Below are positions 1 through 34,431 of a stretch of 34,431 nt of DNA, piece after piece. The DNA lies in contig JADLDZ010000110.1 of NCBI GenBank assembly GCA_020846375.1, positions 1 through 34,431 on the forward strand, read 5' to 3'. Position 1 is the stretch's first letter. Every line of letters begins with the position of its first letter. The notes beneath the pieces were generated by a model that made no database searches, was not told where the DNA came from, and was given only the letters and a program-made list of their open reading frames with translations. A program made the translations under genes and the position numbers. This DNA comes from Nitrospirales bacterium (GTDB lineage: Bacteria > Nitrospirota > Thermodesulfovibrionia > Thermodesulfovibrionales > Dissulfurispiraceae).

Positions 1-107
1 AAGAAAAAACGGTAAGCTCAGTGCTGCCAATTAACCCCGTTCGACTTGCATGTGTTAAGCACGCCGCCAGCGTTCGTTCTGAGCCAGGATCAAACTCTCA
101 TTAGTTT
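1..107 (-). rRNA. rrs: 16S rRNA gene, 5' end only (gene continues past the left edge of the window)
   Basis: The reverse complement of 1-100 reads TGAGAGTTTGATCCTGGCTCAGAACGAACGCTGGCGGCGTGCTTAACACATGCAAGTCGAACGG..., the universal 5' region of bacterial 16S rRNA. The position of the mature 5' end is approximate. Confidence 0.95.
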
Positions 108-287
108 TCTTCCTGTTAAACTCAAACTCATTGACAGAATCTACCTTTAGTTTTCAAAGAACAAAAAGCTCCACAGTGCCAAAAGCTTTCAAGCTCACTT
201 GCCTGTTATAAGGTACGTTCGCTTGAACCTTACGGCATTGCAGAGTGATCAGCAAACTGCTACAACTCAAAGAACATCAATGTCTTT

Positions 288-316
288 ACTTTACCAAATC
301 CTACCGTTTCTGTCAA
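288..316 (-). promoter_or_regulatory. Candidate downstream rRNA promoter (sigma70-type)
   Basis: The minus strand reads TTGACA (316-311), a 17-nt spacer, then TAAAGT (293-288), about 190 nt upstream of the 16S 5' end. Confidence 0.4.
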
Positions 317-448
317 CCCCTGATAAAGTTTCCAAAAAAACAACAACTTACAGAGAACAGCCTTTGCCTGACTGCAAACGGTATCTTCTGCGCGGTGAGC
401 ACGGAAGTGCAAAGCAATGTACGCCGATGATCTCAAAGAACATGTTTC

Positions 449-478
449 ACAATAACAGATTCTTAAATGGAACGTCAA
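449..478 (-). promoter_or_regulatory. Candidate upstream rRNA promoter (sigma70-type with extended -10)
   Basis: The minus strand reads TTGACG (478-473), an 18-nt spacer containing TG, then TATTGT (454-449). It lies between the rsmG stop and the 16S 5' end. Confidence 0.35.
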
Positions 479-528
479 CAAACCCGGCTCGGGGCAGAAA
501 GAGGGAAACGCAAAAGGGAAAGAACGCG

Positions 529-1176
529 CTACAGCGGCGCGTTCAGAGAGATCCTCACGAGGTGCCGCTCAAGGGAAGTCAGCGGAAGAGGGATGTCCCG
601 TATCTCGTACCGGGCAGACGCAGGCAGATCCTTCAACTCCTCAGAAAGCCTGGGGCCTTTGCTAGCAAGAAGGAACCCGCCTTTCTTTACGACATGCCCC
701 GCCTTTTTGATAAAATCCCCTAAGGTGAAGAGAGCTCTGGTAACCGCCATATCGAAAGAGCGGTCCCGCATCTCTTCCACCCGGGCACTGACAATTTCTA
801 CATTGTCGAGGGTAAGCACTCTTTTAAGATGCTTGAGGAACGCTGTTTTCTTCCGGGATGGCTCTATGAGAACTACGGTCAGTTCCGGCCGGACAGCCGC
901 CAGCGGCACTCCCGGAAAGCCGGCACCGCTGCCCACATCGGCAAGACTCCCGCTCCCTTCCGGGATGAAGGTGAGGTAAAGAAGCGAGTCGAGGAAATGT
1001 TTGGTGATGATATCCCTGTCGCTCTCCAGGCCGGTGAGGTTATAGGCGCGGTTCCATCGCTTCAATTCCTGAAGGTACGTAGAAAAGAGGGGGACCAGGG
1101 AATCCGCAGAACAGATACCCGGTTTCGGCCCCAGCGTGCGGAGGCCCTCCGTCAGGAGTTGCCGGACCGTCTCCAT
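529..1176 (-). CDS. rsmG: 16S rRNA (guanine527-N7)-methyltransferase RsmG (GidB)
   Basis: 215-aa ORF with the SAM-binding motif DVGSGAGFPGVPLA and a typical RsmG length. It lies immediately downstream of mnmG and overlaps it, the classical gidA-gidB arrangement. Confidence 0.9.
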   Translation of the reverse strand: METVRQLLTEGLRTLGPKPGICSADSLVPLFSTYLQELKRWNRAYNLTGLESDRDIITKHFLDSLLYLTFIPEGSGSLADVGSGAGFPGVPLAAVRPELTVVLIEPSRKKTAFLKHLKRVLTLDNVEIVSARVEEMRDRSFDMAVTRALFTLGDFIKKAGHVVKKGGFLLASKGPRLSEELKDLPASARYEIRDIPLPLTSLERHLVRISLNAPL

Positions 1177-3035
1177 TGCCTCTCCACCGCTACGAGCAGG
1201 ACCGCTACTGCTGCGGGGGTGATGCCCGGAATCCTGCTTGCCTGTCCTATGTTTTCCGGCTGTACCCGTGCCAGCTTTTCCACCACTTCCCGCGACAGTC
1301 CGGGAATCGCCTTGAAATCGAGGCCCGACGGAATCCTTTTCGACTCAAACGCATCCGCCCTCTCCGCCATTTCCACCTGCTTCCGGATATACCCTTCGTA
1401 CTTGACATGTATCTCGACAAGGCTCTCTACTTCAGGGCCGAGTTCAGAGGGGGGAGCTGCATACCGTTTGAGGAACGAATAGTGCACCTCAGGCCTCTTT
1501 AGGAGCTTTTCGAGAGTCACGTCCCCTGCCAAAGCAGAGGTGCCCAGTGCGGAGAGTCCCTCGTTCACCGCCAGGGAAGGTTTGATCCTCTCCCCCCTGA
1601 GCCTCCCTATTTCAGCCGCCAATGCCCTTTTCTTCCCGGAGTACCTCTCGTAGGCCTCCCCGGAAACGAGGCCAAGGGCATAGCCCTTTTCAGAGAGCCT
1701 GAAATCGGCATTATCATGCCGGAGGAGCAGACGGTATTCCGCGCGTGACGTGAACATCCGGTACGGTTCACTCGTCCCCTTTGTCACCAGGTCGTCGATC
1801 AGCACGCCGATGTACGCCTCGTCGCGCTTAAGGAGCAGGGGAGGGCAGCCCTTCAGCTTCATGGCTGCATTGACCCCCGCCATTAACCCTTGGGCAGCTG
1901 CCTCCTCGTACCCTGAAGTGCCATTGATCTGCCCCCCGAGGAAAAGTCCTTCCACTCCCTTTGTCTCGAGGCTATGCTTCAACTGCGACGGAAACACGAA
2001 ATCGTACTCGATTGCATAGGCCGGTCTCATGATCTCCGCATTCTCCAGGCCCTCGATGCTTCTCACCAGCCCTACCTGCACATCGTAGGGCAGGCTCGTC
2101 GAAATCCCGTTTGCATAGTACTCCGTCGTCTCCAACCCCTCCGGCTCAAGGAAAATCTGGTGGCGCTCCTTGTCGGCAAACCGCACCACCTTGTCCTCGA
2201 TGGAGGGACAGTAGCGGGGACCGACCCCTTTGATACGTCAGCTGTAAAGCGGTGACCGGTCGAGTCCCCCCCGGATTATCTCATGGGTCTTCTGATTTGT
2301 GTAGGTTATGTAACAGGGCAGTTGGGGATTCGTTATCCTCTCTGTCGAATAGGAAAAAGGGACCGGCGGATCATCGCCCCACTGCGGCGTTGTCCGGGAA
2401 AAATCGATGCTCCGCGAATCCAGCCGCGGAGGCGTGCCCGTCTTCAGCCTCCCCATTTCGAGTCCCAGCTCACGCAGGGAGTCCGACAGACCGATGGAGG
2501 GAAACTCACCCGCCCTCCCGGCCTGGAAGTTCTCGAGACCGATATGGATCAGCCCCTTGAGAAAGGTGCCCGTGGTGACGACAACAGCCCTTGCCGCATA
2601 GAAGACCCCGAGGGAGGAGACCACCCCCTTCACCGTGCCGCCTTCTGCCACGATCCTCTCGACCATCCCCTGCTTGATAACGAGGCGCTCCTGCCTCTCC
2701 AAGGAACGGCGCATCGCCCGCTTGTAGAGCATCCTGTCGATCTGTGCCCGCAAGGACCATACTGCGGGACCCTTGGAGAGGTTCAGCATTCTGAACTGTA
2801 TTCCCGCCTGATCGGTCACCTTCGCCATCTCCCCCCCGAGGGCGTCGATCTCGCGGACGAGGTGTCCTTTGGCGAGTCCCCCAACCGCGGGGTTGCAGGA
2901 GAGATGGGCAATGGTATCGAGGTTGATGGTAAAAAGGCAGGTCTCCATTCCGAGGCGGGCAGCAGAAAGAGCGGCCTCGCACCCGGCATGGCCGGCACCG
3001 ACGACAATCACGTCATAATCTTGCTCTTTAAACAT
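1152..3035 (-). pseudogene. mnmG: tRNA uridine-5-carboxymethylaminomethyl modification enzyme MnmG (GidA), interrupted by one in-frame TGA at 2238-2240
   Basis: The N-terminal ORF carries MFKEQDYDVIVVGAGHAGCEAA (FAD-binding). The C-terminal ORF carries VRFADKERHQIFLEPEG...GQINGTSGYEEAAAQG. Both ORFs are in the same frame. Reading across the gap gives [28 protein letters not shown], which is colinear with E. coli [25 protein letters not shown]. The start is taken at the ATG at 3035. Confidence 0.9.
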
Positions 3036-4638
3036 GAACCTATTTATTATAGCATTAATGAACATCCCGGTATTCGAACACACGGTCGCTCCCCTCCGCT
3101 CCCGTATCCGCAATGAATCAGAATCCCTACAGAACGTCGCCCATCTGATCAAATACGATCCCGGGCTGTATTCCTCCCTTCTCCAGTTCATTAACGGACC
3201 GGCAGGGAGAAGCGAAGTGAGCACGGTATCCCAGGCCATCTCCCTTCTTGGTGCAGAGAAAGTGGAGCGGCATATTCTTCAACAGGATTCTTTCCTGGAT
3301 TCCTCCTTCCTCTTCTTCTGGTGCTATACGGTGCTGGCAGGGGAGACAGCGGCCGCCCTCAACAGAAGGGCGGATATTGCCGGAGAGGGGGAGGCTTTTT
3401 TTGTCGGCATCCTCCCTTCCGTCGGGATGCTCCTGGTGCTGGGGGAAGAGGTATCGTACGGAAAAGTGCTCGATATTCTTCTGAAGGTCCCCACGGAAGA
3501 TAAGCTCTTTATCGAGGACAGGCTTTTCACGACAAACCACCTGAAACAGCTCGGAGAACGGCTGCCGCTCCCGAAGATATACCGTGACACGATCAGCATG
3601 ACGAGATTCTTCTTTACCCCGGAAGGGCAGCAGGCGTCTTCCCCGGAAGACCCGGCGCGGTATTCCGTTGCCCATGCTTCGCTGCAGCTCTACCGCCTGA
3701 TGGAAGCCAGTGCGTCCGCTGCCCGTTGTTTAGTTTTCCCCCTGGTGGCGGAAGCACAGGAAAAATTCAAGGAATTGGCAAAGAGATATTTCAGAATTCC
3801 TGAAAGCGAGGTCGAGGAACTGCTGGCGGACAGCATCGAGCGCTTCGAAGAGGTCTGCAGGGAGTTCGGCATACAGGAGGAGACAGAGACACTCCTTTCG
3901 CTGCCGGAGAGAGCCGAAGCTCCCAGGATTACCTTTCTCACGGTCTCTGAAAGGATAAAGGCAGCACTGAGTGAGGTGGAGGCAGCAAACCGGATGGAGC
4001 GGAATATAGTGCTCCATGGAGAAACAGGAACAGGGAAAAGGTTGTTGGCAGTGGCACTCCATCGCCGCTCCGACAACCCGCGAAGGAATAAGCCTTTCCT
4101 TTCCTACCACTGCAGAACCCTGGACAGTGAAATGTTCGAAATAGAGCTCTTCGGGGCGAAGGGAGGGTTCCTGGGCATCGAAAAGCATAAAGGCGCGCTG
4201 GAAATGGCGAACGGAGGAAGTATTCTCCTGAAGGATATCGATGCCCTCCCCCTTCCTTTGCAGGAAAAGCTCGCGGAGGTTTTCAGCAAGGATGAATTTT
4301 ACAAGATCGGGGAGATGCGCCCTGCAGCATTCGACATCCGTTTTTTTCTCACCTCCCGGAAGAATATCATCCAGGAGGCGAAAAAGGGAAATTTTTCAGT
4401 ACGCCTCCTGGAGGCGCTCGGGCCTGTCAGCATGCACATTCCCCCGCTTCGCGAGCGGCGGCAGGACATCGGACTCATTGCTGACGGCATCATTGAGAAG
4501 TATGATCTCTTCATCAGAGACCCCGCCCTTCGGCTCGGACTGAACGAGTACTACGAGAAAGATCCCTTCCCCGGCAATCTGAAGAGCCTGAAGCGGCTTC
4601 TATGGTATCTCTCTGCCAAACACCGCCTTATAGCGTAG
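3034..4638 (+). CDS. HDOD-domain protein fused to a degenerate sigma54-interaction (AAA+) domain, with no C-terminal HTH
   Basis: The N-terminus (LQNVAHLIKYDPGLYSSLLQFINGP...VSQAISLLGAEKV) looks like an HDOD domain. The C-terminal half has Walker A GETGTGKR and PPLRERRQDI. The GAFTGA loop reads GGFLGI and Walker B reads LLKDID rather than the usual LFLDEI. The start may instead be the ATG at 3058. Confidence 0.7.
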   Translation: MNLFIIALMNIPVFEHTVAPLRSRIRNESESLQNVAHLIKYDPGLYSSLLQFINGPAGRSEVSTVSQAISLLGAEKVERHILQQDSFLDSSFLFFWCYTVLAGETAAALNRRADIAGEGEAFFVGILPSVGMLLVLGEEVSYGKVLDILLKVPTEDKLFIEDRLFTTNHLKQLGERLPLPKIYRDTISMTRFFFTPEGQQASSPEDPARYSVAHASLQLYRLMEASASAARCLVFPLVAEAQEKFKELAKRYFRIPESEVEELLADSIERFEEVCREFGIQEETETLLSLPERAEAPRITFLTVSERIKAALSEVEAANRMERNIVLHGETGTGKRLLAVALHRRSDNPRRNKPFLSYHCRTLDSEMFEIELFGAKGGFLGIEKHKGALEMANGGSILLKDIDALPLPLQEKLAEVFSKDEFYKIGEMRPAAFDIRFFLTSRKNIIQEAKKGNFSVRLLEALGPVSMHIPPLRERRQDIGLIADGIIEKYDLFIRDPALRLGLNEYYEKDPFPGNLKSLKRLLWYLSAKHRLIA

Positions 4639-5580
4639 ATACTCCAGCAGCCCCCAGATCCCTGTCACAAATACGGAAAAGAACCATAAAAGAGAGAGGC
4701 TTATCGCGCTCTCCGGAGCGATTCCCGCTGACCCCAGCAGGAAGACGAACGCTCCCTCCCGCAAGCCGATGCCGGATACGGTGACGGGAATCATCGAAAA
4801 AAGAATGATCATGGGCAGGAAGACCAGGAGGGAGAGGAAAGAGAGGGAGAGATGGAGCCCCATTGACAACAGATAGACAGAGAGCACGCCCAGGAGCTGG
4901 ATCGCAAGAGAATAGATGAAGGCTTTCAACAGTGCCTCCGTTTGCGAACGGTAAAACTGAAGGTACTGATAGGCGTGAAGGAGGAACCGCAGGCGCTCTC
5001 CCACCCGGAATGCGAAAATGAGGAGGCTCACTAAAAGAAACGCAAGGGCGATGAGGGGGATTACCCATATCACCGGCCACTTCATCGAGGCATTTTTCAG
5101 ATAATGCATCCCGAAAGGGAACGCCGCAACGCTGAGGGAAATGAGGGCGCCGAGTCCAACATACCTGTCCATGAAGACCGAGGCGATTGCACCCGTCAGA
5201 GAGGGGGGAAACGAGGAATCCCGCCCTTCTGCGCCGTACCTTTTCATTTCCTTGCTCAGGTAGTACGCCTTTACCGCATCTCCCCCCACTCCCCCTGGAA
5301 GATAGTTGTTGAAAAAAGAGCCGATGAGATACATGCTGAAGAGCCTTCCCGTTCCGATAGGCTGTGGAACGAGCAGCTTCCAGCGCAGCGTCGAGAGAAA
5401 GGCGGCAACCAGGGAAATGCCGATCGCTGCGAGGAAAACGGCGGGCTCCATCTGCCGGAGCGTAGCAAGGAGGGTAGTGCGCTCAACCTTTGCTAGCAGG
5501 AAGACAATGAGAGAAGCGCTCACCAGCAGCTTAAGAGCCAGGAGCCCTGTTTTGACGAGTATCCTACCTGCCCGCGCCAA
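4600..5580 (-). CDS. Multi-pass membrane protein, flippase-like / LPG-synthase-TM (UPF0104) family
   Basis: Highly hydrophobic ORF with the motif YLIGSFFNNYLPGGVGGDAVKAYYL, typical of this family. The start is proposed at TTG 5580. The longest ORF runs to 5682 but overlaps the upstream GT2 gene by 118 nt. Confidence 0.6.
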   Translation of the reverse strand: MARAGRILVKTGLLALKLLVSASLIVFLLAKVERTTLLATLRQMEPAVFLAAIGISLVAAFLSTLRWKLLVPQPIGTGRLFSMYLIGSFFNNYLPGGVGGDAVKAYYLSKEMKRYGAEGRDSSFPPSLTGAIASVFMDRYVGLGALISLSVAAFPFGMHYLKNASMKWPVIWVIPLIALAFLLVSLLIFAFRVGERLRFLLHAYQYLQFYRSQTEALLKAFIYSLAIQLLGVLSVYLLSMGLHLSLSFLSLLVFLPMIILFSMIPVTVSGIGLREGAFVFLLGSAGIAPESAISLSLLWFFSVFVTGIWGLLEYLRYKAVFGREIP

Positions 5581-6508
5581 TGACTTTCTTGATTGCGTAG
5601 ATAGGTTTTTTCTGGCTCTCGTGGTAGACCCGCACCAACATCTCGCCAAGGAGCCCCATGCCCACAAACTGCACCCCCACAATGATCAGCAACACTCCCA
5701 GGAGCAGAAGGGGTCTCCCACCGATATCCACTCCCTTCAGGATCTTCGCAGCGGAGAGATAGAGGGAGATCCCGCATCCCGCAAAACCGAAAAGCACTCC
5801 TATGGGACCGAAAAACTGCATCGGCTTCGTCGAAAAGCTCTGGAGAAACTTTACGGTGACAAGGTCCAGCAGCACCTTGAGCGTCCGGGAGATGCCGTAC
5901 TTCGATTTGCCCCTCAGCCTCGGGTGATGGGTAGTTTCGATCTCTGCGATCCTGACACCGTACCAGCTTGCCACCGCCGGAATAAAACGGTGCATCTCTC
6001 CGTAAAGCCGCAGGTTCTTCACTACGTCCCGACGGTACGCCTTCAGGGAGCATCCGTAATCATGGAGCCGCACCCCGGTCACCCTGCTGATGAGCCAGTT
6101 TGCCATCATGGAGGGCAGCCGTCTGGTGATAAAAGGATCTTTGCGCCTTTTCCTCCATCCACTGACCAGATCATACTCCCTGATCACTTCCAGGAGACGC
6201 GGGATGTCATGGGGATCATTTTGGAGGTCACCATCCATGGTAACGACAATTTCTCCCCGTGCGAAGTCGAAGCCCGCGGCAAAAGCCGCGGTCTGTCCGA
6301 AATTCCTCCTAAGGCTGAGGACAAGGATGTTCCTGCTCTTCTTCTGAATTTCTTCAAGGAGGGGCAGCGTCCTGTCGTCGCTGCCGTCATCCACATAGAT
6401 GATCTCGTACTCCAGTGCATTTCCGTCCAGGACTTCCGTTAGCCTCTCATGGAGGGTCTCTACATTATCTTCTTCATTAAAAAGAGGCACTACAATCGAT
6501 ACCGTCAT
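5564..6508 (-). CDS. Family-2 glycosyltransferase, polyprenyl-phosphate sugar transferase (ArnC/GtrB/DPM1-like)
   Basis: The sequence starts MTVSIVVPLFNEEDNV and continues ...YVDDGSDDRT...MDGDLQNDP (DXD motif). Two C-terminal TM helices are present. Confidence 0.85.
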   Translation of the reverse strand: MTVSIVVPLFNEEDNVETLHERLTEVLDGNALEYEIIYVDDGSDDRTLPLLEEIQKKSRNILVLSLRRNFGQTAAFAAGFDFARGEIVVTMDGDLQNDPHDIPRLLEVIREYDLVSGWRKRRKDPFITRRLPSMMANWLISRVTGVRLHDYGCSLKAYRRDVVKNLRLYGEMHRFIPAVASWYGVRIAEIETTHHPRLRGKSKYGISRTLKVLLDLVTVKFLQSFSTKPMQFFGPIGVLFGFAGCGISLYLSAAKILKGVDIGGRPLLLLGVLLIIVGVQFVGMGLLGEMLVRVYHESQKKPIYAIKKVIGAGR

Positions 6509-6517
6509 TCCCCTCTC

Positions 6518-8704
6518 CTAAAACGTCGCCGGCTCCTCTCTCTCCAAGCCCTTGAAATTATAACAGATGAAAAGGGAATACTCCCGCAGCAGATATTCCC
6601 TTTCGGTAACGGTAACTGTTTTTTTCTCGCAGGAGTCGAAAGCCCGGGCCACTTCCCGGGGGACTTCCTTCCTGCTTATTGTAACAAAGATACCGTTAAT
6701 CATGCCGGTGGAGGACGACCCCGCTCTCCTTCTGATGTTTTGCGCTTCCGCATTCATGTCGGGCCACAGGTCATACTGGTTCATACGCCTGCCAAGGTTG
6801 AGGGAGAAGGTCCTCGGATGACCTTCCACGTAGAATGCCAGCTCGCTTGCCACCTGATAACTATCGGAGAAGAGAAGTACATGCCCTTTTTGCGAAAGAG
6901 CCGTATGCATCCGGGTGGCCTCCCTCCCCAGCTCTTTCCAGCCGCGCAGGCGGGACGAGGGGTCCTTTTTCGGCGGCATCTGCAGGAGGGAGGGATAATG
7001 GCTCACGGAAAAGACAAGGAAGACCAGGGACAACGTACTGAAAAGTAATATTTTTCTTCCTCTCCTCCCATCCTTTCCCACAGCTGTATTGCCCCCGAAA
7101 TAGAGACGCGAGAAGGCAATCAATCCGGTAATGTATCCTGTTATCGCCCAATTGACCTGCACCTTGCCCTGAATGCTCTTGATCAGGAAGAAAAAGAGAA
7201 TGGGCAGGGAGAAGCTGAGGAGAAAGGTGGGGACCGGTCCGCCCTCCCGTGAGCGGAGGGCAAAAAGAGAATAAAACAGGAGGAGGAAGAGAAAAGGGGT
7301 CACCACACCTACCTGTGAGCCCAGGAACTCGAAAAAGCTCCTCGGAGAAAAAACAAACCCCGCTGCAACATGAGCCTGCCCGGCCGTGTGCTTTATGGTA
7401 ACCCAGTCATGGTGCATATTCCAGATGATGACGGGACTGAAAACGAGAAGACTCACCAGCAAAGCAGTATAGGGTTTTCCCGTTTTCAGCAGGAAGCGCT
7501 TTTCCGAAATAAGGAGAAAAAGGAACGCCGACACATAGAAGAACACCATGGTATACTTCGTAAGAAGTCCAAGCCCCACAGAGATGCCGAGGAGAACCCA
7601 GGGTAAGTAGAGGGAGGCGCCGCTTCCGTTTTTTTCTGTTCCCGGCCGCGACTCCTCCTTCACCGCAACCCAAAACAGAAGAAGCGACAGGACCCAGAAG
7701 AAAATAAAAGGAGAATCGATGCTGAAGACCACCCCGAACGGTGCAAAGAGGGGGACAACCTGGAGCAGGAGTGCAGCAATGCACCCTGCGTATGTTTCAG
7801 GCGGAGCGCCGTTCGCGGTGCTTCCCGCCACGTTTCCGTAGAGGATATTGACAAGCCTGAAAAGGAGAAGACTACTCGCCACCGAGAAGAGCACCGCCAT
7901 GATCCGTATCCCGAAGACGGTATCTCCGAAGAGCGAGGTCCCCAGGAAGATCAGATAGGAGATCATGGGGCCTTTCGAGTAATAGCTGAGATCGAGCCGT
8001 CTCGACCACTCCCAATAATGGGCTTCGTCCGGGCTGAGATCCAGTGGGCCGTGCAGAATGTAATAGATACGGAACAGGCTCAGTGCAGCCAGACCGGTGA
8101 AAAGGACTGCAGAAGCAGGCCGTATTCTGTATACGGTTCGCACCCTGTGCAAGAGGGCCACCATTACGAGGGAAACGACTGCGCCAACCATGCCTCCTGC
8201 AAGGATATCTGAGGGATAATGGACACCGACATATACACGGGAATATGAAATAAGAGCAGCGACAACGAAGGGATATACTCCCGCCTTCCATGAAACATGC
8301 TTCCGCGTGCAATAAAAAAGAGCAAACGCCATCGCAAAGGCACCGGAGGCGTGATTGGAGGGCATTGAGCCTGAACTTGTGCATCCCACCAGCACGTTTA
8401 CCCCCTGAAGGGCTTTACAGGGGCGGGCTCTCAAAAAGATATTTTTCATTTCGTTCGAAATCCAGTCGGTCATCAGAAAGGAAAGGAAAGCCATAAGGAG
8501 CGCCCAGAAAACCGCATCAAAAAGAAGGGTAGTACCCTGCACTCTTTTTTCCTTATATCCCTTCCACGAGAGAGCAAGGGGGTAAAGGAACAGCAGGAGG
8601 ACTCCCCTCCCCGTCAGGACAGGCATGATGCTGTCCAAAAGGGGATGGGAAGTGCCGTGGTTGACGGCAAAAAAAAGCAATGTATCGAGCGTGAGCAGAT
8701 CCAT
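6518..8704 (-). CDS. Fusion of a PAP2 phosphatase domain with an ArnT/PMT-like (GT39/GT83-type) membrane glycosyltransferase
   Basis: PAP2 motifs are present at the N-terminus (KxxxxxxRP as FLRARP, PSNH as SMPSNHASGAFA, SRVYVGVHYPSD). They are followed by DEAHYWEWSRRLDLSYYSKGPM and about ten TM segments typical of ArnT-like enzymes. Confidence 0.8.
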   Translation of the reverse strand: MDLLTLDTLLFFAVNHGTSHPLLDSIMPVLTGRGVLLLFLYPLALSWKGYKEKRVQGTTLLFDAVFWALLMAFLSFLMTDWISNEMKNIFLRARPCKALQGVNVLVGCTSSGSMPSNHASGAFAMAFALFYCTRKHVSWKAGVYPFVVAALISYSRVYVGVHYPSDILAGGMVGAVVSLVMVALLHRVRTVYRIRPASAVLFTGLAALSLFRIYYILHGPLDLSPDEAHYWEWSRRLDLSYYSKGPMISYLIFLGTSLFGDTVFGIRIMAVLFSVASSLLLFRLVNILYGNVAGSTANGAPPETYAGCIAALLLQVVPLFAPFGVVFSIDSPFIFFWVLSLLLFWVAVKEESRPGTEKNGSGASLYLPWVLLGISVGLGLLTKYTMVFFYVSAFLFLLISEKRFLLKTGKPYTALLVSLLVFSPVIIWNMHHDWVTIKHTAGQAHVAAGFVFSPRSFFEFLGSQVGVVTPFLFLLLFYSLFALRSREGGPVPTFLLSFSLPILFFFLIKSIQGKVQVNWAITGYITGLIAFSRLYFGGNTAVGKDGRRGRKILLFSTLSLVFLVFSVSHYPSLLQMPPKKDPSSRLRGWKELGREATRMHTALSQKGHVLLFSDSYQVASELAFYVEGHPRTFSLNLGRRMNQYDLWPDMNAEAQNIRRRAGSSSTGMINGIFVTISRKEVPREVARAFDSCEKKTVTVTEREYLLREYSLFICYNFKGLEREEPATF

Positions 8705-9007
8705 CAGTGTCCCGAATTCCTAAACGGATAAAATATGCTACCAGGCCAGATATGTTACCATATGCAGTAGATTCAGGTCGTGTACGGGAAGTATTTCTTT
8801 GCTTGCACCTCCGGCTTCCCGTTTTCTTACGGACGAAAGAGCCGGCGCTCGGACAGCGAAGCAAGGCGGACTGAAACGGAAAGGGTTCGCTATTTTTGCT
8901 TACTTCCAAGATATATTTGCATATATTGGGCAGCCGGTCGCAGGAGAAGACAGTGTGCAAACACACCCTCGTACTCAAAACCGCTGTTGCACAGGGGGCA
9001 AACATTT

Positions 9008-9475
9008 ATGGTTACTATTGTACCTGCAGAAGAGGGTGAACTCCTTGCACAAGTGAAAGAGCTCTTCAGGGAATATGCTGCAGCTCTTGGATGCAATCCC
9101 TGCTTTAAGAATCTCGAGCTCGAAATAGCTGCTCTTCCCGGTGGCTACGGTCCACCCGAAGGTTCTCTGCTCGTGGCCCGGCACGAAAGCAGGGTGGCAG
9201 GATGTGTTGCATTGAAGAAGCTGGACAGGGATGCCTGCGAAATGAAGAGGCTCTATGTACGTCCCGAATTCCGGGGAAAGGGCATCGGCAAGGCCCTCGT
9301 TCTTTCCGCGGTAGAAGACGCCCGCAGGATGAGCTACCATCGTATCCGCCTCAACACCCTTCCTTCCATGAAAGAGGCGATCCCTCTCTATCACTCCCTC
9401 GGGTTTCAAGACATAGAGCCCTATGATGCTACTCCTATCACAGGTGCTCTCTATATGGAATTCACGATTACCTGA
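9008..9475 (+). CDS. GNAT family N-acetyltransferase
   Basis: The acetyl-CoA binding motif RLYVRPEFRGKGIGKAL is present. The start is taken at ATG 9008 (MVTIVPAEE); the longer ORF from 8780 lacks homology-like sequence. Confidence 0.8.
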   Translation: MVTIVPAEEGELLAQVKELFREYAAALGCNPCFKNLELEIAALPGGYGPPEGSLLVARHESRVAGCVALKKLDRDACEMKRLYVRPEFRGKGIGKALVLSAVEDARRMSYHRIRLNTLPSMKEAIPLYHSLGFQDIEPYDATPITGALYMEFTIT

Positions 9476-9503
9476 ACAGCAGAGCGGCAGGCACAGCCGG
9501 ACT

Positions 9504-9610
9504 GTTCCACGGGGAACACCTAAGGGCGGAGAGAGACAGAATAAAAATAGATAACGACAGAATGAGACAGAGTAAAACAGAAAAAAGGAAAACAGCAGTT
9601 CTCTGTCTTC
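9504..9610 (+). repeat. Copy A of a roughly 100-bp repeat element
   Basis: It reads GTTCCACGGGGAACACCT...AGAATAAAAATAGATAACGACAGAATGAGACAGAGTAAAACAG. It matches the reverse complement of 10975-11091 with scattered mismatches and small indels. Confidence 0.7.
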
Positions 9611-9629
9611 CTTTGTCTTAATTCTTTAC

Positions 9630-9662
9630 CTGTTTTCCTCTGCCTTGCTCTGTCGCTATCTG
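9630..9662 (-). repeat. Copy B, a partial inverted copy of the repeat core
   Basis: The plus strand CTGTTTTCCTCTGCCTTGCTCTGTCGCTATCTG is an imperfect reverse complement of the core at 9548-9580. Together with copy A it can form a long imperfect hairpin just after the GNAT stop. Confidence 0.55.
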
Positions 9663-9723
9663 TCTCACCCTGATTTACTCTTCTTTAGACAAATATCTCC
9701 TCTGGAACAAGCTCCACATACAT

Positions 9724-10618
9724 TCAGCCGGGCTGGCGCTCATCAAAGGATTTGTATGCGTTGATAACCGAAGTGAGAGGTTCAATATTCAAAAACACCT
9801 TCTCCGGGGCAACCGTCCCGCTTTTTACCATTTCAAACAGGAGAGGGATATATTTCCGATGGGGGCAATTCCCTCCATTGATAGTAAGATTCTTGAAGGT
9901 CGCCTGTCCGACGGGGAAAAACTGCATGGTTTCAGGGTAACACCCGATATAGAGAGAGTGCCCGCCTTTGCCGCCGCCTCGACAGCCCACTGAACGGCTT
10001 GGGAGTGGGCATCTCCGGGCGCCCATGAGGCTCCTTGAGGGCTGGTTTTGGGGGCAACTTTCTTCAACTCCTGCTGGAACTGCTCCTTCCGTTGCTCCGC
10101 TTTTTGTGCTGTAGGCCCCTTTTCGGCATGCACCGCATCGATTACCCTATCGACCCCGATTCCGCCCGTAAGGATCAGAATGGCCTCGATAGGGTTCTCC
10201 TGCTCAAAATTGATAACCTCTGCCCCTGTGACTTTGCCATATCGAGTCGTGGGGACACACGGTCCACGGCGATAACCCTCCAGGCATCCATCAGGAAGGC
10301 GCTCAAAATTGCAAACTGTCCCACCGGGCCACACCCGAAAACGGCAACGGTGTTCCCTGGCTCGATTTCTGCGAGGTAGACACCGAAGTACCCTGCCCGG
10401 CAGTAGGAGCAGTAGTCGCACGCAATGGTGCTTGCGATCACGACCCGGGCTCCATTCCCGCTATAGATCGTCTATAGTTCCGCGCACCATATGCAGATCA
10501 GTCCCGCATGTGGCGCTTGCGGTGATCTGTACAATCGCATCGTTCGGCCTTGGATTTTCGGGTCTGACACATCCTCCAACCTGATATCTCCCACAGCATG
10601 GAAAACCACTGCTTTCAT
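9724..10618 (-). pseudogene. Decayed Zn-dependent alcohol/formaldehyde dehydrogenase (MDR family)
   Basis: Fragments lie in three frames: MKAVVFHAVGDIRLEDVSDPKIQ, then a frameshift to PNDAIVQITASATCGTDLHMVRGT, then VIASTIACDYCSYCRAGYFG and EPGNTVAVFGCGPVGQFAI...VIAVD...GVDRVIDAV...NAYKSFDERQPG. Internal segments are missing, including the catalytic GHE region. Confidence 0.8.
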
Positions 10619-10974
10619 CGCGCACCCTCCCTTTTCCTTCGTATCTGCTCTTTCTTAACCCTTCTCTGCATTCTCCGCGGGGATGCAGAATCCCTCCTGC
10701 TTTCCTCCTGAGTACCTCGCAGAGAGACCATCTCCCACTACTTATACATCCGCGGACCAGCTTCTCCCTCACCCCGCAAGGGGGAAGGAACTGCTTTTGA
10801 AGAAACCCTCTTATAGTCGTTGGGGGTGAGACCTTCTGGAGTAGGAAAAAGCAGTCGAGGAGGAAGAAACCGGGATATCGCCCGATTCGTTTTTGCAGGA
10901 TACAGCCGGTACCGCGCTCTGCCCATTTCTCTCCTCTGAGTATATCTCCCCCGTTTCCCCATGGCAAGCAAGGC

Positions 10975-11091
10975 AGAAAAAGACAGACAGCAGTTCTCAC
11001 GTTTCTGCCTTACCCTGTTTTATTCTGCCTCATTCTGTCGTTATCTGTTTTTATTCTCTCTCTTTCTACTTTCAGGTGTTCCCCGTGGAAC
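10975..11091 (-). repeat. Copy C of the roughly 100-bp repeat element, inverted relative to copy A
   Basis: The reverse complement reads GTTCCACGGGGAACACCTGAAAGTAGAAAGAGAGAGAATAAAAACAGATAACGACAGAATGAGGCAGAATAAAACAG... Confidence 0.7.
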
Positions 11092-11121
11092 AAAAAAGGA
11101 CCCTGTCGCAGCCCACAGCGA

Positions 11122-11141
11122 AGTATGATTTGTCTCATACT
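11122..11141. promoter_or_regulatory. Candidate operator palindrome upstream of the Cys-rich gene and hemH
   Basis: AGTATGA-N6-TCATACT is a perfect 7-bp inverted repeat, 32 nt upstream of the ATG at 11173. Confidence 0.3.
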
Positions 11142-11172
11142 CTTACAGGCCCTGTTTTGTTAGAGTTTAATC

Positions 11173-11421
11173 ATGAAAGAAAGTTGTCCCGGAAGCAGAG
11201 AAATAAGGAACCCGTATCCGGAAGAACTCGTATGTGCCTTCTGCACGCACAAAAACGAGATCTGGACGGACGAACCGGATACGGTGTGCAAGGCATGCGG
11301 GAAGACCATTACACGGGATATGGCTCCCTCGTGCCTCTTGTGGTGCCCTGCGGCAAAGGAATGTGTCGGTGCAGAGAAATACGAGAGGCTTGTCAGGAAA
11401 TTACACGAGCAAGGGTCTTGA
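11173..11421 (+). CDS. Small Cys-rich (zinc-ribbon-like) protein
   Basis: 82 aa with CPGS, CAFC, CKAC and SCLLWCPAAKEC motifs. It resembles the 'cysteine-rich small domain' seen next to tetrapyrrole genes. The assignment is from memory only. Confidence 0.5.
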   Translation: MKESCPGSREIRNPYPEELVCAFCTHKNEIWTDEPDTVCKACGKTITRDMAPSCLLWCPAAKECVGAEKYERLVRKLHEQGS

Positions 11422-11454
11422 TTCCTTCTCCCTATATCCTGTATTCTTTAGTGC

Positions 11455-12447
11455 GTGACCGGCGTAATCCTTCTCAATCTGGGCGGCCCCGACTCCCTCG
11501 ATGCGGTACGGCCGTTTCTCTGTAATCTCTTTTCAGACAGGGATATCATCAGACTTGGTCCCCCTCTTCTGCAGAAGCCCCTTGCCTCCCTGATTGTACG
11601 CATGCGCTTGCAAAAGGTGAGGGCAGCCTATGCGCGCATTGGCGGCAGATCCCCCCTTCCCGCTATCACCTTCGCTCAGGCGAAGGCACTGGAAGATATG
11701 CTGAACAAGAGGGTTCCGGCAGGAACGAATACCGCTACCACCGGCGCTCTTGCCCCTTTCCGGGTGTATACCGGTATGCGGTACTGGCATCCTCTTATAG
11801 AAGACACCGTGGCGCAGATGTACCGCGAGGGCATCGGGAGGGTGCTAGCCCTCAGCCTCTATCCCCACTATTCCGTGGCGACCACCGGATCCTCGGTTAA
11901 AAGCTTCAGGAAAGCAGCATCAAGATACCCCTCGGAATATCGTTGCGTCTCCTCATCATGGTTCGATCATCCCGGATACATCGCTGCCGTGGTGGAAAGT
12001 ATCCGGCAGGGCATCTCCCTCTTCTCTGAAAAGCCAACCCTTCTTTTCAGCGCTCACAGCCTTCCACAGAAATTCATTGATGCCGGTGATCCCTATGATA
12101 AAGAGATACGGGGGACGATCGTAGAAGTCATGAAAAAGATCGGTGGCGAGTGGCACCTCTCCTACCAGAGCAAGACCGGTCCGGTAAAATGGCTCGAACC
12201 GACTACCGAGCATATGCTCCATACCCTCGCGCGAAAAGGGGTGCGCAGCCTTCTTATCGTACCCATCAGCTTCGTATCGGATCATATCGAAACCCTCTAT
12301 GAGATCGATATTCTTTACAGGAATTTGGCACGAGACCTTGACATGCGACTCGAAAGAACGGAATCGCTGAATACCTCGCCTCTGTTCATTGAGGCCCTTG
12401 CGGATATTGCTTTTAAAGAGATGGCAGAGGCTGGCTGGACACGGTAG
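11455..12447 (+). CDS. hemH: Ferrochelatase
   Basis: GTG start. The N-terminus reads GVILLNLGGPDSLDAVRPFLCNLFSDRDII. The C-terminal half has SAHSLP...YQS...GPVKWLEP...IVPISFVSDHIETL. Confidence 0.9.
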   Translation: MTGVILLNLGGPDSLDAVRPFLCNLFSDRDIIRLGPPLLQKPLASLIVRMRLQKVRAAYARIGGRSPLPAITFAQAKALEDMLNKRVPAGTNTATTGALAPFRVYTGMRYWHPLIEDTVAQMYREGIGRVLALSLYPHYSVATTGSSVKSFRKAASRYPSEYRCVSSSWFDHPGYIAAVVESIRQGISLFSEKPTLLFSAHSLPQKFIDAGDPYDKEIRGTIVEVMKKIGGEWHLSYQSKTGPVKWLEPTTEHMLHTLARKGVRSLLIVPISFVSDHIETLYEIDILYRNLARDLDMRLERTESLNTSPLFIEALADIAFKEMAEAGWTR

Positions 12448-12503
12448 GTCGCGTACGCGTCATGCTTTGAACCGTCTCCCTCCCCCGGAGGTCAGCAGTT
12501 CTT

Positions 12504-13016
12504 TCAGAGGCTGCTTGCAACGATTCTACCGGTTTCTTCTGCAAAGAGGTGGCAATCGACACGAATGGAATGATCCTTCAGATGTCCTTCCACCCGCTTT
12601 TTTGTCGCGTGGCACAATTTCCTGAGAATATCGAACCGCTTTCCGTAGTAGAGCCAGGGGAAAAGATCGTCGATGTCAGCGTTTTTGAAAGGCTGCAGTT
12701 CCTGGGAGGCGGCTCCCGAAGTACGCAGAAGGGCAAAAACATCTCCGGGATCGGGCCGGGAGGGTTTCCAGAGGGATGTCTTCAGGAGGCTCGACCACCC
12801 GAGCACCAGATGCATCCGGGAGGGATGCTCGACCAAGGCGGTGTTAAAAGCGGTGACAATCCCCTCAACAGCCTCGACGATGTCCGCTTCGGAGATAAGG
12901 TAGACTTCATCGCTGAAACGGAACAGCTCCTTATGCGCCTTCATGGAGGGCCCGCTGTCGCAGATAACCAGCTCGTGTTTCTCTTCAAGCCTCTCTATGG
13001 GGCACAGGAGCGCCAT
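12504..13016 (-). CDS. Hypothetical protein
   Basis: 170-aa ORF convergent with hemH. No motif was recognised and coding status is uncertain. Confidence 0.35.
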   Translation of the reverse strand: MALLCPIERLEEKHELVICDSGPSMKAHKELFRFSDEVYLISEADIVEAVEGIVTAFNTALVEHPSRMHLVLGWSSLLKTSLWKPSRPDPGDVFALLRTSGAASQELQPFKNADIDDLFPWLYYGKRFDILRKLCHATKKRVEGHLKDHSIRVDCHLFAEETGRIVASSL

Positions 13017-13149
13017 AGACTAATTGTACCATACCCGCTCCTCAGGAACGTACCGGCCTGCTGAAGATCTCCGTGAGTCTATTTTCGCGGGGCGAGGGTT
13101 CCTGCTCCCCCGGGGAGAGATCAACGACAGGGGGGACGGAAGCCGCATG

Positions 13150-14415
13150 TTATTTCAAGCGAAGAAATGCCAAAGATTCAATATGGTACGTCTGTGGAAA
13201 GAAATCGACCATCCTTACGGATTCCAGATCATACTGCTCCGAGAGCTTCCGCAGGTCCCTCGCCAGGGTTGCAGGGTTGCACGAGATATAGACAATCCTC
13301 TCCGGCAGCATCGCCAGTACCTTTTCCACTACCCTCCCGGTAAGGCCCGGACGGGGGGGATCCAGAATCAGCAGGTGAACGCGCTCCTGCACCACCGCCC
13401 TTTCGGCAGAGGAGTGAACAAACCGGCAATTTACGATCCTGTTCCGCTCCGCATTCCTCTTTCCGTCCTCTATTGCGGCAGGGTTCTCTTCGACAGCGAT
13501 CACCGTGTCCGCTCCGCCGGCAAGGGGCAGCGAGAAATTGCCCGCACCCGCGTACAGATCCAGCACGATTTTTCCTTTGAGGTGCTGCAGTTCCTTTTTC
13601 ATAAAGGCAACCACCTCTTGGTTCAGCCTCCAGTGGCTCTGGAAAAAGCTGAGGGGCGACACCGTATAGCAGAGCCCTCCGAGGGGAAAGCAGGTAAAGC
13701 GCTCGCCATATTTTATCAAACCGGCATCCCCGCACTCCACCCAGACCCCCGAAAAGCCCGCTCCCTGAAACAATGCAGCAAGGGCATCCGCATCTTTTCT
13801 CTCCCGGGCCGCAAGGCGTGTCTTTATCAGAACGAGGGTTTCCTCACCGCAGGTAAAGTGTATCTCTCTGATAGCGCTCAGGAACGGCACCCTCTTCCCC
13901 CTCAGGATCGCCCGTGCCGAGGAGAGGCCGCTGTTCACCGGATCAGCCATCAGGGGACACGCCTCAGCATCCACCACCTCCCGCGTCTTCTCCCGGTAAA
14001 AGCCGATCCTGACGCCCTCCGCCTTGAACTGTCCCCGGGAGCGATAATGCCAGGGATGCCTCTCGAAAAGGGAAAGGGAGAGCTCGGGCTCCCTGTGGGC
14101 CAGGCGCTTCAGGGCATCCTTCAGCACCTCCTCCTTCATTATTACCTGACGCTCATAGGATGCATACTGCATCTGGCAGCCTCCGCACAGTCCGAAAAGG
14201 CCGCACCGGGGCTCTCTCCTATCCGGGGAGGGCGTAATGATCCGCTGGGTCGAGGCGAGAGAGAAGTCGCGCTTCTGCTCCTCGATACGCACTTCAACCC
14301 GCTCCCCCGGCAAGGCGCCTTTTACCATCACCACCTTCCCCTGCCATCTGCCGAGGGAAAGGCCGCCGTAGACGGGTTTTTCCGTCGTAAGAGTAACTGT
14401 TGAGTGGTGTGGCAT
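13150..14415 (-). CDS. 23S rRNA (uracil-C5)-methyltransferase, RlmD/RumA family (TRAM + SAM methyltransferase)
   Basis: A TRAM-like N-terminus (GERVEVRIEEQKRDF) is followed by the Fe-S cysteine cluster CGLFGLCGGCQMQ. SAM motifs are LDLYAGAGNFSLPLA, ILDPPRPG and YISCNPATLARD. The start is taken at ATG 14415; the ORF extends to 14514. Confidence 0.85.
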   Translation of the reverse strand: MPHHSTVTLTTEKPVYGGLSLGRWQGKVVMVKGALPGERVEVRIEEQKRDFSLASTQRIITPSPDRREPRCGLFGLCGGCQMQYASYERQVIMKEEVLKDALKRLAHREPELSLSLFERHPWHYRSRGQFKAEGVRIGFYREKTREVVDAEACPLMADPVNSGLSSARAILRGKRVPFLSAIREIHFTCGEETLVLIKTRLAARERKDADALAALFQGAGFSGVWVECGDAGLIKYGERFTCFPLGGLCYTVSPLSFFQSHWRLNQEVVAFMKKELQHLKGKIVLDLYAGAGNFSLPLAGGADTVIAVEENPAAIEDGKRNAERNRIVNCRFVHSSAERAVVQERVHLLILDPPRPGLTGRVVEKVLAMLPERIVYISCNPATLARDLRKLSEQYDLESVRMVDFFPQTYHIESLAFLRLK

Positions 14416-14561
14416 GGCTTTTCTTTTCCTTCGGGCTTCTTTGGGTTTCTCCGGGATCTTCCGGGGGCATCTCCCCACTACTGCACAGGGGAGGCACGTC
14501 TTTAATTCTACCATACCGTGACTTTCCTCCCGTTTTATCCCCTGTATCTTCCTGAAATGGC

Positions 14562-14590
14562 TTGCATGATTCCCGTTTGCGTAGGATAAT
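14562..14590 (+). promoter_or_regulatory. Candidate distal sigma70-type promoter of the dnaJ operon
   Basis: TTGCAT, a 17-nt spacer, then GATAAT. Confidence 0.3.
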
Positions 14591-14639
14591 GTAACTATGG
14601 CGGCTTCTGCTTGTTATTCCCAAGTTTACATAATTTATC

Positions 14640-14668
14640 TTGACACGATTCAACTAAATTATTATTAT
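14640..14668 (+). promoter_or_regulatory. Candidate proximal sigma70-type promoter of dnaJ-hspR-clpB
   Basis: TTGACA (14640-14645), a 17-nt spacer, then TATTAT (14663-14668). A GAGGTGA Shine-Dalgarno sequence sits 7 nt before the ATG at 14695. Confidence 0.55.
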
Positions 14669-14694
14669 AAAAATCGTAGAGCAGAGGTGAGTCC

Positions 14695-15777
14695 ATGGCG
14701 ACAACAATGAAAGATTATTACCAGGTACTCGGGGTCAGCAAGGATGCTTCCCAGGACGACATCAAGAAAGCGTTCCGGAAGCTTGCGCGGAAGCACCATC
14801 CCGACCTAAACCCCAAAGACAAGGCCGCTGAAGAGAAGTTCAAGGAGGCCAATGAGGCCTACGCCGTGCTCGGCGACCCCCAAAAGAGGGCCGAATACGA
14901 CAAGGGCGGTACCACCTTCGAGCAATTCGGAGGCTACGAAAATTTCAGGGATTCCGGCGGGGGCGTCAACTTCGATTTCGGAGACATTTTCAGCGATATC
15001 TTCGGAGGGCGCCAAGCCGAAGAGCACCATTACACACGGGGCGAGGATCTCGTGATGGGTATAGAGCTCACCCTGGAGGAGGCGTTTACGGGGGTGACAA
15101 AACCGATCACCTTCACCCGCACCACCACCTGTGATGCCTGTGGCGGCAGCGGCGCGGAAACATACCAGACCTGTTCCCGCTGCAAAGGAACCGGACACAT
15201 CCAGAGCTCCCGTGGGTTCTTCAAGGTAGCCCAGCCCTGTTCTGAATGCGGCGGCACCGGACGAAAAGTCACCTCCGTGTGCAAGCGGTGCGGAGGAAGA
15301 GGGAAGAATGTCTTTACGGAAACAATGCGGGTGAAGATACCCGCCGGAGTCGACAACGGCTCCGTAGTGAAGATAAAAGGGAGGGGAAATACAGGGGTCG
15401 GGGGAGGCCCCGCCGGCAACCTGAATATCCAGATCTCCATAAAACCGCATCCCCTCTTCACCCGAAAAGGCAACGATATCAATGTACAGCTTCCGGTTAC
15501 CTTCGGCGAAGCCGCCCTCGGCGCAAAGATCGAGGTGCCTACCATTGACGGCACCGCCCTTATGAAGCTCCCCCCCGGAACACAGGGAGGACAGAAGTTC
15601 AAGCTTTCAGGGAAAGGTTTCGTCTCCCCGAAAACCAAGGGGCGGGGTGACGAATACGTGGAAATCAAGATAGCGGTTCCCAAGGACATTCCCGAACGGG
15701 CAAAGGAATCCATCCATGTCATCGAATCTCTCTACAAAGGGGACCCGCGGCGGGGAATGGGGAAGAGCAATGAGTAG
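14695..15777 (+). CDS. dnaJ: Molecular chaperone DnaJ (type I, with Zn-finger domain)
   Basis: J-domain sequence [33 protein letters not shown]. Four CxxCxGxG repeats are present ([32 protein letters not shown]). Confidence 0.95.
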
Positions 15778-16126
15778 AAAAAAGCAGGGCAGCAGCAGCC
15801 CCCTTTATATGATCAGTGTGGCATCAAGGATCCTGGAAGTACATCCCCAGACCTTGCGGATGTACGAGAGGGAGGGTTTTGTTTCCCCCCACCGGATCAA
15901 CCGGCAGCGGCTCTACTCCGACGAGGACCTGGAGCGGCTGGACCTTGTGATACGGCTCACCAAGGAACTGGGAGTCAACAAGGCCGGGGTCGAAATTATT
16001 CTCAGAATGAGAAACCGGTTATCCCAGCTCCAGGAAGAAATGGGTGAAATTATGCGCTTCCTCGAAGAAGACGTACGACGCGACTTCGAAGAGCGCCTGA
16101 AAAAAATTCTTGGTGAGAGGGAATAG
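15770..16126 (+). CDS. hspR: MerR-family heat-shock repressor HspR
   Basis: The sequence reads [45 protein letters not shown]. It overlaps the dnaJ stop by 8 nt and sits between dnaJ and clpB. Confidence 0.85.
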
Positions 16127-16192
16127 AAGAAAAAGGCGGAGGTAGAGAGGCAACAAGGCACTATCTTTCGCCTGTGGCAAAGGAGGATACGA

Positions 16193-18835
16193 ATGAGACT
16201 CGACAAATTGACAGTCAAGAGCCAGGAAGCATTACAAGAGGCACAAGGGCTCGCCGGGAAAAAGGGGAACCAGCAGCTCGAGGTGGAGCACCTTCTGTAT
16301 GCGCTCCTGGAGGATGAATCGGGTATCGCCTGGCAGATTCTGCAGAGGATCGGGGTCGATATCAACAAACTGAAAGCGGATATTGATAGAGAGGTAGAAA
16401 GATTTCCAAAGGTTTCGGGGGCGACTCCCCTCGGGCAGCTCTACCTCTCTCCCCGGCTGAAGAGCGTTCTGGAGAAGGCGTATGAGGAAGCGACCCATCT
16501 GACCGACGAGTTTATCAGCGTAGAGCATCTGCTGCTCGCCATGGTGAACGTTCCGGGGCCCTCCGCGGATATCCTCAAGCGCTTCGGGGCCACTCCTGAT
16601 GCCGTGCTCGCCGCCATGCAGGAAATCCGGGGAGTGCACCGGGTGACGGACCCCGCACCGGAAGAAAAGTACCAGGCCCTTGCACGGTACGGAAAGGACC
16701 TCACCGACCTCGCCCGGAAAGGCAAGCTCGACCCGGTTATCGGGAGGGACGAGGAGATACGGAGGACGATCCAGGTGCTGTCGAGGAGGACCAAGAACAA
16801 TCCCGTGCTCATCGGTGACCCGGGCGTGGGCAAGACCGCCATGGCCGAGGGACTGGCACAGAGAATCGTGGCGGGAGACGTTCCCGAGACCCTCAGGGAC
16901 AAACGGCTGGTGTCCCTCGATATCGGGAGCATGGTGGCCGGAGCAAAGTACCGCGGCGAATTCGAGGAGAGGCTGAAAGCGGTCCTGAAAGAGATCGAGC
17001 AGTCCGAAGGAAAGGTGATCACCTTCATCGACGAACTCCATACCCTTGTGGGGGCAGGGGCAGCCGAGGGCGCGGTGGACGCCTCCAACATGCTCAAGCC
17101 CGCCCTTGCCCGTGGAGATCTGCGCTGCGTGGGTGCTACCACCGTGGACGAGTACCGGAAATACATAGAAAAAGATCCCGCACTGGAGAGGAGATTCCAG
17201 CCCGTTTACATCAAGGAGCCTTCGGTGGAGGATACCATCTCCATTCTCAGGGGCCTGAAGGAGAAGTACGAAGTGCACCACGGGGTGAAAATCAAGGATT
17301 CCGCCCTCGTCGCCGCTGCGGTGCTCTCGAACCGCTACATTACCGACCGCTTCCTCCCCGACAAGGCCATCGATCTTATCGACGAGTCGGCGGCACGGCT
17401 CAGGATGGAAATCGACAGCATGCCGGTGGAGCTCGATGAGATCGAGAGAAAGCTGCGGCAGTTCGAGATCGAAAAGCAGGCACTGCTGAAGGATGCCTCG
17501 GACGGGGCAAAGGAAAAACTGGAAAAGATAGGGCGGGAAATGACGGAACTCCAGTCCAGGAGAGACGCGCTGCGCGCCCAATGGCTCGGGGAGAAAGAGG
17601 GAATCCAGCGGATCAGGGACATCAAGGAGCAGATCGAACACACAAAAACTGAAGCAGAGGTCGCGGAAAGGGAGGGCAACCTGGGCAAGGCCGCCGAGCT
17701 CAAATACGGACGCATGCTCGAACTCCGGAACTCCCTCGACGAAGAGAACAAGAGGCTGCAGGAGACACAGTCCCGCAGGAAGATGCTGAAAGAGGAGGTC
17801 GACGAAGAGGATATTGCCGAGGTCGTCTCGAAGTGGACAGGAATCCCCGTCTCCCGGATGCTCGAATCCGAAGTGAGGAAGCTCATCGATATGGAGAGCA
17901 ATATACGGATGCGCGTGGTAGGACAGGACGAGGCGATCCGGGCGGTGGCGGATGCGATCCGGCGTGCGAGAGCCGGCCTGCAGGACCCCAACAGGCCCAT
18001 CGGCTCCTTCCTCTTTCTGGGGCCGACCGGGGTAGGGAAAACAGAGCTGGCGAAGGCCCTTGCGGAGTTCCTCTTCGATGACGAGTCAGCCATGATCCGC
18101 CTCGACATGTCGGAGTACCAGGAGCGCCATACCGTATCCCGGCTGGTGGGGGCGCCTCCGGGCTATGTGGGGTACGAAGAGGGTGGGCAGCTTACCGAGG
18201 CGGTACGGAGGAGACCATATTCCGTCATCCTCTTCGATGAGGTGGAGAAGGCGCATCCCGAGGTCTTCAACATCCTGCTGCAGCTCCTCGACGACGGCCG
18301 TCTGACCGACGGGCACGGACGCACCGTGGACTTCAGGAATGCAGTGGTCATCCTCACCTCGAATATCGGCAGCATCCATATCCAGGAGTACCTGGAGGAG
18401 AGGGCGAAGCGGCCTGTTGCGTACTGGGTGGATGCGGATAATGGACTGCGGGAGAGGGTCATGGAGGATCTGAAAAAGTTCTTCCGTCCCGAATTCCTCA
18501 ACAGGATCGACGAGACGATCATCTTCAATCCCCTGAGCGAAGCACTGCTCAAGCAGATCGTGGATATCCAGGTCTCCCGGATGAAAAAGTACCTGCAGGA
18601 CAAGAAGCTCGACATTCTCCTGACCGATGCGGCAAAGGAGCACATCGCCAGGGTGGGGTATGATCCCGTCTACGGGGCGCGTCCGCTGAAGAGGGCGATA
18701 CAGAAGGAGATCCTTAACCCCCTCGCCCTGAAGCTTCTTAACGGAACCTTCTCCGAGGGGGATACGGTCGAAGTGGATTACGAGGGGAATGCCATTACTT
18801 TCAACAAGATAGCAGTGGCTGAAATGGTATCGTAG
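16193..18835 (+). CDS. clpB: ATP-dependent chaperone/disaggregase ClpB
   Basis: 880 aa with a Clp N-domain, two AAA+ modules ([18 protein letters not shown]) and a long middle coiled coil. An AAGGAGGA Shine-Dalgarno sequence precedes the ATG. Confidence 0.97.
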
Positions 18836-18930
18836 GGAGCCTCCCCCTGATTGCACCCATGGGAGGGCGTGACAGGAGAAAATGCCCCCTCCTGCCGCGC
18901 CCTCCTCATCGGAGAAGATAGCGTCAAAAT

Positions 18931-18960
18931 TTGACAACAGGAGCGCCTTTTTGCTATAAA
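18931..18960 (+). promoter_or_regulatory. Candidate sigma70-type promoter for tRNA-Asn
   Basis: TTGACA (18931-18936), an 18-nt spacer, then TATAAA (18955-18960), about 20 nt upstream of the tRNA 5' end. Confidence 0.5.
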
Positions 18961-18979
18961 ACATAGATGTTCATTGATT

Positions 18980-19055
18980 TCCCGGGTAGCTCAGCTGGCA
19001 GAGCAGGTGGCTGTTAACCACCCTGTCGGGGGTTCGAGTCCCTCCCCGGGAGCCA
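18980..19055 (+). tRNA. tRNA-Asn (anticodon GTT), CCA encoded
   Basis: Hand-folded cloverleaf. The acceptor stem pairs TCCCGGG with CCCGGGA. The D-arm is GCTC/GAGC. The anticodon stem pairs GGTGG with CCACC, with loop CTGTTAA. The T-arm is GGGGG-TTCGAGT-CCCTC. The discriminator is G, followed by CCA. Confidence 0.95.
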
Positions 19056-19064
19056 AAATTCAAT

Positions 19065-19090
19065 CCGCTGATTTCAGCGGTTCTTATTTA
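19065..19090 (+). terminator. Rho-independent terminator after tRNA-Asn
   Basis: The hairpin pairs CCGCTG with CAGCGG (19065-19080) and is followed by TTCTTATTTA. Confidence 0.6.
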
Positions 19091-19520
19091 ACGCAAGACA
19101 CCGTGGGTTGATCCCCTCGGGGTCTCGTCGCTTCTGGCGTGTCCACGCCGACTTACGCCCGCCCGCACATTTACCCTGATTCTCCATTTTGAAACCCACC
19201 GCCTGGGGGGCCGGGTGCAACCCTGGGGGTTGTGCGCGTTCTCCGAAAATGTCCTTTCCGAATTCTCCCGTTCTCCGTTTTTCGAGTCGCCTTGTTTAAC
19301 AGCCCGGTTGCATCCGGGCGCCCGCTTCGACATTTTGAACTCCCCTCCGGTAAGTATCTGCCGAAAGCCGGACCAGTGGGTCCAGTGCAAGCGGATTACC
19401 AGACAGCGGAAACGGCCGTGAGAACGGAGACCGTTGTGGGTGCCTACGACATCGCCTTCGGGTGGTGTCGGATGGGCCGCATCTTTCCTCGATGCGCTGA
19501 TCAAACATGGTCTTGCCTAG

Positions 19521-19736
19521 GTGCAGGACGACAAACCCGCACAGATATCCATCTCCGCCTTGGTCTGGCAGGGCGTCGACGCGCTCCGGCTCTCGGGGTT
19601 GACCAACATGCTCGACCGGCCGGCCGGAGATCTCGGCTATCCCGACTCCGCGCGTTGGATCGAGGAGCATCCGAAGGAATACGCCGAGGGCGTATTCCGC
19701 GGGTTCATTGTCGACCCGCAGGGAGGGAAATCCTGA
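19521..19736 (+). other. Unassigned ORF fragment, translationally coupled (TGATG) to the next gene; probably the 3' remnant of a decayed gene
   Basis: The ORF ends at TGA 19734-19736, overlapping the ATG at 19736. The same frame continues upstream across a TAG at 19518. Further upstream, protein-like stretches switch frame. Confidence 0.25.
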
Positions 19737-20236
19737 TGTGCGGGCTCGCGGGCGTCATTTTTGGAAAGAAGCGACGGTGCGCCGAGGAGCGGGAGCACCT
19801 CGCCTGGCTCTTCACTCGCCTGTTGATATTGAGCGAGGAGCGCGGTCCCCATGCCACCGACGCGGCTTGGCTCGATATCGACAGATGCCACCGTCTCTTC
19901 AAACGCCCGGTGACGGCCGAGCGGTTTGTGAAGGAGCGGCTCCGCCGCTGCCGCGGGCAGATCACCGCCATCATCGCCTGCCGGACCGATCCGGAAACCG
20001 TCATCGTGCTCAAAGGGAACCGGCCGTTGGAAATGCGGTGGCATCCCCGCCGCAAGGCGGTCCTCTACGCGTCGGACCCGGCGTACCTCGACGCCGTGCT
20101 GGCGGAGGAACAAGGCTGGAGGGAGCTTCCGGTCCCGCCCATGAGCCTGGTGGTGTTCCGGCGCGAGGACCTGGCCGCGTATTCGGTGGAGCCCTTCGAG
20201 TTCGTCGCCCAGGAGAGAAAGGGGGCGGAACAGTGA
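19736..20236 (+). CDS. Class-II (Ntn, N-terminal Cys) glutamine amidotransferase-like protein, apparently internally shortened
   Basis: The sequence starts MCGLAGVIFG and continues ...ERGPHAT. The central catalytic region expected in GAT-II domains seems absent. At 166 aa it may be a remnant. Confidence 0.5.
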   Translation: MCGLAGVIFGKKRRCAEEREHLAWLFTRLLILSEERGPHATDAAWLDIDRCHRLFKRPVTAERFVKERLRRCRGQITAIIACRTDPETVIVLKGNRPLEMRWHPRRKAVLYASDPAYLDAVLAEEQGWRELPVPPMSLVVFRREDLAAYSVEPFEFVAQERKGAEQ

Positions 20237-20802
20237 CAGACACCCCAATGAACCCAGCAATGAATCCAACAGAACCCTCGAAGCCGAACACAACCGGAAT
20301 GCTGAGACTCTTCGTCTACGGCACCCTGAAGCGCGGTTTCTGGAACCACGACCGCTTTTGCCGGGGTGTCCTGACAGTAGAGGATGCAGTGGTCCGCGGC
20401 CGCCTCTTCGAGACATCCTCCGGCATCCCGGTCCTGAAGGTTCCGGAGGAGGACATCCTCGCCGTCGGGACCACCAACCCGCTCGCCGACGTGGCCACAC
20501 AATCGCACGTAACGACCCGCATGTCCAATCCCGAGCCAACCCCCGACCGGCTCCCGAAGAAGAGCACAGGCACGCCCTGGGGCCCCGTGTACGGGGAGCT
20601 TCTTGCCTTCGACGACCCCGAGACCCGCCTCCCGGCCATTGACCGGCTGGAGGGGTTCCACCCCGGCGGTCCCTGCCTCTACCGCCGCGTCCTGGTCCCT
20701 GTCCGGATAAACGGAACCGTTCTCCCGACCTGGCTCAATGCGGGTGATTGCCACATCTCCGGTAGGCTTACGTCGCTTTGTGGCTCTCGTTGGCCCAGAT
20801 AG
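20233..20802 (+). CDS. Gamma-glutamylcyclotransferase (GGCT/AIG2-like) family protein
   Basis: It carries LRLFVYGTLKRGFWNHDRF...VRGRLF...PVL and LEGF...YRRV. The GTG start overlaps the upstream TGA (GTGA). Alternative ATG starts are at 20248 and 20299. Confidence 0.7.
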   Translation: MTDTPMNPAMNPTEPSKPNTTGMLRLFVYGTLKRGFWNHDRFCRGVLTVEDAVVRGRLFETSSGIPVLKVPEEDILAVGTTNPLADVATQSHVTTRMSNPEPTPDRLPKKSTGTPWGPVYGELLAFDDPETRLPAIDRLEGFHPGGPCLYRRVLVPVRINGTVLPTWLNAGDCHISGRLTSLCGSRWPR

Positions 20803-20842
20803 CCACCGCTCGGTCAAACCCGGAGAAACTCAGGAAAACCCT

Positions 20843-20870
20843 TTGACACGCACTCCGACTTTCGTATAGT
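20843..20870 (+). promoter_or_regulatory. Candidate sigma70-type promoter for the HTH / RtcR-like genes
   Basis: TTGACA (20843-20848), a 16-nt spacer, then TATAGT (20865-20870). Confidence 0.5.
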
Positions 20871-20997
20871 ATGTGCCAGTTTGTTCTGTTCGGACCGGAT
20901 GGAGGCCAATAGGTGCTATCCTGCACCGGGCTTTTGGCATAACCGAAGGACAGAGGTGGTCGGGATGGGACGAGACCCTGTGCGACTGGAGTCAGTG

Positions 20998-21208
20998 ATG
21001 GAAGATCGATGACTTTCCGTAGATGAGATCGCGGCCTATCTCGGCATCAAGCGGGATGCGGTCTACAAAATGGATATCTGAAAAGCAGATGCCGGCGCAC
21101 CGGTTGGGCCGCCTCTGGAAATTCCGCAAGGAAGAGGTGGACGAGTGGGTAAAGACAGGGGGAGCAGCGGAGTCCGTTTCTCAGAATTCGGATACGGGGA
21201 AGAAATGA
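20998..21208 (+). pseudogene. Excisionase/AlpA-type (HTH_17-like) DNA-binding protein, disrupted by an in-frame TGA and a +1 frameshift
   Basis: It reads MEDR-TGA(21010-21012)-LSVDEIAAYLGIKRDAVYK. An extra A in the run at 21067-21070 then shifts the frame into WISEKQMPAHRLGRLWKFRKEEVDEWVKTGGA. Confidence 0.7.
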
Positions 21209-22701
21209 TGAATGTTCTGCTGACATTTACAGGATTTCATGACCCTTATTTCAAGGGATTGGTTGACCAGGAGGAACAGCCTGGACCCATCCTTTCCCTC
21301 CTATCCACACGCTCTTTCGATCATATATTTCTCTTCGATACCCCAAGCACGCAGCGGGTTACCGGGGAAACAAAGGACGCTATCAAGAAGCTCCATCACA
21401 GGAGCGAGGTTCACGTTCTCGAAATCAACCTTGCCGATCCGACGAATTACCAAGAGATATTCAGGGGGCTCAAAGCTCATCTCCATCGTATCATTGAGGA
21501 TTTTGCTTCAGCACGCTTCTTTGTCGCAGTCGCGTCGGGAACGCCCCATATGCATGCCTGCTGGGTTCTCCTTACGGCCTCCGGCGAAATTCCCGCCCGC
21601 ATCCTCCATGTGCGACCACCGCATTTTGTGACAAAACAACACCCGCTCGTGACCGAGGTGGATTTGTCCTCGCATGAGTTCCCTACCGTCAGGTTCCAGG
21701 ATGTATCGATTCCTGTTGAAGAGAGCCAAGCCGATGTCGATTCCGTCAGAGTGCAGCTTGGCATTGTGGGAGATCACTCCGCGATGCAGCGTTCACTCGA
21801 GTTGGGTGCGATGCTGGCTCCATCACAGGCCCCGGTCCTCATCTTTGGCGAGACAGGGACCGGCAAGGAGCTATTCGCACGGTACATTCACCGATTGAGT
21901 GGAAGGCCGCGAGAGATCTTTGTCGCTGTAAATTGTGCAGCAATTCCAGAAGACCTTGTCGAAAGCCTGCTATTCGGTCACAAGAAAGGAGCCTTTACTG
22001 GCGCGATCAACGACCAGGTTGGGAAGTTCGATACGGCGGATAAAGGGACCCTTTTCCTTGATGAGCTCGGAGAGCTTCCCATACCCACACAGGCCAAGTT
22101 GCTGAGAGTTCTGCAAGATGGACTGGTGGAGCCGATTGGACAAGCCAAGGCGCATAAGGTTGACGTGCGGATTGTGGGTGCAACGAATCGGGACTTACGC
22201 AAGCTGGTGAGGCAAGGTAAATTCCGCGAAGATCTTTTTTATAGGCTCAACGTCGGCGAAATCAAACTTCCTCCGCTCCGTGAAAGACGCTCTGACATTC
22301 CCAAACTGGCGCTTCACATTCTCGACAGGTTGAATGGCTCTTTGCGACGACCCAAGAGGTTGTCGGCGGAAGCCTTGTCCAGGCTGCAATCTCACAACTG
22401 GGCGGGGAATGTTCGCGATTTAGAAAACGTCATCGAGAGGTCTGTTCGTCTTTGCCGCAATGATGTTTTGGACGCAGACGACCTCCTAATCACGGAACCG
22501 GTCACCTACGCGGACCCACTGGATGCACTTCCCGAGCCCTACGAGGGATTCTCATTGGATGAGTTTCTCGGGAGCGCTCGGAAGCAAATGATTCTCCGGG
22601 CGCTTGAAGCAGCCAACGGCAACCAAAGCCAAGCGGCTCGAATGCTTGGGATCACGCCGCAGGCGGTGCATAAGTTCTTGCAATCGAGACCAAAGACTTA
22701 A
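21205..22701 (+). CDS. RtcR-family sigma54-dependent transcriptional activator (N-terminal CARF-like domain + AAA+ + Fis-type HTH)
   Basis: The N-terminal segment LEINLADPTNYQEIF...VAVASGTPHMHACWVLLTASGEIPARILHVRPP is colinear with E. coli RtcR VEIELHNPWDFEEVY...IHITTGTHVAQICWFLLAEARYLPARLIQSSPP. Walker A (GETGTGKE), GAFTGA, Walker B (LFLDELGEL) and FREDLFYRL are intact. The C-terminal HTH is QSQAARMLGITPQAVHKFL. Confidence 0.8.
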   Translation: MMNVLLTFTGFHDPYFKGLVDQEEQPGPILSLLSTRSFDHIFLFDTPSTQRVTGETKDAIKKLHHRSEVHVLEINLADPTNYQEIFRGLKAHLHRIIEDFASARFFVAVASGTPHMHACWVLLTASGEIPARILHVRPPHFVTKQHPLVTEVDLSSHEFPTVRFQDVSIPVEESQADVDSVRVQLGIVGDHSAMQRSLELGAMLAPSQAPVLIFGETGTGKELFARYIHRLSGRPREIFVAVNCAAIPEDLVESLLFGHKKGAFTGAINDQVGKFDTADKGTLFLDELGELPIPTQAKLLRVLQDGLVEPIGQAKAHKVDVRIVGATNRDLRKLVRQGKFREDLFYRLNVGEIKLPPLRERRSDIPKLALHILDRLNGSLRRPKRLSAEALSRLQSHNWAGNVRDLENVIERSVRLCRNDVLDADDLLITEPVTYADPLDALPEPYEGFSLDEFLGSARKQMILRALEAANGNQSQAARMLGITPQAVHKFLQSRPKT

Positions 22702-22714
22702 ACCATGGTTTAAG
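22697..22714. promoter_or_regulatory. Perfect 18-bp palindrome CTTAAACCATGGTTTAAG, candidate enhancer (UAS) site 1
   Basis: The sequence is self-complementary and overlaps the stop codon of the RtcR-like gene. It shares the core TTmAACC-N2-GGTTkAA with site 2. Confidence 0.55.
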
Positions 22715-22718
22715 ATGT

Positions 22719-22734
22719 TTCAACCTGGGTTGAA
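22719..22734. promoter_or_regulatory. Palindrome TTCAACC-TG-GGTTGAA, candidate enhancer (UAS) site 2
   Basis: It has 7-bp perfect arms. Its centre is 21 bp from the centre of site 1 and about 87 bp upstream of the -24 GG. Confidence 0.55.
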
Positions 22735-22811
22735 GGATAAAATGATGTCAGGACTAACGACAAGGATACTAACACTTTTAATTACAACGGGTTGCCGCTC
22801 GTTCCGGGAAG

Positions 22812-22827
22812 TGGCATGGGCTTTGCT
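22812..22827 (+). promoter_or_regulatory. Sigma54 (-24/-12) promoter
   Basis: TGGCAT-GGGCT-TTGCT compared with the consensus TGGCAC-N5-TTGCW. An AAAGGAG Shine-Dalgarno sequence and the ATG at 22882 follow about 45 nt downstream of the predicted start site. Confidence 0.7.
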
Positions 22828-22881
22828 TCCTATCGGACGCAGACAGACCGAGCAAGGGTCCGAAACCAGAAAGGAGCGGCC

Positions 22882-23166
22882 ATGCCAACATTTACGGTCA
22901 CATCAATCATCGACGGAGATACTTTTGAGGTCCACCCCCTATGGAAATGGAACGGTGAGGCGGGTACCCGAGTCCGCCCGGCGGGCTACGATGCCCCGGA
23001 GCTTCACGCATATGGAGGCCAAGCGGCTAAGGACAAGTTGTCAAAGCTCATATGTGCGGGGCAAGTCGAACTCCGGACGGCCTACAAGATCGACCGAGGA
23101 CGCTTGGTCTGCGAAGTTTTTTTCAGAAACACGAATCTTGCGGATTACTTTCCCGAGTGGCAGTGA
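22882..23166 (+). CDS. Small thermonuclease (SNase)-like protein
   Basis: 94 aa. IIDGDTFEV...RVRPAGYDAPEL...GQAAKDKL...DRGRLVCEV follows the SNase pattern DGDT...RLxGIDAPE...G.eA...D.YGR.L. Confidence 0.65.
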   Translation: MPTFTVTSIIDGDTFEVHPLWKWNGEAGTRVRPAGYDAPELHAYGGQAAKDKLSKLICAGQVELRTAYKIDRGRLVCEVFFRNTNLADYFPEWQ

Positions 23167-23193
23167 TCGGCTGGAATTTCAGGAGGAGCGCCT

Positions 23194-25473
23194 GTGAAGG
23201 ATTATTCGACTGAAGCAGATGCGAGGATTGTCATCGACGATCTGCTCTGCCAAGCGGGATGGGACCCCGCCGACAAGTCACAGGTGCTCACCGAGGTTTC
23301 TATTCGTGACACATCATGGGTGATCTCTGATCCCGTGGCTCCCTATGGATACAAACCCAGCCGGAAAACGAAAGACGGTGATGAGATACCAACCGGTCGC
23401 GCTGACTATGTCTTGATGGACCGGAACGGCCGCCCGCTTGCCATCATAGAGGCAAAGCGCACGGCCATAGAGCCATATACGGCCAAACAACAGGCGCTGC
23501 CATATGCCAAAAAAATCGGATCGCCGTTCATCTTTCTTACGAATGGCGAACTCATCTATTTCTGGGACTACGGCAACGACGACGCCCGGATCGTAAATTC
23601 CTTCTTTTCCCGCCGCGACCTTGAGCGATTGGTGGAGATGCGCACCACCCGCAAGCCGCTCGCTACAATAGAAATCCCAGAGTATTACCTGCGCCAAGGC
23701 GAGACCCGGCAGGTGCGGCCCTACCAGAGTGACACCATGCAGGCTCTGGACCACGCTGTGGAGCTCGGCAAGCGCCGTTTTCTGATTGAACTACCCACCG
23801 GCACAGGCAAGACGGATCTCGTCTCCATATATATCAAGCGGCTCATCCAGGCCGGACGCGCCGAGCGCATTTTGTTCCTGGTAGACAGGGAGCAGCTTGC
23901 CAAACAGGCGCTCGAAGCCATTCAAGACATTCTAAACCAATACAGCAGCTACTGGTTGCGCCCAGGCATGGTTCGGCAGGAACAACAGATTACGGTCTGT
24001 CTGCTTCAGACGATGATCAGCCGTTACACGGAATTCACCAGTGGCTATTTTGACGTGCTCATAGCCGACGAATGCCACCGGTCCATCTATGGCTCCTGGC
24101 AGACCGCGCTTACGCATTTTGATGCGCTTCACATAGGACTGACTGCAACACCCTCGGCCTATATCGAGCGGAACACCTTCCAATTCTATCAGTGCCACGA
24201 CGGCCAGCCGGATTTCGCCTTTCCGATCCTGCAGGCGTTTCGGGACGGTTTTCTGGTGCCCTACAAATTTGCCACCGGCATCACTCAAATCCTTGCTGAA
24301 GGTGCGGAGGTCGATGAACAAACATACGACCCGTCCGAATTTGAACGCAAATGGACGAACGAAGACTCCAACAAGAAAATGATGCAGGAGTTCGACCGGC
24401 TCGCCTGGGAGAACTTCAAAGAGTTGGCTCCCGGTCAAAAGACCGGACCTGGCAAGACCATCGTTTTTGCCATCACCAAGCACCATGCCGCAAGGCTGGC
24501 TCATTTCCTGAACGAATTACATCCTGAACTCAAGGGGCAGTACGCTGAGGTTATCACCAGCGACGTTGCGGACGCCGACGATCTCATCCGCAAGTTCAAA
24601 CGCGAGGAGTATCCGCAGGTTGCCGTCAGCGTCGGCATGCTCGATACCGGTTTCGACTGCCGGGAAGTGCTCCACCTGGTAATGTGCCGCCGGGTGCGCA
24701 GTCCCATCCTCTACCAACAGATGCGGGGTCGCGGAACGCGCACGGCAGATCATATCCAGAAGCGAAAATTCGTCATCTATGATTTCTTCGGCAACCACGA
24801 CTACTTCAACGATAGCGATACCGACATCTTCACCGGCATCGGTCGCGGACATGCTCCTGGCGGCGAACGCAAACCACCCAAACCGCCAGGCGACCTTGTC
24901 GAGCTTGGCCTCGAGGACGAGTGGCTTCACGCGGTTACCTATGTCGAGGTGGGGCCGGAGGGTGAGCGAGTCGACAAGCGCGACTATGTCACCAATTGGG
25001 AGACCAGCGTTCAATCTGCCGTGAAGGATGACCCGATCATCCAGAAGGTGCGGCGAGGAGAATTACTCACCGAAGACGAGGAAAAGGCGCTGGCTGACCG
25101 ATTAAACCGGCCGGAGATGTATTTCAACGAGGAGAACCTTCGCAGGGCTTACCGACAGCCGGGTGGCAACCTAATCGATTTTATTAAGGCCGCTCTTGGC
25201 AGCCTCAAGATAAAACCCCGCGAAGAAGAATTGACCGAGAATTTCCAGGCGTGGCTGGTCGCAAAATCGATCACACCCCAGCAGGCGCAGTATCTTTCAC
25301 TCCTCAAGAACCGCGGCATCGCCCGCGGCCGCATCGAGCTGGAGGATTTGTTCCAGCCGCCACTTTCCATTTTGAATGCGGCAGAGTTGGGCGTTGAGCT
25401 CTTCGGCGAGAGGGGGCTCAAGGAAATCATCCAGGATTTGAACGATTCGGTCTTCATGAAGAAGGTCGCATAA
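23194..25473 (+). CDS. hsdR: Type I restriction enzyme R subunit (HsdR)
   Basis: The N-terminal nuclease/HSDR_N region reads EADARIVIDDLLCQAGW...GRADYVLMD...AIIEAKR. SF2 motifs are ELPTGTGKT, DECHRS, LTATP and QMRGRGTR. A GTG start follows an AGGAGGAG Shine-Dalgarno sequence. Confidence 0.9.
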   Translation: MKDYSTEADARIVIDDLLCQAGWDPADKSQVLTEVSIRDTSWVISDPVAPYGYKPSRKTKDGDEIPTGRADYVLMDRNGRPLAIIEAKRTAIEPYTAKQQALPYAKKIGSPFIFLTNGELIYFWDYGNDDARIVNSFFSRRDLERLVEMRTTRKPLATIEIPEYYLRQGETRQVRPYQSDTMQALDHAVELGKRRFLIELPTGTGKTDLVSIYIKRLIQAGRAERILFLVDREQLAKQALEAIQDILNQYSSYWLRPGMVRQEQQITVCLLQTMISRYTEFTSGYFDVLIADECHRSIYGSWQTALTHFDALHIGLTATPSAYIERNTFQFYQCHDGQPDFAFPILQAFRDGFLVPYKFATGITQILAEGAEVDEQTYDPSEFERKWTNEDSNKKMMQEFDRLAWENFKELAPGQKTGPGKTIVFAITKHHAARLAHFLNELHPELKGQYAEVITSDVADADDLIRKFKREEYPQVAVSVGMLDTGFDCREVLHLVMCRRVRSPILYQQMRGRGTRTADHIQKRKFVIYDFFGNHDYFNDSDTDIFTGIGRGHAPGGERKPPKPPGDLVELGLEDEWLHAVTYVEVGPEGERVDKRDYVTNWETSVQSAVKDDPIIQKVRRGELLTEDEEKALADRLNRPEMYFNEENLRRAYRQPGGNLIDFIKAALGSLKIKPREEELTENFQAWLVAKSITPQQAQYLSLLKNRGIARGRIELEDLFQPPLSILNAAELGVELFGERGLKEIIQDLNDSVFMKKVA

Positions 25474-25482
25474 GGAGCAGCG

Positions 25483-27153
25483 ATGAACCAGGATTTGCGC
25501 AGAAAATTGAACCGGATCACCGACATCCTTTGGGCCGGCGGTGTGACCAATCCGGTTACCTATATCGAGCAGATTTCGTATCTGATTTACCTTAAGCTGC
25601 TCGACGAGGAGGAATCCAGCCGCGAGCTCAAGGCCCGGCTCATGGGAAAACAGACCAACGGTAACGGCAAACTGCTCTACCCGAAACAGGCCGAGCGTTT
25701 CCGCTGGTCCAAGTGGCGTTTCAAGAGTGGTACGGATCTGCGCGACTTCGTGCGCGACCACGTTTTTCCCTATATGGCTTCGCTGGTGAAGGAGGAGCCG
25801 CAGATCGCAGAGTATTTCCGCGACGCCGTGCTTGAGGTCGTTGACCCCAACGTGCTCAAGCAAGTGGTGGACGAGATCGACGGCATTGACTTCGCCAAGC
25901 TCGGCACCGACGTGAAGGGCGACATCTTCGAATACATGCTGACCCACCTGGGGCAGTCCGCTCTGAATGGCCAATTTCGAACGCCTCGCCAGATCCGCAC
26001 CATGATGGTCGAGATGTTGGACCCCAACCTCGGCGATACGATCTATGACCCGGCTTGCGGTACCGGCGGCTTCCTTATCGATGCTGTCGAGTACATTCTG
26101 GCCAGATACTCAACCGAGCCTCAGGAAGTACCCATCTACGGCGAGGAGTGGCTGGAAAAGCGCGCCCAATCCATCAAGGAAGCGCAGAAGGACATCCCAA
26201 CCTTGCAGACCTACCGCAAGGGACCGGGTGAAAAGATTCCCAACTGGGAGCTTTTGGAGCGCTCCATCTACGGCATCGACGTATCGCGCCAGATGATGCG
26301 GATCGCCATGATGAATCTGGTGCTACACGGCATCCGCCAGGCCAACGTTAAGCGCGCCAACACGCTATCCGATATGGGTGGTCTCAGCGAGGACGATCTG
26401 AACCGCCGCTACAAGGTGATCCTTTCCAATCCGCCCTTTGCCGGCGTCCTTCCCAAAGAGTCGATCCGTAAGGACCTGCCCACCAACTCCAAAAAGAGCG
26501 AGCTGCTCTTTCTGGGTGTGATGATGGAGGCCTTGGCGCCGGGCGGCCAGTGTGCGGTGGTTGTGCCCGAGGGGCTCCTTTTCGGTTCGACCTCGGCGCA
26601 CGTAGAACTCCGACGAAAACTCGTCGAGGATTTCGATTTACTGGCTGTGGTCTCCCTGCCTGCTGGAGTATTCAAACCCTACGCCGGAGTCAAGACCGGG
26701 GTCCTGGCCTTCCGGATGCCAGCTTCAAGCGTTAAGAAGGACAAAAAGACCAAGCATAAGGAAAAGGTCTGGTTCTACGATGTGCGTGCAGACGGTTTCG
26801 ACCCTGACAAGATTTCCGGTGGCGGCAGGCCTGAAACCCCCGAACGGAACGACATCCCTGATCTTCTCAGCAAATGGAAGGCCTGCAAGGAATCGAAGTT
26901 CTCGAATCCGCCGGGTGTCGAGGCCGGAACCCTTTTGCAACCCGGAAGCGACGAGCCGCGCTGCTGGTGGGCAACCATCAAATCTGTCGCCGAAAACGAT
27001 TACAACCTTGCTGCGGGACGCTACAAGCCTCAGATTGCTGAAAAGGCTCCGGATGATGACCCGAAGCAGCTTATTAGGGAGACACTGACGATTGAACATG
27101 AGATCGCTGGTGGTTTGGAGAGGTTGCTTCAATACATGGAGGCGGTCGAATGA
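25483..27153 (+). CDS. hsdM: Type I restriction-modification N6-adenine DNA methyltransferase (HsdM)
   Basis: An HsdM N-terminal helical domain is followed by motif I DPACGTGGFL and motif IV LSNPPFAG. Confidence 0.92.
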   Translation: MNQDLRRKLNRITDILWAGGVTNPVTYIEQISYLIYLKLLDEEESSRELKARLMGKQTNGNGKLLYPKQAERFRWSKWRFKSGTDLRDFVRDHVFPYMASLVKEEPQIAEYFRDAVLEVVDPNVLKQVVDEIDGIDFAKLGTDVKGDIFEYMLTHLGQSALNGQFRTPRQIRTMMVEMLDPNLGDTIYDPACGTGGFLIDAVEYILARYSTEPQEVPIYGEEWLEKRAQSIKEAQKDIPTLQTYRKGPGEKIPNWELLERSIYGIDVSRQMMRIAMMNLVLHGIRQANVKRANTLSDMGGLSEDDLNRRYKVILSNPPFAGVLPKESIRKDLPTNSKKSELLFLGVMMEALAPGGQCAVVVPEGLLFGSTSAHVELRRKLVEDFDLLAVVSLPAGVFKPYAGVKTGVLAFRMPASSVKKDKKTKHKEKVWFYDVRADGFDPDKISGGGRPETPERNDIPDLLSKWKACKESKFSNPPGVEAGTLLQPGSDEPRCWWATIKSVAENDYNLAAGRYKPQIAEKAPDDDPKQLIRETLTIEHEIAGGLERLLQYMEAVE

Positions 27154-29042
27154 AGTGGTCGATACATCCTCTGTCAAAGATAGCGATTGACCTTCAGCCT
27201 GGGTTCGCAATGCTGCCAAAAGCAGGGGATTCGAATTTCCCACAGCTTAGAACGAACAACGTGTCTTCTGAAGGCCGGATTGACCTAAATCTGGTCAAGA
27301 AAGTTCCCGCATCCAAGAAAGAATGCGAGCGCTACTCGCTTCAACATGGCGATATTCTTTTCAACAATACAAACAGTGTCGACCTGGTCGGCAAGACCGC
27401 TCTCTTTGATCTCGAAGGGCCCTATCTTTTCTCAAACCATATGACTCGTGTTCGGGTCAATCTCGAAATTGCAGACCCGCACTTCGTAGCACGGCAATTA
27501 TTCTGGATCTGGAGATCCGGTGGTTTCCGAACGATGGTCACTCGCTGGGTAAATCAGGCGGCAATCAATAAGACAATGCTTGGGGGCGTGAAGATCTGTC
27601 TGCCAGCCCTCTCCGAGCAACGTCGAATTGTTGAGATACTCCACCAGGCAGACGCACTTCGGAGAAAGCGCGCCGAGGCCGACGCAAAGGCCGGTCGCAT
27701 TCTCCCCGCGTTATTTTACAGAGTGTTTGGCGATCCTCTGGCACTGATAAGCTCCGGCGAGGGTGTCCCTCTTTCTGAGCTTGAAGTAGACCTGCAGAAC
27801 GGATTTGCCTGTGGCGAAAAGGATGTTGAGGATGGCGTTCCGCACCTCCGCATGAACAACATCGACGATGCAGGCGTGCTCAATCTGGAACTTGTCCGGA
27901 CCGTCCCGTTTGACCGTGATACTGAACGGTATCGGCTAATGGAGAAAGACGTGCTTTTCATGGGCACGAACAGCGAGGACAAGATCGGCAAGACCTGTCT
28001 ATTCTTGCCTCCCGATGAACGAACCTACCTATTCAGCAATCATCTAATCCGCCTTCGCGTATCGGACTCGCGCATTACCCCAGAGTATCTTGCTGGTTTC
28101 CTCCACCTCCTATGGTCGAAGAGGTTCTTCCCTTCCATTGCCAAGAGATGGGTCAACCAATCTGCGGTGGCTCAGTCTTCACTTGCAGCCCTTCGCATTC
28201 CGTTGCCGGGCGAAAGATCGCTTCAAATGTTCACGGCCGCATTCCAAAACCTCCTGTCTCTGAGAGCACAGCGGGTGCGCTCAGGAGAAACCCTCGACCA
28301 GACCTTTGCCGTCTTGCTTCATCGTGCCTTTACCGGCGACCTCACGGTCAAGTGGCGCGAGGCGCATATGAAGGAACTCCTGGCGGAGATGGAAGCCCAG
28401 GCCAAAGCTCTTGATTGCCCGTCAACGCAGAGCAAATCACCAGAGGTCGGATCGAAACGCCATGCCGGTCATGACATGCATAACAAGGCAGCATTGGCTG
28501 CGTATATAACTGACCGTTGCCATACACCCGACCGCCCCATGGGAAGGGTGAAGCTCGCCAAGCTCTTTTATTTGGTACAGCAAAAGGCAGAGATCGAACT
28601 CACCGAGACATTCATGAAGCGCGCCGCTGGGCCGCTTGACGATGAAATCCACAAGTTCCTGAGCCTTGCTCAGAAGAGTAAGTGGCTGGTTCTCCTCCGG
28701 GGAGAAGGCGATCTGAAACCCGTAAAGCCGGGAACAAACGTTTCCAAAGCCATCGAGCAAGCCGAGAAGCTTTTAGGTCCTGCAAAGGCAAAGGTTGACG
28801 AGATGCTCGACCAGATGAAGGGATGGGGCTACCGCGCTCTTGAACGCTGGGCCACCGTCCTCGATGCATCCTTCGAACTGAAGGCAGCCGGACATCCTGC
28901 TACGGTCGAGACCATTAAGGATGTCATCCAGAAGCATCCGGAGTGGGTGCCCAAATTAAACAGGGATGAGTTCTCAGACACACATATCGAAACCGCTCTC
29001 AAAGGACTGCGCGGTTTCGGCTTTATCACAAACCAAGATTGA
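27150..29042 (+). CDS. hsdS: Type I specificity subunit (HsdS) with two target-recognition domains plus a roughly 200-aa C-terminal extension
   Basis: The two conserved regions are LPALSEQRRIVEILHQADALRRKR and LPGERSLQMFTAAFQNLLSLRAQR...FTGDLTVKWREAH. The ATGA start overlaps hsdM. The tail (about aa 425-630) contains AAYITDRC...MGRVKLAKLFYLVQQ...RAAGPLDDEI. Confidence 0.85.
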   Translation: MKWSIHPLSKIAIDLQPGFAMLPKAGDSNFPQLRTNNVSSEGRIDLNLVKKVPASKKECERYSLQHGDILFNNTNSVDLVGKTALFDLEGPYLFSNHMTRVRVNLEIADPHFVARQLFWIWRSGGFRTMVTRWVNQAAINKTMLGGVKICLPALSEQRRIVEILHQADALRRKRAEADAKAGRILPALFYRVFGDPLALISSGEGVPLSELEVDLQNGFACGEKDVEDGVPHLRMNNIDDAGVLNLELVRTVPFDRDTERYRLMEKDVLFMGTNSEDKIGKTCLFLPPDERTYLFSNHLIRLRVSDSRITPEYLAGFLHLLWSKRFFPSIAKRWVNQSAVAQSSLAALRIPLPGERSLQMFTAAFQNLLSLRAQRVRSGETLDQTFAVLLHRAFTGDLTVKWREAHMKELLAEMEAQAKALDCPSTQSKSPEVGSKRHAGHDMHNKAALAAYITDRCHTPDRPMGRVKLAKLFYLVQQKAEIELTETFMKRAAGPLDDEIHKFLSLAQKSKWLVLLRGEGDLKPVKPGTNVSKAIEQAEKLLGPAKAKVDEMLDQMKGWGYRALERWATVLDASFELKAAGHPATVETIKDVIQKHPEWVPKLNRDEFSDTHIETALKGLRGFGFITNQD

Positions 29043-29054
29043 TGGAGGTGCATT

Positions 29055-29261
29055 ATGCCCAAGAAGCCAGAAAACCACGGCAAACCCTGGACCGACAAGC
29101 AGGTTCAGCAGTTGGAAAAACTCGTTGACCAGAACACCCCCACACGGGTGATCGGTCTCAAACTCGGACGGACGGAAGACTCGATCCGGTCCAAGGCAAG
29201 CGAAGAGGACATCTCGCTCAAGCCGACAAATCAATCACCTTACAACCGGCGCAAGAAATGA
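29055..29261 (+). CDS. Small basic protein, possible Myb/SANT- or sigma-region-4-like HTH
   Basis: 68 aa with KPWTDKQVQQLEKLVDQNTPTRVIGLKLGRTEDSIRSKA. A GGAGGTG Shine-Dalgarno sequence lies upstream. Confidence 0.45.
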   Translation: MPKKPENHGKPWTDKQVQQLEKLVDQNTPTRVIGLKLGRTEDSIRSKASEEDISLKPTNQSPYNRRKK

Positions 29262-29279
29262 GGCGTTGAAGGAAGTAGC

Positions 29280-30416
29280 ATGGACGACGATCTTCGACAT
29301 TTCCGGCCAGCCTACCTGAAGCTCCAGGAGGATATGGAACGCTTGAACCGCGCGCTCAAGCCGTCCTATCTGAGCGTTTATGAACGGATGGAACGGGCGC
29401 TTGAGCCGATCCGGCGTCAGCATTTGGAGATCTCACGTTCCATCGAGCTTTCCGGACTTGCGTCATCCCGTCTGGCGGAGATCGTCCAGGCCAATCAGCG
29501 TTGGCAAGATCTGATCGACCAAGCCACCGTCTCGGGCCGCGTTTTTGAGGATATCAAGCGGACGCATCAGACATGGCTCGAAGGGATCAGGCCGATGCAG
29601 GATAGCATCGAACAGCTTCAAGCAGCGGCCAAAATGTCTCTTGGCGATATGGCATATCGGGCGACTGTCGCAGAGCAGCTCTTCGCCGGAATTGACTTCG
29701 ATGCCATGCGACAAGCTATGGCATTGCCGGAGCCGGCGTTCCTGAAGTTCCAGGACGTGATCGGCAATGTGACGTCAACCTATGAGAAACTGGCCGCATC
29801 GATTCGAGTCCTTCCAGATGTGACCTATTTACCTGCGTTCGCGCTGCCCGGAGCAACGCGTGAGGTCTTCATCACTGGCTACGCTTCAGACGCGATCCGG
29901 ATTCCAGAAGAGCCGGAGGACGAGGATGATGCATCTGTCGTTCAGTTGATCGCCGAAGTGGAGCAGGAAACCTCTGGCTGTATCGGATTGCTACAGGCCG
30001 TTGATCCCGCCCTGGCCAGACCGTATATCGGCGCTCACGATGCACTTCGTGGGAGAAACGCCGATAGAGCGAGACACATTCTTTCCTCGTTGAGAGAGTT
30101 CTGGAACCACTTGCTGCGTCGCCTGGCCCCGGACAAACACGTGCTTTCATGGATATCGACGGATGATAAAGACCTTCTCCACGAGGGGCGGCCCACCCGG
30201 AGAGCGCGCGTGCTGTATGTTTGTCGCAGCCTCAACCATGAGCCTCTGACCGAGTTCGTCGTTCAAGACACGCGTGCGCTGGTGAAACTGGTGGAGTTTT
30301 TCAATCGTGTCCACGAACTCGAGCCGAAATTGACGGATGAACAGCTTCGCGCCCTCCTGCTCCGAACCGATTCTTGGCTCACGTACATTCTGCAAATTTG
30401 GGAGGGGACGAGATAA
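29280..30416 (+). CDS. Hypothetical, predominantly alpha-helical protein (378 aa)
   Basis: The ORF has a Shine-Dalgarno sequence and is tightly packed between its neighbours. The N-terminus is heptad-like and the C-terminal roughly 130 aa are helical. No catalytic motif was recognised. Confidence 0.5.
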   Translation: MDDDLRHFRPAYLKLQEDMERLNRALKPSYLSVYERMERALEPIRRQHLEISRSIELSGLASSRLAEIVQANQRWQDLIDQATVSGRVFEDIKRTHQTWLEGIRPMQDSIEQLQAAAKMSLGDMAYRATVAEQLFAGIDFDAMRQAMALPEPAFLKFQDVIGNVTSTYEKLAASIRVLPDVTYLPAFALPGATREVFITGYASDAIRIPEEPEDEDDASVVQLIAEVEQETSGCIGLLQAVDPALARPYIGAHDALRGRNADRARHILSSLREFWNHLLRRLAPDKHVLSWISTDDKDLLHEGRPTRRARVLYVCRSLNHEPLTEFVVQDTRALVKLVEFFNRVHELEPKLTDEQLRALLLRTDSWLTYILQIWEGTR

Positions 30417-30418
30417 CC

Positions 30419-32056
30419 ATGCTGACTGCTTTAAGAATCGGAAATTTTAAGGCTTTTGCCGAAACGCAACGGATTCCTATCCGTCCCTTGACACTGATTT
30501 ATGGTGCGAACAGTTCCGGAAAATCGAGCGTGCTGCACAGCATGATTCTCGCCCGTCATGCACAGGAGACGGGCAATCTGGATGTTCATCGCACCAATGT
30601 GGGTGGCGAATCGGTGGATCTGGGTGGCTTCCGCCAGTATGTCCACCGGCGTGAGGCCAATCGCCGAGTCGAGTGGGCTATGGACCTCGATACTAGTTCA
30701 TTCAAGGATCGGCTCGCGGAACTCTTCGCGCCCGTGAAGCAGGTTACGATGCGCCTCAATCTTGGCATCGGACTGGATGATCAAGACCACCCGCTCCGGG
30801 AGTCAATCCCTGAAATTCACACCTATGAACTTCTCGCCGATGGTCAGAGCCTTCTCCGGATGAGTCACCGCAGAGACGGTAAGCTTCAGCTCGACCGCTT
30901 GGATCACGAACATCCTGTATTTCGGAAAGTTATCAAGGCGATGGTCCTGCTTTCTACAACGACCGAAACGATTCACCCGGAGGACTTTGAGGGCCTTGAT
31001 GAGGCAATTGCCGAGCTTGTCCCGGAGGTGGTGGCAAAGAGTACGCAGTTTTTGCCTGACGGATTGGCAGAATCAAATGTTTCCAGCCCGGGCGGTCAGG
31101 CCACCCTTTTTTTTACAATCAGTAAAGCCCGCAGAAAAGAGGAGTTAGGCGCGGCAGTACGGTCATTCCTTCCCCGCAAGATCGACGAAATTCTAAGAGG
31201 TGTCGGGCAGGTGGTCGCAGGTGAACTATCGCGGCTCAGATACTTGGGTCCATTGCGGTCTTATCCGCCGCGCCATCTGGCCTTTTCCCAGCACCACGAT
31301 CCGAACTGGTATGCTGGCGGGGGCTACGCATGGGACGTCATTCGTCGTGACGCAACTGTTCGGAAACTGGTTAATGAATGGCTCTCCGCGCCTGACCGAC
31401 TCCAGACACCATACGAGCTTCGTATACGCCATCTTCTGACAATAGACGACCTCGACCCGGATTACACCAAAGTCATTGAAACGTTAGAACAGAGATTTAC
31501 GGGCGGCGAACCATATGATTGGGACCTTTTCGGCGAACTTTATTCTGCGCTGGAGAAAATAAAACAGAACGAGGCAAAACTCACCGAGGTTCAGGAACTC
31601 AACCTTGTCGATATGCGGAGTAATACAATTGTCAGCCACCGGGATGTGGGTATTGGTGTAAGCCAGGTTTTACCTGTACTTGTGACTTCGTATGCGTCAC
31701 AAAACCAGATTGTCGCCATCGAGCAACCGGAAATCCATTTGCACCCGGCGCTCCAGGCCGACTTGGGTGATGTGTTCATCCAATCTGCGCTTGGCCCAGG
31801 CAGGAACAGGTTCTTGATTGAGACGCATAGCGAACACTTACTTTTGCGCGTAATGCGCCGGATGCGTGAAACCAGCAACGACGAACTGCCTGAAGGAGTT
31901 CCACCTATCACTCCGAAGGACGTGTGCGTGCTGTTTGTACAGCCGAAAGGAACATCGTCGGCGGTGCGCCACCTGGAATTAGATGAAGAAGGTCAGCTCC
32001 TGGACGCGTGGCCGGGCGGCTTCTTTGAAGAAGGCTACCGGGAACGGTTTGCGTGA
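30419..32056 (+). CDS. ABC-type / AAA_15-AAA_21-like ATPase with a DUF3696-like C-terminus
   Basis: The N-terminus reads LRIGNFKAF...PLTLIYGANSSGKSS (Walker A), followed by LRYLGPLR. The signature-like motif is GIGVSQVLPV, Walker B is IVAIEQPEIHLHP and the H-loop is IETHSEH. The C-terminal motif is WPGGFFEE. The ATG lies 3 nt after the upstream TAA. Confidence 0.8.
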   Translation: MLTALRIGNFKAFAETQRIPIRPLTLIYGANSSGKSSVLHSMILARHAQETGNLDVHRTNVGGESVDLGGFRQYVHRREANRRVEWAMDLDTSSFKDRLAELFAPVKQVTMRLNLGIGLDDQDHPLRESIPEIHTYELLADGQSLLRMSHRRDGKLQLDRLDHEHPVFRKVIKAMVLLSTTTETIHPEDFEGLDEAIAELVPEVVAKSTQFLPDGLAESNVSSPGGQATLFFTISKARRKEELGAAVRSFLPRKIDEILRGVGQVVAGELSRLRYLGPLRSYPPRHLAFSQHHDPNWYAGGGYAWDVIRRDATVRKLVNEWLSAPDRLQTPYELRIRHLLTIDDLDPDYTKVIETLEQRFTGGEPYDWDLFGELYSALEKIKQNEAKLTEVQELNLVDMRSNTIVSHRDVGIGVSQVLPVLVTSYASQNQIVAIEQPEIHLHPALQADLGDVFIQSALGPGRNRFLIETHSEHLLLRVMRRMRETSNDELPEGVPPITPKDVCVLFVQPKGTSSAVRHLELDEEGQLLDAWPGGFFEEGYRERFA

Positions 32057-33048
32057 AGGAGGAGCTGCCTGTGCTTTATGAATTTGCCATGACGCCTGAC
32101 CTATTCGACGCATCCGTAGCCAACTCAGACGGCAGAGCAAGCATTATTCTGGTCGAACTTTTGCGGGGGATAGCCGAAAACGGCCTATTGGCAAACCTCC
32201 ATAAGGATCGGTGGTTACGTCATGTAACAGAGAAGCGGGCAACGACGCTTTCACCCGCACTGAAAGATAAAGTCCTTACATGTCTTTCGGTGCTGCATGA
32301 TCGGCATCGGCTGGTTCGACATCCGAAGTGCATAGCTGGCGATCCCGGCAATGATAAGGGATGGTTGAACCTGGCCTTCGATTCGCATGACCGAATTCCC
32401 CTTCACGCCATTGTCCTGAGCCAACCGTTAATAGACGGTTGCGGCCGCGAATGCGACGCCTTGGTCGAGTTCTTTGGCTCTTTGGATTCAACGCAGTGGA
32501 ACGGGCGACGGAAGAGGACATTGTCTCTGACTAAATCGGATGTCGACTACCGCGCCGCTCTTGCTCCGATATTGCGTCATGCGAAATCCCTGGCACTTAT
32601 CGACCCCTGGCTGAACTCGCATGAATCACGCTACCTCGACACGGTTACCATCTGCTCGAACGTATTGGGACAAAGAGGACATGCCAGGCTTCAAGGGCGT
32701 ATCGATATTCATGCTGAAACAGGCAAACAGAAGCCAGATGGCCGAACCGTTGCAGACCACCTCGCCGCCTGGGAACAAAAGCTTCGGCCGCTGATCCAGG
32801 AGGATCGCCATAGATTCAGGGTGTTCCTCTGGGAATCTTTACCTGGTTCTGAGTCGATGCATGACCGCTTTATCCTGACGGACCAATGTGGCATTTCTGC
32901 TCCCGGCGGACTGGATTGCCGAAGTCACTCCCATGCCAATAGAACGGACTGGAGCCTGCTTGACGAGGATGTAAGACAACGCCACTGGAACGAACACGAC
33001 CCCCCTGTGAGCCCCTTCAAGTTGCTGGGGAATAGGGAGATTTCATGA
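32053..33048 (+). CDS. Hypothetical protein with a C-terminal HxRx4D...GG.D motif (possible divergent PLD/HKD-like fold)
   Basis: The GTG start overlaps the ATPase stop (GTGA). An alternative GTG at 32071 follows an AAGGAGGAG Shine-Dalgarno sequence. The motif SMHDRFILTDQCGISAPGGLD lies at 32857-32916. Confidence 0.5.
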   Translation: MKEELPVLYEFAMTPDLFDASVANSDGRASIILVELLRGIAENGLLANLHKDRWLRHVTEKRATTLSPALKDKVLTCLSVLHDRHRLVRHPKCIAGDPGNDKGWLNLAFDSHDRIPLHAIVLSQPLIDGCGRECDALVEFFGSLDSTQWNGRRKRTLSLTKSDVDYRAALAPILRHAKSLALIDPWLNSHESRYLDTVTICSNVLGQRGHARLQGRIDIHAETGKQKPDGRTVADHLAAWEQKLRPLIQEDRHRFRVFLWESLPGSESMHDRFILTDQCGISAPGGLDCRSHSHANRTDWSLLDEDVRQRHWNEHDPPVSPFKLLGNREIS

Positions 33049-33088
33049 CGAGAGTTAGGTGCAGTCCAGCCGGAAGGTTCACAAAAAG

Positions 33089-34431
33089 ATGACTAACGAG
33101 GAAATAGCCAGATTCTTCAATAACGCGCGGCCCCACATTCAGGGCAATCCTGACCTGCGCGATCCCCAGGTCGAGGGATGGTTCCGCACGCGCCAGCATT
33201 TCCGGAACAGTTCCGAGCACGCCATCCTCCAGATTCCGGTGGGCTGCGGCAAGACCGGCCTCATGGCCCTGCTGCCTTTTGAGACCGCCCAAGGGCGGGT
33301 GCTGGTGATTGCTCCGAACCTTGAAATTCGTCGGGGCATATCCACCGCCTTCGACGTCGCTGGGCGCGAGTGCTTTTGGACCTCCACGCGTGTGTTGACC
33401 GACGTGAGTCATGGTCCCTTCACGGCCGTCTTGGATGGCCAGGACGCAAACATCCACGACTGCGATAACTCGCACATCGTGGTCACCAACATTCAGCAAC
33501 TGGCCAGCCGGGCCGACCGCTGGCTCCCGGCCTTTACCGACGGGTTCTTTGACCTGATCCTGGTAGATGAGGGGCACCACAATGTAGCCAGAAGCTGGGA
33601 GCGGGTCTTTGAGCGGTTTCCGAACGCCAAGGTCGTCAGCCTGACCGCCACGCCATTCAGAGGCGACGGACGCGAGATTGCCGGCGAGCGGGTCTATGCC
33701 TATCCGTTCCGGACCGCAATGGTTCGTGGGTACATCAAGCAGATCACCGCCGTGAACGTCGCGCCCCAGGAGATTTCCTTCACCTATCGCGGGGATGCCA
33801 GGCAGCATACCCTCGAGGAGGTCCTTCAACTCCGGGACGAGGAATGGTTCAGTCGGGGTGTGGCTCTCGCGCCAGAGTGCAACCGGTCCATCGTTGACGC
33901 CAGCATCCAGTGGCTTCAGCACCTTCGGGAGACCGGCACATTCCATCAAATGATCGCGGTCGCATGTTCGGTGGACCACGCCCGCCAGGTCCGGTCTCTT
34001 TATGCCGAGCGCGGTCTGCAGGCGCGTGAAATCCACAGCAACATGCCAGCGGAGGAAATTGAGGACGTGCTCCAGGACCTTCGCCGGGGCCGGATCGATT
34101 GCATCGTCCAGGTCCGGATGCTCGGGGAGGGATTTGATCACCCAAACCTGAGCGTGGCCGCCATCTTCCAGCCCTTCCGGTCGCTGTCGCCCTATGTCCA
34201 GTTCATCGGCAGGGTCATGCGGGTGATCCACCAGAACAACCCCCAGCACCCGGACAACCGGGGCGTGGCGGTTTCCCACGTGGGGTTGAACATCGACCGT
34301 CATTGGGAGGATTTCCGGCGGATCGACCAGGAGGACCAGGAACTCATCCAGGGCTGGCTTGAAGCGGGTGACGAGCGTCCCCCGGCCGATGAGCCGGGCC
34401 GCCGCAGACGCCTGACGCCGGACATGGTGGT
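33089..34431 (+). CDS. SF2 DEAD/DEAH-box helicase (ResIII + helicase C), 3'-truncated by the window end
   Basis: My own translation of the plus strand gives MTNEEIARFF...QIPVGCGKTG (motif I), LVDEGHH (motif II), SLTATP (motif III), IVQVRMLGEGFDHPNL and QFIGRVMR (motif VI). It is absent from the ORF track because no stop codon lies within the window. Confidence 0.8.
   Translation, partial: MTNEEIARFFNNARPHIQGNPDLRDPQVEGWFRTRQHFRNSSEHAILQIPVGCGKTGLMALLPFETAQGRVLVIAPNLEIRRGISTAFDVAGRECFWTSTRVLTDVSHGPFTAVLDGQDANIHDCDNSHIVVTNIQQLASRADRWLPAFTDGFFDLILVDEGHHNVARSWERVFERFPNAKVVSLTATPFRGDGREIAGERVYAYPFRTAMVRGYIKQITAVNVAPQEISFTYRGDARQHTLEEVLQLRDEEWFSRGVALAPECNRSIVDASIQWLQHLRETGTFHQMIAVACSVDHARQVRSLYAERGLQAREIHSNMPAEEIEDVLQDLRRGRIDCIVQVRMLGEGFDHPNLSVAAIFQPFRSLSPYVQFIGRVMRVIHQNNPQHPDNRGVAVSHVGLNIDRHWEDFRRIDQEDQELIQGWLEAGDERPPADEPGRRRRLTPDMV

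Follow-up and report, generated by a model that had tools for sequence, protein, structure and literature searches.

An RtcR-like CARF activator that appears to be wired to a type I restriction and defence gene train through a predicted sigma-54 promoter

Gene content of the locus

The stretch of DNA considered here (the window) comprises all 34,431 nucleotides of a contig from a Nitrospirales bacterium (JADLDZ010000110.1) and contains part of a defence island. The following features constitute the activator-headed gene train and its upstream end:

18980..19055, + strand: tRNA-Asn (GTT), chromosomal flank beside the island (ARAGORN and Rfam)
20843..20870, + strand: putative sigma-70-like promoter, TTGACA-16-TATAGT (consensus scan, 11/12 match to the E. 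coli consensus)
20998..21208, + strand: small HTH_17 (excisionase/MerR-type) gene, a pseudogene here (alignment to intact copies)
21205..22701, + strand: RtcR-like CARF / sigma-54 AAA+ (GAFTGA) / Fis-HTH enhancer-binding protein, 498 aa (Pfam, PADLOC, motifs, fold)
22698..22713, no strand: palindrome 1, TTAAACCATGGTTTAA, candidate UAS overlapping the activator stop codon (sequence)
22719..22734, no strand: palindrome 2, TTCAACCTGGGTTGAA, candidate UAS (unique in the window, 0.10 expected)
22781..22795, + strand: putative weak IHF-like element, AATTACAACGGGTTG, between UAS and promoter (semi-conserved block ATAACAATGGGTT in the alignment)
22812..22827, + strand: predicted sigma-54 -24/-12 promoter, TGGCAT-GGGCT-TTGCT (TGGCATGGGCTTTGCT; exact consensus match)
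22882..23166, + strand: 94-aa mini staphylococcal-nuclease-fold protein (p94), first gene after the promoter (AF2 and Foldseek)
23194..25473, + strand: hsdR, type I restriction subunit, EcoAI/EcoEI-like (Pfam, PADLOC, NCBIfam)
25483..27153, + strand: hsdM, type I methyltransferase (Pfam HsdM_N and N6_Mtase; PADLOC MTase_I, 1.9e-139)
27150..29042, + strand: hsdS, specificity subunit with two target-recognition domains and a tail (Pfam Methylase_S; PADLOC Specificity_I, 3e-73)
29055..29261, + strand: small HTH protein, 68 aa (PHROG transcriptional regulator / HTH DNA-binding, 1.2e-10 and 1.5e-4)
29280..30416, + strand: 378-aa protein with C-terminal pP_pnuc_1, a predicted pPIWI-associated nuclease (Pfam PF18165, 4.3e-21; PADLOC Aga_Nuclease, 9e-08)
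30419..32056, + strand: ABC-type ATPase, AAA_15/AAA_21 and DUF3696 (Pfam, PADLOC)
32053..33048, + strand: 331-aa protein, conserved ATPase partner (position after the ATPase)
33089..34431, + strand: SF2 (RadD-like) helicase running off the window end (Pfam ResIII and Helicase_C)

The tRNA-Asn gene adjoins the defence island, and the homologous island at three further loci (L004, L009 and L010) is abutted by the same tRNA-Asn flank; our proposed reading is that the island is horizontally mobile. At its upstream end, the sigma-70-like sequence precedes the HTH_17 and activator genes and may serve as their promoter. The HTH_17 gene is inactivated in the window by a TGG to TGA change at codon 5 and a 1-nt insertion, as judged against the intact 61-69-aa genes of L004, L006, L068 and L003. 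The Pfam HTH_17 match is recorded on intact homologs of this small gene, and in the aligned copies of L004, L006 and L068 the intact stop codon overlaps the activator start (ATGA).

Downstream of the predicted promoter, nine genes follow on the same strand with gaps of 27, 9, -4, 12, 18, 2, -4 and 40 nt, in keeping with the initial annotation, which had described a train of at least nine genes with overlaps or gaps of at most 40 nt. The Pfam and PADLOC profile searches suggested there identified the activator as well as the R, M and S subunits, and HsdR, HsdM and HsdS, which are encoded together, form a complete type I restriction-modification (R-M) system. HsdR matches Pfam ResIII, HSDR_N and EcoEI_R_C in addition to PADLOC REase_I (7.5e-83) and NCBIfam restrict_EcoAI (1.9e-79). 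The target-recognition domains of HsdS occupy residues ~1-400, with the PADLOC Specificity_I match reaching residue 398, and are followed by a C-terminal extension of ~230 aa, which is conserved in L006 and bears a weak match to the DarG C-terminus (2.4e-6); the HsdS of L068 is similarly long (622 aa).

The cargo after hsdS is modular and differs between loci. The 68-aa protein, 99% conserved in L006, had been labelled a small HTH protein, a designation borne out by its PHROG HTH and regulator matches. The DUF3696 ATPase matches the PADLOC profiles PDC-M55A (6.5e-48), NsnB (2.7e-44) and HEC-03B (1.9e-39) and recurs together with its 331-aa partner in 6 loci; the latter, which has no match in Pfam, NCBIfam or PHROG, lies directly 3' of the ATPase in L003, L004, L013, L018 and L068. 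The helicase, whose full-length homologs have 619 aa, forms elsewhere, together with a gene of ~82 aa, a 3'-terminal cassette of other defence operons, and this cassette ends the operon in L066 and L067. As the initial annotation had noted for rtcA and rtcB, no RtcB or RTC-cyclase domain occurs among the window ORFs scanned, nor in the annotated relatives L001, L003 and L068. The rpoN gene is not in the 34,431-nt window.

The activator and its candidate regulatory DNA

Judged by its sequence, the activator is an enhancer-binding protein with an AAA+ domain that carries GAFTGA and a C-terminal HTH domain, and candidate UAS lie upstream of a predicted -24/-12 promoter. Pfam assigns Sigma54_activat (3e-67), AAA_lid_14 and HTH_8 (2e-09), and the Walker A (GETGTGKE at 215), GAFTGA (at 262) and Walker B (LFLDE at 283) motifs are intact. 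Residues 38-164 match Pfam RtcR (PF06956) with 44.2 bits (cut-off 23.1), and Pfam Cas_Csm6_CARF (1e-05) as well as the PADLOC CARF1 and Csm6 profiles also match. Residues 3-493 align to positions 2-476 of 481 of the PADLOC profile PDLC01995, RtcR_PspF2--CARF_AAA_HTH (E = 5.1e-139), and the protein is a member of this already described RtcR_PspF2 family. Pfam, motifs and fold agree with the RtcR architecture previously attributed to it. A second AAA+ protein of the window (3034-4638) is devoid of GAFTGA, and an NtrC-type regulator lies near the homologous locus L003.

When the AF2 model of residues 1-176 (pLDDT 77.5) was submitted to Foldseek, the best 40 PDB matches were CARF domains only, among them Csm6, Cam1, Can2, Cad1, Card1 and VC1899; the N-terminal domain, on whose nature the initial annotation had made its interpretation depend, is hence CARF/RtcR-like by both HMM and fold. 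The best structural matches are cA6-bound Csm6 and Cam1 and cA4-bound Can2, Cad1 and Card1, an SGTP motif after strand 4 of the domain is invariant, and the operon of one relative (L026) encodes a second, Card1-like CARF nuclease. These observations speak for a cyclic oligoadenylate or other cyclic nucleotide, made elsewhere in the genome by type III CRISPR or CBASS, as the ligand instead of RNA ends, with otherwise identical wiring and with the mini-SNase as a ring-nuclease-like off switch. We nevertheless regard this variant as rather doubtful, given that neither the window nor the annotated relatives (L001, L003 and L068) encode a cyclase, that the HMM searches place the domain nearest to RtcR-type CARFs, the known ligand of which is tRNA halves with 2',3'-cyclic phosphate (PMC7790460), and that the fold ranking may mirror only what has been solved, as there is no RtcR CARF structure among the matches. 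Since the activator scores below the NCBIfam RtcR equivalog cut-off (NF038308; 347 versus 650 bits), its ligand is not simply transferable from RtcR. The proposed gating by RNA damage or a CARF ligand is a reasonable analogy with that protein.

Two palindromes and a -24/-12 promoter had been reported directly downstream of the activator, and all three are present at the coordinates listed above. Across both strands of the 34-kb window, the promoter motif TGGCAY-N5-TTGCW has a single exact match (0.07 expected), which follows the activator stop by ~110 nt and precedes the SNase ATG by ~73 nt. A set of 27 non-identical intergenic regions keeps the element at this position with variable N5 spacer and flanks, except for the divergent L054 and one or two copies that come close to the consensus, and an inverted repeat and the RBS are conserved alongside it. 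The palindromes sit 78-114 bp upstream of the promoter, and the centre of palindrome 2, at a distance of 21 bp from palindrome 1, precedes the predicted transcription start by ~110 bp. In the 27-sequence alignment, the GTTTAA half of palindrome 1 and TTTCAAC...GTTGAA of palindrome 2 are conserved across loci. The element at 22781..22795 may correspond to an IHF site, the consensus of which we take to be WATCAANNNNTTR. Within the gene train, neither a second sigma-54 site nor, in a scan with the E. coli consensus, a strong + strand sigma-70 consensus was found.

This arrangement bears on the view that the protein is an ordinary RtcR, which acts in trans on a distant rtcBA operon and is placed beside R-M genes by coincidence. 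RNA_repair_RtcR is indeed its best-scoring NCBIfam model (2e-103), and one source calls a homolog 'RNA repair transcriptional activator RtcR family protein'. However, the score amounts to about half of the equivalog cut-off, rtcBA is missing from the ORFs and relatives named above, and the conserved promoter and UAS directly downstream of the activator face defence genes. In addition, a separate PADLOC profile exists for RtcR_PspF2, and the family is not linked to Rtc according to PMC4012209. We therefore consider this view highly improbable.

Conservation of the cassette and proposed mechanism

The Ca-binding and catalytic residues of staphylococcal nuclease (SNase) are D21, R35, D40, E43 and R87. 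The AF2 model of p94 (pLDDT 83) has staphylococcal nuclease as its top Foldseek matches (E = 6.5e-05, probability 1.0, TM 0.72 over 96 columns), so that the fold upholds the earlier label 'mini SNase', whereas Pfam SNase gives only E = 0.11, below the cut-off. The protein is devoid of the C-terminal helices of SNase. In an hhalign comparison with an SNase sequence (pairwise E = 0.0099), its DGDT aligns to D19GDT, and D13, R32, D37 and E40 align to D21, R35, D40 and E43; R74 would correspond to R87. All 22 homologs retain D11, R32, E40 and R74, and nearly all retain D13 and D37. Some sources call p94 homologs 'thermonuclease family'.

Within the sequence of relatives, which covers up to 10 kb downstream, p94 is found downstream of every activator at least 62% identical and is the sole gene that invariably accompanies it. 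Of the 23 distinct loci that carry such an activator and extend far enough downstream, 22 keep the order activator, p94, hsdR, hsdM, hsdS. Their HsdR proteins fall into three or more divergent lineages (83-95% identical; ~31% at ~790 aa; ~31% at ~1150 aa), and dozens of independent contigs share this layout. The -24/-12 element, the upstream palindromes and the order activator, SNase, hsdRMS persist in many phyla amid changing flanks and cargo, and copies of the regulatory cassette from several phyla are nearly identical. In L026 (activator 74% identical), activator and p94 are followed by VWA, kinase and UPF1-like helicase genes, and activators that are 42-56% identical precede AbiE, Mrr-type and type IIG restriction genes as well as hsdR. 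The initial annotation had asked whether RtcR-like genes recur beside hsd genes without rtcBA; they do, with type I R-M at 22/23 loci and no rtcBA in the annotated relatives. Comparative genomics thus supports a functional link between activator and restriction train, and on the genomic evidence the activator appears to be wired via the sigma-54 promoter to restriction and defence genes, not to rtcBA.

We consider it probable that a portable regulatory cassette heads the gene train of a mobile defence island and acts as a CARF-gated sigma-54 switch for one polycistronic transcript. The sigma-70-type promoter would express the HTH_17 gene (a pseudogene in this copy) and the RtcR-like activator, which would bind the two palindromes after its own stop codon. 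A nucleic-acid-derived signal or, alternatively, a cyclic oligonucleotide would fill the CARF domain, whereupon the activator would oligomerise and, by use of ATP, open the sigma-54 closed complex at the -24/-12 promoter (22812-22827). The single mRNA would encode the mini-SNase, hsdR, hsdM and hsdS, and subsequently the modular accessory cassettes, namely HTH and pP_pnuc nuclease, DUF3696 ATPase and 331-aa partner, and helicase. Binding to the palindromes, co-transcription, inducibility and ligand identity are what we infer in this scheme.

R-M systems require continuous methylation. Host DNA would be unmethylated when a fully inducible system is switched on, so that some hsdMS expression must be constitutive, from promoters that would be invisible to the E. 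coli-consensus scan used. The same requirement favours the explanation that activator and sigma-54 promoter control the mini-SNase alone or exert a modest boost, while the R-M and accessory genes are mainly constitutive from internal sigma-70 promoters and the linkage reflects co-mobility. Internal RtcR-independent promoters are expected by Bell et al. (PMC11090510), the genes after hsdS form a modular cargo, and unrelated contexts without the activator also contain the helicase cassette. On the contrary, p94 and hsdR are separated by 27 nt in which no terminator-like site was found, the scan found no + strand sigma-70 consensus in the train, and the retention of type I R-M after activator and p94 at 22/23 loci despite swaps of the hsdR lineage is not predicted by passive co-mobility, which makes this explanation unlikely in our view. 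Under the sigma-54 switch preferred here, joint control is less certain for the distal genes than for p94-hsdRMS, owing to the variable cargo and the activator-free helicase cassettes elsewhere.

From its constant place as first gene, p94 is probably part of the regulatory module and would either produce or remove the CARF ligand. A more far-reaching reading, which we put forward only tentatively, is that activator and p94, with HTH_17 and the UAS/sigma-54 promoter, constitute a self-contained mobile 'inducible promoter cassette' for restriction, with the SNase in the signalling loop and restriction pulsed only during infection. In one version the SNase would generate this ligand from foreign or damaged nucleic acid, as a positive feedback comparable to RtcA; in the other it would break the ligand down and so switch the response off in the manner of a ring nuclease.

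Relation to known systems

Most defence systems are thought to be constitutive or de-repressed via WYL- or CapW-type repressors. If true, an ATP-driven, ligand-gated sigma-54 switch before type I restriction would embody another principle of control and pose the problem of how the host escapes self-restriction once the operon is induced.

Such control is already in the literature as a prediction. In Makarova et al. 2014 (PMC4012209, section 7), an RtcR-like family of CARF, NtrC-type AAA+ and HTH domains is 'not linked to Rtc system' and 'often associated with restriction-modification systems', and sigma-54-dependent activation of downstream genes on sensing an infection-derived ligand is predicted. 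Bell et al. 2024 (eLife, PMC11090510) reported superoperons headed by an RtcR homolog in which type I RM is the immediate neighbour 3' of the CARF gene, and the CARF domain of RtcR is presumed to keep the AAA+ domain switched off until its ligand is bound (PMC7790460). No experimental test of the predicted wiring was found in the literature. Of the initial interpretation, the wiring to a restriction/defence train via a sigma-54 promoter therefore stands, while the claim that this logic was undescribed does not, in view of both papers and the PADLOC profile RtcR_PspF2: a sigma-54 CARF activator wired to restriction is a known prediction (2014, 2024), and the locus is a clean new example, not a new principle. 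Possibly new are the invariable presence of the mini-SNase as first gene, the definition of UAS and promoter, and the spread of the regulatory cassette across phyla; an SNase partner of the activator is not described in PADLOC, the accessible part of PMC4012209 or the main text of PMC11090510. The locus constitutes a compact, fully mapped test case (defined UAS, -24/-12 promoter, 50-nt leader) and adds a nearly identical regulatory cassette in several phyla and a previously unremarked nuclease partner, which together render the prediction directly testable.

With the RtcR_PspF-type regulators (PMC4012209; PDLC01995), the locus has in common the three-domain architecture, the R-M neighbours and the lack of an rtcBA link, and nothing essential differs; the explicit promoter/UAS and the mini-SNase first gene, neither mentioned in the accessible part of PMC4012209 or the main text of PMC11090510, are added here. 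As in the CoCoNuT superoperons (PMC11090510), an RtcR homolog lies at the 5' end, followed by type I RM and further co-directional, tightly spaced defence cassettes, and the VWA, kinase and UPF1-like helicase genes after activator and p94 in L026 likewise recall CoCoNuT systems. In contrast to the superoperon order, the 94-aa SNase gene is interposed here between activator and type I RM, and the pP_pnuc nuclease, DUF3696 ATPase plus 331-aa protein and RadD-like helicase cassettes are absent from the legend of Figure 8 in PMC11090510. CoCoNuT proper (the McrBC-like pair CnuB/CnuC, the UPF1-like helicase CnuH and HEPN) is not visible in the window, which ends inside the helicase; as helicase and small gene form a cassette that ends operons elsewhere, the island may lack it.

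The RtcR of E. coli and Salmonella shares CARF, sigma-54 AAA+ and HTH domains with the activator but targets rtcBA, whereas the putative targets here are restriction/defence genes. While E. coli rtcR is divergent from rtcBA, the activator here is co-directional with its putative target and the predicted promoter lies just after the activator stop codon. BrxR/CapW-type regulators are sigma-70 repressors with WYL sensors, in contrast to the predicted ATP-dependent sigma-54 activator with a CARF sensor at this locus. Nevertheless, these WYL-domain regulators likewise constitute ligand-sensing factors that head defence operons, a parallel that also draws on the discussion in PMC4012209.

Architecture of the activator and its promoter region

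The activator couples a CARF-type sensor to a sigma-54 AAA+ domain (Sigma54_activat, 3e-67; also AAA_lid_14 and HTH_8 in Pfam), in which Walker A, Walker B and the GAFTGA loop are all intact. In a fold comparison of an AF2 model of residues 1-176 with the PDB, the 40 best matches were all CARF domains. In addition, the full-length protein matches the PADLOC profile RtcR_PspF2--CARF_AAA_HTH at 5e-139, from whose label the name RtcR_PspF2 is taken. With 347 bits against an equivalog cut-off of 650, it is not an RtcR equivalog, and neither rtcA nor rtcB occurs among the window ORFs scanned, as stated in the initial annotation.

Features of the locus and its left flank
Left flank: 16S rRNA 5' end
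Left flank: rsmG
Left flank: MprF-like protein, glycosyltransferases, ferrochelatase
Left flank: tRNA methyltransferase
Left flank: dnaJ, MerR/HspR-type regulator, clpB
18980-19055: tRNA-Asn, right end of the chromosomal flank
20843-20870: near-consensus sigma-70-type promoter ahead of the HTH_17 gene
20998-21208: small HTH_17 (excisionase/MerR-type) gene, a pseudogene in the window
21205-22701: activator, 498 aa; Pfam RtcR above cut-off on residues 38-164
22698-22713 and 22719-22734: palindrome pair, 16 nt each, centres 21 bp apart
Activator-SNase intergenic region: weak IHF-like block
Activator-SNase intergenic region: strong RBS
First gene of the train: 94-aa protein of staphylococcal-nuclease (SNase) fold
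After the 94-aa gene: hsdR, hsdM, hsdS
After hsdS: 68-aa HTH protein
After the 68-aa HTH gene: 378-aa protein with a pP_pnuc_1 nuclease domain
30419-33048: AAA_15/AAA_21/DUF3696 ATPase and its 331-aa partner
33089-34431: RadD-like SF2 helicase, cut by the contig end

The only exact TGGCAY-N5-TTGCW site in the 34 kb, against 0.07 expected, is located downstream of the activator. With candidate UAS (about -110 and about -131), a potential site of DNA bending, a -24/-12 element and an operon, the region is laid out like a canonical sigma-54 unit. When two mismatches were allowed, a relaxed search gave 25 matches where 24.8 were expected, none of them credible as a second sigma-54 site within the train, and a scan with an E. 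coli-biased consensus detected no internal promoter there.

The same footprint recurs in 27 non-identical activator-SNase intergenic regions, where TGGCAY-N5-TTGC(T) is positioned about 110 nt past the activator stop and about 73 nt ahead of the SNase ATG. The GG and GC of the element are retained in every region except that of the divergent locus L054, while its five spacer bases and flanking sequence vary freely. The inverted repeat TTTCAAC-N4-GTTGAA and the RBS are likewise conserved. This pattern of conservation constitutes the strongest single argument for a non-chance linkage of activator and train.

Upstream of the activator, the HTH_17 gene carries two lesions in the window: codon 5 is changed from TGG to TGA, and an A-run has gained 1 nt. 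In relatives the gene is intact at 61-69 aa. In the intact aligned copies (L004, L006, L068) its stop overlaps the activator start (ATGA), which suggests translational coupling.

Composition and conservation of the gene train

The train comprises nine genes separated by gaps of -4 to 40 nt. Since a profile of the leading 94-aa protein against PDB sequences missed SNase and matched nothing but spurious repeats (IcmE, GlnRS), a fold search was required for its assignment. In the subfamily of activators at least 62% identical, this mini-SNase always accompanies the activator, and its putative catalytic residues are conserved.

A search with the CARF domain over one genome per species yielded 56 loci in Desulfobacterota, Planctomycetota, Poribacteria, Hydrogenedentes, Cloacimonadota, Nitrospirota, Burkholderiaceae, Verrucomicrobiota and others; with E up to 0.001, the domain family falls into 664 clusters at 50% identity, most of which lie in proteins of about 500 aa. 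The window proteins were mapped onto both these loci and annotated metagenome contigs. The order activator, SNase, hsdR, hsdM, (insert), hsdS was retained in 22 of 23 distinct loci with an activator at least 62% identical and enough downstream DNA. Moreover, this order spans at least three divergent hsdR lineages, one 83-95% identical and two about 31% identical at about 790 and about 1150 aa, respectively. The exception is L026 (5603-14196, a Cloacimonadota MAG), where genes for a VWA protein, a Card1-like CARF nuclease, a kinase and a UPF1-like helicase come after the activator-SNase pair; with the activator and the Card1-like CARF endonuclease together, this operon therefore holds two different CARF sensors. 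Activators of 42-56% identity stand before AbiEi/AbiEii, an Mrr-type endonuclease, a type IIG enzyme or hsdR. Several genomes (L027, L020, L031, L046, L048, L058, L059) carry no more than a truncated N-terminal part of the activator and lack the downstream SNase and hsd genes, which suggests decayed or disrupted copies.

In many loci (L004-L026) the sensor domains are 86-98% identical despite originating from MAGs of different phyla, which points to horizontal transfer. One such MAG is binned as 'Methanobacteriota', probably in error. The target-recognition domains of HsdS diverge, with 27-36% identity in most loci and up to 82% in one. High sensor identity and divergent HsdS domains together give the picture of a fast-moving island that appears to swap its specificity.

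The genes following hsdS constitute a modular cargo, among them DUF3800, the ATPase with its 331-aa partner, AAA_15 with DUF2130, a Ser/Thr kinase, GmrSD and a further methyltransferase. The closest relatives are L004 (JAXGXP010000002.1) and the metagenomic locus L068 (JGI Ga0228535_1000275). In L068, synteny with the window extends as far as the 331-aa gene, after which an N6_N4 methyltransferase takes the place of the helicase.

Several components have features of their own. HsdS carries a C-terminal tail of about 230 aa (28350-29042, residues ~400-630), which has no Pfam match and shows a weak NCBIfam match (2.4e-6) to the DarG antitoxin, in the C-terminal part outside its macrodomain; the tail is 89% conserved in L006, and the HsdS of L068 is of similar length (622 aa). 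No family in Pfam, NCBIfam, PHROG or PADLOC was matched by residues 1-247 of the 378-aa protein or by the 331-aa protein. The DUF3696/AAA_15 ATPase, which resembles the PADLOC candidates PDC-M55A, NsnB and HEC-03B, forms a recurrent overlapping gene pair with a protein of about 310-330 aa (window, L003, L004, L013, L018, L068), preceded by a DUF3800 gene in L003, L004 and L013.

Elsewhere, the RadD-like helicase (619 aa) and a downstream gene of about 82-88 aa form a two-gene cassette (L060-L067). Unrelated defence operons carry it at their 3' end, following BrxL (BREX), a different type I R-M system or a TPR protein, and it also occurs before UvrD-DarT-DarG. Its PADLOC matches are confined to weak ones with restriction and helicase models, of which mREase_IV scores best (1.4e-15), and point to no complete known system. 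Helicase homologs were followed as a guide to a downstream CoCoNuT; the cassette proved to be an independent module, uninformative on what comes after the helicase of the window.

Island boundary and chromosomal flank

Up to tRNA-Asn, the leftmost 19 kb of the window are ordinary chromosomal sequence, and the region after this tRNA is, by comparison with relatives, evidently an integrated mobile island: the homologous islands of L004, L009 and L010 border on the same tRNA-Asn flank. Between tRNA-Asn and island lies a GC-rich (62%) segment of 1.3 kb (19231-20575), which is missing from L004. It is homologous to the GATase_6/GGACT end of a cluster in L001, Amidoligase_2-DUF5049-GATase_6-GGACT, that stands before the HTH_17 gene. 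Because only the GGACT part has a Pfam match, the segment looks like a decayed GATase_6/GGACT remnant.

Within the flank, mnmG (GidA) is split into two ORFs on the minus strand (1152-3239), of which 2238-3239 encodes the N-terminal and 1152-2189 the C-terminal part, reflecting either a frameshift/pseudogene or an assembly error. A 534-aa protein (3034-4638) combines an N-terminal HDOD with a sigma-54-type AAA+ domain, lacks the GAFTGA loop and any HTH match, and is probably not a sigma-54 activator; with GAFTGA missing, it was dropped as a sign of sigma-54 use by the host.

Proposed regulation and relation to described systems

In RtcR, the AAA+ domain is presumed to be kept inactive by the CARF domain up to the point at which tRNA halves bearing a 2',3'-cyclic phosphate bind and oligomerisation occurs, and RtcR without its CARF domain is constitutively active (PMC7790460). 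By analogy, the CARF domain of the activator would bind a nucleic-acid-derived signal of infection or damage, and the ligand-bound activator would switch on the SNase-hsdRMS-accessory transcript. We infer in this model that the activator binds DNA and that the train is co-transcribed and ligand-inducible. The ligand may not be that of RtcR, because the solved CARF structures nearest to the model are cyclic-oligoadenylate binders and the activator falls below the RtcR equivalog cut-off. Since a purely inducible R-M operon risks self-restriction, some basal hsdMS expression must exist. Speculatively, the mini-SNase might act within the signalling loop, where it would produce the CARF ligand or remove it.

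The initial annotation described the locus accurately at every checked point. Its proposal that the activator is wired to a restriction/defence train holds up as a hypothesis, to which the conservation of promoter and synteny adds strength; its view that this regulatory logic was undescribed does not hold, as the logic is already in print (Makarova et al. 2014, PMC4012209; Bell et al. 2024, PMC11090510) and a PADLOC family profile matches the activator. No experimental evidence for this regulation emerged from a literature search, and a 2025 preprint goes no further than listing RtcR genes of a Pseudomonas defence island. The searched main texts mention neither an explicit promoter/UAS nor the upstream HTH_17 gene, and that of Bell et al. 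contains no mention of SNase or thermonuclease. The locus is a well-resolved new example of a computationally predicted regulation, and its value lies in its testability and in an SNase partner unremarked in the searched main texts. Compared with a CoCoNuT superoperon, the distal end lies beyond the window, as the contig stops inside the helicase, which, together with the gene of about 82 aa, often closes defence operons elsewhere.

Follow-up and report, generated by a model that had tools for sequence, protein, structure and literature searches.

The closest described relatives of the genes analysed here are Menshen and HEC-03. Menshen consists of NsnA, NsnB and NsnC (Millman 2022; Li et al. 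2025, PMC12065111). Its ATPase NsnB has an altered Walker-B DE dyad, an R in place of the Q-loop and a GxG replacing the signature (PMC12065111). According to Li et al. (PMC12065111), an aspartate after β2 together with HDR before β5 is the signature of PB-PLD1, MIT_C and BrxL-C domains, it is found in some NsnC effectors, and PB-PLD1 is read as a nuclease. HEC-03 lacks NsnA; it combines a DUF3696 ABC ATPase with a PIN protein, and phage defence needs both genes (bioRxiv 10.1101/2024.01.29.577857, Payne et al. 2024). Neither HEC-03, a validated system of two genes, nor NsnB/NsnC of Menshen had been considered in the original prediction for this locus. We consider it likely that two of its genes, G2 and G3, form an NsnA-less unit akin to HEC-03 and to NsnB/NsnC of Menshen (an ATPase with a predicted nuclease) that is fixed to a type I restriction–modification (R-M) operon, and that the neighbouring genes G1 and G4 are cargo.

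The window analysed is an entire contig of 34,431 bp, the end of which cuts the helicase gene G4. Positions 29280-34431 contain four consecutive ORFs on the + strand (G1 to G4), as originally predicted. All four are real genes; homologues run to hundreds to thousands for each. The predicted gaps of 2 nt between G1 and G2 (30416 to 30419) and 40 nt between G3 and G4 (33048 to 33089) were confirmed, but the claimed GTGA overlap of G2 and G3 is probably an ORF-finder artefact. It depends on a G3 start at GTG 32053, which gives 331 aa. A strong Shine-Dalgarno sequence, AAGGAGGAG (32057-32065), lies upstream of GTG 32071, most G3 homologues are 325 aa long and begin with MLYEF, and gene callers placed the equivalent start in two related loci (L026 and L027). 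These features favour GTG 32071 as the most likely start and hence a G2–G3 gap of about 14 nt. The four genes form the 3' part of a single long operon within a defence island. The earlier view of them as a defence-type appendix to the hsd genes was upheld. The operon is probably σ54-dependent.

Table. Features of the 34,431-bp window
Feature	Coordinates	Strand	Basis
RtcR-like CARF / σ54-interaction / HTH_8 enhancer-binding protein	21205..22701	+	Pfam RtcR, Sigma54_activat, AAA_lid_14, HTH_8, Cas_Csm6_CARF
Candidate σ54 promoter, GTGGCATGGGCTTTGCTT (-24 GG / -12 GC)	22811..22828	+	Pattern match
94-aa ORF before hsdR	22882..23166	+	Conserved SD AAAGGAG + ATG
hsdR, type I restriction subunit, EcoEI_R_C type	23194..25473	+	Pfam HSDR_N, ResIII, Helicase_C, EcoEI_R_C
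hsdM	25483..27153	+	ORF; homologues with HsdM_N + N6_Mtase
hsdS with extra ~200-aa C-terminal extension	27150..29042	+	Pfam Methylase_S
68-aa ORF	29055..29261	+	Sequence
G1, 378 aa, helical N-part + C-terminal pP_pnuc_1 domain	29280..30416	+	PF18165
G2, NsnB-type ABC ATPase, 545 aa, C-terminal DUF3696 helix; first gene of core pair	30419..32056	+	Pfam, PADLOC
G3, predicted effector, 325 aa; second gene of core pair	32071..33048	+	AF2, Foldseek, alignments
G4, SF2 helicase, DEGH, cut by contig end	33089..34431	+	Pfam ResIII + Helicase_C

The RtcR-like protein (ORF-finder start at 21145 rather than the listed 21205) is likely the regulator of the operon. Its gene is kept upstream in L001, L006, L007, L026, L027 and many metagenome loci, and along its whole length the protein shares 34% identity with the regulator preceding the same layout on a Vibrio plasmid. 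Two palindromes (~22698-22735) precede the candidate σ54 promoter. Taken by itself, the promoter match does not exceed chance (1.73 expected); the site is conserved in L001, L006 and L007 though the flanks diverge, and may function as a σ54 promoter. The 94-aa ORF is a called gene in L001 and L026. It had no Pfam match and is possibly SNase-like, judged by eye. No Pfam match was obtained for the C-terminal extension of HsdS either. In L006, L026 and L027 and in 11 metagenome loci, the 68-aa ORF occurs together with G1 and the long hsdS.

Co-conservation was counted in 92 non-redundant related loci, each count covering testable loci only. The ATPase gene lies directly before G3 in 63 of 64 loci, and the single exception is an IS-truncated remnant. 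G1 precedes the ATPase in 11 of 43 loci; elsewhere this slot is filled by RhuM, DUF3800, OLD-like ATPases, DUF2130, a kinase or an IS. G4 is full-length in 9 of 51 loci, a remnant in 10 and absent from 32. Relatives of G1 occur without the pair, in a BREX/GmrSD_N context or stand-alone, and so do relatives of G4, stand-alone or on Micrococcales conjugative elements. Because they are rarely kept with the pair and have relatives without it, we regard G1 and G4 as swappable cargo, each an independent, optional and variable part of the island. The stretch is thus a mosaic of three separable units (G1; G2+G3; G4), of which G2+G3 is the only conserved one.

The original prediction had instead treated G1 to G4 as a single module, reminiscent of ABC-3C or DndFGH/SspFGH. 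The genes do lie closely spaced on one strand, no terminator-like site separates them, and all four occur together in at least five closely related loci (L006, L026, L027, L042, L046). However, the counts above contradict such a module, G1 and G4 vary independently of each other, and neither analogy gained support from profile searches. A new system with all four genes as components, along the lines of ABC-3C or DndFGH, is therefore very unlikely.

Both cargo genes could be classified. G1, earlier labelled a helical protein, is helical in its N-part, but the label missed a C-terminal pP_pnuc_1 domain (Pfam PF18165, E 4e-21). It also matched the PADLOC model Aga_Nuclease (E 9e-8) and is predicted to be a single-gene pPIWI-associated nuclease. 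For G4, Pfam agreed with the proposed ResIII/DEAH helicase. The complete protein in near-identical loci has 619 aa, and an 82-aa ORF follows it beyond the end of the window.

G2 matched the Pfam families AAA_15, AAA_21 and DUF3696 (the last over its cutoff), as expected from its earlier description as an ABC/AAA_15-type, DUF3696-like ATPase. Its top PADLOC scores were PDC-M55A (6.5e-48), NsnB of Menshen (2.7e-44) and HEC-03B (1.9e-39), and distant ATPases of the pair gave the same ranking. AriA of PARIS was matched at 2e-22. The motifs LRYLGPLR, IEQPEIHLHP, ETHSEH, WPGGFFEE, HDRFILTD and DEGH were all confirmed. In an alignment of 16 G2 homologues, GxNSxGKSS, YLGPLR, DxGIGxSQ, AIEQPExHLHP, ExHSEH and PGGFFEEG were invariant. 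These motifs match the peculiarities of NsnB (PMC12065111). G2 exceeds the NsnB model by about 200 aa and has large variable inserts. The earlier exclusion of Septu, Gabija, PARIS, Hachiman and Shango was upheld, as PADLOC revealed no HNH, TOPRIM or TerB partner.

The G3 of the window had no match among Pfam, PADLOC (including its partner models) or NCBIfam models, and a profile of the G3 family retrieved nothing from PDB sequences. The statement that it belongs to no recognisable family thus holds for direct Pfam and PADLOC searches but not for the family as a whole: 24 of 40 members matched the C-terminus of the BrxL model, 6 matched MIT_C and 2 matched the NsnC profile. The AF2 model (pLDDT 91.4) has a C-domain with PLD-superfamily matches at probability 1.0; the Foldseek results include NucT, Nuc, PLD3/4, Zucchini and SauUSI as well as true phospholipases D. 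D184 follows β2, and H270-D-R272 precedes β5 (331-aa numbering). Across a deep alignment reaching down to 17-22% identity, the D, H and R do not vary; Y-D-S replaces H-D-R in 3 of the 40 family members. The top matches of the N-domain were PIN proteins, and these were statistically weak (best E 0.11, probability 0.84). G3 thus combines an N-domain that is weakly PIN-like with a C-domain of PLD fold, the latter a predicted phosphodiesterase effector.

The PLD-fold domain could also act, in the manner of MIT_C or classical PLDs, by binding lipids or hydrolysing phospholipids; the pair would then work through the membrane to kill the infected cell or arrest it. MIT_C and the BrxL C-terminus are its only named sequence relatives, and the nearest named domain, the MIT_C of MITD1, is known for binding membranes and not as an enzyme. 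The phospholipases among the structural matches, and an HxR motif where the canonical one is HxK, point the same way. Against this, the best structural matches include nucleases, no membrane segment or signal was seen by eye in the G3 sequence, and PB-PLD1 is a nuclease in the reading of Li et al. (PMC12065111). We consider a non-nuclease effector improbable and retain the predicted nuclease.

The original prediction also suggested a tie to the R-M system; for the ATPase pair, this fits a very strong and deep linkage. hsdM and hsdS lie upstream of the pair in 36 of 37 loci, hsdR is present in 27 of 31, and identities of hsdM correlate with those of G3 (Spearman 0.82). On Methylocella, Azotobacter and Vibrio plasmids, the arrangement of RtcR-like σ54 activator, hsdR, hsdM, hsdS, ATPase and PIN-PLD is kept to as little as ~20% identity, the order hsdR-M-S-ATPase-G3 being seen there at ~20-30%. 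At least one locus (L021) carries the pair without hsd genes; a nearby R-M system is thus not strictly required.

This linkage could mean that the pair guards the R-M system in the manner of PrrC or PARIS. Silenced by the type I R-M complex or monitoring it, the pair would cause abortive infection once an Ocr- or Stp-like anti-restriction protein of a phage blocks or mimics the substrate of the enzyme. The near-obligate site straight after hsdS of a single hsd lineage, the joint divergence with hsdM, the persistence of the layout to ~20% identity and the AriA match of G2 are all consistent with a guard, and PrrC is cited as occurring almost only inside type I R-M. But linkage is the sole evidence for it, L021 lacks the hsd genes, and cargo is freely inserted between hsdS and the ATPase gene, which argues against tight translational or physical coupling. 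We regard a guard as possible but rather unlikely.

Alternatively, HsdM-HsdS might replace NsnA in sequence and methylation discrimination, the pair being a second, and in some genomes the only, endonuclease module, directed at target DNA that is unmethylated. In three independent loci (L014, L019 and the first M-S set in L004), hsdM-hsdS-ATPase-G3 occurs and a cognate hsdR is absent from the surrounding ~10 kb, and Li et al. (PMC12065111) raised the same idea for Menshen beside orphan methylases. However, most testable loci do have hsdR, that of the hsdR-less loci could be elsewhere in the genome, and an interaction of HsdM-HsdS with the pair is a supposition. This arrangement seems quite unlikely to us. 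The L014 locus sits between secA and lpxC.

Beyond the observed gene content, folds, motifs and adjacency statistics, we infer complex formation, nuclease activity and a trigger by analogy with the NsnB4-NsnC2 models of Li et al. (2025) and with PARIS/Septu. The C-terminal DUF3696 helix of G2 would clamp the PIN-like N-domain of G3, and the PLD-fold C-domain with D184 and H270-x-R272 would be the effector. Until a phage-derived cue is recognised, probably via the variable inserts of the ATPase, an ATPase oligomer would hold this effector in an inactive state; binding or hydrolysis of ATP would then set it free or activate it, and nucleic acid would be cleaved. The family would serve in defence, most likely as a second layer tied to the R-M system, since NsnA is missing and the pair is fixed after hsdS of one type I R-M lineage, often with an RtcR-like activator upstream. 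A coupling to the R-M enzyme itself is inferred solely from the linkage.

Among known proteins, the MIT_C of MITD1 and some BrxL C-terminal domains have the same variant of the PLD fold as G3, in which β2 is followed by an acidic residue and H-D-R is present, but they occur in other contexts, an ESCRT-binding protein and the BREX Lon-like ATPase. Neither domain is known to have an enzymatic activity. In PARIS (AriA-AriB), Septu and Gabija, an OLD/AAA_15-type ABC ATPase likewise controls a separate or fused nuclease; G2-G3 has no TOPRIM/DUF4435 or HNH partner, and its effector is of PLD fold. PrrC/EcoprrI and RloA-RloB (restriction-linked ORFs) also combine an ABC-type ATPase with a nuclease and lie within type I R-M loci, and PrrC is a back-up once the R-M enzyme is inhibited. 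PrrC, however, is a single fused ATPase–anticodon nuclease whereas G2 and G3 are separate, RloB is a Toprim protein, and the sequence relationship is limited to the ABC ATPase. HEC-03 resembles G2-G3 in being an NsnA-less pair of a DUF3696 ABC ATPase and a PIN-type partner embedded in another defence system. That system is Hma rather than type I R-M, and the partner is a 157-aa, VapC-like, PIN-only protein, whereas G3 has an added PLD-fold domain with conserved catalytic-looking residues. Menshen differs by its NsnA (ParB-DUF262/ParBDB), which is absent here and in related loci; no recurrent DUF262 or other partner was found among 113 neighbouring ORFs. The extra length and inserts of G2, the poor detection of G3 by the NsnC profile and the fixed position after hsdS also set the pair apart. 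It nevertheless shares with Menshen an ATPase with the ABC fold, DUF3696 tail and unusual motif substitutions of NsnB, the NsnC architecture of a PIN-like N-domain and a C-terminal effector of PB-PLD1 (HDR) type, and the frequent association with type I R-M.

The four consecutive plus-strand ORFs predicted at the 3' end of the window were borne out, as were the intergenic gaps of 2 nt between G1 (the 378-aa protein) and G2 (the DUF3696 ABC ATPase) and of 40 nt between G3 (the predicted effector) and G4 (the helicase). The GTGA overlap proposed as the G2/G3 junction is probably wrong: GTG 32071 has a strong Shine-Dalgarno sequence, AAGGAGGAG, 6 nt to its 5' side, and most of the 254 homologues of G3 have 325 aa and the N-terminus MLYEF. 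The same GTG is the gene callers' choice for G3 in near-identical loci. G4 is truncated because the window is the complete 34,431-bp contig; its full length in L026, a near-identical locus, is 619 aa. No terminator-like site was found in the intergenic regions between the hsd genes and G1–G4. Elsewhere in the window, mnmG/gidA is split into two ORFs, either by a frameshift or stop (a pseudogene) or through an assembly error, and the defence island begins ~2 kb downstream of a tRNA-Asn gene, a possible integration landmark.

Positions of features in the window and in related loci (L numbers)
Feature	Sequence	Position (strand)	Remark
mnmG/gidA, two ORFs	window	1152-3239 (-)	N-part 2238-3239, C-part 1152-2189
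tRNA-Asn (GTT)	window	18980-19055	
RtcR-like CARF/σ54 enhancer-binding protein	window	from 21205	
Two palindromes	window	~22698-22735	TTAAACCATGGTTTAA and TTCAACCTGGGTTGAA
Candidate σ54-type promoter	window	22811-22828	GTGGCATGGGCTTTGCTT; conserved in L001/L006/L007
94-aa ORF	window	22882-23166	directly 5' of hsdR
hsdR	window	23194-25473	
hsdM	window	25483-27153	
hsdS	window	27150-29042	
hsdS C-terminal extra region and the 68-aa ORF after it	window	28440-29261	extra region ~200 aa, no family
G1	window	29280-30416 (+)	378 aa
G2	window	30419-32056 (+)	545 aa
G3	window	32071-33048 (+)	325 aa; 331 aa from GTG 32053
G4	window	33089-34431 (+)	runs to the window end
PIWI-domain gene 3' of G3	L007	11212-13521	
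PIWI-domain gene 3' of G3	L055	1828-4116	
PIWI-domain gene 3' of G3	L095	796-3102	
Weak Piwi match	L039	2856-4613	Deinococcus plasmid
Split or fragmented G3	L011	10019-10996	
Split or fragmented G3	L025	10013-10386	
Continuation past the window end	L026	13831-21137	near-identical

The original prediction took these four genes for a single module. Using neighbourhood co-conservation, we sampled 21 loci (one genome per species) and 77 metagenome loci, plus exact protein look-ups and plasmids; the linkage counts rest on 92 non-redundant loci, and each denominator is the number of loci testable for that question. The ATPase was directly 5' of G3 in 63/64 loci, the exception (L112) being an IS-truncated remnant. 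Upstream of the pair we found hsdM/hsdS in 36/37 loci and hsdR in 27/31. The gene just 5' of the ATPase (n = 43) was G1 in 11 loci, RhuM in eight, hsdS itself in seven, DUF3800 in five and some other gene in 12, these including OLD-like ATPases, DUF2130, a Ser/Thr kinase and an IS. After G3 (n = 51), G4 was full in nine loci, reduced to a remnant of 32-70 codons in 10 and absent from 32. The presence of G1 and that of G4 were mutually independent across loci, and among 113 neighbouring ORFs from 19 related loci Pfam revealed no recurrent partner. Because G1 and G4 vary while the ATPase–G3 adjacency holds, the four-gene module is refuted by the criterion set in the original prediction, and a two-gene core, G2–G3, is strongly supported. 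The genes are of defence type, attached to the hsd genes and outside the common systems, as had been proposed; the unit and its size were mistaken, and the relationship to Menshen (NsnA–NsnB–NsnC; Millman 2022; Li et al. 2025, PMC12065111) and to the validated two-gene system HEC-03 (Payne et al. 2024, bioRxiv 10.1101/2024.01.29.577857) was missed. As a warning, tightly packed defence-island genes need not be one system.

The C-terminus of G1 is a pP_pnuc_1 'predicted pPIWI-associating nuclease' domain (PF18165, E 4e-21), and the protein also matches the PADLOC model Aga_Nuclease; a literature search for pP_pnuc_1 or PF18165 returned nothing. Relatives of G1 are either the last gene of a PglZ/GmrSD_N cluster or solitary beside a Schlafen-type gene. 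In three Smithellaceae loci (L028-L030), a G1 homologue (60% identity) begins 6 nt after the gene for a 612-aa GmrSD_N (DUF262)-only protein and closes a PglZ-containing cluster, with a DUF2188 gene coming next. Conjugative elements of Micrococcales (L034-L037) have DUF2188 too, directly 5' of a helicase of the G4 type. G1, the 68-aa ORF and the long hsdS, a possible cassette, always co-occurred: in the window, in L006 and L026/27, and in 11 loci from metagenomes. The place expected for G1 is taken by an IS in Moorella (L011). The window's G1 has a domain named for association with pPIWI, yet no PIWI gene is in view. A PIWI-domain (prokaryotic Argonaute) gene lies directly 3' of G3 in L007, L055 and L095, and on a Deinococcus plasmid a weak Piwi match lies directly 5' of an ATPase–G3-like pair.

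G4 is an SF2 helicase (ResIII/Helicase_C in Pfam) whose C-terminal 230 residues matched no Pfam family and which, among defence models, matches generic helicase parts only. Relatives of G4 either stand by themselves, followed by a small ORF, or are carried by conjugative elements of Micrococcales. Just 3' of G3, the first 32-70 codons of G4 are left, with the rest gone, in at least 10 loci (L040, L044, L047, L049, L052, L059-L061, L073, L080, L095, L100, L101 and L115), which points to a breakpoint in the gene's 5' end at which recombination recurs. In near-identical loci such as L026, the 619-aa helicase and an 82-aa ORF come before a second module, made up of a HEPN_Swt1-SNF2 helicase (1,201 aa), a SACS-domain protein (~1,030 aa) and a 588-aa protein; in L001/L002 it is G3 that this module directly follows. 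A relationship of the downstream helicase in Vibrio to the HEPN-SNF2 gene after the island was rejected, as only generic motifs were in common.

G2 belongs to the ABC ATPases of AAA_15/AAA_21 type and ends in a DUF3696 tail (Pfam: AAA_15, 2.3e-21; DUF3696, 28.7 bits against a cutoff of 22). Its best PADLOC models were PDC-M55A (6.5e-48), NsnB (2.7e-44, residues 1-538) and HEC-03B (1.9e-39, a partial alignment), with AriA far lower. The motifs GxNSxGKSS, YLGPLRSYPPR, DxGIGxSQ, AIEQPExHLHP, ExHSEHL and PGGFFEEG..ERF are invariant in 16 homologues (window forms include AIEQPE, YLGPLR, DVGIGVSQ and ETHSEH), across which two long inserts are variable. NsnB has been described as having an altered Walker-B DE, R for the Q-loop Q and GxG for the signature (Li et al., PMC12065111). 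We assigned the motifs of G2 to ABC elements by reading the sequence against that description, and found the same peculiarities: the Walker-B dyad is altered (EQ, versus EN in S. silvestris NsnB), the Q-loop Q is R, the signature SGG is GxG and the H-loop is kept. Exact-sequence look-ups with G2 and G3 gave no identical record.

The 331-aa product of G3 had been described as lacking a recognisable family. This stands in so far as G3 itself has no direct match in Pfam, PADLOC or NCBIfam; it does not stand for the fold or for the family as a whole. The AlphaFold2 model, built with 40 homologues, was confident (pLDDT 91.4), and Foldseek matched its C-terminal half to PLD-superfamily structures (NucT, Nuc, PLD3/4, Zucchini and SauUSI) with a probability of 1.0. 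Within the family, Pfam MIT_C was matched by 6/40 members, the C-terminus of a PADLOC BrxL model by 24/40 and NsnC by 2/40. The named domain closest to it, MIT_C, binds membranes. In the model (331-aa numbering), D184 comes after β-strand 179-183 and H270-D-R272 before strand 273-276; by the published description, an acidic residue after β2 and HDR before β5 mark the PB-PLD1 effector domain of some NsnC proteins, and G3 fits this; the MIT_C and BrxL matches of the family agree with it. D, H and R are all invariant in a deep alignment reaching down to 17-22% identity, and Y and S replace H and R in three of 40 close members. Whereas the catalytic PLD motif is HxK(x)4D, G3 has H-D-R-x4-D, with R for K, as its putative active-site motif. 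The N-domain (residues 7-160), modelled alone, gave a pLDDT of 83, and its top Foldseek matches were PIN domains, weakly so (E 0.1-2, probability ≤ 0.84; Chp1 3tix_D, VapC2 3zvk, PINA 5f4h and VapC11 6a7v).

The G3 family comprises about 1,860 (1,857) clusters at 50% identity (E ≤ 1e-3; 924 at E ≤ 1e-10), nearly all of 300-350 aa, and its profile matched no PDB sequence even at E 10. This large, unnamed family of predicted effectors, PIN-like + PLD(HxR), is missed by the present models of Pfam and PADLOC. A scan of viral contigs found no relatives of G3, and so there is no sign of a phage-borne pair. G3 is split or fragmented in several genomes (L011, L025, L109 and L113), and Moorella naiadis has a decayed G3 with an IS upstream; the ATPase, where present in such loci, is either whole or split. 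In some lineages the pair has thus decayed.

The operon in the window has hsdR, hsdM and hsdS (hsdR and hsdS by Pfam; homologues of hsdM have HsdM_N and N6_Mtase). The hsd genes beside the pair form one lineage, with hsdM 51-96% identical, and they have diverged in step with the pair (Spearman 0.77-0.82). At more distant loci (L018-L020, L022) the ATPase directly follows hsdS, so that cargo seems to have entered between the two secondarily. Plasmids of Methylocella (ATPase 31% and G3 22% identical), Azotobacter and Vibrio coralliilyticus again have the order hsdR-hsdM-hsdS-DUF3696 ATPase-G3-like; a plasmid tblastn with two distant representatives (P0505, P0489) gave no match. Three loci (L014, L019 and L004) have hsdM-hsdS-ATPase-G3 without a nearby hsdR, and one (L021) has the pair without hsd genes. 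Horizontal spread is indicated by close relatives (> 90% identity) from MAGs placed in Planctomycetota, Desulfobacterota and further phyla.

Upstream of the hsd genes lies an RtcR-like regulator gene, then two palindromes and a candidate σ54-type promoter. Our σ54 regular expression, stricter than the real site, missed this site, which alignment then confirmed. The Vibrio plasmid also has an RtcR-like σ54 regulator upstream, 34% identical over its full length to that of the window. Because of the RtcR-like gene, the palindromes and the conserved promoter, the type I R-M operon may be σ54-inducible; RtcR-like regulators next to R-M systems have been noted computationally (Makarova et al. 2014). 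The 94-aa ORF is conserved in related loci and has no Pfam match; on visual inspection its sequence (RVRPAGYDAPE) recalls an OB fold of the staphylococcal-nuclease-like kind. With its near-obligate site behind hsdS and the conserved regulator, the pair offers a tractable case of wiring between an ABC-ATPase module and R-M.

How the pair might act we infer by analogy: in AlphaFold3 models of NsnB4–NsnC2, two DUF3696 helices clamp the PIN-like domain (PMC12065111), and HEC-03 defence needs both genes (Payne et al. 2024, 10.1101/2024.01.29.577857). Oligomers of G2 would hold G3, their variable inserts would sense a cue, and ATP would drive release or activation of the PLD-fold effector, which would need dimerisation for a two-motif active site. 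Single-motif PLD nucleases dimerise to build their active site. The target that the effector cuts may be DNA, RNA or lipid. Since the pair is fixed after hsdS, the obvious candidate to replace NsnA is the R-M complex, as guardee or sensor. A more specific proposal, which we consider rather unlikely, is that the R-M complex, or HsdM-HsdS alone in hsdR-less loci, has come to replace NsnA as the sensor of a Menshen-type ATPase–PLD effector, with the whole operon under the RtcR-like CARF/σ54 switch. Blocked restriction, or an encounter of M-S with unmodified DNA, would trigger the pair, and a ligand arising from infection would induce expression. If true, this would be an integrated three-layer immune operon.

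That the locus is not Septu, Gabija, PARIS, Hachiman or Shango was correctly foreseen, and no partner-domain matches were found: PARIS, Gabija and Septu were rejected because TOPRIM (AriB/GajA C-terminus) or HNH (PtuB) is absent from G1, G3 and G4. PDC-M55 was rejected as only its ATPase model matches. The suggested likenesses to ABC-3C and to DndFGH/SspFGH did not survive. G1 has no middle-component match, carries pP_pnuc_1 and precedes the ATPase in only 11/43 loci; no PADLOC or NCBIfam match to DndF/G/H or SspF/G/H was obtained, and G4 scored a weak 26.9 bits against dnd_restrict_1 (cutoff 600). HEC-03 has a DUF3696 ABC ATPase in common with G2, which matches the HEC-03B profile; the ATPase of HEC-03 itself bears a DUF3696 annotation (Payne et al. 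2024, 10.1101/2024.01.29.577857). However, its partner is a short PIN-only protein, whereas G3 is twice as long and has a PLD domain; the partner model matched neither G3 nor 39 relatives nor five distant relatives, and the host system differs from the type I R-M found here.

Menshen and our locus have NsnB- and NsnC-type proteins in common and probably act alike, and Menshen is often associated with type I R-M (Li et al. 2025, PMC12065111). In Menshen, however, NsnA (ParB-DUF262 + ParBDB) is directly upstream of NsnB, and it is missing here. No DUF262 or GmrSD_N domain (NsnA type) was found in the window proteins, no DUF262 family recurred among the 113 neighbouring ORFs of the 19 related loci, and the sole DUF262 seen near pairs belonged to a full GmrSD between hsdM and hsdS (L012 and relatives). 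Canonical Menshen membership was therefore rejected. The 2025 survey was seeded on NsnA, so that pairs lacking it were invisible there (PMC12065111). Judged by sequence, G2–G3 is a variant of the Menshen-type pair without NsnA, and Menshen-type ATPase–effector pairs thus exist apart from their presumed sensor.
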